The notes under the pieces: model-generated | The model's input: the letters and a program-made list of their open reading frames with translations, nothing else | Databases searched by the model: none | Told to the model about the DNA's origin: nothing | Shown here: positions 1-64,000 of the stretch, one piece after another | How the letters are laid out: each line of letters opens with the position of its first letter | How positions within the stretch are numbered: position 1 is the first letter of the stretch | DNA from: Candidatus Heimdallarchaeum aukensis | GTDB taxonomy: Archaea; Asgardarchaeota; Heimdallarchaeia; Heimdallarchaeales; Heimdallarchaeaceae | Length of the DNA stretch: 64,000 bases | Direction of reading: 5' to 3' | Assembly (NCBI GenBank): GCA_021513695.1 | Contig: CP084166.1 | Span: forward strand, 544,001 to 608,000 | Translations under genes and position numbers: made by a program

Positions 1-1
1 T

Positions 2-706
2 CAACAAGATGCAGATCTTACTCAATCAAAACATTATGTTGCAAATGTAATCACGATATGTAAAGAGCAAAACTTACCTATTTTGGCTAACATTCTACTT
101 CTACAAGGTCAAATTCTAATGGTTTTAGAGGAGTATATTGATGCAAAGCATATTTTAGAACAAGCAGTGATTGAAGCAGAAAAAGTTGAACTTGACTGGA
201 CAAAAGAAAAAGCTGAACAGTATCTAGAACTATTGTACTCTAATGAACGAATTAAAAACCAAATTCTGATAAATGAAATAACTGAACTAATTGATAATAT
301 TGCCAAGTTTTCTTTCCAGAAAAATATTGAGTATTTACCTCATTTTTACTTCTTAATGCTTATGTATAAAGGAAATGAATTAATTACTAAAAGTTTTGAC
401 AAAGAATTTGAAGAGAAAAGTCACTTAGTTAAAGATTTGGTTCATGCAGTAGCTAGCTTCGATGAATATGAGGGTATAAGAAGCATAAATTTTGAAGGAA
501 TAACGTTAATAATAGAAAAAGTAAGAAATATTACAGCAATACTTGCTAGTGATTCAGATAGTTTTAATGCTAGAATAAAAATAATTGAAATATTAAAAAA
601 CTTGCAAAAATACCTCCAATCAATTGTAACAGAAGAAGATGAGATATTCATTACTATATTAAAAGATAAAGCACTGAGAATAATAGAAAAAACTTTTGAA
701 ACCTAA
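2..706 (+). CDS. Hypothetical protein, 5'-partial. The reading frame is open from the window start and the annotated ATG at 83 is internal.
   Basis: Frame 2 translates without stops from position 2 (QQDADLTQSKHYV...). No recognisable domain. Confidence 0.45.
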   Translation, partial: QQDADLTQSKHYVANVITICKEQNLPILANILLLQGQILMVLEEYIDAKHILEQAVIEAEKVELDWTKEKAEQYLELLYSNERIKNQILINEITELIDNIAKFSFQKNIEYLPHFYFLMLMYKGNELITKSFDKEFEEKSHLVKDLVHAVASFDEYEGIRSINFEGITLIIEKVRNITAILASDSDSFNARIKIIEILKNLQKYLQSIVTEEDEIFITILKDKALRIIEKTFET

Positions 707-725
707 AAAAAGAAAGAAAAAGAAT

Positions 726-1670
726 CTATAATTTAGGTAAGATCTCTTTTGAGAAAAGTTTCATTTGTTCAATTTCTTGGTTTCCTGGAAACATAAAAAT
801 AAAATGACTAACACCTAATTTTTTGTAATCTTTGATTTTTGTAGTTATTTCTTCAATTGTTCCGTGCATTGCTCCTTCATATCTCTTCTCAAGTTCTTCT
901 AAAGTAAATCCTCTTTTTTCAGCTATTTCTCTCCAAGCTTTAATCTTTTCTTCTTCGCTTTCATAAATCCTGGTCCAGATACCATAACTTCTTAGTAGAG
1001 AATCTGGTTTTCTATCATTTTTTTCACAAAGTTCATCTAACAAATTCATTTTCTCTTCAAAAACTTCAAGAGGATAAGCCCAAGCTAAATTTATTCCATC
1101 AGCATATTTAGAAGCAAGTGTAAGCATCTTGATTTTGGCATACATTGTACCTACCCAAATTTTCATTGGATTTTGAACAGGTTTGGGAAAAGAAATAGCA
1201 TCTTTTAACTGATAATACTTACCTTCAAAAGTAGCCTTGTCTTCAGCCCATAACTTTCTAATTACTTGAATCGCTTCTTCAAGCATTCCTAATCTATCTT
1301 TTACACTGGGAAAAGGAATACCATAGGCTGAATACTCTAACTCTTTCCACCCTGCACCATATCCGAAGTCTATTCTACCATTAGAATAATTATCTAATGA
1401 AGCAATTTGTTTAGCAAGAACTGAAGGATAACGATAATTGTTACACAATACTAATGAACCAATTCTTAACTTTGTTGTATATGAAACTGCAGCCATCATT
1501 GCAACTATACACTCTTGACTTTCCAGATTTGTTGCATCTGCATTTAACATAAAATGATCAGAAAACCAAGCGTGAGTGAAACCCAATTTTTCTGCATTTT
1601 GTACTATATATTTTATTTGATCAAAAGAATAGCCAAATTGTGGTTCAATTTGTATTCCATAGTATGACAT
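726..1670 (-). CDS. LLM-class (luciferase-like) flavin/F420-dependent oxidoreductase
   Basis: 314 aa. The N-terminal MSYYGIQIEP...AEKLGFTHAWFSDHF and the TIM-barrel LLM pattern are typical of F420-dependent reductases. Confidence 0.7.
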   Translation of the reverse strand: MSYYGIQIEPQFGYSFDQIKYIVQNAEKLGFTHAWFSDHFMLNADATNLESQECIVAMMAAVSYTTKLRIGSLVLCNNYRYPSVLAKQIASLDNYSNGRIDFGYGAGWKELEYSAYGIPFPSVKDRLGMLEEAIQVIRKLWAEDKATFEGKYYQLKDAISFPKPVQNPMKIWVGTMYAKIKMLTLASKYADGINLAWAYPLEVFEEKMNLLDELCEKNDRKPDSLLRSYGIWTRIYESEEEKIKAWREIAEKRGFTLEELEKRYEGAMHGTIEEITTKIKDYKKLGVSHFIFMFPGNQEIEQMKLFSKEILPKL

Positions 1671-1729
1671 AACTGTATTTGTTTTTTTAATTAAATAAAG
1701 GTTATTGTTCCCAAATTTTCAATTTTGGC

Positions 1730-2242
1730 TTGATTCAATTTTGTATAGGAACAATATTGATAGAACAGTTTATCTTTTCTTCAAATAATAAGGAAGCATT
1801 AAAATATAAGTTCAGAAAAAAAGTAATTATGCAAGAGTCTGCACTTTTTCGATATTTTGACCAATTTGAAAGAACGGACTTGCTATTCATCAATTTCGCA
1901 TTTCTGATTATAATTATCCCAGGACTAATTTTCGGATTGTTAAGTAAAATCATTTGGATGTTTTATGTAGCTTTAGTTGTACTTTTTTTCTTTGTTTGTT
2001 GGAATTGTCTTTACTTCTACATAAAATTCAAACTAAACAAACAAGAAAAAGAACTGCTTAAGACTATTCCAAGTTTTCCTCAACTCGACTTCTGTGATTA
2101 TTGTGGTAAATCATTAGAAAATTCAGCTCCTGCAGTGATTGATAATAATCTAATCATTATTTGCCCTCATTGTGGAAAAGAAAATATTGTTAAATCAGAG
2201 GAAGAAATTGAACAAATAAACAATGAACAAGCAGATTCATAA
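1730..2242 (+). CDS. Small membrane protein with a C-terminal zinc-ribbon (CDYCG...CPHCG). The start codon is uncertain (an alternative ATG lies at 1832).
   Basis: Two hydrophobic helices followed by a CxxC...CxxC motif. Confidence 0.4.
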   Translation: MIQFCIGTILIEQFIFSSNNKEALKYKFRKKVIMQESALFRYFDQFERTDLLFINFAFLIIIIPGLIFGLLSKIIWMFYVALVVLFFFVCWNCLYFYIKFKLNKQEKELLKTIPSFPQLDFCDYCGKSLENSAPAVIDNNLIIICPHCGKENIVKSEEEIEQINNEQADS

Positions 2243-2259
2243 TTTAAGGAGATAAAAAA

Positions 2260-3960
2260 ATGAAAAAAAAAGCGAAAATACTTTTTTTACTAATTGTTTT
2301 CTCAAACTTAGTTTTTGTTTTGGTAACAAATACAAAAAACATTAATGCATTAAAAGAGCCTATTACTAGTGATTCTAATGAATTTCGAGCGTATAGTTTT
2401 GCTGTTCCTTACATGTACACTGATGTTACGATAAAGAAAGATGGCTCGATAGATATTTCTTATACCATTAACTTTACAAATTTTATTTTTGGAAATACTA
2501 TTGACATTATAGATATTGGTTTTCCTAATAAACATTACAATCTTAAAAGTGTTCAAGCTTGGATAGATGGTTATGAGATTACTGATATAAGGGAGAGTGA
2601 ATACATTAGTATAGGAGTAGAGATACATTTAGGTAGTCATTCTATTTTACCTGGTGAGAGCGCTGTATTGGTAGTTAAAGGGAATAATCCTAAAATGGTT
2701 TTTAAAGACGATACCAAAAAAAATTTTGCTAGTTGTGTTTTCAGGCAAACTTGGTTTAGTTCACAATTTGCTTTTGGAGAAACTGAAAGAAGAGTGAGAT
2801 TTTATTTTCCTGAAGATTTAACTGATATGAATGAAGTAGAAAAAAGAGTTTCGGACACTAGTGTAAATTTCACTAGGGAAGCAGATTACGTCGAGTTTAG
2901 CAAAACCAGTACTCCCTATGATAATGATTTTTATGTGGGTGTAGGAATACCTTCTAACTATGTTGATAAAATGTATAGGGAGTTTTGGGTTTATAGATTT
3001 GATGAACTTGTTGCTCAAGCATTGTTTTTCCTTTTCTTCTTTGGATTCTTTGGGATATTTTTCTATGTTTTTTGTATTTATCCCCTAAAAGAAAGAAAAA
3101 GATATCTCCCTCCAACTATAAAGTCGACAGGAGGAGCTGTAAGAATGGGTTTGAAACCTTCCGAAGCAGCTATTATCTTAGAAAAACCTCTTACTCTTGT
3201 AGCTTCTTTAGTTATTTACGAAATGATGTCAGAAGGATTGATTACTGTTAAACAAAAAGAACCCTTAAGATTTAAAGTTGAGATATCTACTAAAGAGAAA
3301 TCCAAATTACCTACTTACCAGAAGCATATTATTAATGGAATTAAGAAAAGAGAAAAATCAGACTTAAAATGGGAAAAGGGAAGTGTTTCTGGTGCTCGAC
3401 CACACGATCCTTTTGACCAAGATTACATAAGAAAAGCGCTTTTATCCTTAATTAGAGAAACAACTATGAAAATGAAAGGGTATAACCTGAAGAAAACAAA
3501 GAAGTACTATAATGAATTAATAGAAAGAGCTTGGCAAGACATGAAAAAAGAAAGACCAGAACTAGAAAATGCTTTCCTATGGATAATGATAGATGAAGAT
3601 TATGACGACAGAATGAAAGATCATTATCATGACTATTATTACCCTTCATGGTATGTTTATCATTATCATACCCATTATTATGGTAGAAATAGAGGAAGAG
3701 GAAGAGATAGGATAACTGGTAGAGAATTAAGAAAATCTGGTTTTAGAAGAACAAAGATAACAGATAGGGGACAGATAATCCCTGGAACAGATTTCAAGCG
3801 AATACAAAAAAATATTGTTAGAAGCCCAAGAAAATTACTTTCGTCAGTAAAATCAAAGACCAGACCTGTTTCTAGCAGCTCGGGAAGAAGTGGAGGGGGA
3901 GGAGGAGGTTGTGCTTGTGCTTGTGCTTGCGCTTGCGCTTGTGCCGGAGGAGGACGATAA
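2260..3960 (+). CDS. DUF2207-like membrane protein with a (Cys-Ala)6 C-terminal tail. It has a signal anchor, an extracellular domain, a polytopic TM block, a cytoplasmic domain, a His/Tyr-rich stretch, and a Gly-rich tail ending GGGGGGCACACACACACAGGGR.
   Basis: GGAG Shine-Dalgarno sequence 8 nt upstream. The architecture and Gly-rich C-terminus resemble DUF2207/YciQ-like proteins. Its stop codon lies 1 nt before the start of the next gene. Confidence 0.6.
   Translation: MKKKAKILFLLIVFSNLVFVLVTNTKNINALKEPITSDSNEFRAYSFAVPYMYTDVTIKKDGSIDISYTINFTNFIFGNTIDIIDIGFPNKHYNLKSVQAWIDGYEITDIRESEYISIGVEIHLGSHSILPGESAVLVVKGNNPKMVFKDDTKKNFASCVFRQTWFSSQFAFGETERRVRFYFPEDLTDMNEVEKRVSDTSVNFTREADYVEFSKTSTPYDNDFYVGVGIPSNYVDKMYREFWVYRFDELVAQALFFLFFFGFFGIFFYVFCIYPLKERKRYLPPTIKSTGGAVRMGLKPSEAAIILEKPLTLVASLVIYEMMSEGLITVKQKEPLRFKVEISTKEKSKLPTYQKHIINGIKKREKSDLKWEKGSVSGARPHDPFDQDYIRKALLSLIRETTMKMKGYNLKKTKKYYNELIERAWQDMKKERPELENAFLWIMIDEDYDDRMKDHYHDYYYPSWYVYHYHTHYYGRNRGRGRDRITGRELRKSGFRRTKITDRGQIIPGTDFKRIQKNIVRSPRKLLSSVKSKTRPVSSSSGRSGGGGGGCACACACACACAGGGR
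3901..3936 (+). repeat. Imperfect hexanucleotide microsatellite (TGYGCY)x6 inside the CDS, encoding (Cys-Ala)6
   Basis: The sequence reads tgtgct tgtgct tgtgct tgcgct tgcgct tgtgcc. It is preceded by a G-run (ggggga gga gga ggt). Confidence 0.8.
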
Positions 3961-3961
3961 A

Positions 3962-5284
3962 ATGCCAAAAGAAGAAAAAGAAGAACAGAAAAAGATGTTT
4001 CACCTAAGAAACGAAGAAACCTTTACTAGAATGCATTTAAGGAAAGAAAAGAAAGGACAAGGAATACTAATAGTTAACGCCAACAGAATCTTTCACCTAA
4101 ATAAAACAGCAACTCAATTCGTTGAATACATAATAGAAGGAAAAAAAGATGAAGAAATAATAAGAAAAATGGTTAACAAATACAATGTTCACGAATCACA
4201 AATAAGAACAGATCTAATGAATCTGAAGATCGCAATAGAAGATATAGTAAATAAACCAGATATTGACCCGGTACAAGAACTGTTTGACGAAGATATGGAA
4301 ATGGAGAGAATGATTTTTTCAGCTCCATTGAGAATGGACTTGGCTATAACTTACAAATGCAATAACAAATGTGTCAAATGCTACGTTGAAGAAAAAAGAG
4401 AAATAAAAGAATTAACAACAGAAGAATGGAAAAAAGTCTTAGATAAACTGTGGGATATAGGTATTCCCCACGTAACATTTACTGGAGGAGAACCCACAAC
4501 AAGAAAAGATTTAGTGAAACTAGTAGAATACGCAGAAGATATAGGCATAGTAACGGGACTAATAACCAACGGAAGAAACCTGAAAGACAAAAAGTTAGTA
4601 GAAGAACTAGTAGCAGCAGGAATAGATCATTTCCAAATAACAATAGAAAGCCATATACCAGAAGTACATGATAAATTAACAGGAGTAAAAGGATCGTGGG
4701 AAGAAACAGTAGAAGGAATAAAAAACGTTGTACCTACACCAGTGTTTATTATGACAAACACAACTCTAGTTCCAGAAAACATAAAAGAAATAGATAAAAC
4801 AATAGAATTTTTAGCTAAGTTGGGAATAGACCACTTCGCAGCAAACGGAATAATAAAAGCTGGAGGAGGAAAAGATGACTCACTAGACTTAACAGTAGAA
4901 GAACTAAACAAAACACTAGATACAATAATGAAGAAAGCTGAAGAAATGAAAATGAGATTTCTATGGTACTCACCAACAAGATATTGTGAATTTAACCCAG
5001 TAAAGAAAGGACTAGGAGTAAAACAATGTACAGCAGGAAATATAGCAATGGCAATAGAACCAGATGGACAAGTAATACCATGCCAAAGCTACTTTGAACC
5101 ACTAGGAAACATATTAACTACTCCATGGAAAAAAATATGGAACCATAAAACAACAAAAAGAATAAGAAAAAGAAAATACTTGCCCCAAGAATGCAAAGGC
5201 TGCCCAGAAAAAGAAATATGCGGAGGAGGATGCCCTCTAAATTATCAAGCGCCAATAACTGTTTGCAGAGACGCTCTTTCGTAA
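3962..5284 (+). CDS. Radical SAM/SPASM-domain peptide-modifying enzyme with an N-terminal PqqD-like RRE domain
   Basis: GGAGGA Shine-Dalgarno then ATG at 3962. The CNNKCVKC stretch matches CxxxCxxC. A C-terminal Cys-rich SPASM region is present (CTAGN...CQ...CKGCPEKEICGGGCP). The N-terminal ~80 aa (GILIVNANRIFHLNKTATQFVEYI...) fits a PqqD/RRE fold. The annotated ORF start at 3890 is an upstream in-frame extension overlapping the previous gene. Confidence 0.75.
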   Translation: MPKEEKEEQKKMFHLRNEETFTRMHLRKEKKGQGILIVNANRIFHLNKTATQFVEYIIEGKKDEEIIRKMVNKYNVHESQIRTDLMNLKIAIEDIVNKPDIDPVQELFDEDMEMERMIFSAPLRMDLAITYKCNNKCVKCYVEEKREIKELTTEEWKKVLDKLWDIGIPHVTFTGGEPTTRKDLVKLVEYAEDIGIVTGLITNGRNLKDKKLVEELVAAGIDHFQITIESHIPEVHDKLTGVKGSWEETVEGIKNVVPTPVFIMTNTTLVPENIKEIDKTIEFLAKLGIDHFAANGIIKAGGGKDDSLDLTVEELNKTLDTIMKKAEEMKMRFLWYSPTRYCEFNPVKKGLGVKQCTAGNIAMAIEPDGQVIPCQSYFEPLGNILTTPWKKIWNHKTTKRIRKRKYLPQECKGCPEKEICGGGCPLNYQAPITVCRDALS

Positions 5285-5348
5285 TCTTAACAATATCAAA
5301 AAAAATAAAAAAGTATTTTTTACCATTTTTAATAGGATAAGTAAAATT

Positions 5349-5640
5349 ACATCTTTTTTCCTTTTCCTGTTTTTTCCCATTCACTAAACTTATCTATTAG
5401 TTCGTCAATAGCATGTGTTATCTCTTCAGTGATTTTTTCAACAATAATTAATTTGTCATCTTCAATTCGAATAGACAAAATAGAACCGAGTTCAACCAAC
5501 CATAATTCAAGTTCATTAAGATCTTCAAAACCTAATTTTTCCTGTAAAGTAATTAAAGGTATTTTAGAATTATTAGATAGGACTTTGAATAATTTTTAGC
5601 TCTTTCTATTTCAATATCGCGAGAATCAAAATAGTTCATT
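5349..5640 (-). pseudogene. Orphan 3' cassette that is a near-identical copy of the last ~95 codons of gene B (8618-8900). It encodes ...IPLITLQEKLGFEDLNELELWLVELGSILSIRIEDDKLIIVEKITEEITHAIDELIDKFSEWEKTGKGKKM* and has no start codon, with an upstream in-frame stop and a 1-nt deletion.
   Basis: Direct nucleotide comparison of 5341-5640 against 8621-8900 shows about 90-95% identity. The homology begins at the stop codon of gene A (gaagaaaaaatgaactattttgattctcg compared with gaagaaaaaataaactattttgattctcg in gene B). Confidence 0.65.
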
Positions 5641-8335
5641 TTTTCTTCCCCTTTCCTTTACGTTCCCACTCACTGAACTGTTTGAGTAAATCATCAATAG
5701 CTGTAGTCATATCTTCAGAAACAAATTCGCCCTCAAATTGTAAGTCAAAGATTACTTCGTCTCTTTCGATTCTATTCGGTACATCCTTTGAATAGATGTA
5801 TAACCATAATTTCATAATCTCTATATCTTCAAAATCTAATAATGGAGAAAGCTTATTTAGACTTATTTTGTCGTAAACTAAACTAATTTTCTTAAGACGG
5901 TCAAGTATTTTATTATTAGTTTTTTTATCATTAATTATTTTTGTTAATTCAGACAATGTTCTATTATCTTCATCCAGTATATCTTTAACTATCGTTACTT
6001 TCTTTGTTGCAAAATCAAAAACTTCTGACCAATTATGTGCAAAAGATGGAAATAGTTTCTTAATTGTAGAAAAAGTATCACCTTTAAAAGAGATTATATA
6101 ATTTAAGAATGATAGCAATTTTTTATAACTAGCTATTATAGGCTTAAACTCTTGATCAGACCACTTTTCAATGAGTTTAGTTAACATTTCTTTTTTGAAA
6201 CTTTGTAAATTTGTAAAATTAATAAGATCAACTAAATAATTTATTTTACTGAGAACGGTATTATTTACGAAATAATCTAATTGATCATATGTTTTGTTTA
6301 ATTGTTCTCTTTCTATTTTTCTTAATTTTCTCTTATTTGAGCTGATAAAAAGGTAATCTTTAAGAAATAGTTTCAATTTTTCAAGATATTTTATAATCTC
6401 CTCAATTGAACTAATAAATAATAGTAAGGAAGAAGTGTTTATGAAAATCTTATCAAATTCTTCATTTAATTTAGTTTGCATATTTATTATCCCTGAGAAA
6501 TTTTCTCTTATCCTTAACCTTATTTTGTGTTCATAAACAAAAAAAAGAGGTAGGATAACAGATATAAGAAGTATAAGAGAAAAACATATTTTTTCAATTG
6601 GTTTAAGATAAATACTCTTTTTTAAAGGATTTTTACCATTTTCTATTTCCCAACCATCGAACAAACCGTCATCATCAGTATCAGAATCTAAAGGGTCAGT
6701 TCCAGCTAGATACTCTTCCAAATTAGTTAAACCATCTCCGTCCAGATCTTCTGATGAATCATATAACAAAGGGTTTAATGAATTACATAGTTCCCATCCA
6801 TCAGGTATGCCATCATCATCAGTATCGGGATCATTAGGGTCAGTTCCAGCTTGATATTCTTCTAAATTAGTTAAACTGTCTTTATCTTTGTCAACATAAG
6901 TGTCATTACTCAAAGGATTCAATAAAAATTCTACTTCCCAACTATCAGGTATGCCATCATCATCAGTATCAGAATCTAAAGGGTCAGTAGAATGCAAGGT
7001 CACTTCTTGAAAATCAGATAAGCCATCATCGTCAGTGTCTGAATCTAAAGGGTCAGTACTGTAAATAGTCACTTCTTGAAAATCAGAAAAGCCATCATCG
7101 TCAGTGTCTGAATCTAAAGGGTCAGTACTGTAAATAGTCACTTCATCTCCATCGTTCAAGCTATCATCGTCAGTGTCTGAATCTAAAGGGTCAGTACTGT
7201 AAATAGTCACTTCATCTCCATCGTTCAAGCTATCATCGTCAGTGTCAGAATCCAAAGGGTCAGTAGAATTCTGATACTCTTCTAAATTAGTTAATCCATC
7301 GCTATCTGGGTCTTCTGCAGAATCATCGATAGTAGTGTTTAAACCATTATTTTCTTCCCATTTGTCAAGCATATTATCTTGGTCTAAGTCTACATGCATG
7401 GGATAAGGATCAAAATTGTTAGCTGAACCATCTATAGGATATGGTCCTGTTCCACTCCAGTCATACCAATAGTTACCTGTTGTACCAGAATAAAATTTAT
7501 TGTATGTCCCATAATCACATGCTTGAGAAGAACCACCTAGATTATTTTTTATTAAGAAGTTTTTTACAAATATTTCATTTTTAGAGCTCTCATTTAGATA
7601 TATACCATAAGAATAACTATTTATTATAATATTGGAAGTAAAAGTATTTTTGTTAGAAACATCAAAGAGAATACCATAATTACTACTATTTACAACAGTA
7701 TTTGAAATAAAAGAATTGTTAGAACTACAAGAAAAAAATATGCCATCATAATAACTATTTGTTATAGTATTGGAAGTAAAAGTATTATTAAAACTAGAAT
7801 GAAGAGACATACCATAATTACTACATATCACAGAGTTGAAGGTAAAAGTATTATTGTTACTACAATAGAGGAAAATACCTACATTATAGCTATTTATAGT
7901 ATTATTAAATACAGTTATTGTTCCATCTGCAACAGAATAAATATAAATACCATAAAATGAACTTGAACCGCCCCCTTCAAGATAACAATCTCGAATAAGA
8001 ATATACTTTGTTGTCCCAGATATCTTTATACCATGAGATGTAGAGTCAGTTATACTATAGTTTTCAATGACATAAGGGTTATCTTTTGTCCCAGAACCAG
8101 GAAAAACAGTAAGATCATCATCAGACTCAATAAGAATAGGCGAATGAACTGTATAAACTTTTTTTACAGCTCTAGTTTCATTTGAATTTACACTAGACAT
8201 TGAATCTATTGTTATTTGATTAGATTGTAGAACCATATTTTCCTCTATTTGAGTCGAAAGGTAAACAAAGAAAACTGTAGTTGTTATTAATATTAGTACT
8301 AAACTTAATTGTATATAAGTTGCTATTCTTTTCAT
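5636..8335 (-). CDS. Receptor-like surface protein A (899 aa). It has a signal anchor, a parallel beta-helix (PbH1/NosD-like) domain, 8 or more thrombospondin-type-3-like Ca-binding repeats ([18 protein letters not shown]), a single TM helix, and a ~300-aa cytoplasmic coiled-coil domain with a conserved C-terminal module (...[19 protein letters not shown]).
   Basis: Sequence motifs as listed. The GNYWYDW cap motif is shared with other beta-helix paralogs in the window. Confidence 0.8.
6957..7270 (-). repeat. Near-perfect tandem 63-bp repeats (about 5 copies) encoding the TSP3-like units [23 protein letters not shown] of gene A
   Basis: Repeated string atcatcgtcagtgtctgaatctaaagggtcagtactgtaaatagtcacttc... 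is seen directly. Confidence 0.8.
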
Positions 8336-8617
8336 TTTTCAACCCTAGATACTCTAACTCTAAAGTAAATGCTTATTGAACATTTTCAAGATTTTAAATT
8401 TGAGTCACTTAATATTAAACAAAATACTAATTAACTTTTTCTACTAAACTTTGATTAATGTATAATCTGCACACATTAGGATGAAAGAAACTAAACTGTT
8501 TTTAGAGAAAAAATTCAAAATAAATGAACCACATTCAGTTATAACTAAAAAAATTCAGTGATTTTAATTAATATGTATGCTTCACAAAAACAACATGAGA
8601 TTTTCAACATTCTTTTT

Positions 8618-11600
8618 TCATTCTTTTTTACCTTTTCCTGTTTTTTCCCATTCACTAAATTTATCTATTAGTTCGTCAATAGCATGTGTTATCTCTTCAG
8701 TGATTTTTTCAACAATAATTAATTTGTCATCTTCAATTCGAATAGACAAAAAAGAGCCAAGCTCAACCAACCATAATTCAAGTTCATTAAGATCTTCAAA
8801 ACCTAATTTTTCTTGTAAAGTGAATAAAGGTATTTCAGAAGTAGTGGATAAAACCTTGAAGAATTCTTTAGCTCTTTCTATTTCAACATCTCGAGAATCA
8901 AAATAGTTTATTTTTTCTTCTATTTTTTCTTTTAATTCATTGTATTGTTCTATTCCATTGCTGGATAGCTCTCCTACTGTCTCTGTGTTCATAACCCTAC
9001 TATAATTTTCTTTCCAGTTAGCTAATTTTTCGTCAAACTCTTTAAAATATAACTCACTTTCTGTTATTTTTCCTTTTAGAGAATACACAAACAGATTATC
9101 TATTTCTTTTCTTAGCTCTTCTCCTTTTTTATCTAACAATATTAAAGGATAAAGATAAATAAGATCTCGAACTTCTTGTCTCTTATTTTCTATTTCTTGT
9201 AATTCCTCTAACAAGTCTTTTCTTTCTTCATTGGTTATTTGTTTAGAAAGAATTTCAAGTTTAGATTGAAAAAAATCACGAAAACCATCTGTTATCTCTA
9301 ATAACTTTTTTACTTTCTCGTAGTTAATATTAATGTTTAAGTCTTGTTGATTAATTATTTCTTTCTCTATTTCTAAAAATTCATCAAAGGTTTGTTTTTT
9401 GTGTATCTTAATTTGATTAATGTACGCATTTAATTCTTCTTTTGAAATTTGCTCATCAATATTTTTGATTTCATAGATCTTGGAAGAAAGCAAAGCATTT
9501 CGTATATCTATTTTTTCTATCTCTTTGGCATAGATTAAGTACTCATTACTTAATTCTTTGAATTCAAAAAAGACTTTAGCTATCCTTTTATTATAGTTAT
9601 CAAGATCAATTTTTTTATAATCGTTCTTTTGCACATAGCTATTGATCTGTTGCAAATCAGAGAGCAGTTGTTGCTTCTTTTCTAATATTTTATTCAACAA
9701 TAAGATATATTCATCTGTAATTTTTCTTTCTAATTCAGTCTTAATTTGTGATAACTTTTCTATAAAATCATTAATCTCCCTTTTCACTTTTTCAAATTCA
9801 ATAATATTTTTCTTTCCAATTATAACCTTAAATAAATTAAACTTTGAGCGATAAGAACCAATAATATTATCTAATTGTTTAGCACTATTAACCCATTCTT
9901 TAAAATTATCAGGTGAATATGATTGAAGAAGATATTCATCTATTTTTTCCTTAAATTTATTAAATTCCAAAAATTGTTTATTATATTCGTTCTTCAGTTG
10001 GATGATTTTTTCTCTCTGTTTTTTCTTAATTAATAAAATAGTTGTTGTTACGCTTCCTATTACCAAAAAACTCAATAGACAGGAAAGCACAATTTTAATT
10101 TTTTTTGCTCGAGGATTGCTTAATTTATTTAATGGATCACTTCCATAAATGATTATTTCATCATAATCATTAAATTTGTCATCATCTGTGTCATTTTTTG
10201 TTGGATCTGTGTGGTAAGCATATATTTCTTCATAATCAGATAAACCATCTCCATCAGTGTCAGAATCTATGGGATCAGTTAAGAAAACTATAACTTCTTG
10301 ATAATCAGTTAAACCGTCGCTATCTGAGTCTTTCTTATAAGGAAAAGAATGAAATATTTTAACTTCTTCATAATCACTTAATTTATCATCATCAAAATCC
10401 CCATCTCTTATACATCCTCCAAAAATAACTTCATCATAATCATTAAGACCATCACCATCAGTGTCATTGAAATTAGGATTAGCCATCCACTGATATTCTT
10501 CTAAATTTGATAAGCCATCTCCATCAGAATCGGCCTTGGAGTCATCTAAATTATAGACAATTTCCCAAGCATCTTCCATTCCATCAGAATCAGAATCATT
10601 CTCGACAGATGCAACTCGCCTAGGAAAGATATCTCCAATTTTATTTCCATAAATAGAATAAAAATTGGTAGTACCATCCCAATCTTCCCATAAATTGCCA
10701 ACTAGTAAAGTAGGAGAATACCAGTAAGTGTTAGTGCCATAATCTTCATTATTATCTTGAATCTTCAAAAAAGAATTATTGAAGACTATGTTATAATCTC
10801 CTCTTTCACCAATCCTTACTCCCCCTAAACCTGTTCCACAAAAAAGGTTATTATAAATCAAACTGTTACTTACTTCGAAACCATAACTAATAGCAAAATT
10901 AGTTGAATTATAGATATTGTTATTACTAATAACAACGTTATTACATCTTTCTAAATATAATCCATCTGATGTTGCTCCATTTATCAAATTATCAGAGATT
11001 ACAATTTCACTATTACCACTTGACCATAGGCATGAAGCCCAATCATTAGTTGTTTTTTCTAAATTATTGTAAAAGATTTTTATTTTTTTATTATCTCTAA
11101 CTCCAATGCTTCCTGCTCCATTAGTTATACATGTGTTTTTTATAATTGTAACATTTGAAGATTCAGAAACTAAAATACCAAAACCAGAGTTATTGGCAGA
11201 ATAATTATTTTTTATCAAGCTATCTCCAGATTGATGTACCAACACGCCATATTGATTATAAAGAAGAGTACAATTCTCAACTATTACACCACCTGCTCTA
11301 GTTTCAGAAGAAATCCCAACTTCATAACCTTGAATAAAACAATTCCTAATTATTACGAAAGAACTAACATAACGAATAACAATACCACAAGAATTTTCTA
11401 AATACTCAGTATCACCAGTTGAAACTTCATAGTTCTCAATTATATAAGGGTCTGCTTCAGTTCCTGAACCAGGAAACCCAAACTTTACAAAGTCTTCTTC
11501 ACTATTGATTTCTATCGGTGAATGAACAATATAACGTGTTTCTTTAGCATTGTTTCTTTCGGCAATTGCTTTTTGACAAGAACTACCATGGTTTATTTGT

Positions 11601-11875
11601 CTGTAGCTTGAAGTTAAATTATGCTTATCAATTGAGCGATAATTATCATATTCTTTTCCATTCTCTGTTTTATTGTTATTAAATTTAGAAGCCTTTTCAT
11701 CTACATAATTATCTATTAGGTGAAAAGTTGGAGTAAGAAAAAGAAAAATAACTAAAGAAACAATAATTCTTTTATAGTTTGGAAATATATTGTTTAATAT
11801 TTTCATTTCTAGAACAAGTATATACATTACAATAAAAAAATAAAAGTTTTTCTTCACTATTTCTTTTCTTTTCAT
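8618..11875 (-). CDS. Receptor-like surface protein B (1085 aa). It has a signal anchor, a beta-helix domain, TSP3-like repeats (DSDGDGLSNLEEY, DTDGDGLNDYDE...), a TM helix, and a ~550-aa Lys/Glu-rich coiled-coil cytoplasmic domain with the type-2 C-terminal module (...ELIDKFSEWEKTGKGKKE).
   Basis: Paralogous to gene A in the beta-helix and TSP3 repeats. The C-terminal module matches the orphan cassette at 5349-5640. Confidence 0.8.
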   Translation of the reverse strand: MKRKEIVKKNFYFFIVMYILVLEMKILNNIFPNYKRIIVSLVIFLFLTPTFHLIDNYVDEKASKFNNNKTENGKEYDNYRSIDKHNLTSSYRQINHGSSCQKAIAERNNAKETRYIVHSPIEINSEEDFVKFGFPGSGTEADPYIIENYEVSTGDTEYLENSCGIVIRYVSSFVIIRNCFIQGYEVGISSETRAGGVIVENCTLLYNQYGVLVHQSGDSLIKNNYSANNSGFGILVSESSNVTIIKNTCITNGAGSIGVRDNKKIKIFYNNLEKTTNDWASCLWSSGNSEIVISDNLINGATSDGLYLERCNNVVISNNNIYNSTNFAISYGFEVSNSLIYNNLFCGTGLGGVRIGERGDYNIVFNNSFLKIQDNNEDYGTNTYWYSPTLLVGNLWEDWDGTTNFYSIYGNKIGDIFPRRVASVENDSDSDGMEDAWEIVYNLDDSKADSDGDGLSNLEEYQWMANPNFNDTDGDGLNDYDEVIFGGCIRDGDFDDDKLSDYEEVKIFHSFPYKKDSDSDGLTDYQEVIVFLTDPIDSDTDGDGLSDYEEIYAYHTDPTKNDTDDDKFNDYDEIIIYGSDPLNKLSNPRAKKIKIVLSCLLSFLVIGSVTTTILLIKKKQREKIIQLKNEYNKQFLEFNKFKEKIDEYLLQSYSPDNFKEWVNSAKQLDNIIGSYRSKFNLFKVIIGKKNIIEFEKVKREINDFIEKLSQIKTELERKITDEYILLLNKILEKKQQLLSDLQQINSYVQKNDYKKIDLDNYNKRIAKVFFEFKELSNEYLIYAKEIEKIDIRNALLSSKIYEIKNIDEQISKEELNAYINQIKIHKKQTFDEFLEIEKEIINQQDLNININYEKVKKLLEITDGFRDFFQSKLEILSKQITNEERKDLLEELQEIENKRQEVRDLIYLYPLILLDKKGEELRKEIDNLFVYSLKGKITESELYFKEFDEKLANWKENYSRVMNTETVGELSSNGIEQYNELKEKIEEKINYFDSRDVEIERAKEFFKVLSTTSEIPLFTLQEKLGFEDLNELELWLVELGSFLSIRIEDDKLIIVEKITEEITHAIDELIDKFSEWEKTGKGKKE

Positions 11876-12044
11876 TATTTCATTTTAAAGTAGTTTATTT
11901 ATCAAGTTCAACTTGCATAAAAGAATACAAATAAAACTAATACGAAAAATCGATGAAAAACATAAGATTCACAGAATGGATAAAATAAGACAGAAAAAAA
12001 ATATAATATTTCATATTTTTTTCTAAAAACTAAAATTAGTGAAA

Positions 12045-14030
12045 TTACTTCTTTTTCCCCTTTCCTGTACGCTCCCACTCACTAAACTGTTTAAGCAGAT
12101 CATCTATAGCTTCAGTCATATCTTCTGCCACGAACTCACCCTCAAGTTGTATATCGAACATTACTTCTTCTCCTTCTATCTGATTTGGTAAATCTTTAGA
12201 ATAAGCATATAACCATAGTTTCAAGACCTCTTTGTCTTCAAAGTCTAACAAAGGAGAAAGCTTGGTTAAACTTATTTTATTATAAACAGAACTAACTTTC
12301 TTAAGTCTTTCAAGTCTCATATTATTATTCTCACTATCATTAAATATTTTAGCTAACTCACCTAATAATTGTTCATTTTGTTCTAATAGTTCTTGGACAA
12401 TAACCAATTTTTCAGTAGCTAAATCTTTAATATCAGACCAGAAAGAGTCAGAAGAAGCAAATTTAGTAAAAGCTTTATGATCAATAAAAGCTACAATGTA
12501 ATTTAGGGTTGATAATATCTCTTCATAGCTGATAATTAGAGGTTTGAACTCCTTATCAGACCAATTATAGACAATGTTAGTTAACATTTCTTTAGTGTAA
12601 TCAAACAAATTTTTATAATCAATAAATTCAATTAATGAAACTACTTTATCATGAAGAGAGGAGCTGATAAAAGAGGTTATTTTTTCAAAAATCTTGTTAA
12701 ATTGTTCTTGTTTATTAGTTTTTAATCTTTTGCTGTTAGAATGAACAAAAATTAACTTTTCAAGAAGATTACCTAACTTTTCAAAATAGTCTTTTATCTC
12801 CTCTGCAGAAGAAACGAAAGAAATTAATGAAGAAATTTCTGTAAAAGTTTCCTTATACTTTCCATCTAATTCAGATTGTAAATGAATTACTTTTTCAAAT
12901 TTTTCCTTTACTTTTATTCGCATTATTAATACATGAATGGAGAATGTTACAAGAATAACAAATATAGGAAGTATAGCAAAATAACCTATTTTTTCTACTT
13001 GAGACAAATAAATATTCTTTTTTACAGGATTTTTTCCATTTTCTACTTCCCAACCGTCAAGCATACCATCTCCATCAGTGTCATTGTCCAAGGGGTCAGT
13101 AGAATAGATATGAACTTCTTGACCATCAGTCAGTCCATCTCCGTCACTGTCACTGTCCAAGGGGTCGGTATTGTAAGTATTTATCTCTTCATAGTCATCA
13201 AGTCCATCGTCGTCTGTGTCATTATCTATGGGGTTAGTACCTATTTGATACTCTTCTAAATTGGTCAAACCATCATTATCAAAATCCTCTGTAGAGTCAT
13301 CAATATTTGTGTCCAAGCCATTATCTTCTTCCCATTTGACGGGTATATTATCCTGGTCTAGATCCACATACATAGGATAAGGATCAAAGTTATTAGCGGA
13401 ACCATCTATTGGATATACTCCTGTTCCATTCCAGTCATACCAATAGTTCCCTGTTGACCCAGAATAAAACTTATTGTTTGTTCCCTCATCATACGCTTGT
13501 GAAGAACCACCTAAATTATTTTTAATTATGATGTTTTCCATAAAACTATTATTAGAGTATAACGGAGTCTTATACCATAAGAATTACTATTAGCTATAGT
13601 TTTAGAGCTAAAAATATTGTAAGAACTATTAAGAATATATACACCAATATAGCTACTGTTTGCTATGGTGTTAGAGGTAAAAATGTTATAAAAACTATAG
13701 CCTAGTTATATATTGTAGATACCACCATTTGTTATAATATTATTTATAAAAATATTATTAGAACTAGAACCGAGACTAATACAACACCAATCATTATTTA
13801 TAATTGTATTAAAAATAAAGTTGTTATTAGAACTATAACCTATTCGTATACCGTAATAACTAACAGTAATATTATTGAAAAAGAATGTGTTATTAGAGCT
13901 ATATTGAAGATTTATACCACTGGTAATTATATTTGTTATTTTATTAGAAATAAATGTATTATTAAAACTAGTTTCAATCCAAATACCATAATTCTTATTA
14001 TTTCTTTAGTACCAACAATAAGTTGACCGA
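12045..14030 (-). pseudogene. Degraded third paralog C of the receptor-like family. The annotated 498-aa ORF (12045-13541) retains the TSP3 repeats, TM helix and A-type C-terminal module, but the upstream beta-helix region (13541-14030) is broken by a frameshift and a stop codon, and the signal-peptide end is lost.
   Basis: Reverse-strand translation of 13541-14030 gives beta-helix repeats (YGIWIETSFNNTFISNKITN...) interrupted by TAA and a frame change. The ORF begins in the middle of the domain ([20 protein letters not shown], which matches [17 protein letters not shown] of gene A). Confidence 0.65.
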
Positions 14031-14272
14031 TTTCTATAGGTTAAAATTATAGAAGTCCATACTATCATTGTCGTGTTTCCAACACAAAGTTTTTACGATA
14101 ATTCGGAAGTACTATATTTCTTATAAAAAAATATAAAGTTGCAAAAAAACAAATTTACAAATTTTCCAACTACAACCATTATTCAATGTTAATGTTTTGA
14201 ATTCAATAATTATTCTCCTCTGTTGCCTTTTTTGGTTTATTGCAATCTTCTTTGTTGTTCTTTATTTCCTCT

Positions 14273-15061
14273 TCAAAGGTTGTTTAATAATTTGTTTAGA
14301 GTTAATCTAATTTCTGAACGAGTTTTATTATCAGGAATAAGAAAAGAGACTTTTACTCCATTACTTTTATTATAAAACATATCTGCTACTTCACGTAAAT
14401 TATTCTTAATTTCAATTAATTCCTCAGGAATTGGACTACTTTTAGGCAATTGTTCTACTTTTGCTTGATAAATGTCAAATAATACCGAATACAATATTTC
14501 GGTAGTAAAATAATATTTTTCATAATGAGAGTTTTTCCAATCCTCTTCTTTTAGATTTTTTTCTTTTATATGTTTGATTCCTTTATATTTTTTCCCACTC
14601 GCTAGCTCTTCAAGATAATAATGAGATTTTGCATGTTTTAAATACTTACCCTTGATAGGTGATTCTTTTTTAAATTCAGTAACATCAAGATGAAACGAGT
14701 ACGTAACTTTTTTCTCTGTATCATACTTTATAGGCCTTTCTAATAAAGAATAAAATATTACAAAAATTAATTTCGCTAATAATTTTGTATCACAGTCATT
14801 CTCATTTATTTCCTGTTCTATTCGCTCAAAAACTCCAAATCTTTCTAGTAGATAGATTTTATCTTCATTATTGAACAAAAATGTAACTAATTCTAAAATT
14901 ATATACTCTTTGTCATCACTATCAGAAGAAAAAGTGAAAAGATCTTTAAACTCATCAAAAACCTTTAGACGAAAGAGATAATCAAGATCACTGTTCTTAG
15001 CTGCGTATTTAACTGTTTCAAAGTAAAACATATTTATTATCACAAAACCAACAATGTTCAC
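14273..15061 (-). CDS. Hypothetical protein (262 aa). It abuts the transposase gene on the same strand and may be an IS passenger.
   Basis: Its start codon directly follows the transposase stop codon. No recognisable domain. Confidence 0.45.
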   Translation of the reverse strand: MNIVGFVIINMFYFETVKYAAKNSDLDYLFRLKVFDEFKDLFTFSSDSDDKEYIILELVTFLFNNEDKIYLLERFGVFERIEQEINENDCDTKLLAKLIFVIFYSLLERPIKYDTEKKVTYSFHLDVTEFKKESPIKGKYLKHAKSHYYLEELASGKKYKGIKHIKEKNLKEEDWKNSHYEKYYFTTEILYSVLFDIYQAKVEQLPKSSPIPEELIEIKNNLREVADMFYNKSNGVKVSFLIPDNKTRSEIRLTLNKLLNNL

Positions 15062-16000
15062 TCAATAGACCTGGGTTACACTTTTGGGTACTAGAGAAAC
15101 ATAGGGGTGATTCATAAATTTTTCTCCAGGAGTAAGGAGGTTAAGAGACTGGTGAGGACGGCTAAAATTGTAGTATGAGCGGTAGAAGGAGAGGTCGGAG
15201 TTACAGTAGGTTAGTCCTAGTCTTTTCATCTCACGGATAATGGTTCCATGTAGTCTTTCTACTTTTCCACATGTTTCGGGGTGAAAAACTCTAGATCTTA
15301 TGTGCTTTATTCCCTCTGTTTGACACCAACGGGAGAAGGTACTTGTTCCCCCTCTAACGGAGTAGAATAGTGCTCCATTGTCTGTGAGAATAGACTCGGG
15401 GTATCCATATTTTTCTACTGCTTCTTCTAACAGACTTATTATCTGCTCTTTTTTCGGTGCGAAAGGGTGGAGTTTAGCTCCCAGGCAGAATCGTGAGTGG
15501 TCGTCTATTAGAGTTATGAGATAAAGGTGTTGTCCTTGTTCTTCTACCCAGAAAGGTCCTTTCACATCTATCTGCCAGAGTTCGTTAGGGGATGAGCGCT
15601 CAAAACTCTTGTATTGAGTAATGTTTCTCTTTTTTCTATTACTCCACAGAGGAAGACCTAACTCCCCTATTACTTTAACTACTGTGTTTCGCGATAGTGC
15701 TCTTCCTTCTTTCTTCAACAGATAAACTATCTTCTCCACGTTCATTCCTTGCTTTACTCTTAACTCCCTTATCCTCTCTCTTAACTCCTCATTCACTTTC
15801 CTGTGTATAGTTTTAGGTCTAGATGATCTATCCTTCCACCATTCTCCTTCAGGGTTCTCCTTAAACCTTTTCAACCACTTATATACAAACTTCCTACTCA
15901 CCATATACCTGTGAGCTACCTCTTTTATCTTCTCTCCTTCCAAAGCTTTTTTAACCACAATCTTTCTTAGTCTCTCTAGGTTACGTTTGGGTTTGTTCAT
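15062..16000 (-). CDS. IS481-family-like transposase (N-terminal HTH plus rve/DDE integrase core)
   Basis: 312 aa with a WQIDVKG...LITLIDDHSRF...LTDNGALF...SRPHQSLN rve-type integrase-core signature. Element ends were not confidently defined (only an 8-bp gggttac-type match near 15073 and 16020). Confidence 0.75.
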   Translation of the reverse strand: MNKPKRNLERLRKIVVKKALEGEKIKEVAHRYMVSRKFVYKWLKRFKENPEGEWWKDRSSRPKTIHRKVNEELRERIRELRVKQGMNVEKIVYLLKKEGRALSRNTVVKVIGELGLPLWSNRKKRNITQYKSFERSSPNELWQIDVKGPFWVEEQGQHLYLITLIDDHSRFCLGAKLHPFAPKKEQIISLLEEAVEKYGYPESILTDNGALFYSVRGGTSTFSRWCQTEGIKHIRSRVFHPETCGKVERLHGTIIREMKRLGLTYCNSDLSFYRSYYNFSRPHQSLNLLTPGEKFMNHPYVSLVPKSVTQVY

Positions 16001-16034
16001 AATTCGTCACTTACCCTCGTAACCCACTTTCTAT

Positions 16035-16826
16035 TTATTTGTTACCAACGTGGGTAGAGTAAACAATCACAAAACCAACAAAGAAAGAAATAATAAATAT
16101 TAAAAAAATTGTTTCACCATCTGCAAAATTGGTGATAAAAGCATAACTGATACAAAATATCAAACTAAGAATATTTATTCCAATTTTGTAGTCATCTCCT
16201 AAAATCTGTAAATCTAAAGGTTTGTTTGCTACTTCCAAGTCTGAAACCTTGAAAAAACTTTGTAACAAAATAATGAAATATAACACATATACACCATTAT
16301 AAAACCAAGCAAACTTTGTTATTTTACTGGAACTTGCTCCTATTACAGCAGTAATATATTTTGGATCAAGAAATGATAAGAAAAAAGGAATTGCTATAAA
16401 AAATAACGAAAGGGGAAAATAATAGATTAAGATTAAAGCTCTATTATAAAGCGATATTTTTGATTTAACAATGCTATACGAAAGAAGATAGTTTTTTATT
16501 TTCTTTAGATATTCTCCGTCAATATTATTTTCTCTTTGCTCTCTTGTTTCAATATCCTTCTTAATCTCATTAATAGTTTTTTTAGTTGATACCAAGTATT
16601 TTACAATTCTTATTAAGAAAACAATTAAAAGTAAGGTCACAACCAAATTGATAATAAAAAATGTAGTAATTAAAAATGTAGAAAAACTCTTTTGAGACGC
16701 GAAAATGGAATACTTTATGCTGAAGAAAGAATTGACTAAAAAAGCAGTAAAAAGAATAACTACGATATTAGTGACTATATATGGTTTTATCTTTAAATAG
16801 TACCTTTCTAACAAGGTACTATACAT
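16035..16826 (-). CDS. Polytopic membrane protein of unknown function (263 aa), lying between two insertion sequences
   Basis: Multiple hydrophobic helices and no recognisable motif. Confidence 0.45.
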   Translation of the reverse strand: MYSTLLERYYLKIKPYIVTNIVVILFTAFLVNSFFSIKYSIFASQKSFSTFLITTFFIINLVVTLLLIVFLIRIVKYLVSTKKTINEIKKDIETREQRENNIDGEYLKKIKNYLLSYSIVKSKISLYNRALILIYYFPLSLFFIAIPFFLSFLDPKYITAVIGASSSKITKFAWFYNGVYVLYFIILLQSFFKVSDLEVANKPLDLQILGDDYKIGINILSLIFCISYAFITNFADGETIFLIFIISFFVGFVIVYSTHVGNK

Positions 16827-16875
16827 AAATAATTTTCTCGCTTAATTATTTTTAAACTTTTAGTGATTAAAAATC

Positions 16876-17651
16876 GGTAGTGTCTAGTTTTCTTCCGACA
16901 AAAATATTTGTGGGGACTCTAATAGTACGATATGAACATTCAAAAACTATCTACTCTTTTTAAGAGATGCAGAGTCCCCAAAAAGATAATAATAAAAGCT
17001 ATTTATGAATATATTGGTTCAAAGAATGGTTTGAGGACATAGCATTGAAGAATGGTTTAACACACCAAACATTATGGTATTGGGTAAAGAAGTTCAGGCT
17101 CTTTAGGGAAAGTTTACATAGAATTGTAGCAGAGAGAGGGGAATACCTGAGATTATAGTAGTAGATGAAACAGAGATTAAGACCTCTCAAGGCTCAATGT
17201 ATCTGTGGTTCGCATTAGATCCTTCCTTACAACAAGACTTTACTGGGTTTTAGTATTACTAAGGGACGGAGTAATCTTGAATGTTTACTAACTTTCCGTT
17301 ATTGGTTCTGGTTCAAATGTTGGTATGGGGTTTTAAGCCTCGTATTGTCGTTACAGATGCAGGGGTATGGTATCCTGTCTTACTTCGTCTCGGTATCAAA
17401 ATCTCCGTTATCAAAGGTGGTTTACGCTCCTATATTGAACTTTTTAATGCCACCCTTAAGAGTTATCGTTGGTTTCATTCTATTCTCCACTGCACTTGTC
17501 CTATCCGTGCTGTCTATGGCTCTACTCATCTTTCTGGTTTCCTTACTCTCTTTATGTTCTATTATAATTTTATTCGTCCTCATCAGAGTTTAGGACATCC
17601 TCCCCTTAGTTCCTTTTTACCTAGGAGGCGGTATAAAAACTAGACACTACC
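16876..17651 (+). mobile_element. IS6-family insertion sequence, copy 1. It is degenerate, with 16-bp terminal inverted repeats GGTAGTGTCTAGTTTT / AAAACTAGACACTACC and a perfect 9-bp direct repeat TTAAAAATC on both flanks (16867-16875 and 17652-17660).
   Basis: Aligned by eye to the intact copy at 40093-40854 at roughly 90-95% identity, with small indels. The inverted repeats and target-site duplication are read directly from the sequence. Confidence 0.85.
16929..17643 (+). pseudogene. Frameshifted IS6-family transposase gene (fragments include the ORF at 17281-17643)
   Basis: Homologous to the 232-aa transposase at 40149-40847 but carries a stop codon (ggacatagcattgaag) and indels. Confidence 0.8.
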
Positions 17652-17712
17652 TTAAAAATCAACATTAATGCTTGTAAATAGAGAAAAAAAGAAAAAATAT
17701 GTAAGTCGTCAT

Positions 17713-18723
17713 TTATTGTTTCTTTCTTGCCATTAATTGTGTAGAAATACAAATAAAGAAAATAAGTAATATGTATATGTTTAGAAAAGAAGTTTTCGCA
17801 GTATCATCTCCATAATTGTTTATTCCTAAATAGTTTTCATTCTTCCATCCAGCTAAAGTCGCCCAAAACCACCAAGCAGAATAAGCTTTAAGATTAGCAT
17901 TTAAAGGTTGGGAATGAGCTGAAGCACAATTATACCATTCTATTCCTTCTTCATGTTTATTTTGCCATTCAATAGCCCAATTACCTGAATGTGTTCCATT
18001 ATTCCAACTACAATCATCACTTACATTTTTGTCTCCATAATAGTTTCCATCGGGATCATAAGATTCTATATCTGCAAAGTCATATAGTACTTTATTATTC
18101 TCTTTGCAGAATTCTCTTATTTGCTCGTTCCTTTGATGTAAGTTTCCTTCTAAACCTGTTCCATCAGTGTGACCAGTCATATAGACAAAAATCACGTCAG
18201 GAAACTCTTGTTCGAGAATACTCATAGGTGTTAGATAGTGGTTAACTAGTTCTTCTTCCGACATCCAGCTCAGTTGACCACACCAACTCCACATTATGAC
18301 ATTCACATCTTTATTGTTCATATCTTGTAAAAAGGCTCTTGTAGCATTAGACCATTGAGAATAACCTGCATCAGCTGCTTGACTTGGATCAGGAGCATAG
18401 CTTGCTATAGTATTATCTTCTAGAAAAGAGGAATTGTAAGAAAAGAGTCCTTGAGTTCCTCCATTTGCTTCCTTAAAGGAAGGCAAATCAGACATACCTG
18501 TAATAATTTGCGAACCGTGACTGGTGTGCTGATAAGCTATGTGCAATTTATTCTTTGCTTCAATAATTGCTTCATCTGGAATTTGGTTCAATCTAACTAG
18601 ATTAGCTATTGAATGATCAGCTATTATTTGTGCAGTGTTTGTACTGCCAGAAACAAAATTTCCAGTTCTAACAATAAATGGAAGCAAATTAATAAAGCAT
18701 GTCCAAAAATTCTTTTTCACCAA
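17713..18723 (-). CDS. Secreted hypothetical protein (336 aa) with a C-terminal TM anchor. Its start codon and first ~9 codons lie inside the inverted repeat of the adjacent IS5-like element.
   Basis: N-terminal hydrophobic segment, Trp/Asn-rich soluble domain and C-terminal hydrophobic tail. atggtgaaaaagaatttttggacatgc is the inverted-repeat sequence. Confidence 0.45.
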   Translation of the reverse strand: MVKKNFWTCFINLLPFIVRTGNFVSGSTNTAQIIADHSIANLVRLNQIPDEAIIEAKNKLHIAYQHTSHGSQIITGMSDLPSFKEANGGTQGLFSYNSSFLEDNTIASYAPDPSQAADAGYSQWSNATRAFLQDMNNKDVNVIMWSWCGQLSWMSEEELVNHYLTPMSILEQEFPDVIFVYMTGHTDGTGLEGNLHQRNEQIREFCKENNKVLYDFADIESYDPDGNYYGDKNVSDDCSWNNGTHSGNWAIEWQNKHEEGIEWYNCASAHSQPLNANLKAYSAWWFWATLAGWKNENYLGINNYGDDTAKTSFLNIYILLIFFICISTQLMARKKQ

Positions 18724-19245
18724 CTATACAGTCCGAAGGAGTAAAAGGTAGTTGTAACAGAGGAGAGAACTATAAAGAGTAGAAAGAATGGTGGAGGGTA
18801 AGTGATCAAGGATTGGGGGAAGAGAGAGTTTGAGGAGACCAAAGACGTGTTCAATACTACTACGATACTCGGGGTGATGATTATGGCGATAGAGACCAGG
18901 GTAGAGACGATGAGCTTGAACTATTGATCCGAGAGGAGGAGAGGGATAACGAGCATTACTTTTTGGGGGAATAACAGGGAAAAAGGAATGTTGTCTAAGA
19001 AGACCGACGATATTTTCTGTCCAGTTGGCACAGTCTCCATAAAATCTCAAGAGCGGTCTCAAGAGTGCAGAAGGAAGTTTCTGCCATAGTAAACCGAAGA
19101 CTTTACTATCGTGAGTGTTACTAGCAGAATGAGCTAAAGAGATTATAGCTCTGGAGGGTAAACCAACTATAAGGTGTATCTTCCAGAAAAGTTTAGTTTG
19201 GAGGTTTTCTTTAGTCCTCCTCTTGCCCACTTGAGAAAACGCCAA
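18724..19245 (-). CDS. IS5-like transposase orfB (C-terminal DDE part). It is probably expressed by frameshifting or is a pseudogene.
   Basis: SIEHVFGLLK...RYE-like C-terminal motif. Confidence 0.6.
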   Translation of the reverse strand: MAFSQVGKRRTKENLQTKLFWKIHLIVGLPSRAIISLAHSASNTHDSKVFGLLWQKLPSALLRPLLRFYGDCANWTENIVGLLRQHSFFPVIPPKSNARYPSPPLGSIVQAHRLYPGLYRHNHHPEYRSSIEHVFGLLKLSLPPILDHLPSTILSTLYSSLLCYNYLLLLRTV

Positions 19246-19670
19246 ACAGAAGCTTGACGGATTTTAAACCCTGAACTATCCACCGCCATAGCTTTCAACC
19301 CTTTTTTTTTCACTATTTCCCCACCTAAGTTTATTATCCACCGCTCTAAAATTTTACTTTCTGTCGCTCTCCACACTGCATGAAAAGTAGATTTGGAAGG
19401 AATCTTCTTCATCCACCCCTCTTCTATCAAAAAATCGCATAGAGACAACTTTTCCTCTAACTTCCTCCAAGCAATTCCTTCTATTCTAGCAATGATCGCT
19501 AAAGCCAGTATCACCCACCTTTCTGCTATTCTTTTTCTCCCTCTCTTACTTTCTCTCGGTTCCTCTTTCACCAGTTTCTTAAGGAAAGGTTCATTAATGA
19601 TTATGAATTCTCTTGCTTTGTGGAGGTCTATGATCTGAAAGAAACTCATACTTCCGACATAAACCCCCAC
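19167..19670 (-). CDS. IS5-like transposase orfA (N-terminal part)
   Basis: Lies within the inverted-repeat-bounded element and overlaps orfB by 79 nt in another frame. Confidence 0.6.
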   Translation of the reverse strand: MGVYVGSMSFFQIIDLHKAREFIIINEPFLKKLVKEEPRESKRGRKRIAERWVILALAIIARIEGIAWRKLEEKLSLCDFLIEEGWMKKIPSKSTFHAVWRATESKILERWIINLGGEIVKKKGLKAMAVDSSGFKIRQASVWRFLKWARGGLKKTSKLNFSGRYTL

Positions 19671-19860
19671 ATTAATAAAAATTAATTTTTGGACATGCTT
19701 GAATAATTAAAATAAAATTCAAGAAAAAATAAAATTTTTTTGAAAACATCCATTTCACTCCTAAATTAAATAATATTAACCAAGAAACTATTTTAGTATT
19801 TCTAGTAAAAATCTAGCTGATTGATAAGTATTTTTAGCAGAAATACTAAGCTTATCGGTG

Positions 19861-20603
19861 ACTTATTTGGTAAAAGTAACAGTTATTAACGGTAGCCCTC
19901 GAAAACAGAAGGGTTATACTGGTTTTTTTTATTCTCAAACCTTTTATTAACGGAATGAAAAAGGCAGGAGGAACAGTAAATGTTTATTATCCTTCAGAGA
20001 TGAAAATCAAACCTTGTATTGGCAATTTAGACTGTTGGGAAAGTGGAAATAAAGAATGTATTATAAACGATGAAATGCAAAAGATGTATACAATCTTAAG
20101 AGAAACAGATATTCTAGCATTAGCTTCACCAGTTTATATTCCTTTACCATCCAAGATGCAGATATTTTAACCGTTTATGCGCTCTTCTTAACCATGAAAC
20201 ATAATTCATAGAAGGTTGTACTAGAGTATCTTTTCGTGAAAATGTAAAAATTTCTAAAATATTGGGTCTAATAACTGGTGGTTGGTGGGAAATAGAAAAC
20301 CTTGATACGGTACTAACTATTTTTAAGGAATTTGCAAATATAGCAAGCGTTAAATTTGTTGGTGCAATCCTTCGTCCTCATACTTGGTTATTAAAAGAAA
20401 ATATACAGAAAAACAAAGAGATTTTGAATAAGATTGAATCTTTAGGTAAACAAGTGATTAAAAGTGGACAGATGGATAAAAGAGATTTAGATTTTGTTAG
20501 CCAACCTCTAACAACAGAGCCTGAATTAAGAAAAATGTTGAATAAAATACATTCTCAAATTTCTTCATTATTATTGAGAGAAAAAAGCAAAAGCAAAGAA
20601 TAG
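19861..20603 (+). pseudogene. Frameshifted NADPH-dependent FMN reductase / iron-sulfur flavoprotein (Isf-like) gene
   Basis: Three frame pieces are present. The first is (L)VKVTVINGSPRKQKGYTG... ending in a stop. The second is ...KPCIGNLDCWESGNKECIINDEMQKMYTILRETDILALASPVY (compact Cys cluster plus flavodoxin-like fold). The third is a C-terminal piece at 20262-20603. Confidence 0.6.
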
Positions 20604-20632
20604 CAAAAAAAGAGGATTATAGAAGAGAGAAA

Positions 20633-21757
20633 CTAAATTATCAATACTCGTTTAAGATTTTGCTCAACTATTTTTTTGAGTAATTTTTCTGAAGTTTCAT
20701 CGAAATTTACAAATCCAGGGTCAATTTTTGAAGCCAGAACAGGATTTTCTTGTAATTCTCTTAAAAGCACATTTAATACAGTCTCTAAAGTTTTATCAAA
20801 TCTTTCTCCAAAAACATATGCTTGGAGAAATCCTGTGGCTGTCGTTCCTATAACTTTGTCTTTGTAAACGACAGTATTGAGTTCAGATTTTCTTTCCATT
20901 ATTTCTTCTAAAGCTTTGGTTACACCAGAGATTAAACCAGAGGTTAAATCTATAGAAACTTCTTTATTAATTTCTTCTTTATCAGAAGTAAAATCATTAT
21001 AATAAACAGGTAATCCACTATCAGTGGTAATCAACAATTGATTTATCTTAGCATTAGATATCATTATATTAAAAGGATCTATTAACAGGGTTATAGACCA
21101 AATAAACCATCCTGCAGCCATTAGAAAAGGTCGTATCGCTCTGAGTATATAACTACTAGAAAAAACTGCAAAAATAACCCAGATAATTATGATGATAAAT
21201 CCAACCACTTGCACAAATAACTGCTTTTTAATGTCTGGATCTTCTGTTCTAAAAAGCTTTGTTGAAATAGGAAGAATAAAAGAAACAATGAAAAAAAGTA
21301 ACATAGGAGCTGTAAGAGCAGGTATCCATATACTATACTTCGCAGTCCAAGCGCCAAGAGTTTCAGAATAACTCAATTCAGTAAAATCAGGTAAAATAAA
21401 AGCTAAAAATAATGCTCCGCCCAAAAAACTAACGATGTTAACAACGGGATGTAGACGATTTGTTTTGAAGTAGATAAAGGAGTAAAAAACGAGAATCATA
21501 CCAAGAATTAATAGACAGTTAAAAAATGACCAAATGGATGAAATTAAGTAAAAGTTATCAAAAATCACCAAGTTTTTAGTAAAAAAGGATGTTATGAACC
21601 GACCTACAGAATCAAATGCCCAAAAAACATAACTCATTCCCAGTAGAAAATGAGAAAGAAAATGTGTTTGTTTGTATGTCTTAAATAAAATAAAACTGCT
21701 TGTAATGAAAGTCAGTTGTTCAAACAAAAATAATCCTATCGAGTAATAAGAAATCAT
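20633..21757 (-). CDS. Polytopic membrane protein with a C-terminal soluble domain (possibly roadblock/LC7-like; weak)
   Basis: About 8 hydrophobic helices followed by a ~130-aa soluble tail (LITTDSGLPVYYND...GLISGVTKALEEIM...). Confidence 0.4.
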   Translation of the reverse strand: MISYYSIGLFLFEQLTFITSSFILFKTYKQTHFLSHFLLGMSYVFWAFDSVGRFITSFFTKNLVIFDNFYLISSIWSFFNCLLILGMILVFYSFIYFKTNRLHPVVNIVSFLGGALFLAFILPDFTELSYSETLGAWTAKYSIWIPALTAPMLLFFIVSFILPISTKLFRTEDPDIKKQLFVQVVGFIIIIIWVIFAVFSSSYILRAIRPFLMAAGWFIWSITLLIDPFNIMISNAKINQLLITTDSGLPVYYNDFTSDKEEINKEVSIDLTSGLISGVTKALEEIMERKSELNTVVYKDKVIGTTATGFLQAYVFGERFDKTLETVLNVLLRELQENPVLASKIDPGFVNFDETSEKLLKKIVEQNLKRVLII

Positions 21758-21948
21758 GTTTAAAAAAACGAGAACTAAAATTTAAATATGTCGAAGAACT
21801 TTTGAGTAATTCTGATAGAAAAGAAAGTTTTGCTTATTGAAATTATCTTGTTCTCTATCGTGTAAACATCAGCTTGAATAGCGTAGTAATTTTAACATGT
21901 TTTTGGTTTGGTCTCTTCAATCTCTTTCTTCTCCCATTATTATTTGTC

Positions 21949-22272
21949 TTACTTCCACTGTTTCTTGGGTCGGATTTTAAGAAGATTGAACCCCATCTGG
22001 TCTTCCTTTTGTTTATGAATACTTATCCAACTCTTATTTCTAGATGTAAGTTTCTTGATGTCTTCTTTCGTTTGTTCATTGATTACAGAAAAAAAGGAAA
22101 GAACAGCTTGGGTAAGATCTTGCTCCTTCTCATGAATTTTCAAATTAATAGTCATTATTTTTTTGCTAAGTTCAAATAACAAAACCTTCCCTTTTTTTAT
22201 GTCATAATAGTCATATACAATTGTTTTAATAGTTTTCAGATTATCAAAAGATGATTGAAGTGTTTGATACAT
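21949..22272 (-). CDS. Small protein immediately downstream of the MNT, a possible HEPN-like partner (weak)
   Basis: 12-bp spacing on the same strand. SRNKSWISIH is only an approximate Rx(4-7)H motif. Confidence 0.3.
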   Translation of the reverse strand: MYQTLQSSFDNLKTIKTIVYDYYDIKKGKVLLFELSKKIMTINLKIHEKEQDLTQAVLSFFSVINEQTKEDIKKLTSRNKSWISIHKQKEDQMGFNLLKIRPKKQWK

Positions 22273-22283
22273 CCATGTTTTGC

Positions 22284-22640
22284 TTAGAGAAAAATTCGAT
22301 CGTAGATCTTCTCCGTACAGTAGTTTATTATGTTGGAAAAAATGATAAAAAAAGGTGCTGAAGTACTGTTAGAGAGAGTATGTATTTGTTCCATACTAAT
22401 AATTTTAATATCCAATTTATGCTGTAGAGAGAGATTACGAAACGAATCTTTAATATCAGTGTATATACGATCCTGAGAAGCTTTTTTCGAAATAACTAAC
22501 AGGTCAATATCGCTGGTTTCAGAAAAAGTTCCACTAGCATAGGATCCTCCCAGCAAAACGGAAACGATTTTTGAGCGAGAAGGAAGTTTTTCAATTTGAT
22601 TAGTAATTATTTTGATAAGTTCATCTTGTAGCTTTGCCAT
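22284..22640 (-). CDS. Minimal nucleotidyltransferase (MNT, Pol-beta superfamily)
   Basis: LLGGSYASGTFSETSDIDLLVIS matches a GS...D.D motif. Confidence 0.7.
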   Translation of the reverse strand: MAKLQDELIKIITNQIEKLPSRSKIVSVLLGGSYASGTFSETSDIDLLVISKKASQDRIYTDIKDSFRNLSLQHKLDIKIISMEQIHTLSNSTSAPFFIIFSNIINYCTEKIYDRIFL

Positions 22641-22646
22641 AATCTT

Positions 22647-24077
22647 TCATCCTTTTTTGGAAAAAAGAAGATAATGTAGACACATCAGTTGTTCAACTAA
22701 TGATAGCGATCTAGTTAGAGAAGAGCAAAAAAGAACACTATATTGAAATTTAATATATGAACAATCCTTGTCTGGATTTATATATAGGGAGAATTTAGTG
22801 TTTGCTGTTTCATTTTCAAAGAGATCAGTTAAAAGTGTTCGATTGTAGTAAATCTTTGTATTTTGTCTATCAACAATCTCATTCTCATCCCACGGAGTAG
22901 CCATCCAACAGTAATGAAGGTATTCATCACCCAGTTTAATTACTGGAATATATTCATCAATATCTGGGGAGGAAGTTAGTTGACGTTCCACATAGCTCTT
23001 ACCATCATATAAACCCATGAAGAGATCATAATCATCAGAAGAGGTTAATTCTTTCTTTGTGTAAATAAAAATATACGAATTATCTTTGCAAGCAATCATA
23101 GATCTATCATAAAATCTTAATCTTTGGTCAAATTCTTTTATTACTTTTGTTTCAAAATAAGAAGCGTTGAATAATCGTGTTCTGAGTATTTTACCACTAT
23201 TAGAAAACAGACCAGGATCGTAGGAAAAAATATCACAATATTCATCTGTGAGGAACAAAGCAATTGGTAGATAATTATTTTCTGCTGTACCCAAAGAATA
23301 TAATTTCCAGCCTTCCACCTTCCATTTTACGGCAAGCAAGGGATAAGAAGAGTCGTAATCTAAATGATTTTCCCACAAAATAAAGACATTTTCACCTCTT
23401 TCCTTAAAATCGCCAGGATCATAGGTGGAATACGACCTTACTTCAGGGAATGTATTATTAAGAAAGAACCATGAATGATTTTTTTCTCGATAAATAGCGG
23501 GTATAGTGCCTTTTTCTTCAATATAACGATATAAATAGGCCATGGATAAGTTTCCTTCATCATTGTAGTACCAATTAAGTAATGATAACATAGTATCCAT
23601 ACGTAAATGAACGGGAAGTTCACGAAATGGCTCATATATTTCCCAAGCTCTTGTTCCTCTCAATTCCATAACTGAACTTCTGTAATCAAAAAATGAGTCA
23701 CGATAATAAAGATAGGTTATTGGTTTGTTTTGTACATTTAAAATAATGTTAACCTCAAGAAAGTCTAGAAATGTAGTTTTTATAATTGGAAAATAATCAA
23801 AATAAGATTCTTTTAGATTTAATTGGCCATAAACCGCACCAGGACAACTATTATTTGCACTTGTAATAACAAAGTGAATGTAACTATCATTTTCAACAAC
23901 AAAATCAGTGTAAGTTCCATTTGCAAATAAGTAATTAGGATACAGATAGGAATGTGTCTTTTTACCATCTGAATTATTGTTCGGTGGTTTAGGATAAAGA
24001 ATAACAATAAAAGAAATAGTTAGTCCTATAATGATTAAACTGGTTATAGCTATTCCAATTATTATTTTTTTCTTCAT
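22647..24077 (-). CDS. Secreted or membrane-anchored hypothetical protein (476 aa)
   Basis: N-terminal signal anchor, Tyr/Asn-rich sequence and no recognisable domain. Confidence 0.45.
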   Translation of the reverse strand: MKKKIIIGIAITSLIIIGLTISFIVILYPKPPNNNSDGKKTHSYLYPNYLFANGTYTDFVVENDSYIHFVITSANNSCPGAVYGQLNLKESYFDYFPIIKTTFLDFLEVNIILNVQNKPITYLYYRDSFFDYRSSVMELRGTRAWEIYEPFRELPVHLRMDTMLSLLNWYYNDEGNLSMAYLYRYIEEKGTIPAIYREKNHSWFFLNNTFPEVRSYSTYDPGDFKERGENVFILWENHLDYDSSYPLLAVKWKVEGWKLYSLGTAENNYLPIALFLTDEYCDIFSYDPGLFSNSGKILRTRLFNASYFETKVIKEFDQRLRFYDRSMIACKDNSYIFIYTKKELTSSDDYDLFMGLYDGKSYVERQLTSSPDIDEYIPVIKLGDEYLHYCWMATPWDENEIVDRQNTKIYYNRTLLTDLFENETANTKFSLYINPDKDCSYIKFQYSVLFCSSLTRSLSLVEQLMCLHYLLFSKKG

Positions 24078-24221
24078 CCTTTTTCACCTTTTTTACGATA
24101 AATTACATAAGTACTCTATTAAGTCTTCGACATCTATACATCCGTACCCTACTCTATAGGAATAATAAGTAGAATAAGTGCCTAGGTTATTTATTGGTTC
24201 TCCAACTTTATCCCAGTGTAG

Positions 24222-24557
24222 TTAATAATAGGAACCGATATTTCTACCACTAGGATCATTCTCGCATGAATAATCAAGACATGCTCCGAAATCTTGATAC
24301 GTTAAAGGATGAGCAGGATCAAGATGATAGTGCATACGTGAAGCTAAATAAGCAGTTACAGCTACTTGAGGTGCAGACATGCTGGTTCCAGTAGCAATAA
24401 TATTTTCCACCACTCCATCATTATCCAAATCGCTCTTCATTTCCACTTTAAATGATGGAGATACACAATCAACAGTCGCTTCACTCAACCCATGATCTTG
24501 CCAAAACAGACTACCAACATACGCACCATCAGTGTTTGGAGAATAGGTGAAAGACAT
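24222..24557 (-). pseudogene. C-terminal fragment of a subtilisin-like (S8) serine peptidase
   Basis: Contains the catalytic-Ser signature GTSMSAPQVA. Only ~110 aa are present, and the upstream Asp and His regions are absent. Confidence 0.55.
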
Positions 24558-24562
24558 TCTAC

Positions 24563-25276
24563 ATGTTTCATGACTTTCAAGTTCAAGATGGTATTAACCT
24601 TTACAATTCCAATGGTTTTATTATAAAAAATAATACCATTTCCTATGGCGGGTATGGACTATTTGTATCTGAATCTTCACACGGGGTATATACTAATAAT
24701 ACTTGTATAGAAAATAGCAAATATGGTGTTTATATAAAATATGGATACAACATTTCTATCAATGAAAACAACTGCAGCGCTAATGATCAAGGTATAAATC
24801 TTTACAACTCTTCTACAATTTATATCCACAATAATAGCATAAGTAAAAACACTATTGGACTGACTTTTGATCTCTCTAATCATTCAATCATCACTTTTAA
24901 TTCATTTGAGAAGAATGAACAATATGCAATAATTATGGATTCTTCATCTTCTTCTAATCTCATCCATCATAATACGTTTATTGACAACAACTTGCAAGGA
25001 ACATCTCAAGCTTGTGATAATGGTCATAATAATACTTGGTATGACCAATCAACAAAAACTGGTAATTATTGGTCTGATAGAAAAGGGATAGGAAAATATT
25101 ACATAGATGGTAATAGTAAATCGTATGATAAATACCCCCTAAAAAATCTCCCTCAACAATGTGCTGAAAAAACTTCTATTGATTTTCTCATCATTCTGAT
25201 CTCTTTTCTCTCTACAGTTATTTTGTCTTATGTCATAAGAAACAAGTATGCATTCAGACAATTACGATTTAGATAG
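24563..25276 (+). pseudogene. 5'-truncated duplicate of the beta-helix surface protein gene at 32042-33466 (corresponding to its region ~32780-33466)
   Basis: About 93% nucleotide identity by direct comparison. The fragment begins mid-domain at ...DFQVQDGINLYNS and abuts the subtilase fragment on the opposite strand. Confidence 0.65.
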
Positions 25277-25279
25277 GTT

Positions 25280-25560
25280 TTATCCATCAGCTAATCCAAT
25301 CACTTCTCCTCTCTTAGTGAGATAAACATCAATTTCCGCTGCTTTTTTTGCTATAACATAGTCAATAGGTAGTATATCAAATCTAGATAAGTCCTGCTCA
25401 GCTTCCTCAAGTTTATTTGAAAATATAGCTGGCTTGTTACTATAAAGATAGTATATACCGCGTAAATATTCTTGGGCAGTAATCACAGATATGGCTTTAT
25501 AGCTTGGCCCCCTATCAATTTGCTTTGCTTTTTCTAAAGCATTTGGAACAGAGTTTGATA
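25280..25560 (-). pseudogene. Possible PIN-domain (VapC-like) fragment, truncated at its 3' end by the duplicated segment
   Basis: ...FDILPIDYVIAKKAAEIDVYLTKRGEVIGLADG* resembles the middle of a PIN domain. The ORF stops 4 nt from the junction. Confidence 0.3.
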
Positions 25561-25567
25561 CATATAT

Positions 25568-25840
25568 ATGATTAAGAATATGATTAAGATGGCGAAGAAT
25601 ATAGCAGTCTCTGATGAACTCTACAAATTGCTGAAACGGTTAAAACGTCCTGGTGAAAGTTTTACTGATGTGATTTTAAGATCAATAAAACATTCAACCT
25701 CTATAATGGATATTGCAGGTAAAAAAACAATACCCCTAGAAGAGTGGGAAAAACTCAAAAAATTATTTGAAGCGAAAGAAATAGAGGATTACAAGTGTAA
25801 AAGAGATTTGCTTGAGAAGGCTAATAATGTATCTTATTGA
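25568..25840 (+). CDS. Small antitoxin-like protein (archaeal VapB/CopG-like). The probable true start is the MAKNIA codon at 25589.
   Basis: MAKNIAVSDELYKLLKRLKRPGESFTDVILRSI is characteristic of small archaeal antitoxin-like proteins. Confidence 0.5.
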   Translation: MIKNMIKMAKNIAVSDELYKLLKRLKRPGESFTDVILRSIKHSTSIMDIAGKKTIPLEEWEKLKKLFEAKEIEDYKCKRDLLEKANNVSY

Positions 25841-25916
25841 CACAGATTTTATAATATATATTCATATGTATTATTAAAAATTTCCTAATCACATGCTCCA
25901 AAAAAAATAAAGAATG

Positions 25917-26981
25917 TTAATTATCATAGAATCGTAAATAGAAATAACTGCTAGGATCACCATCTTCAAGTACAGGAACAGAAGTGTAGGCATCAACATA
26001 ATCTTTTATTGTGTCAAAAACATTTTCTAAGTCAAGGTCAAAATTTATCCATTCACAACTGGAGCTATCCCAGTATTGTTTTATAAAATAACCTGTAAGA
26101 GCTCCATGGTAGTTGCTTCCATCCGGCATATAATTAAAGAATTTAGCTTGAGTAGTTTCATTGTATCTACACGCTGCAATCATAAGTACATTCTCTGAGG
26201 CTTGAATAGACATTATTTCATTCATTCCTCCAGAAAAGCATGAATCAATAAAAACAAGTAATTTTGATTCATAAGTCGTAGTTGAATCAGAACAAGCAAA
26301 TTTATCAAAAAGTATCTTTAAATTATAGTCATAAAGAAATTCATCTATTCCATAAGCTTGAACACTATGCTCTTCTTCATTATAACTATATCCATGCCCC
26401 GAGTAAATAAAGAATATTAAGTCATTTGGATCAGAATTTTCAACAACATTAGCTGTAACATCGTAAATATTTTGTAGTGTTGCTTGATGATAATCAAAGT
26501 TAAAGATACCACCTCCAGGACCTGATGTGTCAGGTAAATCAAAAAGACTTTCTCGATTTACAGATTCTTCGTGGCCAAGTAGGTGAACATTCATAGAAAA
26601 AGAAACAATATCATAAGTTTCTGGTTGTTGATCAAATAATTCAAAAAGAGCTGAAGCCCACATACACCATAAAATTGCATCTTCCCACGCACCAGCACAA
26701 TATTGTCCAGTTTGATCTTGACCAATACCGATAATAATAAACTCTGCCTTAATTTTATTGTCAGTGCCACTAGGATAGTCTATTACTGGAATAGTTGGTC
26801 CATTAACTCCTCCCCCATCACCGGTACCAGGATCAAGTTCAAAACCTTTTGTCAATAAGACTTCTTGAAAGAGTGTATTATTTATACTAGAACATAGTAA
26901 TGTCGATAAAATAAATAACGTAATAAAAATATTTTTATTAATTTTATTCACAGACCTATTAAAAAAATAACAACATCCCAT
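25917..26981 (-). CDS. Secreted caspase-fold cysteine peptidase (C14/C13-like)
   Basis: Signal peptide present. His-Gly dyad in FFIYSGHGY and catalytic Cys in VFIDSCFSGG. Confidence 0.6.
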   Translation of the reverse strand: MGCCYFFNRSVNKINKNIFITLFILSTLLCSSINNTLFQEVLLTKGFELDPGTGDGGGVNGPTIPVIDYPSGTDNKIKAEFIIIGIGQDQTGQYCAGAWEDAILWCMWASALFELFDQQPETYDIVSFSMNVHLLGHEESVNRESLFDLPDTSGPGGGIFNFDYHQATLQNIYDVTANVVENSDPNDLIFFIYSGHGYSYNEEEHSVQAYGIDEFLYDYNLKILFDKFACSDSTTTYESKLLVFIDSCFSGGMNEIMSIQASENVLMIAACRYNETTQAKFFNYMPDGSNYHGALTGYFIKQYWDSSSCEWINFDLDLENVFDTIKDYVDAYTSVPVLEDGDPSSYFYLRFYDN

Positions 26982-27042
26982 ATTTAAATATTTCGGATAA
27001 TAGGAAACAATATTTATTAATGTCTATAAAGCACATACCATA

Positions 27043-29805
27043 ATGTTGATAGTAAAACAGTATAGAACCAAAATAGTTTTTATTATTGTAGTCTATTCTT
27101 TATTTATTAGTTCAAGCGTTAATTTATCTCAAGAAAAGATATATGCCTATGAAGTTCAAAAAGATCATAATAATCTAAAAAAAATTGAACAGAATAGCAG
27201 TTTTTCTATTTATAATAGTTCTAAATACAGAGTATTATGGAAATTAACCATTCCATCACCATATTATGGAGATATTTCATTTATTGATTTAACAGATGAT
27301 AATAAACTAGATTTACTAATTGGAAAGCCTGATGAAGGATTATATGCTATAAATGGATTTAATGGTTCTATTATTTGGACAAAAAATTACTCTTCCAATA
27401 GTTGGTGGTTTCCTTATGTCAAGTGTTATGGAGCAAATTTTTTGGACATTGACTCTGATAATGAACTTGAGATCATTTTTAGTGTTGCTAATAATCGTAC
27501 TATTAATGCTTTAGAAAAAAATTCTACAGATATTTGGTCATATTATTGTAATGATGGTAATGGTAATACTGTTTTGGTTGATACAAACAATGATGGTTAT
27601 AAAGAACTTCTTTTTGGTTTTTCTGGAGGAATAAAAACTCTTTCTCCTTTTAACAGAACTGTTCTGTGGAGCTATGAAAACGATCTTCTTTCTTCTGGAG
27701 AATCATATCTGACTATAGCAGATTTAAACAACGATGGATTTGATGATGTAATTGATGCTTCATCTTTTGGTAATCTGATTGCAATTAATGGAAAAACACA
27801 TACACTTCTATGGGAAAGAACTTTACCTAAAAAAAATAAAGATAAAGAATTAAGACATCTTTCTAGGCCTGTTGCTGGAGATATGGACGGAGATGGTCAA
27901 TTAGAAGTGTTTGTAAGTGCAGGAAAAGAATATAAGAATATTTTTTTCACACTTGATGGAAAAACAGGAAAAACAATTTGGAAGGTTGAAGGAGAAAAAT
28001 TTAGTCGTGACACAGTTCTTGGAGATTTAAATGGAGATAATATTTTAGATATCGTTTCAACAACTACTGATGGTAAAATAATTGTGCTTGATGGTTTAAA
28101 AGGAAAAACTTTATGGACATTTCAATTTGGCAAATCATTGAACAATCCAGATAGCTATGGATTACCTCTTTCTTGCCCTGTTTTAGGTGACCTTAATAAT
28201 GATAACAGATTAGATGTTTTAATAGGCTCATGTGATGGTAAATATTATATCCTTGACGGATTAACAGGTAACCCTTTGTTTATTTTTGACAATCCTTCAA
28301 TATCTGAAGGACATAGAAAAACAGTAGATATTATTGATACAGGTGCTATCGTAGATTTAGACGGAGACGGAGAAAATGAAGTTGTTCTTGTCTGGACAGG
28401 TTTAGGTGTCTACGCTTACGATTTTGAGGAGGAATTAGCAGGAAAAAGAATTTTCTGGGGGACAAAGAGAGGAAATTCTTTGCAATGGGGAAATGCTTTA
28501 GCATTAGATCAAGATAATGACAGATTATCAGATTACAGTGAAAAATTATTTGGGACAGATAAAACGAATCCTGATACTGATGGAGATGGATTACCTGATG
28601 GTTATGAACTCAGTTACTTAAATACATCACCAACTCTATATGATACTGATAATAATGGAATTAGCGATGGTGAAGAAGACTTTGATGGTGACGGATTATT
28701 AAATGAACAAGAATTTAGACGCTTTACTGACCCATTTATATTTGATTCTGATTTTGATGGAATAAGAGATAAGCTTGACCTTTTTCCTTATTTAAATGAC
28801 TATATCGTTTATTCTAAAATTCTTGGAATTGTTTCTTTGTTTAGTTTTTCATTGTATAGTTACAAAAACTACAGGAAAAAAGGTTTAGTTTATCGAATTA
28901 TAAACTACGCTTACCTTAAAACAAAAAGGTTCCTTAAAAAATGTAAAAACTTTTTTAAAAAAACATCAGACGAAGTATTCTACTTTCTTCTCGTCAATAA
29001 AGGGTTAACAATAGCAAAAACCATTCTTGCCTTTATTCTTTCTAATATACTAATTATTCCTTTTTTCATTCCAGCTTGGAGAGAAAGAATGTATCTTAAG
29101 AATACTGAAGCACATATCACAATTTCTGATACAGGATTCCATAATATGGGATACATTGATCATTCGGGAGAATGTGTAGGAAAATACTGGCTTAGAACAG
29201 AAGATGGAGTATTCTATGCAATAAGTGGATATAAAGGAAACTTACCATACGGAGATTTCTATATTCGTGGTGAAGGATTTACTTATGATTCTGGAGATTT
29301 GGGGTTGAACTATCTTTTTGAAATGTCTCCTGAAGATGTGAAAGAAATAAAAGCAGCTCTTAGAAGACCTTGGTTATTGTTACTAGGATTAGTAGCTGTA
29401 AGCTTAGTGTTTTACTTAACATTCTACATTCTACAAAAGCTCATAAGCAAAATAACAGAACAGTCGTTTAAAGGAACACCATTTGAAGAGATGATTGCCA
29501 GTTTCCTCGAAGAAGTAAAGAAAATTACTTTTAGGAAACAGGAAAGTTTTGCAATGCAAGGATTATGGTTTGATCTAATAGAATACTACTGGGACAAAGG
29601 GTTAAGTAAATACGTCGACATTGATAAAAAACAATTAGTTCAGAGTAAAGGAGCACAAAAATATTTCATCAAAGACGATATTCAAGTTAAAGATGTTATT
29701 ATATACCTTGTTCTGTCTGATCCAGAAGCTCAAAAGACTAAGTTACCTATCATCATCAGGACCAATAGATTAAAAAAATCTAAACTGGAAAAAATAGATA
29801 ATTAA
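27043..29805 (+). CDS. Receptor-like membrane protein (920 aa). It has a signal anchor, FG-GAP/PQQ-like beta-propeller repeats (DLNNDGFDDV, GDMDGDGQLEV, GDLNGDNILD), TSP3-like Ca-binding repeats (DTDGDGLPDGYE...), TM helices, and a ~300-aa C-terminal region.
   Basis: Repeated DxDxDG FG-GAP signatures and TSP3-type repeats read from the translation. Confidence 0.7.
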   Translation: MLIVKQYRTKIVFIIVVYSLFISSSVNLSQEKIYAYEVQKDHNNLKKIEQNSSFSIYNSSKYRVLWKLTIPSPYYGDISFIDLTDDNKLDLLIGKPDEGLYAINGFNGSIIWTKNYSSNSWWFPYVKCYGANFLDIDSDNELEIIFSVANNRTINALEKNSTDIWSYYCNDGNGNTVLVDTNNDGYKELLFGFSGGIKTLSPFNRTVLWSYENDLLSSGESYLTIADLNNDGFDDVIDASSFGNLIAINGKTHTLLWERTLPKKNKDKELRHLSRPVAGDMDGDGQLEVFVSAGKEYKNIFFTLDGKTGKTIWKVEGEKFSRDTVLGDLNGDNILDIVSTTTDGKIIVLDGLKGKTLWTFQFGKSLNNPDSYGLPLSCPVLGDLNNDNRLDVLIGSCDGKYYILDGLTGNPLFIFDNPSISEGHRKTVDIIDTGAIVDLDGDGENEVVLVWTGLGVYAYDFEEELAGKRIFWGTKRGNSLQWGNALALDQDNDRLSDYSEKLFGTDKTNPDTDGDGLPDGYELSYLNTSPTLYDTDNNGISDGEEDFDGDGLLNEQEFRRFTDPFIFDSDFDGIRDKLDLFPYLNDYIVYSKILGIVSLFSFSLYSYKNYRKKGLVYRIINYAYLKTKRFLKKCKNFFKKTSDEVFYFLLVNKGLTIAKTILAFILSNILIIPFFIPAWRERMYLKNTEAHITISDTGFHNMGYIDHSGECVGKYWLRTEDGVFYAISGYKGNLPYGDFYIRGEGFTYDSGDLGLNYLFEMSPEDVKEIKAALRRPWLLLLGLVAVSLVFYLTFYILQKLISKITEQSFKGTPFEEMIASFLEEVKKITFRKQESFAMQGLWFDLIEYYWDKGLSKYVDIDKKQLVQSKGAQKYFIKDDIQVKDVIIYLVLSDPEAQKTKLPIIIRTNRLKKSKLEKIDN

Positions 29806-29816
29806 TAAAGCATTTT

Positions 29817-30299
29817 TTATTTTGTTCGTAGTAATCTTGAAAGATGATAACCACAGCTTACAGGTAGTATTGGATGCTTTTTTCCGCTGATTGATATTGA
29901 AATATTTTTTATTATTTTTATTTCAGAATAATGACGCCAACCTTTACTTAAAACAAGAGGGTAGTATGATTTCTTAATATTTTTTGAACAATATTCTTCA
30001 ACTATAGTTTTTACTACTTTTGAACCATTTTCTAGTTTTTCAATGACTTCTTTAGCTTTTGCACTTTTGTTTTTCAATTCAGCAATTATAATATACAAAC
30101 AATGATTAGTCTCAACAATAATAATACAATCTGATGATTTTTCCTTAATTAACGAGTCCCCATCTAATATTATATATTCTTTATCAATATCAATTTTTAG
30201 TTCACAGTTTCTTTCATAACATTTCTTTCTTGAATAGTCCGAATAAAATTGGCTAACAGTTTGAAAAAAAGTCATAGAAAATCCCATTGAAATAATCAT
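29817..30299 (-). CDS. Hypothetical protein with a possible PD-(D/E)xK nuclease-like core
   Basis: SDCIIIVETN ... YIIIAELK is compatible with D...ExK spacing. No other support. Confidence 0.3.
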   Translation of the reverse strand: MIISMGFSMTFFQTVSQFYSDYSRKKCYERNCELKIDIDKEYIILDGDSLIKEKSSDCIIIVETNHCLYIIIAELKNKSAKAKEVIEKLENGSKVVKTIVEEYCSKNIKKSYYPLVLSKGWRHYSEIKIIKNISISISGKKHPILPVSCGYHLSRLLRTK

Positions 30300-30967
30300 T
30301 CTAGTTCTTTTTTTAGTTTAAAAATTTCTTCATGGTATCTCTTTTCCTTTTCTTACTGATATTAATAGAGTTATTATAAGCTATAAACAAAACTGTTATA
30401 ATAAAAGATTATTAGAAATTATAAAATTAATGTGAGTACAAAGTTGTTTTCATTATCAAAACATACTCGAAAAACGCTTAAATTTGACACCTATTACAAT
30501 TATTAAAACAATACCAAAAAATGAGATTGTCCCAATCACATACGAAGGATACATTTATTCCCATATAGAATGACTGCTTTCCCCATAGATCCAATTTTAA
30601 ACACTACTTTTATTATCGTTTAAACTTGGGATATTCTGATTCTAGTGCATATTCTTATGCAAGATATAAAGCATAGTACTAACATAAAGACCAAATTTCT
30701 CTGAAAAATGATTAATGCAAATATATTTGGTTGCTATATTAGTAAAATAACAATACCACAAAGATGTTTTTTAATTAAAGATTGAAGAAACAGGTAGAGT
30801 ACAATGAATCTTGTACTAAATAAGGTCAAATTAACACCTGTTATTCATCCTTTACAAAAAGGACAATCCTGTTCGTTAACAAATCTATAACTATATGTCA
30901 AAAATGATATATAGATGTTTAAAATAATGAATATTTGATAGAAAAGTATGTATTTTGTTGATAAAAA

Positions 30968-32026
30968 ATGAGCAATAATAAACATACTACAATCGCATTA
31001 ATAATAGTCATATTGTCATTAGCTCTTGTTTTTATTAAACCAACAGGAGCTGGTTGGGTAGAATGGGAAGGGAAAGTGTATAATGAATGGAATAATGGAG
31101 TAAGTGGAGCAATAGTAAAACTAAAACAGAATAATGTTGTTGTTAAAACAACAACCACAGATAGTAATGGGGAATATTCTCTCATATACTATACTTCTAG
31201 CTATGCTACATACAAAATTACAGTGACTAAGGAGGATTATAATAGTCAAACAAAGACTGTTCCCAAGACTTCCCTTGGAGAACCCTGGGTTGTAGATTTT
31301 AATATTCGCTATGTTATGAAATATGCTGTGATCGTGGGAATAGAAGATTATGCTTATCTTAATGATTTACAGTATACAGAAAATGATGCAGATGCTTGGT
31401 ACGACTTCTTATGTGATACATCTTTAGATTTCGATGAAGTGGATCTATATAAAGGTAGTAATGCATATGAATCCGCCATCAAAAACGCTTTAGAAAATAT
31501 GGTAAATATAGCTGATAAAGGTGACATTATTGCATTTATTTTCTCAGGGCATGGTTATAAAAAAAGTAGTACTGAACATGCCCTTTCTATGTGGGATGCT
31601 GATGGTAATGGTAACACAGGTTACTTATATGATTCAGAACTAGCAACTATTTTAACTAGTTCAGAAGCTGAAAGAATATTTCTATTTTTTGACTGTTGTT
31701 ACAGCTATGGAATGCAAGAGGAGTTGGCAGAGATAGGAAGCAAAGATCATATCCTTCTTACTAGTTCTTGTGATAAAAATGAAATTTCCTATTATGACAA
31801 AGCAAATGAAAAGAGTTGTTGGACGCAAAGTTTTTTAGTAGAATCATGGATTAATAATAATGAGCCAGAAGATCCTGTAATAGATGTTTTCAACGATGCA
31901 ATAATTTATTTCAGAGCCCATATAACTAATGGAGATGATTATTACTCAACGGATCAGAATCCGCAATTGTGGAACCCTTATGGAAACAATTTTCGATTAA
32001 CTAAGTATGGAATCTCACCACCATAA
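30968..32026 (+). CDS. Secreted caspase-fold peptidase with an N-terminal carboxypeptidase-regulatory-like (transthyretin-like) domain
   Basis: VKTTTTDSNGEYSL motif. His-Gly in IFSGHGY and Cys in LFFDCCYSYG. Confidence 0.6.
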   Translation: MSNNKHTTIALIIVILSLALVFIKPTGAGWVEWEGKVYNEWNNGVSGAIVKLKQNNVVVKTTTTDSNGEYSLIYYTSSYATYKITVTKEDYNSQTKTVPKTSLGEPWVVDFNIRYVMKYAVIVGIEDYAYLNDLQYTENDADAWYDFLCDTSLDFDEVDLYKGSNAYESAIKNALENMVNIADKGDIIAFIFSGHGYKKSSTEHALSMWDADGNGNTGYLYDSELATILTSSEAERIFLFFDCCYSYGMQEELAEIGSKDHILLTSSCDKNEISYYDKANEKSCWTQSFLVESWINNNEPEDPVIDVFNDAIIYFRAHITNGDDYYSTDQNPQLWNPYGNNFRLTKYGISPP

Positions 32027-32041
32027 GGAGAGAAAAAAAGT

Positions 32042-33466
32042 ATGAAACTAAATAAAAAAGTGTTGACTATAATATTGTGCACAATCATCTTACTGTTAGT
32101 AGGTACTTCAAATACAACTAGAGCAGTTCATCAAGAAAAGAACAGATTCGCACATACATTACACACCAATATTAGTTTAATCACTCCAATTAATATCACC
32201 TCTGATGAAGATTTCTCTAAGTATGCATATGATGGTTCAGGAAGAGAAGAGGATCCATATATAATTGAGGGATATGAAATAACAGGGCAGGATGTTACAG
32301 GGATATACATAGCGAATACTACGAAATATTTCATCATACGTGACTGTGTTATTGAAGGTACTAGTCAAGGAATTCATATTGTAAATGTGTCGGATGGGAC
32401 AGCATTAATCACAAATAATATTTGTAAAAATATAGTAAACCAAGGTATAATCGTTGAAAACACTAATTATGCGATATTACATAACAATACTTGTAGTGAA
32501 TCTAATATGTATGGCATCCATAGCCGATTCTCAGATTACCTTATATTGGAACAGAATACTTGTAATAAAAACGGAATGTGTGGAATTTTTGTAGATTACT
32601 CAACTTCGACTGTGATTAGGAAGAATATTGTTATTGATAATGTGCTCTCAGGTATTATTGTACAAGATACAGTAAAAACTCTCATCTCCCAGAATTATTG
32701 TTTTGATAATGATGGCATGGGTGGAATAGTGCTCTCAAGATCTCTAAATGCGACAATTATAAACAATATTTGTGTTGATGACTTTCAAGTTCAAGATGGT
32801 ATTAATCTTTACAATTCAGATGGTTTTATTATAAAAAATAATACCATTTCCTATGGCAGGTATGGAATATTTGTATCTGAATCTTCACACGGGGTATATA
32901 CTAATAATACTTGTATAGAAAATAGCAAATATGCTGTTTATATAAAATATGGATACAACATTTCTATCAATGAAAACAACTGCAGCGCTAATGAGCAAGG
33001 AATAAATCTTTACAACTCTTCAACAATTTATATCCACAATAATAGTATAAGTAAAAACACTATTGGACTGACTTTTGATCTCACGAATCATTCAATCATC
33101 ACTTTTAATTCATTTGAGGAGAATGAACAATATGCAATAATTATAGATTCTTCATCTTCTTCTAATCTCATCCACCATAATACGTTTGTTGACAACAACT
33201 TGCAAGGAACATCTCAAGCTTGTGACAATGGCAATAATAATACCTGGTATGACCAATCGACAAAAACTGGTAATTATTGGTCTGATAAAAAAGGAGGAAA
33301 ATATTACATAGATGGTAGTAGTAAATCGTATGATAAATATCCCCTAAAAAATCCCCCTCAACAATTTGCTGAAAAAACTTCTATTGATTTTTTCATCATT
33401 CTTATATCTTTTCTCTCTTCTACAGTTATTATGTCTTATGTCAAAAGAAACAAGTATGCTTTATGA
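32042..33466 (+). CDS. Beta-helix (PbH1/NosD-like) repeat surface protein with a C-terminal TM anchor (474 aa). It is a paralog of the beta-helix domain of receptor genes A and B.
   Basis: Repeated right-handed beta-helix units (...NNxCxxN..GI.L...). GTSQACDNG...GNYWSD cap and C-terminal hydrophobic helix. Confidence 0.7.
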   Translation: MKLNKKVLTIILCTIILLLVGTSNTTRAVHQEKNRFAHTLHTNISLITPINITSDEDFSKYAYDGSGREEDPYIIEGYEITGQDVTGIYIANTTKYFIIRDCVIEGTSQGIHIVNVSDGTALITNNICKNIVNQGIIVENTNYAILHNNTCSESNMYGIHSRFSDYLILEQNTCNKNGMCGIFVDYSTSTVIRKNIVIDNVLSGIIVQDTVKTLISQNYCFDNDGMGGIVLSRSLNATIINNICVDDFQVQDGINLYNSDGFIIKNNTISYGRYGIFVSESSHGVYTNNTCIENSKYAVYIKYGYNISINENNCSANEQGINLYNSSTIYIHNNSISKNTIGLTFDLTNHSIITFNSFEENEQYAIIIDSSSSSNLIHHNTFVDNNLQGTSQACDNGNNNTWYDQSTKTGNYWSDKKGGKYYIDGSSKSYDKYPLKNPPQQFAEKTSIDFFIILISFLSSTVIMSYVKRNKYAL

Positions 33467-33727
33467 CAATTATGAGTGATTCGAATGTTAAGGTTATTAC
33501 CCAGATGTTAAATTCTAGTTAAGCTAGTTATTCAGCTAGTGCAGCTGCTTTAGGAAGCATTAAATCTTTGTTTATTGTTCTTCTTTTAGTTTTCTACTTT
33601 GGCTTAAAGTTTAAATATTCTATATGAATGAAAAAAATCAATTTTACTCTTGTAGGACTTGCAATCATTTTATCTGGATGCGATTAAGAATTTTTTAATA
33701 ATACATATGAATGTATATGTGATTAAG

Positions 33728-33937
33728 ATGGCTAAGAATATAGCAATCTCTGATGAACTCTACAAATTGCTGAAACGTTTAAAACGCCCTGGTGAAAGTT
33801 TTACTGATGTGATTTTAAGATCAATAAAACATTCTACCTCTATAATGGATATTACAGGTAAAAAAACAATACCCCTAGAAGAATGGGAAAAACTCAAGAA
33901 ATTATTTGAAATGAAAGAAATAGAGTTACAAGCGTAA
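33728..33937 (+). pseudogene. Second, 3'-truncated copy of the antitoxin-like gene (duplicate of 25589-25840)
   Basis: About 95% nucleotide identity. A deletion gives a premature stop (…KEIELQA*). Confidence 0.45.
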
Positions 33938-34166
33938 AAGAGATTTGCTTGAGCAGACGATAAAAGATTTCAATTGGTTTATTATTAGCAATAATAACAA
34001 ATCCAATCGGAAATGAATCTGAAATTCCATTGGGAAAAAATTTTTCTTTAATAGAGACACCTATTTTTATTTTTGTTTTTGGACTTTTTTCAATTCTAAT
34101 TTATTTTCAGTAAAACAAAAATTATGTGGAACTGTTGCAAAATTAACATTGACATCAAAAGAATTA

Positions 34167-35501
34167 TTATTTTAGTAATAACTGTAAAGCTGAAATTTGT
34201 TTCTGTTTAGGGTCTATAGTCTTATTTTTAAAGAAAATCCCACTATTTAACATCTCTTCATAGATAATTACTCCCAATATGTGTTTATTTATTGTTTCTG
34301 TTTTTTCGAAACATTTGTCTACTATTGGTTTAATCTCTTTGTAAAGTTCATACTTTCTAATTTCATCAGAACTATAATTGTGAAAATAGTAATCAATAAA
34401 TTGTATTATAATTACTGCATTTTTTTGGTTTAACATTTGATTCTTTTCTAATTTTTCCATTAATCTTCGTTTCAATTGACCTAATTTTGCCTTTATTCGT
34501 TTAGTCTCAACAGTTGATGGAAATTTTATTTGATTTGAAATTTGAATACATTTCTTACTTTTAATTTCGAAGACAAAACAAGATTTAATTGGAGATTCAA
34601 GAAGTTTTGTAACAGAAATTTCTTTTAAGAATTTTTTACCTTTTTCTGATTTTTTTAGTTTATATAATGTGTTTAATAAACTCACTTTATCTGACGAAAA
34701 GTAATTTTCGCCAAAGATTCTTTCCATACTATTTAGATATTGATATAAGGATAAATTTTTAGAACCCATAAAATCTTCTTCAAATAATTCCCAAGAATTT
34801 TCCAAAATTAATAGAAGAAGTTTGTCTATTTCTTCTAATACTAGCTTAGTTATGTACTCTTTATCAAACTTATTTTTATAAATTATTTTTTCTAAATCAA
34901 CTTCTAAGCTGACAGAATAATTGAGAGGGATTTTTTGAATGGCTTTTCTACATATTTCATCAAAACTCTCTTCTAATATTTTATCAACCTTATTCTCATA
35001 AAGTGAAGTGACTTCTAAATTAAATTCAATATTTTGAATGAAAATTCGAAAATCATGATTGAAATCTGAAATATCTCCATAAATAATCTTTGATACATGT
35101 TTATTTTTTAATAATTGGATATAAAGTTGGAACTCAATATATTTACTAAAGTTATTATTTCTAGTAAAACTCCTCATTTTTGATATTATTTTCTTCTGAA
35201 TTCTGCTACTTCTTTCAAACAGATTTATTTCTTTTGTAAGAAGATTTTCTATTTCGTCTAGAATATATTTATACTTTGAAGAATTACGAGTATTTTTATT
35301 TGATAAGGTCTTATTTTCAGTATAAGCTAAATTAGCTATGTTAAAAAAAATATTATGATTATAATGTTTTATAGGTACATCAACATCAGAAAAAACTCTA
35401 TCCAAACTTGGATATTTTATTATCACATCTTTTGCCTTTGTAATAAATTCATTTCGATATAACTTATCATTTTTTTTACCGCAATATGAAGAAACAACCA
35501 T
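34167..35501 (-). CDS. Hypothetical protein (444 aa) downstream of hsdR on the same strand
   Basis: Lys/Glu-rich and mostly helical, with no recognisable motif. Confidence 0.45.
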   Translation of the reverse strand: MVVSSYCGKKNDKLYRNEFITKAKDVIIKYPSLDRVFSDVDVPIKHYNHNIFFNIANLAYTENKTLSNKNTRNSSKYKYILDEIENLLTKEINLFERSSRIQKKIISKMRSFTRNNNFSKYIEFQLYIQLLKNKHVSKIIYGDISDFNHDFRIFIQNIEFNLEVTSLYENKVDKILEESFDEICRKAIQKIPLNYSVSLEVDLEKIIYKNKFDKEYITKLVLEEIDKLLLLILENSWELFEEDFMGSKNLSLYQYLNSMERIFGENYFSSDKVSLLNTLYKLKKSEKGKKFLKEISVTKLLESPIKSCFVFEIKSKKCIQISNQIKFPSTVETKRIKAKLGQLKRRLMEKLEKNQMLNQKNAVIIIQFIDYYFHNYSSDEIRKYELYKEIKPIVDKCFEKTETINKHILGVIIYEEMLNSGIFFKNKTIDPKQKQISALQLLLK

Positions 35502-35645
35502 ATAACCACTTTATACATCTATTTTCTTGATAACTACTGTTTAAAACTTTACTAAAAATGTTTCAAAAGTTTCATGTAGTTATTAAATACTGAAATTTTA
35601 TTTTTTTGAATTTATTAGAAAAAATGAATATGTAAGAGAAATTAT

Positions 35646-36056
35646 TTATTTTCTATTGTATTTTTCTGTTAGCATTCTTTTTAACCACAAATTTAGGAAT
35701 GAATTTAGTGAATCTCTACTTTCAGTATCTACCATGCTTTTTGATGGATAAACAACACTAAACAAATACTGATCTTTATAAGATAAAACTTCTGCAATTT
35801 TTTTTAATGAATCTATACGAATTACTACCTCTGGGTCAGGAACCAAATCATCATTTTGTAAAAAATAGTGACCCATTGATAGTATCATCTCGCTTTCATC
35901 ACGAGATAAAATACTAATATGTAACTCCATCAAATTTCCAGAATACAAAATTAGTTTTTCTTCAATTTCTTCAACATTTGGAATTAATTTCATCAAGAGG
36001 TCATAGTTTTTATGAAAGATAGTTTCAATTGTTGTAATTATCTGTTTATCTGACAC
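35646..36056 (-). CDS. Hypothetical protein (136 aa) 60 bp downstream of hsdR on the same strand
   Basis: No recognisable motif. Confidence 0.45.
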   Translation of the reverse strand: MSDKQIITTIETIFHKNYDLLMKLIPNVEEIEEKLILYSGNLMELHISILSRDESEMILSMGHYFLQNDDLVPDPEVVIRIDSLKKIAEVLSYKDQYLFSVVYPSKSMVDTESRDSLNSFLNLWLKRMLTEKYNRK

Positions 36057-36116
36057 AATAATAATAATTAAGATTAGTTTAAAAATACCAAAAATAAATT
36101 ATGAACGCATGAGATA

Positions 36117-39100
36117 TTACACCGCTGTTGCCCACTCTTCACCAAACAACTGTGCTTGCTCCATTATTAATTTAATCGCATTAGGAGTTTGATCTGGTGG
36201 ATATTTATACTTTCGCAATAGTTTACGAATCTCAATACGCATGCGAGCTTGAACACTTTTTCTTACTGTGAAATCAATTGTAGCAGAATTTCGAACCTTA
36301 GCAACTAACTCTTTTGCTATTTTCTTTAATGTTTCATCACCCATTTCTCTTACAGCACTTTCATTTGTAGCTAAAGCATCATAAAAAGCAACTTCATCAT
36401 CATTTAATCCAAGTTCTTCTCCCTTTTTGAAAGCTTTTTGCATATCTTTCGCTAATTGAATCAATTCCTCTAAAATTGCAGCAGAAGCTATTGTACGATT
36501 GATATATTTGTTAATAGATTTCTGAAGTAATTCCTCAAAAGAACGAGATTGAACTAAATTCTTTTTAGCTCTAGAACGAATTTGATCCTTCAACAATTTA
36601 TTTAAAACCTCAACAGCTAAATTCTTTTGTTTTAATCCTCTAACTTCTTCAAGAAATTTATCAGAAAGAATAGAAATTTCTGGTTTATCCAATCCTGCTG
36701 CAGAAAAAATGTCTATAACATCTTCTGAAATAACAGCTCTAGAGATTAATTGTCTAATTGCATAATCAACTCTTTCTTTACGTTCTTTGGAAGGAGTAGT
36801 AGCTTTTACAAAACCAGCACGTACAGCTTGGAAAAAAGCTAAATCATCTCGAATAGCTAAAGCTTCTTCATGAGGAATAGCAAGAGAAAAGGCTTTATTT
36901 AGTGCTGAAAGGTTATCTAAAAACCTTTTTTTAGCACTTTCTGGAGTTTCATTAGGTAAATTAAGAATATGTTCCATAGCAGCAGGAAGTAATTGTAATC
37001 TTTGTAAAGCACTTCCTGTTTTAAACAAAGAATAATCAAAATTGTAAAACATATCTGAAACAATTTCATAATATGTTTTCATTAATTCTACAGCTTTTTC
37101 TTGAGGAATAGCTGTTTGTTCTCTTGACTCTACATTAGAATACCTAGATAATGCTTGCTTAAGAAAATAACCTATACCAATATAATCGACAATAAGACCT
37201 CCAGGTTTATCTTTATATACTCTATTTACTCTAGCTATCGCTTGCATTAAATTGTGTCCTTGCATTGGCTTATCTACATACATTGTATGCATACTAGGCA
37301 CATTAAAACCTGTTAACCACATATCTCTTACAATAACAAGTTTAAGTTCGTCCTCAGGATCTTTCATTCGATTTTCAATAATTTTTCTTTTTCTTTTAGG
37401 CCTAATGTGTGAACGCAATAATTGATCATCAGCAGCAGAACCGCTAATTACAACTTTAATGAAACCTTTTTGATCATCATTAGAATGCCACTCAGGCCTT
37501 AGTTTTATTATTTCATTATACAATAAAGCACAAATCCTGCGAGACATACAAACAATCATACCCTTTCCATCTATAATCTCAAGTCTTTTTTCAAAATGAT
37601 TTACAATATCCTCAGCTACTTCACGTAACCTATCGGGATCAGAAACAAGCCTTTCGACTCTTGACCACTTAGATTTCAATTTTTCTCGAGCATATTCTTC
37701 TTCATCTTCTGTGATTTCATCAAATTCTTCATCGATTTGACCCTTCAATTCTTCATTAAACTTAATTTTAACTAACCTTGATTCATAATAAATAGGAACA
37801 GTAGTTTTATCTCTTATTGCTTGTGAAATATCATAAATGCTAATATAATTACCAAAAACATGAATCGTATTTCTGTCGACAAGTTCTACAGGAGTAGCAG
37901 TAAAAGCAATAAAAGAAGCATTAGGCAGAGCTTGACGAATATAAGCAGCAAAACCTTCTTTTAATGAACCTTTTTCAGAAAGTTTTTTTCCAAAAGAATA
38001 ATGACTTCTATGAGCCTCATCAGCAATAACAATGATATTCCTCCTCTCAGATAAAAGAGGATATTGTGCATTCTCTTCAGGAAGAAATTTTTGTATTGTA
38101 GTGAAAATTACACCACCACCGGTTGTTTTAAGCAAATCCTCAATATTATCTTTTGTCGCTTCATGATTTTTTGGATTGTACCTCCTTGCTGTGGCTTGAA
38201 TAGAAGTTTGACGAAGAAGATCCCTTGATAAAGTAAAAGTTGTAAAAAGTTGGTCATCTAAATCGTTTCTATCAGTAATAACAACGACAGTAGGATTGTT
38301 AAGTAGCTGGATTAACTTTGCGGTATAAAATAACATTGTAAGACTCTTACCAGAACCTTGAGTATGCCAAACAACACCAATCTTTTGATCACCATCACTT
38401 CCAGTAGCTCGTAAAGTTTCCTTAATAGCACGATTAACAGCATGATATTGATGATAAGCAGCAGATTTCTTGACTATTGTTCTACCATCGTCTTCAAAAG
38501 TAATAAAAAATCTGATGTAATCTAAAAAACGAGAAGGTTCTAAAATACCACGAAATAAAACTTCAAGAGATAAGATTGATTGGTCAGCTAATATCTCTCC
38601 CTCAATAGTGCGCCAGGGAGTAAAACGCTCCCAATTAGCAGATAAACTGCCAGCTTTAGATTCATAACCATCACTAATAACAATTAACTCATTAGTCCTA
38701 AATAAAGAAGGAATTTCTTTTTTATAAGTCTGAATTTGATTATAAGCATCTCTTGTAGTCGTTTCTTCTTTAGATGGGTTCTTAAGCTCAATAACTACTA
38801 AAGGAATACCATTAACAAAGAGAACAATATCAGGTCGGTGATTGTGTTTGTCAGAACCAACACCTTCTATAACAGTAAATTGATTTACAGCTAAAAAATC
38901 ATTATTCTCAGGATTCTCAAAATCAATAACTCGTACTATATCTCCCTTTACACGACCATCATGGTAATAAGAGACTTCTACACCATCAACTAACATTCTA
39001 TGAAAAGAACGATTGTTTGTTAATAAATCAGGAGAATCAATACGGTTGAGTTTCTGCAAAACATCTTCAAGCACTTCTTTAGGTTTATCAGGATTAAGTT

Positions 39101-39272
39101 TATGTAAAGCTGATTTTAGTCTATCTTTAAGAATAATCTCACTATATGATAACCTTTCAGGATTATTTCCTGTTGGTGCAATATCTGGACCAAACTTGGT
39201 ATCATAACCTAATTCTCTTAAAATTTCCATAGATGCTTCTTCTAACTCTTTTTCAGTTATTTTCATAATCAA
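36117..39272 (-). CDS. hsdR: Type I restriction enzyme R subunit (HsdR)
   Basis: 1051 aa. Superfamily-2 helicase motifs are present (GSGKS-type Walker A in WHTQGSGKSLT, DEAH-type IVIADEAHRS). The C-terminal domain is typical of HsdR. Confidence 0.9.
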   Translation of the reverse strand: MIMKITEKELEEASMEILRELGYDTKFGPDIAPTGNNPERLSYSEIILKDRLKSALHKLNPDKPKEVLEDVLQKLNRIDSPDLLTNNRSFHRMLVDGVEVSYYHDGRVKGDIVRVIDFENPENNDFLAVNQFTVIEGVGSDKHNHRPDIVLFVNGIPLVVIELKNPSKEETTTRDAYNQIQTYKKEIPSLFRTNELIVISDGYESKAGSLSANWERFTPWRTIEGEILADQSILSLEVLFRGILEPSRFLDYIRFFITFEDDGRTIVKKSAAYHQYHAVNRAIKETLRATGSDGDQKIGVVWHTQGSGKSLTMLFYTAKLIQLLNNPTVVVITDRNDLDDQLFTTFTLSRDLLRQTSIQATARRYNPKNHEATKDNIEDLLKTTGGGVIFTTIQKFLPEENAQYPLLSERRNIIVIADEAHRSHYSFGKKLSEKGSLKEGFAAYIRQALPNASFIAFTATPVELVDRNTIHVFGNYISIYDISQAIRDKTTVPIYYESRLVKIKFNEELKGQIDEEFDEITEDEEEYAREKLKSKWSRVERLVSDPDRLREVAEDIVNHFEKRLEIIDGKGMIVCMSRRICALLYNEIIKLRPEWHSNDDQKGFIKVVISGSAADDQLLRSHIRPKRKRKIIENRMKDPEDELKLVIVRDMWLTGFNVPSMHTMYVDKPMQGHNLMQAIARVNRVYKDKPGGLIVDYIGIGYFLKQALSRYSNVESREQTAIPQEKAVELMKTYYEIVSDMFYNFDYSLFKTGSALQRLQLLPAAMEHILNLPNETPESAKKRFLDNLSALNKAFSLAIPHEEALAIRDDLAFFQAVRAGFVKATTPSKERKERVDYAIRQLISRAVISEDVIDIFSAAGLDKPEISILSDKFLEEVRGLKQKNLAVEVLNKLLKDQIRSRAKKNLVQSRSFEELLQKSINKYINRTIASAAILEELIQLAKDMQKAFKKGEELGLNDDEVAFYDALATNESAVREMGDETLKKIAKELVAKVRNSATIDFTVRKSVQARMRIEIRKLLRKYKYPPDQTPNAIKLIMEQAQLFGEEWATAV

Positions 39273-40092
39273 TTTCCGCCAAAAATTTTTCTATATTAGT
39301 AATTCGAAGCCTACCTGAGATAAGTTGAGGAAGTAGAATATCTCTTAATTTAATTAAAATATTAATTTCATCCTTATTTTTTCTAATTTTTTCAAAGATT
39401 GGGTCAATTATTTCTCTAAACTTTAGTAAAGTAGTCTTATCAGGTTTTATAATCGGAATCCTAAAAAGGTTACTTTGATTAATTTTTAATTGTACTGCAC
39501 CAGTTATATAAGGTCTAATGTTTATATTCATGAGATGTAACATAACAAATTCTGTACAAAATTCATTTTTTCCTTGTATTACATGAACATGATTATTCGC
39601 CCAAAATTTTCCATGTACATATTGTAAGATGGGTTTTTCATTGTTATCAATAACTGAACCATCTTCTGCCATTAAGAGAAAAATGCCATCAAAAATGTAA
39701 TCATCAATATAGTCTAAAATACTAGCTGCCCCATAATATGGATAAATACCTTTTCTTACCTTTCTTTCTATTTTTGATAAAGGAATTCTTTTTGAATCAT
39801 ATATACTTATGACTTCTTTGAGCGTCCCAACTTCCCATCCTTTTGGTATTTCTTTATCTACTTCCTCATTATATTCAAATTCGCCATCTTTGAAAGGTTC
39901 AAAATCAATAAACCAAGATCTGAAGATAGTTTGGGCTATCTCTTCTAAAACTTTGTTCATCTTCTGATTGAGTTCAATTTTTTGATCTATAGAGCTTAAT
40001 AATTTACTAATAAATTTTTGTATTCTTAAATTAGGTATAGGAAGTGGGATATTTTCAATAATTGAGGTATTTAAGGAAGGTCTAGTAGTACC
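39253..40092 (-). pseudogene. hsdS: Type I restriction-modification specificity subunit (HsdS), truncated at its 5' end by IS6 insertion. Only the central conserved region, the second target-recognition domain and the C-terminal conserved region remain.
   Basis: The annotated ORF (39253-39960) starts MNKVLEEIAQTIFRSWFIDFEP, which is the HsdS central conserved region. The frame remains open upstream (…ENIPLPIPNLRIQKFISKLLSSIDQKIELNQK) up to the IS right end at 40093. The 235 aa are about half the normal HsdS length. Confidence 0.75.
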
Positions 40093-40854
40093 GGTAGTGT
40101 CTAGTTTTCTTCCGACAAAAATATTTGTGGGGACTCTAATAGTAAGATATGAACATTCAAAAACTATCTACTCTTTTTAAGAGATGCAGAGTCCCCAAAA
40201 AAATAATAATAAAAGCTATTTATGAATATATTGGTTCAAAGAATGGGTTGAGGACAGTAGCATGGAAGAATGGTTTAACGCATCAAACATTATGGTATTG
40301 GGTAAAGAAGTTCAGGCTCTTTAGGGAAAGTTTACATAGAGTTGTAGCAGAGAGAGGGGGAATACCAGAGATTATAGTAGTAGATGAAACAGAGATTAGG
40401 ACCTCTCAAGGCTCAATATATCTGTGGTTCGCGTTAGATCCTTACAACAAGACTTTACTGGGTTTTAGTATTACTAAAGGACGGAGTAATCTTGAATGTT
40501 TACTAACTTTCCGTTATTGGCTCAAATGTTGGGGTTTTAAGCCTCGTATTGTCGTTACAGATGCAGGAGTATGGTATCCTGTCTTACTTCGTCTAGGTAT
40601 CAAAATCTCCGTTATCAAAGGTGGTTTACGCTCCTATATTGAACGTTTTAATGCTACTCTTAAGAGTTATCGTTGGTTTCATTCTATTCTCCACTGCACT
40701 TGTCCTATCCGTGCCGTCTATGGCTCTACTCATCTTTCTGGTTTTCTTACTCTCTTTATGCTCTATTATAATTTCGTTCGTCCTCATCAGAGCTTAGGAC
40801 ATCCTCCCCTTAGTTCCTTTTTACCTAGGAGGTGGTATAAAAACTAGACACTAC
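40093..40854 (+). mobile_element. IS6-family insertion sequence, copy 2 (intact). It has 16-bp terminal inverted repeats GGTAGTGTCTAGTTTT / AAAACTAGACACTACC and no flanking direct repeat.
   Basis: Inverted repeats read directly. The flanks (ctagtagtacc and agtcaaaaatag) differ from each other. Confidence 0.85.
40149..40847 (+). CDS. IS6-family DDE transposase (232 aa)
   Basis: VVDETEI...RIVVTDAGVWY...SYIERFNATLKSYR fits the IS6 D-D-E pattern. Confidence 0.85.
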   Translation: MNIQKLSTLFKRCRVPKKIIIKAIYEYIGSKNGLRTVAWKNGLTHQTLWYWVKKFRLFRESLHRVVAERGGIPEIIVVDETEIRTSQGSIYLWFALDPYNKTLLGFSITKGRSNLECLLTFRYWLKCWGFKPRIVVTDAGVWYPVLLRLGIKISVIKGGLRSYIERFNATLKSYRWFHSILHCTCPIRAVYGSTHLSGFLTLFMLYYNFVRPHQSLGHPPLSSFLPRRWYKN

Positions 40855-41122
40855 CAGTCAAAAATAGAAAAAAAATATAAAAGGCTTTTCTAAATAACAA
40901 CATTAGTTAAAGTATGTGGATTCTTACTAACAACCTTTGAATATAATTCATTTTTTATTTTTTGAATTATCTTCGCTCTATATTCCTCTTCTTTTTTGAA
41001 TCTAAATTAAACAATATAATTTTGTTCAACAGATAATTTTATATTGGGTTATAACCCATTACCGCCCAGAAGTCTAAAAAATAAAATAAGAGGCGATAAA
41101 AATAGGATATGGATCAGGAAGA

Positions 41123-41524
41123 ATGCGTGGTGGAGGAAGAGGAAGAGGAGGAGGATTTGGATTAGGAGCAGGAGGAGCATGTATTTGTCCAGTGTGTGGT
41201 ACAAAAGCTGCTCATGCAAGAGGGGTACCTTGTTTTCAATCTCGATGCCCACAATGTGGAGCACCAATGACTAGAGCAGAAGCTTATGCCGGCCCCCAAC
41301 CACAGAATAGTAAAAACGTACAAGAAGAGAAAGAATACAAATTTGATACAGCAGCAAAACCGCATATAGACCAATCTAGATGTAAGGGGTGTGCTTTATG
41401 CATTAATAGTTGTCCTTTTAATGTTATTAGAATGGAAAATGGTCATGCAATTATTGATTCTTCACGCTGCAGAAGTTGCGGAGTATGTATTTCTTCTTGT
41501 CCTGAAGGGGCGATAGTTTATTAG
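41123..41524 (+). CDS. Small protein with a Gly/Arg-rich N-terminus, a zinc-ribbon (CICPVCG...CPQCG) and 2x[4Fe-4S] ferredoxin motifs
   Basis: CKGCALCINSCP and CRSCGVCISSCP clusters. It is convergent with the nuoI-like gene. Confidence 0.6.
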   Translation: MRGGGRGRGGGFGLGAGGACICPVCGTKAAHARGVPCFQSRCPQCGAPMTRAEAYAGPQPQNSKNVQEEKEYKFDTAAKPHIDQSRCKGCALCINSCPFNVIRMENGHAIIDSSRCRSCGVCISSCPEGAIVY

Positions 41525-41556
41525 AAAATGTAAAAAAAAATTAAAAAATACTCTTT

Positions 41557-41934
41557 TTATATTTTTAGTGGATCAATAATTATACTTTCTTTATCAAAAG
41601 TTGCCAAGTAAAAGTCTTCTGTTAAAGTGAGACAACCAGTTGGACAAATATCTTGACATAGTGCACAGAAGCAACATTTTCCTAAATCTATTTGTGGATA
41701 AGTTTTTGGGTATTTCTCTTTATATTCTTCTTTTACTTCTACCATCTTTATCGCTTTATTTAAACAAATTTTGGCACAAGATCCACAAGAGATGCAGTTA
41801 TCGATGTCAAACTTATGTTTTGCTCTCTCTCTTTCTGATATCTCTACTTTCTCCATTGGAAAAAGAACAGTCATTGGTCTTTTGAACAAATTCTTGAATA
41901 TTTCTGAAATAATACTTAGTTTCATTGTTATCAC
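41557..41934 (-). CDS. 2x[4Fe-4S] ferredoxin subunit (NuoI / EchF-like)
   Basis: CISCGSCAKIC and CCFCALCQDICP clusters. It lies last in the co-oriented gene set with 2-bp spacing. Confidence 0.7.
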   Translation of the reverse strand: MITMKLSIISEIFKNLFKRPMTVLFPMEKVEISERERAKHKFDIDNCISCGSCAKICLNKAIKMVEVKEEYKEKYPKTYPQIDLGKCCFCALCQDICPTGCLTLTEDFYLATFDKESIIIDPLKI

Positions 41935-41935
41935 C

Positions 41936-43048
41936 TCATCTATCTACATCAGCAGGACATTGGTTTAAACTCCAATAAATAGCAGGGACGTCAGCATAAT
42001 AAGAATCAGTAAGTAAATGCTTTAAAATAGGTATCATGTGAGTAAAAGAAGGTCCTCTGATCTTAACTCTATAAGGAGTCTTTTTTCCTGTAGCAATCAT
42101 ATAAATAGCTCCTTCTCCTCTTGATAGTTCATTACGTGTATAGGTTTCTCCTTTAGCTTTGCGGAAGTGAACAATAGGTTTCATATTAGACGTTTTTACT
42201 TCCCCTTTTGGCATTCTGTCAATTGCTTGCTTAACTATCTTCTTGCTTTCTTCTATTTCTTGCATAGCTATCAAATATCTTGAATAAGCATCTCCTTCAT
42301 CAAAAACTGGAATTTCAAACTCCAATTCATCATAAATTTCATAAGGATCATCTCTTCTAACATCTGAAGCAACCCCGCTAGCCCTTAAAATAGGTCCTGT
42401 TGCACCTAGTTTAATAGCTTCTTCTTTCGTTAACACTCCTACTTCTTTGAATCTTTCCAACCATACAGGATTTTCTTTTTTTGCGAATTTATGCATATAG
42501 TCAATCTTTTCAAATAAAGTAAGAATCTTTTTTTCTGCTTTCTCTGGTAAATCTTTTCTTACTCCTCCAGGGCAGATATATCCAGCTGGATAAAGTCTTC
42601 CTCCAGTAATATAATCGAACACATCTAGCATATAGTCTCTGTATCCCATTGCAACATTAAATCCAGTAGTAAATCCTGTTCCCATTGACATTACAGCGTA
42701 CCATATAAAGTGCGATTGTATTCTTGACAGTTCTGCAAGTATAACTCTGATGTATTTAGCTCTTTCTGGGATATCATAACCCATTAAAGTATCAACAGCT
42801 TCTGCATGGAGAAGATTCCACTGAAGAGGTTCTAAAACACATATTCTATCTGATAATACAGAGTTTTGCATTGGTTCTCTATATTCCATTAACTTCTCAA
42901 AACCCCTATGTAAATATCCTGGATCAACTACAGCTTTCATCACTCTTTCTCCACGAAGCTGAACTCTCACTGAAAAGTTTCCTGAACCAGGGTGAGCTGG
43001 TCCAAAGTACATTTCAAAATCTCCTTGTCTTTCTTCTATTTCAGTCAT
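41936..43048 (-). CDS. NuoD / [NiFe]-hydrogenase large-subunit homolog lacking the Ni-binding cysteines (Ehr-like)
   Basis: 370 aa. The L1 motif is degenerate (RICVLEP instead of RxCGxC). The L2 motif is degenerate (NQCPADVDR instead of DPCxxCxxH). Confidence 0.8.
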   Translation of the reverse strand: MTEIEERQGDFEMYFGPAHPGSGNFSVRVQLRGERVMKAVVDPGYLHRGFEKLMEYREPMQNSVLSDRICVLEPLQWNLLHAEAVDTLMGYDIPERAKYIRVILAELSRIQSHFIWYAVMSMGTGFTTGFNVAMGYRDYMLDVFDYITGGRLYPAGYICPGGVRKDLPEKAEKKILTLFEKIDYMHKFAKKENPVWLERFKEVGVLTKEEAIKLGATGPILRASGVASDVRRDDPYEIYDELEFEIPVFDEGDAYSRYLIAMQEIEESKKIVKQAIDRMPKGEVKTSNMKPIVHFRKAKGETYTRNELSRGEGAIYMIATGKKTPYRVKIRGPSFTHMIPILKHLLTDSYYADVPAIYWSLNQCPADVDR

Positions 43049-43593
43049 TTTTTCACCTCAAAATAAATATCTTCTCGGGGATTACTTTCATCATAATATT
43101 CTTGTTGTACATATTTTCGCCAGTCGAAGTCCTTTCTAAACGGAGGAGGGCCAGTCCAGTCTTCCAACATTAGTGGAGTAAGATTAACGTTTCCTTCAAA
43201 AATCACGCCATAAAACTCATGGCATTCTCTTTCACATAATTCTGCATTTTTACTCCATAGAGAAGTAACAGAAGATATTGTAGGATTTTCTCTATTTATC
43301 CTTGTTTTTATCGTTAAAAGCATTTTTTCTTTATAGGACCATAAATGGTAAGCAATTTCAAAATTATTCTTTTCAATCCAATCTGTAACACTTATTGTAG
43401 AAAGATGTTCAAAACCCATATCATAAGCAATCGAACAAGCATCTACTATTTCTTTAGGTTCAATAGATACCCAAAGTCTTTTTTTTCTTTGGATATTAAC
43501 CTTCTTGTTTAATTTCTTACTTAAAGCCGTTACAATTTTTTCTTCTTTATCCAAATTATTCTTCTCTTTCTCTACTACACTCATTTTACTCAC
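43045..43593 (-). CDS. NuoC (30-kDa subunit) homolog
   Basis: 182 aa. It overlaps the flanking genes by 4 nt, consistent with translational coupling. Confidence 0.65.
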   Translation of the reverse strand: MSKMSVVEKEKNNLDKEEKIVTALSKKLNKKVNIQRKKRLWVSIEPKEIVDACSIAYDMGFEHLSTISVTDWIEKNNFEIAYHLWSYKEKMLLTIKTRINRENPTISSVTSLWSKNAELCERECHEFYGVIFEGNVNLTPLMLEDWTGPPPFRKDFDWRKYVQQEYYDESNPREDIYFEVKK

Positions 43594-44030
43594 TCATCCG
43601 GCATTCCATGAACATGTTGAACTATTTTGAAAACAGCATCAAAAACAGCTTCAGGTCTGGGAGGACAACCAGGAATATACATGGTTACAGGAAGATAATC
43701 TTCAAGCTTCTTAACAGTGTTATATGAATCCCAATACATCCCACCTGTTATTGGACATGAACCCAATGCTAAGACAAACTTTGGATCAGGCATTTGCTCA
43801 TAAATCTTTTGTGCTCTCTTCATTGATTTTGGTGTCTGAAAACCAGCAATAAACAACACATCAGCCTTTCTTGGTGAATTAACTGTTATCATTCCAAAAC
43901 GTTCCATATCCCATCTTGAACCTACAACTGGAACAAGTTCAGTAAATCCACAAGAGTTAAACCAATTAAAAACCCAAATAGCTTTTACAAAATATTTCAT
44001 CACAGTTTTCTTCTTAACCATCCTTTCCAC
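43590..44030 (-). CDS. NuoB (PSST, N2-cluster) homolog / hydrogenase small-subunit-like
   Basis: NSCGFTE, GSCPITGG and GCPPRPE cysteine motifs. Confidence 0.8.
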   Translation of the reverse strand: MERMVKKKTVMKYFVKAIWVFNWFNSCGFTELVPVVGSRWDMERFGMITVNSPRKADVLFIAGFQTPKSMKRAQKIYEQMPDPKFVLALGSCPITGGMYWDSYNTVKKLEDYLPVTMYIPGCPPRPEAVFDAVFKIVQHVHGMPDE

Positions 44031-44398
44031 TTTCTTCTCTTTTGTTTAGAAACACTATACACGAATTCTTGCTATAATTATTTAAAAAAAAATTTACTTA
44101 CATATATCTTTTAGGGTAAGAATTTAATCGTGTTGCTATACTTACAAGCCCAAAAATGATAAAATAGGTCAAGGACTTTTCGGATAACCGAACATTAATC
44201 AGTATAAATACTTGCCTAATCATGTGAATAATTATGCACATGGTCAAAATGGTGATAACTGCGAATTAATCAATGAAATAGGTGTTTAAGAAAAAGCACT
44301 TCTACTTTGAAAAAGAAAAATAAATGAAAATAGTAAATCCAAAAAGTTACAGTAAATAGATAAAAATATAATAAAAAAGAAAATAAAAGACATCTAAG

Positions 44399-46156
44399 TT
44401 ATGATTTATAACTCCCATATAGATAAAGAAATCGTTCTAAATAGTACAAGAAAACTTGATTGAAATAACCGGGAAAATAAATATCAGCTGCGTGACCTGC
44501 ATATGGAAAAGTTAGTAAAGCACAATCTGTTTTTCCAGTGCCTAAATAAGCATTTTTTATTATCTCTGACTCTTCAATCAATCTATCTTTTTCTCCTTGA
44601 AATATCAAACAAGGAGGAGAGCTCTCATTGATCAATATACTTGGATTGACCCATTCGTCCTTACTTTTTGTTGCAAACTCATATTTAACATTGTTTGCAG
44701 GATAATAAGGAATTATTCCTTTTATCCTTAATTTATTTGAAAAAATTTCAGTATAATTTCCAGAATCTATGCTTAGCGCAGTAGCTAAAGCGAGTTGCCC
44801 TCCTGCAGAACTTCCAGAAATAAATACTTTATCTAAATTTGCTCCGTATTCTTCCGCATGCTCTTCCAAGTAAAAAGTGAAATTACCTATTTGTCGAATC
44901 ATATCGTCAATAGTAAATTGTCCATAAACATTTTCTGGTCCGATTTTTAGCTTTCCAAAAACTGGTGTCTCATTATTTAGTCCGTATTGGATGTCAAAAA
45001 CACAGTATCCTTGTGCTGCAAGATATCTATTCATCATTTGTACATTAAGCTGTCCCTTATCTCCAAGAACCCACCCTCCTCCGTGAATTCTTATAATTGT
45101 TGAATTTTTTCCAGGTAAGGTTTCACTTGTTTGTTTCGGTAAGTAAGCATCAAAATAGAGTTTAATATCTTTATCAACTGAATAATTACTTTTGCTACCA
45201 TTAAAGTAAAGCACATCTGTTATAACTTGAACATCAAATTTTCCAATGCCAAAAAAGTATCCTGTTAGTTGAAAAGGATCATCGAGAAAATAATCTGTAA
45301 AACTAGAATTTTCTATAACTTTTTTCCAATCACCATCAAAATAAGGATTAAAAGCGTTTGAGAATTCTAATTCTGCTTGTTTTATTGTATAAGGAGTATA
45401 AGCTACTGGAACAAAAGAGAGAGAAGTAAAGGTTAACCCAAAAACTGCTATTAAGGCAATTTTTGCCTTAAAATATTTAGATCTCTTATTTGAAATGTTG
45501 ATGAGTGTAGATGAAGAGTTTAAAACTATTAAACCAATAAAAATCCCTGCAGGAGCAACAAAAACGCTTAACAAAAAGAAGAAAGTGTTTTGCATTCTTG
45601 GAGCAAAAAATATTATCGATGTAACTATCCCTAAACTCAACCCCAATAACGCCAAAATTAAAAGAATGACTTTAGCTATTTTACAAACTATTGTACCCTT
45701 TTCTTTTTCTTTTTCTTTTTCTTTTTCTGTGTTTTCTAGTTGATCTTTTATTCTTCTTTTTTTCACTAACCAGTAAAGACTTATAAAAGCAGGAAAAGAA
45801 AATAAAAACAATAAACTAAGAACAATCGCAACAGAAAAGATCACATTTATAGATTTGACAGGTGTGAAACCTGTAAAATTAACAAAAAATAGTACAATAA
45901 AGGAAAGAAAAGAGAAAACAAAGTAAAGGTATGATAGAATTCTAATATCACTTTTTTGTTTCGGCGATTCTAATTGTTTTGAGTTCAGGAAAGACAAAAA
46001 GAAGTAATTAAACATAATTGTAAATATAATGAATAATCCATTAATATTCCAAATTAAAGAATTTGAGGGATTTGCTAAATAAATTGAGCCTGTGATAATA
46101 TTTAGAACATTGATTATAATTGAAAATATGGTTATGTACAAAGGAAACTGTTTCAT
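44399..46156 (-). CDS. Polytopic membrane protein with a C-terminal alpha/beta-hydrolase (esterase/lipase, HGGG-type) domain
   Basis: IIRIHGGGWVLGD oxyanion motif and GSSAGGQLA (GxSxG) nucleophile elbow. An N-terminal multi-TM region contains a (KE)n linker encoded by a (ttttct)n repeat near 45700-45730. Confidence 0.7.
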   Translation of the reverse strand: MKQFPLYITIFSIIINVLNIITGSIYLANPSNSLIWNINGLFIIFTIMFNYFFLSFLNSKQLESPKQKSDIRILSYLYFVFSFLSFIVLFFVNFTGFTPVKSINVIFSVAIVLSLLFLFSFPAFISLYWLVKKRRIKDQLENTEKEKEKEKEKGTIVCKIAKVILLILALLGLSLGIVTSIIFFAPRMQNTFFFLLSVFVAPAGIFIGLIVLNSSSTLINISNKRSKYFKAKIALIAVFGLTFTSLSFVPVAYTPYTIKQAELEFSNAFNPYFDGDWKKVIENSSFTDYFLDDPFQLTGYFFGIGKFDVQVITDVLYFNGSKSNYSVDKDIKLYFDAYLPKQTSETLPGKNSTIIRIHGGGWVLGDKGQLNVQMMNRYLAAQGYCVFDIQYGLNNETPVFGKLKIGPENVYGQFTIDDMIRQIGNFTFYLEEHAEEYGANLDKVFISGSSAGGQLALATALSIDSGNYTEIFSNKLRIKGIIPYYPANNVKYEFATKSKDEWVNPSILINESSPPCLIFQGEKDRLIEESEIIKNAYLGTGKTDCALLTFPYAGHAADIYFPGYFNQVFLYYLERFLYLYGSYKS

Positions 46157-46357
46157 AGAAGTTTTAATTCTTGTTTAATTTATTTATTTTTCTACTGTTA
46201 TTGCAAAAGTTTGTCCAATAGATGTACAATCAGTTCCTATTTGTGATTTTGTTACTAAGAAACAAATGAAATGCTCTTTTTTCTTTCACAAATTATTAAC
46301 ATTCAGTCTTAAAAATAGTTGAAAAAATAAAAAAAGAAAGTAAGAATCAGCTGTTAT

Positions 46358-48733
46358 CTAATTTATTTCTTCTTTTGTAACTTCGGGCATTTTCTTTGGC
46401 CACCAGTTCCATTTCTGAGCTAATGACATTATTGCTGGAACTAAAATTGTTCTAATAAAGAAAGTATCAACTAATACTGAAATACAGAGGATAAAACCTA
46501 CCTGATTCAATATCATTTCAGAGCTAATTAATAATCCTGAGAAAGCTATCGCCATTATTATTCCAGCAGCCGTAATTATTGTTCCTGTTTTTTCTACTCC
46601 CTTTATTATTGCGGATCTATCTGAATATCCCTTTTTCCTATATTCACTTATTCTGCTTAATAAGAATATATCATAGTCTAGTCCTAAACCCAGAACTATT
46701 GAAAAGGTAATTATTGGAACTATCCAATAAAGTGAATTCACCCCTCTTAAGACATTTGGGAACAACCAATCTAATACATTTTGCTCAAAAACTAGAACGG
46801 CAAGACCAAAAATCCAACTTAAGGTTAATCCAATAGTTATTAGCAGTCTTAAAGGGATGAAGAAAGAACCAAACATTATTACTATTAGGACATAGACTAT
46901 AAGAATTACAGTTAGAATCATATAGGGGAAAAGGTTTGTTGTTACTTCTAGAGAATCAATCCAGAATATAGCTCCACCAGCAAGGTAAATTTCGTATCCA
47001 AACTCTTTCTCAAAGTCCTTCAATAATTTTCTTGTATGTTTCACCCAATCTAATGCTTCTTTTCCTTGAGGGTCAAAAGGAGTAATTATTTCAAAGAGTG
47101 CAGAAGAATTGTCTGATGTAGCATAATTAGTCCACATTTGTTTATACAAATCAGAATTACTATCTGATGAAGATGGATTTAAGAGTATAGAGGCATAGAA
47201 CCATGGAATGGCTTGACCGTTCAACCAAGAGATTCCTGTTATAGATTCGTTAGTTAACTTCGTCTCAAGAGAAAGATTGGCTATGATCTTCTGACTATTT
47301 TCAAAAAATGTGGGATTCCTAACTCCATTAGTTTCATTGGTCTGAATAATTAAATAATAAGGTAACAATTGTCCAGCGTCAAAATCCTCTTCCAAGATAG
47401 CATAAGCAGCCCATGTTTGTGAATTTCTAGGTAGAAGATGTTTGTTTTCTAGACTAAGTTCCATTTTCATTACGTTCACAGATATCGGTACTGCGATAAC
47501 AAGAATTAACAAGATTATTGGAACAGCATATTTTTGAGAAAACTTTGTAATTGTAACCCAATTTAATTTCTTTCTTGCATCTTTGATATTTTCTTTAATT
47601 TTTTTGTTTTTACCATTGTTCTTTATTTTCTCCAGTTTCTGTTCTATTTTCTTAATGTATTTCTCATTATAGAAAAACTTACCAAAAGTAAGCAAAGCTG
47701 CAGGTGTAAAAGTTAGATTTGTAACTAAAGTAACAACAACTGTAATCCCTGCAGATAAGCCCAAAGAAGCAATGGCATTAACAGGAAAGAACATTAAACC
47801 TAAGAAACAAACAGCAAGAGTTAAACCAGAGACAAGTATTGTATGGCCAGAATGTTCATTCATTAATGAAACAGCTGTAAAATTATCTTTACCCTTCTCC
47901 ACTTCTTCTCTGTATCTAGTGAGTAAGAAAAGACTATAATCAATAGATATGGCTATAACTAACGACATAACAATACTTGGAGCAAAAGAAAGAATAGTGT
48001 AGATGTATGTAAACCCGTAAAGAATGAGAAAAGTAGTAAAGATACTAATTGCTATACTAATTAAAGGCAAAATCATAAGTTTAAGTCTTCTGATAACTAT
48101 AGCTAATACAATTAAAGCAATAGGTAAAATGAACGAATCCATGCGTTTTAGATTATCAACTATTGCTGTGCTGAAATCTCTATCCATAACTGCTAAGCCT
48201 GTAAGATATACAGAATACTCTTCTTCATTCAAATGAATCTCAAAAGCAGTGTCTTCAACATATTCAATAAAATCTTCCTCTACATCTTTATTCTCGGTTT
48301 CATAGATCACAATAATTAGAGTTGAAGTTAGATTCTCAGAAACGAATGATTTTGCAACATCCGATTGATTAATGGCTTGTAACCCATAATAACTGTAAAT
48401 TCCCTTAATTATCTGACTATTTTCAAAATTATTTAATTTTTCAATTAAAGCAAAAGTATAGTTCTGAACTTCAGGATTAAGAACAGAATTATTATTATTT
48501 GATTTTATAATAATGATTAAGCTTGTACTATTTGCTCTTTCAGGAAATACTTGCTCTAAAACTTGTTGAGCTTTATATCCATCAGTATACTCAGGAGGTT
48601 CAAACACATTTTCAGTTTTATCAAAAAAATTGAAACCATATGTTATTCCCAAAACTAGTATAATTATCCAAAAAACAAGTATTGGTACTCTAAATTTTTT
48701 TATGTATTTGTTATATCTATCAACAATCCCCAT
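46358..48733 (-). CDS. MMPL/RND-superfamily exporter (791 aa)
   Basis: Two blocks of ~6 TM helices separated by large extracytoplasmic loops, matching MMPL topology. Confidence 0.7.
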   Translation of the reverse strand: MGIVDRYNKYIKKFRVPILVFWIIILVLGITYGFNFFDKTENVFEPPEYTDGYKAQQVLEQVFPERANSTSLIIIIKSNNNNSVLNPEVQNYTFALIEKLNNFENSQIIKGIYSYYGLQAINQSDVAKSFVSENLTSTLIIVIYETENKDVEEDFIEYVEDTAFEIHLNEEEYSVYLTGLAVMDRDFSTAIVDNLKRMDSFILPIALIVLAIVIRRLKLMILPLISIAISIFTTFLILYGFTYIYTILSFAPSIVMSLVIAISIDYSLFLLTRYREEVEKGKDNFTAVSLMNEHSGHTILVSGLTLAVCFLGLMFFPVNAIASLGLSAGITVVVTLVTNLTFTPAALLTFGKFFYNEKYIKKIEQKLEKIKNNGKNKKIKENIKDARKKLNWVTITKFSQKYAVPIILLILVIAVPISVNVMKMELSLENKHLLPRNSQTWAAYAILEEDFDAGQLLPYYLIIQTNETNGVRNPTFFENSQKIIANLSLETKLTNESITGISWLNGQAIPWFYASILLNPSSSDSNSDLYKQMWTNYATSDNSSALFEIITPFDPQGKEALDWVKHTRKLLKDFEKEFGYEIYLAGGAIFWIDSLEVTTNLFPYMILTVILIVYVLIVIMFGSFFIPLRLLITIGLTLSWIFGLAVLVFEQNVLDWLFPNVLRGVNSLYWIVPIITFSIVLGLGLDYDIFLLSRISEYRKKGYSDRSAIIKGVEKTGTIITAAGIIMAIAFSGLLISSEMILNQVGFILCISVLVDTFFIRTILVPAIMSLAQKWNWWPKKMPEVTKEEIN

Positions 48734-48840
48734 TTCATATCACCCACGTTTTGTTTATTAATATGCGTTTTTTGTTGTCAGTATCCTAAACATAACAACA
48801 CCCTTATATAAACATAACCTAATAACTATTCTGAGAAGAG

Positions 48841-49530
48841 ATGAATGATAGTTTCAGGATGAGAAAAGATCAAAGAAAAGAATTAATTAAACAAGTAGCA
48901 ATACAAAAAATGGTTGAAGAGGGTATAGAAAACGTAAGTATGAAATCTATTGCAGAAGAAGCAGAAATATCAGATACGCTACTCTACCGCTATTATCCCA
49001 GTAAATATGTGATATTATATGACTTCTTCTTATGTGAATTTGATAAAATAAATGATCGAATTGAAGAAATCTTTGAAACAATCAAAATAATGATTACTGA
49101 CCTTTCTCAATCAATTCCAATTCTAGTTAAAATATTGAAAAAACTTCTAAGAGAGTTCAAGTATGGATTACTCTTATTAATAAATGAAGAGGAAAAAATA
49201 TTTACTTACTTGGAAGAAGGAAGAAAAATTTGGGAAGAGAAAGGAGAAAACGTTCCTACTCTTTCATTAGAATATTTCCTAAATAAGCAAACAGTGGAAG
49301 TTATCGCAGAATATTTCTTAAGATGTAAAAAGGACGGGTTCTTTAAAGAAACAATTGACCCAAAAGTTGCTTCAATGATGCTTATAACAATAATCTGGCA
49401 AACAATAATAAAAAGACCATACAAGTTCTTAGAACCAGAAATGAAAGAAGAAGAATATGATAGATTACTTGATGCACAAATAGATATCATAATCAAGGCT
49501 TTAACTCCAAAGTCTAAAAGTGAAAAATAG
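48841..49530 (+). CDS. TetR-family transcriptional regulator, divergent from the MMPL gene
   Basis: N-terminal HTH SMKSIAEEAEISDTLLYRYYPSK. Confidence 0.7.
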   Translation: MNDSFRMRKDQRKELIKQVAIQKMVEEGIENVSMKSIAEEAEISDTLLYRYYPSKYVILYDFFLCEFDKINDRIEEIFETIKIMITDLSQSIPILVKILKKLLREFKYGLLLLINEEEKIFTYLEEGRKIWEEKGENVPTLSLEYFLNKQTVEVIAEYFLRCKKDGFFKETIDPKVASMMLITIIWQTIIKRPYKFLEPEMKEEEYDRLLDAQIDIIIKALTPKSKSEK

Positions 49531-49575
49531 AATTAAAATTTTAAAGATATAAAGAAAAAGTGGGTCTATTATTAC

Positions 49576-50151
49576 TTAAGCTATGATAAGCTCGATAAAA
49601 TCGTTTGCAAATTTTTCTACTTTTTTCCAATCTCTGAAGTCAACAATATTGTTTTTCATATCTGGTTCATGTTCTTTGGCCACTACAGAAGCAATTTTCT
49701 TATCTAGCCAGCCCATTCTACTATTATCTGACAGATCAAGTTTTCCTCCAAATGCTTCAATTAGTTGAAATTCTAAACCTAGTTTTTCAATTCGTTCAAT
49801 TATGTATTGTTTTTTAATTTCATCATATCTTTCTTGCTGTGCAGCAAAAGCTGAACTAATGAAAAATGCCTTTTTTCCGCTATATTGTTTTAGTTTTTCT
49901 TTCTCCTTATTCAGATAATTTTTTACTTCTTTTACCCACATTGACATCTTAATTCCTGTACCTATAACAACACCATCGTAATTATTAATTTTAGGAAGAT
50001 TTTTGTTTTTGACTTTTTTTAAATCAAAAATGTCTGTTTTAATTTCTTTTTTCTCAAACATCTCCTTTAATTTCTCAGCTACTTCTTCTGTTGCTCCAAA
50101 TCTTGTTCCATATAGGATTAAAACTTTCTTATCAGTAATTTTATTCACCAA
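49576..50151 (-). CDS. Flavodoxin-like protein
   Basis: KKVLILYGTRFGATEEVAEKL N-terminal flavodoxin signature. Confidence 0.6.
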   Translation of the reverse strand: MVNKITDKKVLILYGTRFGATEEVAEKLKEMFEKKEIKTDIFDLKKVKNKNLPKINNYDGVVIGTGIKMSMWVKEVKNYLNKEKEKLKQYSGKKAFFISSAFAAQQERYDEIKKQYIIERIEKLGLEFQLIEAFGGKLDLSDNSRMGWLDKKIASVVAKEHEPDMKNNIVDFRDWKKVEKFANDFIELIIA

Positions 50152-50397
50152 TTTGATTTACAAAATGCATAGAATATAACTTTTTGCTTTTACAAAACAG
50201 AAATAAAATAAGTCTTGAGAACTGAGAACTAAGGTGAAAAATAGTGTCACTTTGATACAACTCTCAAGACAAGAAAAACATAAACAACACAGAAATTAAA
50301 AATTAATTCTATATTATTGGACTTAACCCCTATCTCCATTTCAACGCTTTTTTTCAATAATTAATAAAAGAACAAGAAAAAAGAGTAAGAAGGTATT

Positions 50398-50826
50398 TTA
50401 TAATATAATGAAGAAATAGAGAACAATTTGTGATATGGTGAAGGATAGAATAGACAAAACGAGGAAAAACCTACATAAATACTTGAAAAATAGTTGTTTT
50501 CGGTTTTGGGGATTAATTCTGTGAAATAATCGCGTAGAAATGTTTGGCTCTTCTTTTTTTGATAAGCTAATTAAATGTGGAATAGCAAAGGTTGCAGCAA
50601 GATCTGTGCTTATTGTTACAAAGGGTATTAATACTAACACAAAATATAGCACACTCAGGGTCAAGTCTTCTGTAAAGATAGATTTTTCAAAAAAAGTAAA
50701 TGGAATCACTACTCCTACAAAAGTGAACAAAAACAATATCAGTACTTCAAATATAAAACTACCTTTCCACGATATTTGCTCGGGAGAGCTGATAATGATT
50801 TTTTTGTTTTTCTTATTAGGTTGCAT
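50398..50826 (-). CDS. Small membrane protein (142 aa)
   Basis: Three to four hydrophobic helices. Its start codon lies 5 bp from the stop of the peptidase gene upstream. Confidence 0.4.
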   Translation of the reverse strand: MQPNKKNKKIIISSPEQISWKGSFIFEVLILFLFTFVGVVIPFTFFEKSIFTEDLTLSVLYFVLVLIPFVTISTDLAATFAIPHLISLSKKEEPNISTRLFHRINPQNRKQLFFKYLCRFFLVLSILSFTISQIVLYFFIIL

Positions 50827-50830
50827 AGTT

Positions 50831-52405
50831 TCAATCCTTTGAAGTGAGATGATATTTATATTCTTTTCCGAATATTTTTAGAAATTTTGCGATATATAAT
50901 TCAAAATCTATTATCCCACCTACTTGTTTATTATCTGCCTTAATAACTGCATATTCTAAAGGAGCATGCGCTCTTCCACTATGTCCCATTCCTGCTACTA
51001 TAAAAGGTATTTTCAATTTTTGCTGGAATAAAGAAAATGGAGCTGAACCTGCAAGTAGAGGTAGGACCATTACTTCTTTTTTGAATTCCTTGTACAACCT
51101 GTAAGAAATTTGAGCTAATGGATGTGAGAAAGGTATTTTTGCTGGCTCATATCCTCCTTTTTCAAATTCATATTCTATCATTGGAAAGTTTCTATCAAGA
51201 AATTCACTATATTTCTGTATCACATAAGATCTTGACTGAAATGGAGGGATTCTTATATCTAAATTTGCTTTTACTTCATGAGGGATTATTGTCATTGTTC
51301 CTTCTCCATAATATCCTCCTTCTATCCCATTTACTGATAACCCAGGTTTAAACAATATTTCTATTACTGCTTCTTTTCCCTTTAGTTCTTCTCCTTCTTT
51401 ATTGTTTCTAAATCTTTGAATTAGTCCTCCCCGCTTCATATTTTCTTCAAGAGAGTATTTTTTTAGATACTCCTCAATTATTTTTTCATCTTCCTCATTA
51501 GGATTTATTATTGCGGGATCATCCATTATTCCAGGAACAAGTATCTCATTTGTTTTATCATTTTTGAGCGAATGAATACATTCTATCAGTTTAAAGATCG
51601 GATTTTCTATTAACCCTGACAACGATGAATGCATATTGATTTTTGCTGGTCCTCCCCACTCTCCTCCTTTACACCGAAGTTTTAAAGCTACTATTCCTTT
51701 CACTCCTAAAGGCATACTTATCCTACCTAATTCATCTTCCCAAAAAGCAGGAAAAAGCAAAGCATCAGCTTTTTCTAGTTTTTCTTTATATTGTTCTATA
51801 AAGGGACCAATGTGTGTTGAACCTAGTTCTTCTTCTCCTTCTAGAGCAAAGATTATATTTACTGGTAATTCTCCATACAGTTCCTTATATACTTCTAAGA
51901 CATTAAAAAAAGCTATCGTTGGGCCTTTCTGATTACATACTCCTCTACCAAGAAGACATTTTCCTTTATATCCTTCTATCCACTCAAAATCAATTATTTC
52001 TGCGCCAAAGGGGTCAATCATTTTTTCTTCATAAACCCATTTTTCTGGAAATACAGGTTGAACATCATACATGCTGTAAAATAGAATAGTAGGTTTAGTT
52101 TCATCATGAACTAATTCTCCATAAACTACAGGGTGACCAAATTCACCTTTAGTCAAATCAACTAAATGAACGTCTTCTCCTCCTAAATGGACAATTTTCT
52201 CCATTAACATTTCTGTCATTTTTTCTATTCCGTTTCCATCAGCAGATACCGAAGGTTGTTTAATAAATCGTCTAATTTCTTCAATATGTTTAGTTTCAAA
52301 ATCTGTTTTTATTTTTGAATAAATTTCTTCAATATTCAATTTAATCACTAATAATTTACATTGTTTGTATAAATAGCTTTTGAGACTTTTTACTAAAAAT
52401 ACCAC
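50831..52405 (-). CDS. M20-family metallopeptidase (dipeptidase / ArgE-DapE-like)
   Basis: 524 aa with M20 catalytic and dimerisation domain signatures (…HLGGEDVHLVDL…GRGVCNQKGP…EGEEELGS…). Confidence 0.7.
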   Translation of the reverse strand: MVFLVKSLKSYLYKQCKLLVIKLNIEEIYSKIKTDFETKHIEEIRRFIKQPSVSADGNGIEKMTEMLMEKIVHLGGEDVHLVDLTKGEFGHPVVYGELVHDETKPTILFYSMYDVQPVFPEKWVYEEKMIDPFGAEIIDFEWIEGYKGKCLLGRGVCNQKGPTIAFFNVLEVYKELYGELPVNIIFALEGEEELGSTHIGPFIEQYKEKLEKADALLFPAFWEDELGRISMPLGVKGIVALKLRCKGGEWGGPAKINMHSSLSGLIENPIFKLIECIHSLKNDKTNEILVPGIMDDPAIINPNEEDEKIIEEYLKKYSLEENMKRGGLIQRFRNNKEGEELKGKEAVIEILFKPGLSVNGIEGGYYGEGTMTIIPHEVKANLDIRIPPFQSRSYVIQKYSEFLDRNFPMIEYEFEKGGYEPAKIPFSHPLAQISYRLYKEFKKEVMVLPLLAGSAPFSLFQQKLKIPFIVAGMGHSGRAHAPLEYAVIKADNKQVGGIIDFELYIAKFLKIFGKEYKYHLTSKD

Positions 52406-52489
52406 TACAATATTTTAGTAGTATTGTAGAGAAAACTGTCTTTGAGTAAAAAATAAAAGATACAGGTGTAAATTAATTTAGGTGAGTAT

Positions 52490-52831
52490 ATGATCAAAAA
52501 ACATTATGATCAAGTTGAAAAACTAGACGTAACAGACTACGGTTCTACAGGAACAACAATTAGATGGTTGATAACAAAAGAAGATGGTGCACCTAGATTT
52601 ACCATGCGAAGATTTGAAATTGAACCAAATGGTCAAATTGGAATGCATAGTCACCCACAAGAGCACGAAATTTACATTTTACAAGGAACTGGAATAGTTT
52701 ACAATGATAAAGAAGAATTTAATGTAAAAGCTCACGATGTATTGTTTGTTCCTCCAGATGAACCCCATGGCTATAAGAATACTGGAAATGAAAACTTCAC
52801 TTTTATCTGTGTCATTCCGTATTTAGAATAA
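52490..52831 (+). CDS. Cupin-domain protein
   Basis: GMHSHPQEHEIYILQG ... PPDEPHGYKN double-His cupin motifs. Confidence 0.7.
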   Translation: MIKKHYDQVEKLDVTDYGSTGTTIRWLITKEDGAPRFTMRRFEIEPNGQIGMHSHPQEHEIYILQGTGIVYNDKEEFNVKAHDVLFVPPDEPHGYKNTGNENFTFICVIPYLE

Positions 52832-53283
52832 AAAAATTAACTTTCTTTTACATTTTCAATCCATTTTTTCATTTCATCTATTGTAGGCATAGAACATTTT
52901 GAAACTATCCTTGGACTAGGCTTTTTAGCTACTTCAGTTGCTTTCTATAGTAACTCTTCTGGTTCATGAAATTGCTTATCTGGAGCTTTTGAACTATTAA
53001 GATAAACTTCTATATTTTTTAAGAACAATTTCTTCCATTTTGGTTTAATAAGTTGTAATGTTTCTACTGCTACTTTGTGATTACAGAACGACTCATTGAT
53101 TTTAATGCTATATTAAAATATGATGTCTAAAATTACATTTAAATAAAGAAAGCTTTTCAGTTTGTGGTTGTTCAATTTCTATACAGTGCAAAAAAAATCA
53201 ATAATTATATTTTCAGCTAAAAAAGTCATTGATTAAAATAGTTGTTAGAAAAACCTTAAATTTTATTATTTTCATTAAAAATT

Positions 53284-54066
53284 ATGGGAAAAGCTGAAAA
53301 AGATTATATTGATCGACTAGATGCCCAGTACAAACGTCAATCTGTATGGACGAAAGATTATAGAAATAAGATTTACCGTCAGATTGGTATTAAAGGGGCT
53401 AGAAGAATACTAGAAGTTGGTTGCGGAACAGGGGCCATTACCAAAGAAATTCGAGAAAAAAGCTCTGCTCAAATAACAGCCATCGATAGAGATCATTTAG
53501 TTATTGCTACTGCTCAAGAAAATATTACTGAGGTAGAATTTTATCGTATGAGCGTTGAAGAGATGTCCTTTCGGGATGAAACATTTGATATTGTTTTGTG
53601 TAACTATTTCTTTATGTGGCTTAATAAACCTTTCAAGTCTCTTATGGAGATGGTTAGAGTTTGTAAAACTGGAGGATATATTGTTGCTCTTGCAGAACCT
53701 GATTATGGAGGATGGATAGAACATCCTGATTTTGGTTTGGGAAAAAAACACATAGAAGGAATAAAAAAGCAAGGGGCTGACCCATTTATAGGGAGAAAAC
53801 TTCTTTCATTATTTGAATCTGGAGGGTTAGAAACAACTCTCTCTGTTGTTGCTAATGTCTGGGGAAAAGAAAGATTATTAGAACAAATTAAGAATGAATG
53901 GAAACTTGTTTTAGAAACAGAACAGATAAATGATGAAGAATACCAAGAAATAATAACCAAAGAAGTAAAGACTATAGAAGATAACATGAGAATGATTTTC
54001 TTACCTATATTTTCTGCTATAGGTAAAAAAATAAAATGTGTGCAAAAGCCCTCAACTCCTCCATAA
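53284..54066 (+). CDS. Class I SAM-dependent methyltransferase
   Basis: ILEVGCGTGAIT motif I. Confidence 0.75.
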   Translation: MGKAEKDYIDRLDAQYKRQSVWTKDYRNKIYRQIGIKGARRILEVGCGTGAITKEIREKSSAQITAIDRDHLVIATAQENITEVEFYRMSVEEMSFRDETFDIVLCNYFFMWLNKPFKSLMEMVRVCKTGGYIVALAEPDYGGWIEHPDFGLGKKHIEGIKKQGADPFIGRKLLSLFESGGLETTLSVVANVWGKERLLEQIKNEWKLVLETEQINDEEYQEIITKEVKTIEDNMRMIFLPIFSAIGKKIKCVQKPSTPP

Positions 54067-54146
54067 ACTCTTTTTTTACTATTAAGTAGGCAACACTTAA
54101 TATCCCTACAAAGGATTTTTTTATAAGAAGTTAGAGTGGAAGTCAA

Positions 54147-54845
54147 ATGGATACTAGTTCAAAAATTTTTTTAGTTTTGTTTACATTAACATCGATTCTT
54201 CATATTATAGAAGAGCTTAAAATAGATCTAAAGAAAAAACAAAATTCTATTTTGAGCTCAATTACTAAACTTCTTCTTATTCCATTTTTATTAGTATTTT
54301 ACATAATTTCAGCAATTACAGTATATCCTCTCATAGTCACAGCATTAGTTTCAGGGTTCTTAGGTGATTTATTTTTACTTTTACAAAGATTATATAGAAA
54401 AGAACGCTTCTTCTATTTAGGACTAGGTTCTTTTGCCCTTGGACATGTTTTCTATATTTTTAACTTCATAATTTTGACTTCTTTCCACAATTTTAGATGG
54501 TACTCTATTTTCCTTACATTTCCATTTATTTTAGGAGGAATAATAATAACTAAAATTCTATTAGTGCATATTAAAAAGAAAGAAGAGAAGATTTCAGTAG
54601 TTTTTTACATTTTAATGATGGTTATTTTAGGGATTAGTTCTTCCATACTTTTCGCTTCAAGTTATCGAACAAGTGAATTACTAATCTATCTCGGAGCTAT
54701 ATTTTTCGCAATTTCAGATGGAACAAACGGATATTGCAGATTTGTTAAACCGATTAAATACAAAGGAACTATAATTATGAGCACTTATATTGTAGCTCAA
54801 TTTTTGATTATTTATGGAATGTCCTCACTTACTAACATCATTTAG
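54147..54845 (+). CDS. YhhN-family-like (lysoplasmalogenase-like) membrane protein
   Basis: About 7 TM helices with SGFLGDLFLL and ALGHVFYI motifs. Confidence 0.5.
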   Translation: MDTSSKIFLVLFTLTSILHIIEELKIDLKKKQNSILSSITKLLLIPFLLVFYIISAITVYPLIVTALVSGFLGDLFLLLQRLYRKERFFYLGLGSFALGHVFYIFNFIILTSFHNFRWYSIFLTFPFILGGIIITKILLVHIKKKEEKISVVFYILMMVILGISSSILFASSYRTSELLIYLGAIFFAISDGTNGYCRFVKPIKYKGTIIMSTYIVAQFLIIYGMSSLTNII

Positions 54846-54903
54846 ACACTCTTTCTTTTTCTATTCTGACAACTTTAAATAATACCTTTTTTCGAATTAA
54901 AAT

Positions 54904-55278
54904 ATGAAAGATCTTGATGAATTTAAAGAATTCAGAAAAAAGATGAATGAAAGAATCTTTTCTTATGGAAACAAACAAATAAACAGATTTTTCTCTTTAG
55001 ACTCCCAGTCTTATCGTGAAGGAGCTTTATCTGAAAAAGTAAAAGAACTCTTAGGTTTAGCTACTTCCACAGTTTTGAGATGTGAAGACTGTATTACTTA
55101 TCATATTATAAGAGCTGTTCAAGTTGGATGTACCGATGATGAGATAATAGAAGCACTCGAAATAGCTTTAATCGTTGGGGGGTCAATTGTTATTCCCGAA
55201 TTGCGGAGAGCGGTGTCCACACTAGAAGATTTGAGAGAAAGACAAAAGAAAGGATTATCTATAGATGAATTAGTTTAA
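54904..55278 (+). CDS. Carboxymuconolactone decarboxylase / AhpD-like protein
   Basis: CEDCITYH (CxxCxxxH) core motif. Confidence 0.75.
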   Translation: MKDLDEFKEFRKKMNERIFSYGNKQINRFFSLDSQSYREGALSEKVKELLGLATSTVLRCEDCITYHIIRAVQVGCTDDEIIEALEIALIVGGSIVIPELRRAVSTLEDLRERQKKGLSIDELV

Positions 55279-55344
55279 CACCCCTTCTTTTTTTCATAAC
55301 GTTCTCTTTTTACTGTTAAAAACGAAGAGAAGTAGTTTTGTATC

Positions 55345-55875
55345 TTAACTGTATGTTTTTAGTTTATCTAATTCCATATGTAACAATTTTTTAGCTTCTG
55401 TATTCTTGGAATTTAACCTTAAAGCTTTTTGGAAACACCTAATTGCTTCTTCTCCAGCAAGTACCTTTCCCAAACTGATCCAATCTCTTTCAGATTGGGG
55501 TCTTTGTTCGCCTAAGACAAATTTTAATCCTTCTTCAGGTTTCCCAAAATCTACAAAAACTACATGTTGTTGTATTAGTCCTGTAGATTGGATATTTGGT
55601 AAAATCGTTTTTAACAACGTTTCTTTATAAGTTGGCTCTTGATGTTTTTTTGAAACCAACCAGTACCACTCTGTTACATCTTCTTTTATTTTTGTTACCA
55701 ATATATGAGACTTATATTTTACTTCAGTTTTACACTTTGGGCATTTGTATACATTTATTTTTCCATTTATAATCTGTTTCAGCCTAAACGGTTCTTCATT
55801 CAAATTAATTGAAGAGCAAGCTCGAATTTCAAATTCTTTCGAACAATTTGGACAAATTATAACCTCTCTTTCCAT
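55345..55875 (-). CDS. Zinc-ribbon protein with a C-terminal helical (TPR-like) region
   Basis: CPNC...CPKC motifs. Confidence 0.4.
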   Translation of the reverse strand: MEREVIICPNCSKEFEIRACSSINLNEEPFRLKQIINGKINVYKCPKCKTEVKYKSHILVTKIKEDVTEWYWLVSKKHQEPTYKETLLKTILPNIQSTGLIQQHVVFVDFGKPEEGLKFVLGEQRPQSERDWISLGKVLAGEEAIRCFQKALRLNSKNTEAKKLLHMELDKLKTYS

Positions 55876-56016
55876 TGAGCCCCCCTTTTTCAGACTCTAA
55901 ATATAACATATATAAAATAACTTTATAAATCTACTCATTCACAAAAAAAGTCAATTATTACGAAAATAAGCATTTGAAGGAGTATAATAGAGTATTTTTG
56001 AATGAAAGGTTTTTTT

Positions 56017-56070
56017 TGTCGATATTTTTTTCGACACAAATAATAAATTGTCGATATTTTTTTCGACACA
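56017..56070. promoter_or_regulatory. Tandem pair of identical 22-bp palindromic sites TGTCGAtatttttttTCGACA(ca), a candidate operator in the divergent promoter region
   Basis: Copies at 56017-56038 and 56049-56070, 32 bp centre-to-centre. They lie between the divergent genes 55345-55875(-) and 56217-56846(+). Confidence 0.45.
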
Positions 56071-56216
56071 AGTATATTTTCAATCAATTTATTATAGTAT
56101 AAAAAATACTCAGATAGTTTTTCTTTATAATTTAAAGCTCTAAATTATAAAAAAGATGCTGATTGGTTTTTATTGGTACAGAAAAAATCTTTTTAAACTG
56201 AAAAATCTCTTTTAAA

Positions 56217-56846
56217 TTGAATTCAATGATTTCAAGAACATCGATGCTTAAACCAGAATTGCTTAAAAAAATGATGGCTGAAAGTGAAAAGAAAATCAGA
56301 GTAGAAAAAGAGTCTATTAACGCAATTAATGTTTTTCCAGTTGCTGATGGAGACACAGGAGCAAATATGTATTTTACGATAAAGAAAATAGTAGAAGAAG
56401 TTCAAAACGTAACAGATGAAGAAAAAATTCTTTCAGCTATTAATAGAGGAGCATTTTTAGGTGCTAAAGGAAATTCAGGTGTTATTTACTCTCAATTTTT
56501 AATAGGTATAGTTGAGAGCCTGGAAGAACAACAAGAAATTACAATAAATTCATTTTCTAAGGGGCTAGAGCAAGGAGTAGAATATGCTTATGACGCAGTA
56601 ATGAACCCTGTAGAAGGGACAATATTAACTGTTATGCGTAAAGTGGCTGAAAAAGCTGCACAAATAGCAAAAACAAATGAAGAAATTGGGTGGGTAGAGT
56701 TTTTTGATGAATTAATTGAAACAGCTTACAAATCTTTAGAAGAAACTCCAGAACAACTCGAAGTGTTAAAAAACGCAGGAGTAGTAGATGCAGGAGCAAA
56801 AGGTTTTGTTCATATATTAGAATCATGGAGAAAAGCTTTGGAATAA
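56217..56846 (+). CDS. DAK2-domain protein (DhaL-like)
   Basis: NVFPVADGDTGANM signature. Confidence 0.7.
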   Translation: MNSMISRTSMLKPELLKKMMAESEKKIRVEKESINAINVFPVADGDTGANMYFTIKKIVEEVQNVTDEEKILSAINRGAFLGAKGNSGVIYSQFLIGIVESLEEQQEITINSFSKGLEQGVEYAYDAVMNPVEGTILTVMRKVAEKAAQIAKTNEEIGWVEFFDELIETAYKSLEETPEQLEVLKNAGVVDAGAKGFVHILESWRKALE

Positions 56847-56906
56847 ACCTAAATGCTCATAGTTTTCATTTTTCATTTAATTACCTTTAAATAATATTAG
56901 ATTCCT

Positions 56907-58205
56907 TTGCTTGTTATGACTACTTCAGAAGAGTCAATACCAAGTGATAAATTTCTGAACTTAGAAAAAAATAAGATAGTAGAGGGAGAGATATTAAAAG
57001 AAACGGATAAGGAAAAAATAACACTAACTCCTAAAACAGGAAAAACAAGAAGTAAATTTGAATTGTATTTCTTTAGTACAGAAGTAATACTTATGATCGC
57101 GGGTATTGTTATTCTAATTTTAGTTTCAATTAGTCCTTGGCTTTTCTTTGAACACAATTTAATAATAAATAGAGATGAGTATGGAACAGTAATCAGCACA
57201 AGTATGTATATTGGAGATTTATCCCCATTGGCATTAGGATTAACTACTGTTTGCTTGATGTTTCCTTTATTAAACAACTATTTGTACATTTTTGTATTAG
57301 AAAGTGAAAAAAGATTAAAAGCTTATATTATACGATCTGCTACAAATGCAATAGCTTTAGCAGTAATGCTTGCTGTAAAAGCAAATGGAATTTATTTTAA
57401 AAGCAATTATTCACAGGCAGTTTTTTTTGCAATTTATACACTTTTTGGAAACTTTTACTTGAGAACAGCCTTATTGTTTACAAGAAAAAAATCAAAGAGT
57501 ATCTTATTCAGCAGAATAGAATCAGCTTCTCCAGCAGAAATAGAATGGAAAAAATACAACAAAATTTCAGGTTATCTAGCAGTAATATTAGGAATATTCA
57601 TGCTGCAGTTTATTTGGTTAATATACCATCTCATAATTAGACCTGCAAAAATAAACAAAACAAAGGATCAACTAATCATTGAATTTTTGGATTTTGGCCA
57701 AGAAGTAAACTGTAGTAAAATAGCCTTAGAGCTCGCCATTTCGCTTGAAGAAGTAATTTATAGAATAAAAAAGCTAGTATTTAAAGAACAAATCTCTGGA
57801 GAGTTTTCACGTTATGGTTTTATTTTACATGAGATAAAAAATCCAAAATGGTTCTCAAATAAAGTATCCGAGAAATACGAAGCATTTATTCTGACAGTGA
57901 AAATGTCAGAAAAAGAAAAGCATGTTAACAGATTCTTTGATATAGCGGAAAGAAAGAAGATTAGTGTTAATGAATTTAGAAGAATATTTAAGATCAAAGA
58001 TGATTATATCATAAGTGATTTTGTTCTATTACTACCTCCCCATACTGTTAAATTGAGAAAAAACATTGTATTAGGAAAGCAATTCCTTTTATTTAACTAT
58101 GATTTGATCTTGATGAAAAGAAAGCAAATCAAAGAAAGTTTGCTTTACCACTTTGACGAAGTATTTAACCTAAAGATTACTGAAAAGGTAAAAACAAAAA
58201 AATAA
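56907..58205 (+). CDS. Hypothetical membrane protein (432 aa) with a C-terminal soluble region
   Basis: About 6 hydrophobic helices and no recognisable motif. Confidence 0.45.
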   Translation: MLVMTTSEESIPSDKFLNLEKNKIVEGEILKETDKEKITLTPKTGKTRSKFELYFFSTEVILMIAGIVILILVSISPWLFFEHNLIINRDEYGTVISTSMYIGDLSPLALGLTTVCLMFPLLNNYLYIFVLESEKRLKAYIIRSATNAIALAVMLAVKANGIYFKSNYSQAVFFAIYTLFGNFYLRTALLFTRKKSKSILFSRIESASPAEIEWKKYNKISGYLAVILGIFMLQFIWLIYHLIIRPAKINKTKDQLIIEFLDFGQEVNCSKIALELAISLEEVIYRIKKLVFKEQISGEFSRYGFILHEIKNPKWFSNKVSEKYEAFILTVKMSEKEKHVNRFFDIAERKKISVNEFRRIFKIKDDYIISDFVLLLPPHTVKLRKNIVLGKQFLLFNYDLILMKRKQIKESLLYHFDEVFNLKITEKVKTKK

Positions 58206-58355
58206 ACTACTTATCTATTATACATTTTTTCTTTTTCGATCTTCTTTTTGCTTTTTATTTTTTCATAGAAATTTGTATTCTGAGTCTTTTTTAAAAGAAA
58301 CAATTTTTAGATTTTTTAGATAAAATTTATTTAGTAGCATTACATTTGGATTTTT

Positions 58356-59426
58356 ATGATATGGCTTTCTTTATCTTATTCAATTTTTTCTTTAATAATT
58401 TTAACAATGTTTCTGATTGTTATTATTATAAAACAACTTGAACTTCGATGTACAGCAGTTTATTTTCTAATCATGATCATTGTATCTATTATTGGATGGA
58501 TAGTTGGAGATATGTTACAGATCATTTTTAGCAGCTTGGAAAATAAAGAATTGGTTCTCCTATTTTCACGAATAGCTACTATAAGTAGCATGATTGCAAT
58601 GATTAGCACAGTCTTATTTGCTAGAGTTCTAACTGCTCGTCAAACTTTGAATTCAACAATCGTAATTATTGCTTTCATGTTGTTTAGTGCTGTCGTTGCT
58701 CTCACTTTAAGTTCTAGTTATAAAGTAATTGATCCACCTAAAGATGTAGAATTTTACAAGACCGAAGCAGAACTCTTATGGGTAATTTTTGATGGAGTTT
58801 TGGTAATATTTGCTGGTTCTGTTTTCCTTTACTATCTTATTCGACAAAGAAAAATTGTACAAAAAAGATACTTACCTGTTTTAACTTTAATGAGCGTAGG
58901 AGTCATAATCGCTTTCTTTGTTAGCACTATCCTTTACACAATTTATGCGATATGGTTTATTGTTCCTTTATTACATTTAGAACTGGTAAGCGCTAGTTTA
59001 GGCGCAATAATAATAGGAATAGCAATGATCAAAGGAGGAAAAGAAGCAATTTACTATTCATCAAGAGTTTTCTCATTACATATTTTTGATGAAGTAGGAA
59101 TAAGCTATTATGCTAGTGTTTTTCAAGCAGGATATATAGTTGATGAGCAATTAATCTCAGGAGTAGCATCAGCTATTATAAGTTTTGCAAAAGAACTAAT
59201 CGGAAAAGAGGTTTTTCCACGAGAAATAGATCTTGACGATTACTCATTATTACTAGCTAAAAAAGACAATATAATTATTCTAATAAGCGTGGAATATCCT
59301 ACTGCACATCTAAGACAGACGATGAACAATATTATTGAAAAATTCAGTATGGATATGAGTGAAGAGGAAATAGGAAATCTTGTTGAAAACTATATATGCT
59401 TTGAACCAAGAAAACTAGTCCACTAA
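58356..59426 (+). CDS. Polytopic membrane protein (356 aa) with a C-terminal soluble domain
   Basis: About 7 TM helices. Confidence 0.45.
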   Translation: MIWLSLSYSIFSLIILTMFLIVIIIKQLELRCTAVYFLIMIIVSIIGWIVGDMLQIIFSSLENKELVLLFSRIATISSMIAMISTVLFARVLTARQTLNSTIVIIAFMLFSAVVALTLSSSYKVIDPPKDVEFYKTEAELLWVIFDGVLVIFAGSVFLYYLIRQRKIVQKRYLPVLTLMSVGVIIAFFVSTILYTIYAIWFIVPLLHLELVSASLGAIIIGIAMIKGGKEAIYYSSRVFSLHIFDEVGISYYASVFQAGYIVDEQLISGVASAIISFAKELIGKEVFPREIDLDDYSLLLAKKDNIIILISVEYPTAHLRQTMNNIIEKFSMDMSEEEIGNLVENYICFEPRKLVH

Positions 59427-59634
59427 TTCTTTCTTTTTTCATTTTTTGCCTAATTTTCGTAAATTTTTATAAGAAAAGCAAGTAAAAATTCTTTAAGCTC
59501 CAATTATTTGTAAAAAATGAGAAAAAAAGAGAATATTAGAGATAAATTCTTAAAAAGGCAAAAATTGAGACAACAATAAAAAAGAAGTTTTAGCATAACA
59601 AGAAAAAGAATCAAATTGAGAGAGAGGTAAAGTA

Positions 59635-60102
59635 ATGAAAAATTACTCAAAATTAATTAAATTTTCTACAGTAATAGCACTACTAGGATTCTTAGTTTCA
59701 CTTTTTCTTTTGTATTCTGAACTAACAAATTCATTTTATTGCGTAATTGAAAAACAATTTTTTGACTGTGCAGAAGTAAATAGAAGCTCTTATGCTACTA
59801 TTCTTGGAATACCAATAAGTCTTATGGGAGCTGTTTACTACTTATTTATTATTATAACTGCAATAATGATAACTAAACAGGTAAAAGAAAAGCTCTTACT
59901 TGATATTTTACTTCCTGTAACTACAACTGCTGGGTTAATTTTCTCTGTCTATTTGACTTTAATAGAAGCATTGGTAATAAAAAAATTCTGTGAATATTGT
60001 TTAACATCAGCAATTTGTAGCCTTATCTTGGCTTTAATTTACTTAATAAGACCTATTGCTAAACTAAAAAAATTCACAGCTAGAAAGGTAAATACAAGCT
60101 AA
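59635..60102 (+). CDS. VKOR-like (vitamin K epoxide reductase family) membrane thiol oxidoreductase
   Basis: Loop cysteines (YCVIEKQFFDC) plus a TM CxxC (CEYC) across 4 TM helices. Confidence 0.55.
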   Translation: MKNYSKLIKFSTVIALLGFLVSLFLLYSELTNSFYCVIEKQFFDCAEVNRSSYATILGIPISLMGAVYYLFIIITAIMITKQVKEKLLLDILLPVTTTAGLIFSVYLTLIEALVIKKFCEYCLTSAICSLILALIYLIRPIAKLKKFTARKVNTS

Positions 60103-60160
60103 AGTTAATCTAATCGAAATAATCAAAAACTTAAAATAGGCTAAAATTTTTTATTTATAT

Positions 60161-60200
60161 GGCTGAAGCAATAATATATTTTTGTATTTCCGCTTCAGCC
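60161..60200. terminator. 9-bp-stem hairpin (ggctgaagc ... gcttcagcc) between convergent genes
   Basis: Inverted repeat read directly. It is followed by ctccctccctc and lies between the gene ends at 60102 and 60314. Confidence 0.25.
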
Positions 60201-60313
60201 CTCCCTCCCTCAATTTTGCATATTAATAATTAAATTCTCAAATTTTTTGAACATTCAAAATTAAAAAAAGTTAAGGAACTGTTTGTGATAAAAAAAGAAA
60301 AAATGTAGTTAGT

Positions 60314-62413
60314 TTATAGTAAAGGAATTAATCCTGCTCCACCGTTAATGAGCATTAGTAATCCCATAAAGATGGATGAGGTTAGACTCATTACTACTAG
60401 TAAAGTGTTTATTGATGGTCCTGCTGTATCTTTGAATGGATCTCCTACAGTATCTCCAGTTATTGCTGCTTTATGAGTTTGTGTTCCTTTTCCTCCTAGG
60501 TTTCCATCTTCTATCCATTTCTTTGCGTTATCCCAAGCTCCTCCTGCATTACTCATGAATATAGCAAACACGAAACCAGAGAGTATTGACCCTGCTAGAA
60601 ATGCACCTAAGGAAGCTACTCCGAAGAATATTCCTACAAGTAGTGGTAACATAATTGATATTATACTTGGTAGTATTAACTGTTTTAATGATCCTTTTGT
60701 AGCAATTGCGATTGTTTTTGAGAAATCTGCAGGTTCTTCTCCTGTTAGAATCTTTGGATTTTCTTTGAACTGTCTTCTTATCTCATCAACCATCTTTGCT
60801 GCGTTCTTCTGTACTCCTAAAATCAGTACTGCACTAAATAATGCTGGAGCCATAACTCCAAAGAATGCGCCTATTAACACATTTACTGATAGCAAGTTTA
60901 TTCCACTTTCTACTATTCCAGCTTCTTGAGCATATGAGAACATTAGTGCTACTACAGCTAGATTTGCAGCTCCTATTGCAAAACCTTTAGTAATTGCTTT
61001 GGCTGTGTTTCCTGCAGAGTCTAATCTATCAGCAATGCGAATAGTTTCTTCTCCTAAACCACCTTGTTCAGCGATAGCTCTTGAATTGTCTACAATTGGG
61101 CCATAGGCATCATTTGAAACAATGGTTCCTACAATAGCCAACATTCCTACTGCAGCCATTGCTACTCCAAATTGTGCATCAAGTAAGTAAGCTAAGAACA
61201 TAGCGATAATTATACCTACTCCTGGAGGCACAACGCTTATAAGTCCATAGGAAAATCCAGAAAGGATTACTAGTGCATCTCCCTCTTCAGCTGCTTTAGC
61301 AATGTTTCTTGTTGGAGGAAGATCATCTCTAGTAAAGTAGTCACTTGTCCAACCAATGACAATTCCGCTAGCAAGACCTAGTATAACAGCAAGATAGTTT
61401 CTCCACAGGCGACTAATATCTTCTTGAGTTAAGGAATTGTTCAAAGTCATAAGCCAGACAATAAATGCACCTAAAGCTGCAAATATCAAAGTAGCTAAAT
61501 AAGTTCCAAGGTTTAGAGAACGTCCAGGGTTATCAGAACTTATTATTTTGATAATGAAAATACCAATTAATGAAGCGATGAGTCCAATTCCTGAAAGCAC
61601 GAGAGGATAGACAATAAAAGTTTCTTTAGCAGCAGACAGAATAAGAGAATTAGCTAAAATCATAGCGGCAACAATGGAAGCTACATAAGAGTCAAATAGA
61701 TCAGAACCCATTCCAGCTAGATCTCCGACGTTATCTCCTACATTATCTGCAATTGTAGCAGGATTTCTTACATCGTCTTCAGGTAAGTCGAATTCACTCT
61801 TACCAACTAAATCTGCACCTACATCAGCTGTTTTAGTATATATTCCTCCACCACATTTCATGAACAGTGCAATTGTACTAGCTCCAAAACTGAACCCTAG
61901 TACCACATATGGTGATTGGAATATCCAGTACAATCCTGAAACACCTATTAGTGCAGCACCTACTACTGCTAAACCCATTACAGCTCCTCCGAAGAAAGCA
62001 ATGTCAAAACCTTTCTTTGTTCCTACAGTACAACCTTGTGCAGCTCTTGTATTTGCTTTTACTCCAACCATCATTCCTAACCAACCAGCAATCATACTTG
62101 CTGCTGAACCTATGAGATAAGATATAGCTTGCTCCCAGTTTAGATCTCCAGCAACAACAGGAACTTTATATTCTGTCATTTCAGAAGGTAAGAATAGTAG
62201 AATTACTAAGAATAGTATGAATACAAAGATGCTAAGCACTGTGTATTGAACCTTCAAGTAAGTTTCTGCCCCTTTTTCTATATAACCTGAAACTTCTTGC
62301 ATTTTTTCATTTCCAGGGTCTTCTTTCATGACTAAGAATGCGAAGAAAACCGCCATTCCTATCGAAATTACCCCTGCTATTAGCGATACAAGTAAAATTA
62401 ACGGTACAGCCAT
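60314..62413 (-). CDS. hppA: Membrane-bound proton-translocating pyrophosphatase (H+-PPase)
   Basis: 699 aa with GGIYTKTADVGADLVGK and DNVGDNVGD signatures. Confidence 0.9.
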   Translation of the reverse strand: MAVPLILLVSLIAGVISIGMAVFFAFLVMKEDPGNEKMQEVSGYIEKGAETYLKVQYTVLSIFVFILFLVILLFLPSEMTEYKVPVVAGDLNWEQAISYLIGSAASMIAGWLGMMVGVKANTRAAQGCTVGTKKGFDIAFFGGAVMGLAVVGAALIGVSGLYWIFQSPYVVLGFSFGASTIALFMKCGGGIYTKTADVGADLVGKSEFDLPEDDVRNPATIADNVGDNVGDLAGMGSDLFDSYVASIVAAMILANSLILSAAKETFIVYPLVLSGIGLIASLIGIFIIKIISSDNPGRSLNLGTYLATLIFAALGAFIVWLMTLNNSLTQEDISRLWRNYLAVILGLASGIVIGWTSDYFTRDDLPPTRNIAKAAEEGDALVILSGFSYGLISVVPPGVGIIIAMFLAYLLDAQFGVAMAAVGMLAIVGTIVSNDAYGPIVDNSRAIAEQGGLGEETIRIADRLDSAGNTAKAITKGFAIGAANLAVVALMFSYAQEAGIVESGINLLSVNVLIGAFFGVMAPALFSAVLILGVQKNAAKMVDEIRRQFKENPKILTGEEPADFSKTIAIATKGSLKQLILPSIISIMLPLLVGIFFGVASLGAFLAGSILSGFVFAIFMSNAGGAWDNAKKWIEDGNLGGKGTQTHKAAITGDTVGDPFKDTAGPSINTLLVVMSLTSSIFMGLLMLINGGAGLIPLL

Positions 62414-62577
62414 TTTTTATACTCCTATTTTTTTCTTCTTTTCCGTATCATACACCCGTATTTAAAATTTGTGCAAATAAAAATTAATATGATTAACAGT
62501 TTTTTTAATAAAATAATTCATGTTAAATGGTTCAAAGATGAAGAAAAAAAGCGTTTAGGATATATGAAAAGAAAAAA

Positions 62578-63834
62578 TCATTTTAGTTTTTTCTTTAACT
62601 CTCTTACAAATAAAAATACAGTTAATACTGTAGCCCCCAAGGCAAGTAAAAACAAATAAATTAAAGTTATCTCAAATGGAGAATTATCTAGAAAATATCC
62701 AAAAGACCAAGGAAATACGGCTGCTAAAGTATTAGGTATTGCAAACAAGAAACCAAGTGCCGTTGATCTATTCCTTTGATGTACTTCTTCTGTTACATAT
62801 TTTGTACTTGCTGCACTACTAAAGTGTAAAAAGGCTATAAAAGTAAAGTACAACATTATTATTCCCCATGTACCAGCATTTTTTCCTAATAGAAAAATAA
62901 GTAAAATCGATACTGATGAACCTGCTAAAGAGATTAACATTGTTAAAGGAGCGTTCTTTTTATCACTTAATATTCCTCCAAAAATTGCAGTTAAACCTCC
63001 AATAATTAGCATAACAGAAGATAACCATCCAGCATTTAGAATACTATAATTGTAATAATCCACAAATATTATGCTTAGAAATTGTGTAACTATTTTATAC
63101 AACCCTGATCTGAGTGAGGAATAAGCTAAACATGTAATCACTGCTAATGTAAGTACTGCAAAGAACTCAAATTTTAGCCAATAAAGAATTCTTTCTTTTG
63201 TTGATAACGAACTTCTTCTCTTCTCAATTTCTTCTAGTTCTTCTTTTTCAAAACTGTAATTAATTAATTTATTAAATCCTATAAACATCAGAAAAGCTAA
63301 AACAATTGCTCCTGTTCCAAAAAAGAGAAAGAATTTCCTCCATCCAATCCATTCACTAAATGAAGCTACTATTCCTGGGGTAAGTGCTGTTCCTATCATT
63401 CCTAATGCTGCATTTAGAGCCATTGTCAATCCTTTTTTATTCTCATAAAGATCAGCTATTGCTGCATAAGCTACAGGATGATAAAATGATGCACCAAAAC
63501 CTACAGTTGCTGCTGCAAGAGCTAATGTAGAATAGTTTTGAGCTACTGAAGCTATTATTAGATGTAAAGCCATGAAAAATACACCTAAAGGAACAAACAG
63601 TTTTTTACTTGCTAGCCATTTATCGCCTAGTACTCCTACAGCAAAAGTACAAAGTGCAAAAACTACCATCTGAATAGTTGCCAACAAACCAATTTGTTTA
63701 TTGTTCATTACTATATCATTTCTTATGACAAACATTGCTGCTCCAAATACATAAGCATAGAAATGGTTTAGGAAATGACCAAAAATCAAGATACTTAATG
63801 AAGCAATAGGATTTTTACTGTGTATCCGCGACAT
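62578..63834 (-). CDS. MFS transporter
   Basis: 418 aa with 12 predicted TM helices and an MFS-like loop (GVLGDKWLASKK). Confidence 0.75.
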   Translation of the reverse strand: MSRIHSKNPIASLSILIFGHFLNHFYAYVFGAAMFVIRNDIVMNNKQIGLLATIQMVVFALCTFAVGVLGDKWLASKKLFVPLGVFFMALHLIIASVAQNYSTLALAAATVGFGASFYHPVAYAAIADLYENKKGLTMALNAALGMIGTALTPGIVASFSEWIGWRKFFLFFGTGAIVLAFLMFIGFNKLINYSFEKEELEEIEKRRSSLSTKERILYWLKFEFFAVLTLAVITCLAYSSLRSGLYKIVTQFLSIIFVDYYNYSILNAGWLSSVMLIIGGLTAIFGGILSDKKNAPLTMLISLAGSSVSILLIFLLGKNAGTWGIIMLYFTFIAFLHFSSAASTKYVTEEVHQRNRSTALGFLFAIPNTLAAVFPWSFGYFLDNSPFEITLIYLFLLALGATVLTVFLFVRELKKKLK

Positions 63835-64000
63835 TCTATCTCTTCCACTACTTTTGATGTTAATTTTTGAATATTATTTTTAAACTTTTTTTTGAACGAA
63901 GTTTCCTAGATAAAAAAATTTAAACATGCAAAGAAGAGAATATATTAGAAACAATTGATTAACTACGATATTGGTTGAACTCCATGACAGAAAAACAGTT

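Follow-up and report, generated by a model that had tools for sequence, protein, structure and literature searches.

Type I restriction-modification loci closely related to the one considered here are found in intact form in the Heimdallarchaeota MAG 18H4_34 (locus L001) and in three metagenomic loci (L085, L086 and L088), all with the gene order hsdM-hsdS-hsdR. Among the related loci, hsdM lies directly 5' of hsdS in six, and the order is M-S-R in all four that also carry hsdR; the hsdS and hsdR genes overlap in L085, L086 and L088, and in L001 an extra PIN_12 gene is interposed between them. The mobile elements relevant to the present comparison are those of the IS6 family, which are 700–890 bp long with one transposase ORF across the element, transpose replicatively and, when the event is intramolecular, produce a deletion or an inversion in which the flanking repeats are lost (PMC7986276).

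We analyzed a 64-kb stretch of DNA from Candidatus Heimdallarchaeum aukensis (hereafter the window), in which a locus of this kind is represented by a complete hsdR and a truncated hsdS, an insertion sequence (IS) standing in place of hsdM and the first ~147 hsdS codons. The hsdR gene, encoding the restriction endonuclease/translocase subunit, lies on the minus strand at 36117–39266; the ORF itself extends over 36117–39272, with the ATG at 39266 as the likely true start, which yields a protein of 1049 aa. Its four-domain architecture (Pfam HSDR_N, SWI2_SNF2, T1R_D3-like and T1RH-like_C) is shared with the intact relatives at 70–80% identity, the alignment with L001 HsdR (80% identity) containing two gap columns over 1051. 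The protein scores 617 bits against TIGR00348 (cut-off 284) and 1154 bits against the PADLOC profile REase_I, which spans it over its whole length. It combines a PD-(D/E)xK nuclease, an SF2 motor and a C-terminal helical domain, with none of the motifs missing (nuclease D..ExK, QxxxY, GSGKS, DEAH, TATP and QAIARVNR). The exact same protein is encoded on Logan contig L081, from sample SRR15988954.

The hsdS remnant (Pfam Methylase_S) covers 39253–40092 on the minus strand, or 279 codons, and its stop overlaps the start of hsdR by 14 nt, with no PIN_12 gene between the two. The remnant aligns with residues 148–436 of L001 HsdS; its alignment with the solved M. jannaschii HsdS (1YF2) begins at residue 148, and the PADLOC Specificity_I profiles are matched from position ~131 to the end. 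A full HsdS has two target recognition domains (TRDs) and two conserved regions, whereas only the equivalent of residue 148 to the end is left here. Most of TRD1 is gone, its final ~10 residues remaining according to the alignment with 1YF2; the central conserved region, TRD2 and the C-terminal conserved region are retained. Both conserved regions are recognizable by comparison with the intact relatives, and TRD2 is only ~32% identical to its counterparts, a variability that is expected of specificity domains. The frame is unbroken up to 40092, which is the IS border, and runs onward into the IS. The only start codon, an ATG at 39960, defines an ORF of 235 aa (39253–39960) and lies midway along the central conserved helix. 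A naturally half-size hsdS was considered and rejected, as the homology begins inside TRD1, at the IS border.

Because hsdM is directly upstream of hsdS in six loci, the missing part belongs at the position now taken by the IS, and from the M-S(-R) order of the relatives we infer that hsdM and the 5' third of hsdS have been lost at this locus. No hsdM was detected in the 64-kb window, either by tblastn with three related HsdM queries (nothing below E = 0.35) or with an HMM built from 117 HsdM sequences and run against all six-frame ORFs (best E = 2.7). Within the window, no HsdM with the N6_Mtase and HsdM_N domains is encoded with the system, and neither hsdM nor a second hsdS piece occurs in the 36 kb on the left or the 23 kb on the right. 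A first-pass annotation of this DNA had described an intact hsdR, an IS-cut hsdS of 235 aa retaining the central region, TRD2 and the C-terminus, and the absence of hsdM on either side, and on all of these points the domain, alignment and profile searches agree with it, the truncation falling exactly at the IS border. It had also noted that the hsdS frame is open as far as the right inverted repeat of the IS at 40093; the frame is indeed open, but the repeat is the left, transposase-proximal one.

Beyond the window, the HsdM of the closest relative was used for a database search, the best 120 matches of which included nine clusters at 72% identity or more. Tracing to sample covered four clusters with Logan representatives (P0138, P0139, P0141 and P0144) and one extra member (P0259), with the JGI, NCBI and ENA clusters set aside; for SRR15988954, the search relies on Logan gene calls. 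Among the clusters traced (at least 72% identity, best 120 matches), no HsdM of this lineage came from SRR15988954, the traced loci all belonging to other samples, where each is an intact M-S or M-S-R locus.

The IS that borders hsdS (copy 2; 40093–40855, plus strand) is 763 bp long, reaching one base further than the end at 40854 given in the first-pass annotation, and is bounded by perfect 16-bp terminal inverted repeats, GGTAGTGTCTAGTTTT. One gene (40149–40847, plus strand) spans it and encodes a transposase of 232 aa with an HTH followed by the DDE triad D79/D138/E165 and K172, which is 97% identical to a protein of Ca. Heimdallarchaeum endolithica. The length and the single ORF are within the range described for IS6 elements. 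As in IS26, IS257 and the archaeal ISHbo1, a single HTH-DDE(7)K transposase of ~230 aa fills the element, and the terminal repeats are short, perfect and start with GG; the repeat GGTAGTGTCTAGTT agrees with that of ISHbo1, GGCACTGTCTAGTT, in 12 of 14 bases. For all seven family members, the best NCBIfam match is to IS6 models, in every case below the cut-off; the score of the element itself is 49 bits vs 125, and Pfam DDE_Tnp_IS240 likewise matches below its cut-off (E = 0.036). An hhalign comparison of the transposase with ISHbo1 gave a probability of 98% (a second hhalign figure being 96.6%), and IS6 transposases were the only matches in a plasmid collection, at 22–27% identity. Sequence identity with IS6 members is 22–30%, compared with 40–94% inside the ISfinder family. 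The 8-bp target-site duplication that is the norm in IS6, and that ISHbo1 shows as a control, was not found; each of the five copies with a duplication shows one of 9 bp. IS1, suggested by the GGnnnTG end and the 9-bp duplication, was rejected because of its weaker model score (27 bits vs 49), with fewer members matched, and because the terminal repeat and hhalign favor IS6. Judged by its sequence, the element is probably a distant relative of the IS6 family, and the IS6 label of the first-pass annotation is supported by the hhalign result, the repeats and the best-matching models but has to be loosened in view of the 9-bp duplication and the scores below cut-off.

The window contains two copies of this element. 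Copy 1 (16876–17651, plus strand), which serves as the reference, has decayed through four indels (two 1-bp deletions, a 4-bp insertion and an 11-bp insertion), whereas the 232-aa ORF of copy 2 is intact. A perfect 9-bp duplication, TTAAAAATC, borders copy 1 at 16867–16875 and 17652–17660, a pair with a chance probability of about 1.3e-5; the flanks of copy 2, AGTAGTACC and AGTCAAAAA, agree in 4 of 9 bases, and there is thus no 9-bp duplication. Both the perfect repeat of copy 1 and the lack of direct repeats at the hsdS copy had been recorded in the first reading of the sequence and hold, 9 bp being the norm for this element. The IS is multicopy, with 19 members in a 90% cluster, and perfect 9-bp repeats flank five of ten full-length copies, the other five having no duplication. 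Numerous copies without flanking repeats are expected of replicative elements (PMC7986276); four of the five duplication-less copies come from metagenome contigs, some of which could be assembly chimeras, a caveat that in principle reaches the window.

On its right, the IS is followed by an intergenic flank of 267 nt (40856–41122) that lies upstream of a 4Fe-4S ferredoxin gene (41123–41524) and a group-4 hydrogenase-like gene cluster and contains no restriction-modification remnant. The best relative of this region, the Heimdallarchaeaceae MAG locus L083 (88% identical), is similar over the hydrogenase-ferredoxin block only (44021–41018), and no empty site could be defined through its hydrogenase gene, as the similarity stops 163 nt short of the IS. 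The closest IS copy comes from Ca. H. endolithica, an organism that is not among the hsdR relatives and so offers no locus comparison, and among 120 metagenome contigs carrying an IS end none joins it to hsdS, hsdM or either flank seen in the window. Both IS junctions are present in the independent short-read assembly of sample SRR15988954, the right-flank junction being identical on Logan contig L209. A tRNA-bounded island was rejected as an explanation, since the window has no tRNA genes.

On the basis of these data, we consider the locus to be the dead remnant of an hsdM-hsdS-hsdR operon left behind by an IS-associated deletion, with a probability of roughly 0.75. The starting state would have been a type I operon of this order in a Heimdallarchaeum-like Asgard archaeon; an IS-associated deletion would then have removed the DNA on one side of the multicopy IS6-like element that now abuts hsdS codon ~148, and with it the operon promoter, hsdM and most of TRD1. 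Since copy 2 lacks the 9-bp duplication, it is not a simple insertion, and the deletion could have proceeded through intramolecular replicative transposition in cis or through recombination between two directly oriented IS copies, with identical products. A single repeat-less IS copy against a truncated gene is also what IS26-type adjacent deletion or excision of a translocatable unit leaves behind, with the difference that neither an intermediate nor an excised circle nor a pre-deletion allele has been observed here, and RecA/RadA-type recombination between two copies would look identical. The adjacent deletion or cointegrate resolution proposed in the first-pass annotation therefore fits, but is inseparable from homologous recombination between IS copies, or from an inversion. 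That hsdR is undamaged and the IS is intact and 97–98% conserved suggests a recent event. The M2S methylase and the R2M2S nuclease both require HsdM and would not assemble here, so that hsdR and the 235-aa hsdS stub would be expected to confer no restriction or modification activity. With hsdM and most of TRD1 missing in the window, the locus is most likely inactive, in line with the initial prediction.

Among the alternatives, an inversion or translocation would have carried hsdM and the 5' segment of hsdS elsewhere in the chromosome, next to a second IS without a target-site duplication, thereby splitting the operon. This could come about by replicative transposition within one molecule, in trans, or by recombination of two IS copies in inverted orientation, and inversions do accompany deletions among the products of IS6-type intramolecular transposition (PMC7986276). 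The multicopy nature of the IS, with half of its full-length copies devoid of duplications, is compatible with such an event, as is the fact that the view of the genome is one of 64 kb, so that hsdM could adjoin another copy. We nevertheless regard it as unlikely, as no hsdM or second hsdS piece is found within the 36 kb and 23 kb on the two sides, the one further IS in the window, copy 1, lies between perfect repeats of its own and is therefore not the partner, and the HsdR of SRR15988954 is in the database, yet no HsdM of this lineage appears among the traced clusters.

Somewhat less credible is an assembly artefact, in which a 763-bp repeat was misbridged and the hsdS and ferredoxin junctions belong to two different IS copies; in that case, hsdS might have received a simple insertion, duplication included. 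The family is multicopy, and the short-read Logan contigs end 27–29 nt into the IS at each junction, so that the link across the element is provided only by the scaffolding of the source assembly. However, long reads were used to close published genomes of this genus (PMC8813620). Furthermore, after a simple insertion hsdM and the 5' segment of hsdS would still be present in the sample, and none was seen among the close HsdM relatives that were traced.

It is very unlikely that the 235-aa product, which comprises TRD2, the C-terminal region and half of the central one, is a functional half-HsdS, dimerizing and acting at a symmetric site together with HsdR and an HsdM encoded elsewhere. Engineered truncations of type IC HsdS proteins (EcoDXXI, EcoR124I) can form active dimers that recognize palindromic sites, and this precedent, along with the wholly intact hsdR, speaks for the idea. 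Against it, the frame continues without interruption into the IS, and its homology begins inside TRD1 rather than at a domain boundary, which indicates a break and not a designed half gene; in addition, the only start codon lies within the central conserved helix, the operon promoter and hsdM are missing at the locus, and no partner has been identified. The half-HsdS in need of a partner, which the first-pass annotation had offered as a second option, is thus disfavored. An unrelated type I system elsewhere in the genome might supply HsdM. Most improbable of all is that the IS caused a specificity switch, with a single-TRD stub of 235 aa transcribed from the IS end, dimerizing and acting with the intact HsdR and an HsdM borrowed from another type I locus; if true, this would mean a new restriction activity directed at palindromic sites in an Asgard archaeon.

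The preferred reading, a deletion associated with the IS, makes the locus an instance of ordinary gene decay caused by a transposable element, of little importance beyond annotation. The appropriate label is that of a type I restriction-modification remnant, made up of hsdR and an hsdS pseudogene, and the locus should be left out of any count of active defense systems in this Asgard genome. Of modest value on the side is the element itself, which appears to represent a Heimdallarchaeia-specific, distant branch of IS6 with 9-bp duplications, often without flanking repeats, and which is relevant to the part that repeats play in reshaping such repeat-rich genomes.

The window has a G+C content of ~30%, and its genes have their nearest relatives in Heimdall-group Asgard archaea. 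The hsdR gene (36117-39266, minus strand) encodes a protein of 1049 amino acids with HSDR_N, SWI2_SNF2, T1R_D3-like and T1RH-like_C domains, which scores 617 bits against TIGR00348 and is covered over its full length by the PADLOC REase_I model. This protein is 80% identical to HsdR of Heimdallarchaeota MAG 18H4_34, with 2 gap columns among the 1051 of the global alignment, and all the motifs are there (nuclease D..ExK, QxxxY, GSGKS, DEAH, TATP and QAIARVNR). The TTG at 39272, chosen by the ORF finder, is probably not the true start; the ATG at 39266 is favoured because an independent assembly records a protein beginning at that codon. Directly 3' of hsdR lies a gene for a 136-aa DUF6908/DUF1249 protein (35646-36056, minus strand), and nearby, on the same side, one for a 444-aa protein without a family match (34167-35501, minus strand); their DNA has a G+C content of only 24%, and neither gene is found beside hsdR in the related loci.

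An HsdS frame lies directly 5' of hsdR, with a 14-nt overlap; its ATG-initiated ORF (39253-39960, minus strand) encodes 235 aa. The frame is open through 40092 and for 26 more codons inside copy 2 of the insertion sequence (IS), with no second start codon over this whole extent. The 279 residues as far as the IS border match the PADLOC Specificity_I profiles from ~131 to the end, beginning with residue 1, and pair with residues 148-436 of the closest HsdS, while residues 2-98 align with 148-240 of the solved Methanocaldococcus jannaschii HsdS (1YF2). Thus, hsdS keeps TRD2 with the conserved regions on either side of it (central and distal), plus the end of TRD1, which amounts to the last ~10 residues according to the 1YF2 alignment; ~147 N-terminal residues are lost, and the break point falls within a domain. 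The junction itself (40089-40096) is an 8-bp palindrome, TACC/GGTA, in which the four flank bases preceding copy 2 are the same as the four that close the IS at its right end; since HsdS homology reaches the IS border, we judge this to be coincidental.

Copy 2 (40093-40855), 763 bp long, is bounded by 16-bp inverted repeats that match perfectly, GGTAGTGTCTAGTTTT. Its single ORF, on the plus strand, encodes 232 aa, and a Ca. Heimdallarchaeum endolithica protein shares 97% identity with the product. The first-pass annotation placed the right end of the element against hsdS; in fact, it is the left, transposase-proximal end. Copy 1 (16876-17651) is ~96% identical to copy 2 over their common sequence (95-98% by repeat families) and is decayed, with two deletions of 1 bp each, one 4-bp insertion and one 11-bp insertion. 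About 1 kb to its right, two overlapping minus-strand ORFs of 173 and 167 aa (18724-19670), the first matching DDE_Tnp_1, look like the remnant of a second, different transposase. Besides the two window copies, a comparison of ten full-length copies took in one from Ca. H. endolithica and seven, 68-93% identical, from metagenome contigs. Perfect 9-bp direct repeats (TTAAAAATC, GATTAGTGC, AAAAATAAC, AGATAAGCT and TTTATAGTT) flank five of the ten, the chance of a 9/9 match being ~1.3e-5 at the base composition of the window, whereas the flanks of copy 2, AGTAGTACC and AGTCAAAAA, agree at 4 of 9 positions. Normally, then, the element leaves a 9-bp footprint, which is missing at hsdS. Window copy 2 and the copies on four metagenome contigs (L089, L111, L130 and L167) make up the half without a target-site duplication, a pattern compatible with replicative transposition or with frequent recombination between IS copies; some of these copies could reflect chimeric assembly at repeats.

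Pfam gives weak rve and rve_3 matches to the transposase and DDE_Tnp_IS240 at E = 0.036. The NCBIfam IS6 model is the best match for all seven family members tested, at 49 bits, which is below the cut-off of 125 and has IS3 and IS1 close behind. A tblastn search of 72,556 plasmids matched 66 records, and the annotated genes under the matches were always IS6-family transposases (22-27% identity). Profile comparison matches the transposase to two IS6 members, haloarchaeal ISHbo1 (probability 98%) and a clostridial one (96.6%), in both cases with the DDE residues aligned (D79/D138/E165, followed by K172). The strongest single piece of evidence for the probable IS6 relationship is the terminal repeat, GGTAGTGTCTAGTT, identical to the ISHbo1 terminus, GGCACTGTCTAGTT, at 12 of 14 positions. 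ISHbo1 makes the canonical 8-bp duplication, AAATAGGC, as opposed to 9 bp here; IS6 family traits include 8-bp repeats and 40-94% transposase identity (PMC7986276), and for strict membership one trait fails and another is borderline. Taken together, the terminal repeat, the profile match and the 9-bp footprint point to a distant relative of the IS6 family whose duplication is 9 bp long and which, as far as can be seen, would behave like IS6.

The closest locus, in MAG 18H4_34, has the order hsdM (528 aa), hsdS (436 aa), a PIN_12 gene and hsdR; three metagenomic loci (L085, L086 and L088) have overlapping hsdM-hsdS-hsdR genes, and two on short contigs (L084 and L087) have hsdM-hsdS. The ancestral order was therefore M-S-R, and the lost genes belong exactly at the present position of the IS. 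In the intact locus L085, a 91-aa ORF just past hsdR on the opposite strand (6480-6755, minus strand), sharing 51% identity with the window HsdS at its C-terminal end, is a putative inverted partial hsdS, as in phase-variable specificity shufflons. An inversion that carried hsdM to another place would account for the gap and is unlikely. Searched by tblastn against the window, three HsdM proteins gave nothing below E = 0.35, and a profile HMM of 117 HsdM sequences found no hsdM in any of its six-frame ORFs (best E 2.7). The protein database that holds the HsdR of sample SRR15988954 has, among the matches listed, nine HsdM clusters at least 72% identical to the HsdM of the closest relative. Four representatives and one extra member were traced, to four other sequencing runs and one JGI metagenome and none to SRR15988954; the remaining close ones are NCBI, ENA or JGI entries. 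There is thus moderate evidence that hsdM was lost rather than relocated.

To the right of copy 2, 267 intergenic nt precede a 4Fe-4S ferredoxin gene and a group-4 hydrogenase-like cluster, a block common to the window and a Heimdallarchaeaceae MAG, similarity to which ends at 41018, 163 nt from the IS. A mis-join of the assembly across the IS repeat is a somewhat weaker contender than inversion. Logan short-read contigs of SRR15988954 contain the exact HsdR and stop 29 nt within the left IS repeat, and another begins 27 nt within the right end and continues without a difference into the ferredoxin gene, so both junctions are real in the reads, and that a single copy joins them rests on the source assembly.

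The best reading is that an IS-associated deletion took the operon promoter, hsdM and the 5' third of hsdS. One route would be IS6-type replicative transposition, the mode of such elements, whose intramolecular events yield deletions or inversions and leave the IS without its flanking repeats (PMC7986276), and another would be recombination between two direct copies; as both give the same product, they are inseparable here, and the original insertion site cannot be assigned to either side of copy 2. That hsdR is intact, and the IS copy both intact and highly conserved, suggests a recent event. Type I enzymes require M2S for DNA binding and HsdR recruitment, so the leftover genes should be inactive; a half-HsdS functioning with HsdM encoded in trans is the least probable alternative. 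The initial proposal of an IS-cut hsdS, a lost hsdM and a probably inactive system is thus borne out, in observation and in interpretation, with the refinements described here.

The variable region that holds the remnant also contains a pair of caspase-like (Peptidase_C14) genes (25917-26981, minus strand; 30968-32026, plus strand) bracketing a 920-aa FG-GAP/beta-propeller protein. A ~1.2-kb segmental duplication (24567-25786 and 32775-33925; 89-96% identity, copies 8.2 kb apart) takes in a VapB-like antitoxin gene together with the 3' portion of a gene for a beta-helix (NosD-like) surface protein, and two 41-nt sequences, at 25854-25894 and 33678-33718, form an inverted repeat pair. Three very large minus-strand ORFs (899, 1085 and 498 aa; 5636-13541), composed of 69-nt (23-aa) tandem repeat units that they have in common, probably encode repetitive surface proteins.

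IS-mediated decay of restriction-modification loci is routine; what is mildly new, and the only novelty here, is an Asgard-specific IS6-like lineage that makes 9-bp duplications.

Follow-up and report, generated by a model that had tools for sequence, protein, structure and literature searches.

MBS, formerly called Mbx, is the membrane-bound sulfane-sulfur reductase of Pyrococcus furiosus. Its catalytic site is a proximal [4Fe-4S] cluster with three cysteine ligands (C28, C93 and C123 of the small subunit MbsJ); MbsM completes the substrate chamber, and a C85A/C385A mutant of the complex is still active (PMC7684303). A soluble form of the enzyme, C-MBS, was obtained from a 100,000 x g supernatant and reduces dimethyl trisulfide at 1.8 U/mg. 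C-MBS is reportedly composed of MbsJKLN. The related Ehr group comprises energy-converting hydrogenase-related complexes.

Among known archaea, Heimdallarchaeia are the nearest relatives of eukaryotes, and the way in which they dispose of electrons feeds into syntrophy models of eukaryogenesis. Existing descriptions of Heimdallarchaeum give H2 as its only outlet for electrons. An MBH operon has been reported elsewhere in its genome. Wu et al. (2022) found no discernible terminal electron-accepting pathway in this archaeon. Here we compare these systems with a four-gene cluster of the Asgard archaeon Candidatus Heimdallarchaeum aukensis that may encode a natural counterpart of C-MBS.

Gene organization of the locus

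The window, by which we mean the whole 64-kb stretch of DNA that was analysed, belongs to a genome of 3.08 Mb. Four of its genes lie on the minus strand between positions 44030 and 41557 and encode NuoB-, NuoC-, NuoD- and NuoI-like proteins in that order. The features of the region are given below with the evidence for each in parentheses.

41123..41524, plus strand: 133-aa zinc-ribbon and 2x[4Fe-4S] protein, convergent to the operon (Pfam Fer4 families)
41525..41556, no strand: A/T-rich spacer of 32 bp between the convergent genes (printed sequence)
41557..41934, minus strand: NuoI/MbsN-like subunit, 125 aa (Pfam Fer4_7, 2e-11; TIGR01971 NuoI, 1.6e-29)
41936..43048, minus strand: NuoD/MbsL-like large subunit, 370 aa (Pfam Complex1_49kDa, 6e-72)
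43045..43593, minus strand: NuoC/MbsK-like subunit, 182 aa (Pfam Complex1_30kDa, 1e-29)
43590..44030, minus strand: NuoB/MbsJ-like small subunit, 146 aa (Pfam Oxidored_q6, 6e-23)
44031..44398, minus strand: A/T-rich upstream intergenic region, 368 bp (printed sequence)
44399..46156, minus strand: 585-aa membrane/esterase protein upstream of the operon (flank ORF)

The ORF coordinates confirm that the NuoC-like gene overlaps each of its neighbours by 4 bp, as the first-pass annotation had noted, but a single base, not the 2 bp that it gave, separates the stop of the NuoD-like gene from the start of the NuoI-like gene. Read on the minus strand, the spacer carries runs of T6 and T9 directly after the NuoI stop; these runs look like an oligo-T terminator of the archaeal type, at which the operon would end. 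In the A/T-rich upstream region, a TTTAAATA element lies about 50 nt ahead of the start of the NuoB-like gene. The region is presumed to hold the promoter, a candidate that the genome's GC content of about 30% weakens. Both flanking genes that the annotation had described are present; however, the adjacency of the esterase gene is not conserved and that of the 133-aa gene holds only at about the genus level.

Subunit homology and cofactor ligands

NCBIfam assigned the B, C and D genes to the NuoB, NuoC and NuoD families, which together with the Pfam matches bears out the earlier proposal of homology to the peripheral arm of complex I and group-4 hydrogenases. The closest solved relative is the MBS of P. 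furiosus (6U8Y), which gave the best match for three of the four subunits (B, C and D) and nearly the best for the fourth. The NuoB-like subunit matched 6u8y_J (1.5e-42) in a gap-free alignment with an offset of +1, and the NuoC-like subunit matched 6u8y_K (1.2e-16). The NuoD-like subunit, about 38% identical to MbsL, matched 6u8y_L (7e-87) ahead of Nqo4 (4e-68) and MbhL (8e-43). The NuoI-like subunit matched NdhI (1.4e-23) and MbsN (1e-21), and its translation contains two complete [4Fe-4S] motifs (C47/50/53/57 and C87/90/93/97). The annotation had described this 125-aa protein as the module's own ferredoxin; its TIGR01971 match identifies it instead as a NuoI/MbsN-type subunit integral to the module, where it is presumed to be the ferredoxin-docking entry point for electrons.

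The small subunit carries the motifs FNSCGFTE, GSCPITGG and PGCPP, and its C27, C92 and C122 align without gaps with C28, C93 and C123 of MbsJ. An alignment check of the Fe-S ligands, which had been suggested earlier, thus found all three cysteines kept in an MBS-type pattern, and these are the predicted ligands of a three-cysteine proximal [4Fe-4S] cluster. Where MbsJ has C25, which is not a ligand, the protein has a phenylalanine (F24). The loop has the length seen in MbsJ and is about four residues shorter than in the aligned hydrogenase small subunits. The window small subunit has neither the tandem Cys-Cys of cluster N2 (FNSCGFTE, where L090, the reference locus for complex I, has GLACCAIE) nor the hydrogenase CxxC first motif on a long loop (GxCNGCD-IE).

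The large subunit has exactly three cysteines (C70, C159 and C364), all invariant in 29 members of its clade. The first cysteines of the two former Ni-Fe motifs survive as C70 and C364, which align with C85 and C385 of MbsL within the shared patterns RICV.EP and CP.D.DR. Group 4 [NiFe] hydrogenases (MBH/Ech/FHL) have two CxxC motifs (RxCGxC ... DPCxxC); in the window protein, E73 and D367 replace the second cysteines. The first-pass annotation had quoted these motifs correctly (RICVLEP, R68-P74; NQCPADVDR, N362-R370) but had taken both CxxC pairs as lost, whereas each is half-lost, as in MbsL. Its conclusion that the protein is not a true [NiFe] hydrogenase nevertheless stands, with the second cysteine gone from each motif. 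The residues for quinone binding differ as well: V71 lies at the position of the quinone tyrosine of Nqo4 (Y87), and a one-residue gap between S22 and G23 removes the quinone histidine (H38). At the two motifs, the window protein reads RICVLE and QCPADVDR versus DRLDYV and LGDVDR in L090; the C-terminal motif typical of complex I, G(D/E)VDR, has no cysteine. C159, together with H81, is invariant and specific to the clade.

GenBank names the large subunit 'NADH-quinone oxidoreductase subunit D'. A canonical quinone-reducing NuoBCDI, as this annotation implies, or an active [NiFe] hydrogenase is very improbable, and the sequence contradicts a respiratory or hydrogenase identity. The deposited name has a counterpart in the PRK06075 'NuoD' model, which, at 381 bits, narrowly passed its cut-off of 360. 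However, the TIGR01962 NuoD model scored 314 against a cut-off of 459, and the curated Fpo models also stayed below theirs (FpoD, 296 versus 600; FpoC, 91 versus 220; FpoI, 82.5 versus 180). The missing tandem cysteines, quinone Tyr87/His38 and second Ni-Fe cysteines argue against both identities, and complex I and true hydrogenases form clades of their own whose motifs differ.

Phylogeny and conservation of the core

A phylogeny of the large subunit, as had been recommended, placed the window family in a distinct clade with 100% bootstrap support, apart from canonical MBS, true hydrogenases and complex I. The clade is recognized by the signatures DR[ILV]C[VI]LE, CPAD.DR, FNSCGF and PGCPP, and in its sister group I, B and D are fused into a single polypeptide. 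The core is at least 56-60% identical across Asgard archaea, Thermoplasmatota and Desulfobacterota. The earlier assignment to the Ehr class holds as to the incomplete Ni-Fe site, but the label is too vague: the PDB matches and the diagnostic residues are of the MBS/Mbx type.

The B-C-D-I core occurs in four settings. It stands alone in Heimdallarchaeaceae and other lineages; elsewhere it is accompanied by NuoH and no other membrane subunit, by a membrane arm of the MBH-like type, or, within one operon, by the soluble HdrA(MvhD)-HdrC-HdrB. The stand-alone four-gene cluster is found in H. endolithica, in two other Heimdallarchaeota MAGs and on contigs L010, L011, L014, L017 and L021, with unrelated flanks. 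Purifying selection on its genes is strong (dN/dS 0.04-0.22). This constraint and the conservation in related genomes show that the cluster is not a chance feature.

Search for a membrane arm

Searches with tblastn seeded by NuoA/H/J/K/L/M/N found no membrane-arm homologues in the window or in loci L001-L003, L010 and L011, and Pfam scans of about 40 ORFs of the window found no membrane-arm genes. The absence of adjacent membrane subunits, as first described, is therefore upheld for the window and extends to the Heimdallarchaeaceae loci L001-L003 and L014, whose flanks are unrelated. Most canonical MBS-clade loci with full flanks carry MbsM (NuoH) and Mrp-like antiporter genes, and canonical 11-gene complex I operons are present at L012, L013 and L090.

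These observations bear on the possibility of a split operon, with the module serving as the peripheral arm of an ion-translocating MBS/MBH-like membrane complex whose NuoH/MbsM anchor and antiporter-like subunits come from genes at another place in the genome or from the MBH operon. Such an arrangement has a precedent in the '2M' complex I of Chloroflexi, in which nuoBCDI lie apart from the membrane genes. Some relatives do have membrane genes: NuoH lies directly upstream of the core in L008/L009, one Asgard lineage of the sister subclade that groups with the stand-alone L010 and L011 (bootstrap 94), and an MBH-like arm accompanies it in L025, L026 and L029 (J-K-N-(2-TM MbhI-like)-B-C-D-I-H). 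In membrane complexes, the beta1-beta2 loop and the N-terminal motif of NuoI contact NuoH. Both are invariant in the clade, and the MbhM anchor of the reported MBH operon could in principle be shared with the module; these points count against a membrane-free reading. Nevertheless, no membrane gene lies in the 64 kb of the window or in the DNA (about 20 kb) that surrounds four related clusters, all with different flanks, and the same loops are also kept in Hdr-linked, clearly soluble relatives. Furthermore, when two clade-adjacent types of NuoH were used as queries, the best 120 matches of each included no protein from the closed (>3-Mb) Heimdallarchaeum genomes and none labelled Heimdallarchaeaceae, yet the large subunits are 61-67% identical to those of the same loci. 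In L008 the NuoH is paralogous to that of Nuo-like operons in Hodarchaeales, which suggests a lineage-specific recruitment. This indirect evidence speaks against an anchor of the module's own, and we consider a split operon unlikely, though it carries appreciable weight.

Association with Hdr genes and with the 133-aa protein

Relatives with 63-65% identity in the large subunit share an operon with soluble HdrA(+MvhD)-HdrC-HdrB, and these operons lack membrane genes, which indicates that the core works in cytoplasmic assemblies. In Thermoplasmata and related contigs, HdrA-HdrC-HdrB directly follow B-C-D-I or lie divergently beside it, and the HdrA has a C-terminal MvhD/FlpD domain (6e-35). The first-pass annotation had called the partner of the module unknown. 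The relatives of the module narrow the candidates to HdrA(MvhD)-HdrC-HdrB, NuoH alone or an MBH-like arm.

The Hdr operons raise the possibility that B-C-D-I is a soluble Fe-S wire and ferredoxin port for a partner encoded elsewhere, such as an HdrABC-type bifurcating disulfide reductase, much as the Mvh hydrogenase serves Hdr. The ferredoxin domain of the convergent 133-aa protein is consistent with this role, in that it resembles the ferredoxin domain inserted in HdrA. Yet tblastn found no HdrB/C homologues in the window, L001-L003, L010 or L011, the Pfam scans of the window gave the same result, and several members of the Hdr-rich subclade (L017 and L021) have no adjacent Hdr genes. The open-iron three-cysteine cluster and the three invariant cysteines of the large subunit point instead to a catalytic site. 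A plug-in role of this kind is improbable overall, while retaining some weight.

The 133-aa protein consists of a Gly/Arg-rich N-terminus, a four-cysteine zinc ribbon and a 2x[4Fe-4S] ferredoxin domain; its N-terminal half gave only weak zinc-ribbon matches. In H. endolithica the gene and B-C-D-I share one syntenic block of 3.4 kb, and the homologue and the module have adjacent accession numbers in four genomes. The gene is missing beside the module at L002 and L014, and at L003 a zinc-ribbon-only relative lies upstream of NuoB. The protein may be the module's own donor of electrons or a partner of it.

A proposed cytoplasmic S-S reductase

The reading that we favour, tentatively and with slightly less than even confidence, is that the module works in the cytoplasm as a reductase of S-S bonds (polysulfide or disulfide) driven by ferredoxin, similar to the engineered soluble C-MBS. 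It would have descended from the peripheral arm of MBS/Mbx (MbsJ-K-L-N) as a self-contained unit without a dedicated membrane arm. Reduced ferredoxin, drawn from the general pool or supplied by the 133-aa protein, would dock on the NuoI-like subunit, and electrons would pass through its two [4Fe-4S] clusters to the proximal cluster of the NuoB-like subunit. Coordination by C27, C92 and C122 would leave one iron open to bind an S-S bond and cleave it reductively, as in MBS. Candidate substrates would be polysulfide or organic tri- or persulfides, and possibly low-molecular-weight or protein disulfides. The reaction pocket would be lined by the NuoD-like subunit with C70, C159 and C364. The activity of the MBS C85A/C385A mutant and the completion of the MBS chamber by MbsM mean that the MBS mechanism alone does not explain the strict conservation of these three residues, which may have a role in the reaction.

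The proposed reductase would pump no ions and could act as a fast, non-energy-conserving sink for reduced ferredoxin, in the handling of sulfane sulfur, or in both. The sink role fits a fermentative archaeon of hydrothermal sediments reported to lack other terminal electron-accepting pathways. More broadly, B-C-D-I could be a mobile, free-standing 'S-S reductase cassette' derived from the Q-module of complex I/MBS and plugged repeatedly into nothing, NuoH only, an MBH-like pump or HdrABC. Its active site would resemble that of ferredoxin:thioredoxin reductase (FTR), combining the open three-cysteine iron with the invariant cysteine trio (C70/C364 as a possible redox pair and C159 near the cluster), and in Heimdallarchaeum it would be a so far unrecognized cytoplasmic electron sink that changes the 'H2 only' picture. 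This extended proposal is possible but doubtful.

Implications

If the favoured reading is correct, a soluble ferredoxin-driven sulfur or disulfide reductase would give Heimdallarchaeum a second route of electron disposal. An enzyme type that is known elsewhere as an ion pump in the membrane would then occur naturally in a cytoplasmic form. A naturally membrane-free module of the MBS type would demonstrate that the catalytic arm is viable on its own and open to re-wiring, and the Hdr-linked, NuoH-only and single-chain fused relatives point the same way. This would make the assembly scenario of 'soluble redox module + Mrp antiporter' experimentally approachable and provide a compact four-protein target for the study of catalysis at open-iron Fe-S clusters. 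The public annotation as a respiratory 'NADH-quinone oxidoreductase' is contradicted by the sequence.

Comparison with known systems

The module and MBS share the gene order (J-K-L-N = B-C-D-I), the two vestigial cysteines of the large subunit and the absence of the quinone Tyr/His, the shortened loop and three proximal-cluster cysteines of the small subunit, and a NuoI-type subunit with two [4Fe-4S] clusters. They differ in the extra invariant C159 and H81 of the window clade, in the replacement of MbsJ C25 by phenylalanine and in the MbsM anchor and Mrp-like nine-subunit membrane arm of MBS, none of which lies beside the module. Ehr complexes are likewise related to group-4 hydrogenases and have an incomplete Ni-Fe site, but they are membrane complexes with antiporter-like subunits, none of which is linked to the module. 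Furthermore, the Ehr label is silent on the three-cysteine catalytic cluster that groups the module with MBS.

As in MvhAGD-HdrABC, the relatives at 63-65% identity pair hydrogenase-derived large and small subunits with Hdr in one operon. In contrast to Mvh, the module has no Ni-Fe site and therefore cannot use H2, and no Hdr genes adjoin the Heimdallarchaeum locus. The '2M' complex I of Chloroflexi shares the separation of nuoBCDI from the membrane-arm genes; however, it has genuine complex I motifs and membrane genes elsewhere in the genome, whereas the motifs of the module are MBS-like and the searches above revealed no membrane arm dedicated to it. FTR, which cleaves S-S bonds at the accessible iron of a [4Fe-4S] cluster next to redox-active cysteines, was named as a mechanistic analogue of MBS (PMC7684303); the folds are unrelated, and its proposed likeness to the module is one of function only. 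The nearest functional model is C-MBS, which demonstrates that a module of this kind can be soluble and active.

A four-gene operon of peripheral-arm subunits

The window, with a base composition of about 30% GC, carries four tightly packed genes (B-C-D-I) that face a convergent ferredoxin-like gene:

44030..43590, minus strand: NuoB-like small subunit (B), 146 aa, Pfam Oxidored_q6
43593..43045, minus strand: NuoC-like subunit (C), 182 aa, Pfam Complex1_30kDa
43048..41936, minus strand: NuoD-like large subunit (D), 370 aa, Pfam Complex1_49kDa
41934..41557, minus strand: NuoI-like subunit (I), 125 aa, NCBIfam TIGR01971 (1.6e-29)
41123-41524, convergent to the operon: Gly/Arg-rich zinc-ribbon plus 2x[4Fe-4S] protein, 133 aa

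The 4-bp overlaps first annotated at B/C and C/D stand, but the gap between D and I is one base rather than 2 bp. Both [4Fe-4S] motifs of the NuoI-like protein are complete (C47/50/53/57 and C87/90/93/97), and its TIGR01971 family assignment makes it the fourth canonical peripheral-arm subunit and not the separate ferredoxin of the first-pass annotation. A 32-bp spacer lies between the operon and the convergent gene, with stretches of T6 and T9 immediately past the NuoI stop when read on the minus strand.

Beside the cluster, the Gly/Arg-rich double-CxxC zinc-ribbon module takes one of two forms: the Heimdallarchaeum version is joined to a ferredoxin domain, and in the Heimdallarchaeota locus L003 the module is an ORF of its own (~84 aa, 8524-8778, minus strand), divergent and upstream of NuoB. 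The module has no convincing Pfam family match. We had presumed it to be DUF5320 and rejected this assignment because Pfam returned only weak generic zinc-ribbon matches. The esterase/membrane protein encoded upstream of B was likewise rejected as an anchor, since it is not constant beside NuoB across relatives. H. endolithica has only a 39-aa esterase remnant at this position and a 58%-identical copy ~7 kb off, and the gene is not present in the Heimdallarchaeota loci L002 and L003.

Similarity to the MBS catalytic arm

The best PDB matches of B, C and D were subunits of MBS (or Mbx), the membrane-bound reductase of sulfane sulfur in Pyrococcus furiosus: MbsJ (1.5e-42), MbsK (1.2e-16) and MbsL (7e-87; Nqo4, 4e-68; MbhL, 8e-43; HycE, 8e-32), respectively. 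Subunit I matched NdhI best (1.4e-23) and MbsN at 1e-21. The large-subunit motifs R68-I-C70-V-L-E73-P and C364-P-A-D367-V-D-R are equivalent to RICVPEP and CPPDIDR of MbsL. Both Ni-Fe CxxC motifs had been described as lost; the second cysteine of each is gone, but the first survives (C70 as MbsL C85 and C364 as C385). At the quinone site, Tyr87 of Nqo4 is replaced by V71 and the position of His38 falls within a one-residue deletion.

The suggested check of Fe-S ligands in the small subunit identified three cysteines, C27, C92 and C122, equal in a gap-free alignment to C28, C93 and C123 of MbsJ; F24 replaces MbsJ C25. In the MBS structure, exactly C28, C93 and C123 ligate the proximal [4Fe-4S] cluster, C25 is too distant for a ligand role and the open iron of the cluster is the catalytic site of S-S cleavage (PMC7684303). 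Furthermore, the MBS mutants C25A and C85A/C385A remain active, and dimethyl trisulfide is reduced by C-MBS, a cytoplasmic subcomplex recovered in the high-speed supernatant (PMC7684303). The three-cysteine match and the vestigial large-subunit cysteines, together with these properties of MBS, suggest that the module encoded in the window is close to a natural C-MBS.

The AlphaFold2 model of the large subunit, built from an alignment of 26 sequences (close homologues only), was poor (pLDDT 66, pTM 0.64, active-site segments <50). With it, Foldseek matched every 49-kDa/NuoD-type chain in the PDB alike (TM ~0.53); MbsL (6u8y_L) ranked fourth, with the highest identity (38%), and the model was set aside as evidence.

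Conservation across Heimdallarchaeaceae

The window large subunit is identical to UJG41305.1 from the closed genome of Candidatus Heimdallarchaeum aukensis (3,081,793 bp). The locus of H. endolithica PR6 (L001) has 96% DNA identity to the window, limited to 41020-44461. This block spans the zinc-ribbon ferredoxin and B-C-D-I and nothing more, and the flanks beyond it are rearranged. The same four genes are kept in two further Heimdallarchaeota MAGs (L002 and L003; large subunit 80% identical) and in contig L014 (79%) among wholly different neighbors (TldD/PmbA, M32/M20 peptidases, a luciferase-like oxidoreductase and a TnpB-like protein). Values of dN/dS were 0.04-0.22 against L002 and L003, with synonymous sites close to saturation. 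These low ratios and the intact overlapping ORFs led us to reject a pseudogene or decaying remnant; B-C-D-I are functional genes retained as a unit without fixed neighbors.

The window has three transposase genes, at 40149-40847, 15062-16000 and 18724-19245; two are rve-type and one is DDE_Tnp_1. The first, of the rve type, abuts the ferredoxin and B-C-D-I block where synteny with H. endolithica breaks.

Family census and gene contexts

We gathered 80 metagenomic loci with a large-subunit profile and classified their genes with seeds from a canonical 11-gene Heimdall Nuo-like operon (L012) and Hdr genes; the resulting context labels depend on where contigs end. The neighbor-joining tree (100 bootstraps, p-distance-derived distances) contains only one biochemically characterized anchor, MbsL/MbsJ, with sequences copied out of HMMER alignments. 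Motifs and tree cleanly separate four kinds.

Table. Subunit motifs of the four kinds (BS, bootstrap support)
True group-4 hydrogenases: large subunit RxCGIC / DPCxxC; small subunit GxCNGCD-IE (long loop)
Complex I: large subunit DRLDY / GDVDR; small subunit ACCAIE
Large MBS/Mbx clade (BS 100): large subunit RICVPEPD / CPP[DE]IDR; small subunit [CG]TGCG
Window clade (BS 100, 25 distinct sequences): large subunit DR[ILV]C[VI]LE / CPAD.DR; small subunit FNSCGF, also PGCPP

This tree places the large subunit in a separate clade, apart from complex I, true hydrogenases and the large MBS/Mbx clade. Large subunits of the window clade have only three cysteines, each 100% conserved; C159, like H81, is clade-specific. 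In the MBS/Mbx clade, the majority of loci with full flanks have ...K-N-M-H-B-C-D-I operons, and a few (L042, L056) have B-C-D(-I) with none of those membrane genes nearby. A sister group encodes a single ~666-aa polypeptide fusing 2x[4Fe-4S], NuoB and NuoD domains (L032 9128-11128; L046, L073, L034), with the motifs RVCVLDG / NCPADHDR. The L032 fusion gene has no membrane genes within ~20 kb, and the L034 gene has an adjacent NuoH.

Within the window clade, the stand-alone context comprises the Heimdallarchaeaceae subclade (BS 100) and L010, L011, L017 and L021. Seven loci (L004-L007, L015, L018, L019; one labelled Thermoplasmata) have HdrA (with a C-terminal MvhD/FlpD domain)-HdrC-HdrB adjacent, a predicted seven-gene soluble "MBS-arm/Hdr" cluster (L004/L005 7629-13825; L006 4042-10284) with 63-65% large-subunit identity. 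A 112-aa gene upstream of this cluster was considered as NuoA-like and rejected, since no TM segment is predicted in it and it resembles an HTH/Cys-rich regulator. NuoH lies immediately upstream in L008/L009, in the order mbxM-J-K-L-N, and an MBH-like arm, J-K-N-(2-TM MbhI-like)-B-C-D-I-H, is found in L025, L026 and L029. Bootstrap support for branching among these context groups is 27-50%, so the tree does not rank the soluble or the membrane-bound form as earlier.

Among the matches listed, the L025 NuoH is nearest to Desulfobacterales/Thermodesulfobacteriota proteins. On this contig, probably from Desulfobacterales, the MBS-like cluster (N, 2-TM, B, C, D, I, H) and a second one (2-TM, B, C, D, H), which bears the signature of a true [NiFe] hydrogenase and comes immediately after it, form a tandem of related complexes (221-8734).

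Membrane arm

The absence of adjacent membrane subunit genes, noted at first pass, is borne out: no NuoA/H/J/K/L/M/N- or HdrB/C-like gene was found in the 64-kb window, L001-L003, L010 or L011, and Pfam scans of ~40 window ORFs gave none of membrane-arm or HdrB/C type. Searches with two clade-associated NuoH types returned no protein of a closed Heimdallarchaeum genome, and no match labelled Heimdallarchaeaceae, among the best 120 of either. In contrast, identity between the large subunits of Heimdallarchaeaceae and of the NuoH-bearing query loci is 61-67%. A split nuoBCDI can nonetheless serve a membrane complex in Chloroflexi. Wu et al. (2022) report a single MBH operon, accompanied by maturation genes, at another place in the Heimdallarchaeum genome; the supplements of that study do not mention Nuo, Mbh or Hdr.

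Short-arm Nuo-like operons of Hodarchaeales (L094, L095) encode a NuoH of which the L008 protein is a paralogue; the L008 gene looks like a lineage-specific recruitment. In L008 (7825-11516, Hodarchaeales-like lineage), NuoH stands alone upstream of an MBS-type B-C-D-I; its 53%-identical paralogue in L095 (5730-13960) is on a different contig of the same sample (ERZ26802894).

Proposed mechanism

By homology to MBS and the C-MBS precedent, from which we infer solubility, donor and substrate alike, reduced ferredoxin would deliver electrons to the two clusters of NuoI. These would pass them to the three-cysteine proximal cluster of NuoB, where an S-S bond would be reductively cleaved at the open iron, with no ion translocation. 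The MBS mechanism does not account for the strict conservation of C70 and C364, which, as former terminal Ni ligands, should lie close together. Nor does it explain the clade-specific C159, which lies five residues past the position occupied in the 49-kDa subunit by the His next to N2 (Yarrowia H226/R231). One speculative reading of the three cysteines is a thiol/disulfide relay, another a fourth ligand.

Other features of the window

In a type I restriction-modification remnant (36117-39960, minus strand), HsdR is full length (1051 aa) and its gene overlaps that of a short HsdS with a single domain (235 aa); no HsdM is evident adjoining them. Large secreted-type proteins with NosD/beta-helix domains and bacterial TSP3 repeats cluster with two caspase-like (Peptidase_C14) genes (5636-13541, 24563-25276, 32042-33466, 25917-26981 and 30968-32026). 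Segments 24572-25282 and 31806-33475 match the same L001 stretch, which indicates paralogous copies. A VKOR-family (vitamin K epoxide reductase-like) membrane protein (59635-60102) adjoins a membrane H+-pyrophosphatase (60314-62413). VKOR homologues normally use quinones, making this gene odd in an organism described as without respiratory chains.

Comparison with known systems

Judged from its sequence, B-C-D-I is outside complex I, Fpo and the [NiFe] hydrogenases, because it fails on their defining residues and on curated score cut-offs. The Ehr-like class suggested at first pass fits only in the loose sense that a complete Ni-Fe site is lacking. GenBank names UJG41305.1 (41936-43048) "NADH-quinone oxidoreductase subunit D" because NCBIfam PRK06075 scores 381 bits, barely above the 360-bit cut-off. 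The residues for quinone reduction are absent, so the whole clade is probably systematically mis-annotated as quinone oxidoreductase.

The literature searched contained no account of an MBS-type B-C-D-I cluster that stands alone or is linked to Hdr, nor of the seven-gene MBS-arm/Hdr cluster. In a preprint on Asgard complex I, NuoBCDI appears only as an arm of membrane complexes whose [NiFe] sites are active (10.1101/2024.07.04.601786); these complexes correspond to L012-type operons and not to the window operon. The window module differs from MBS in having no linked membrane arm but agrees with the MBS catalytic arm in all sequence-level features.
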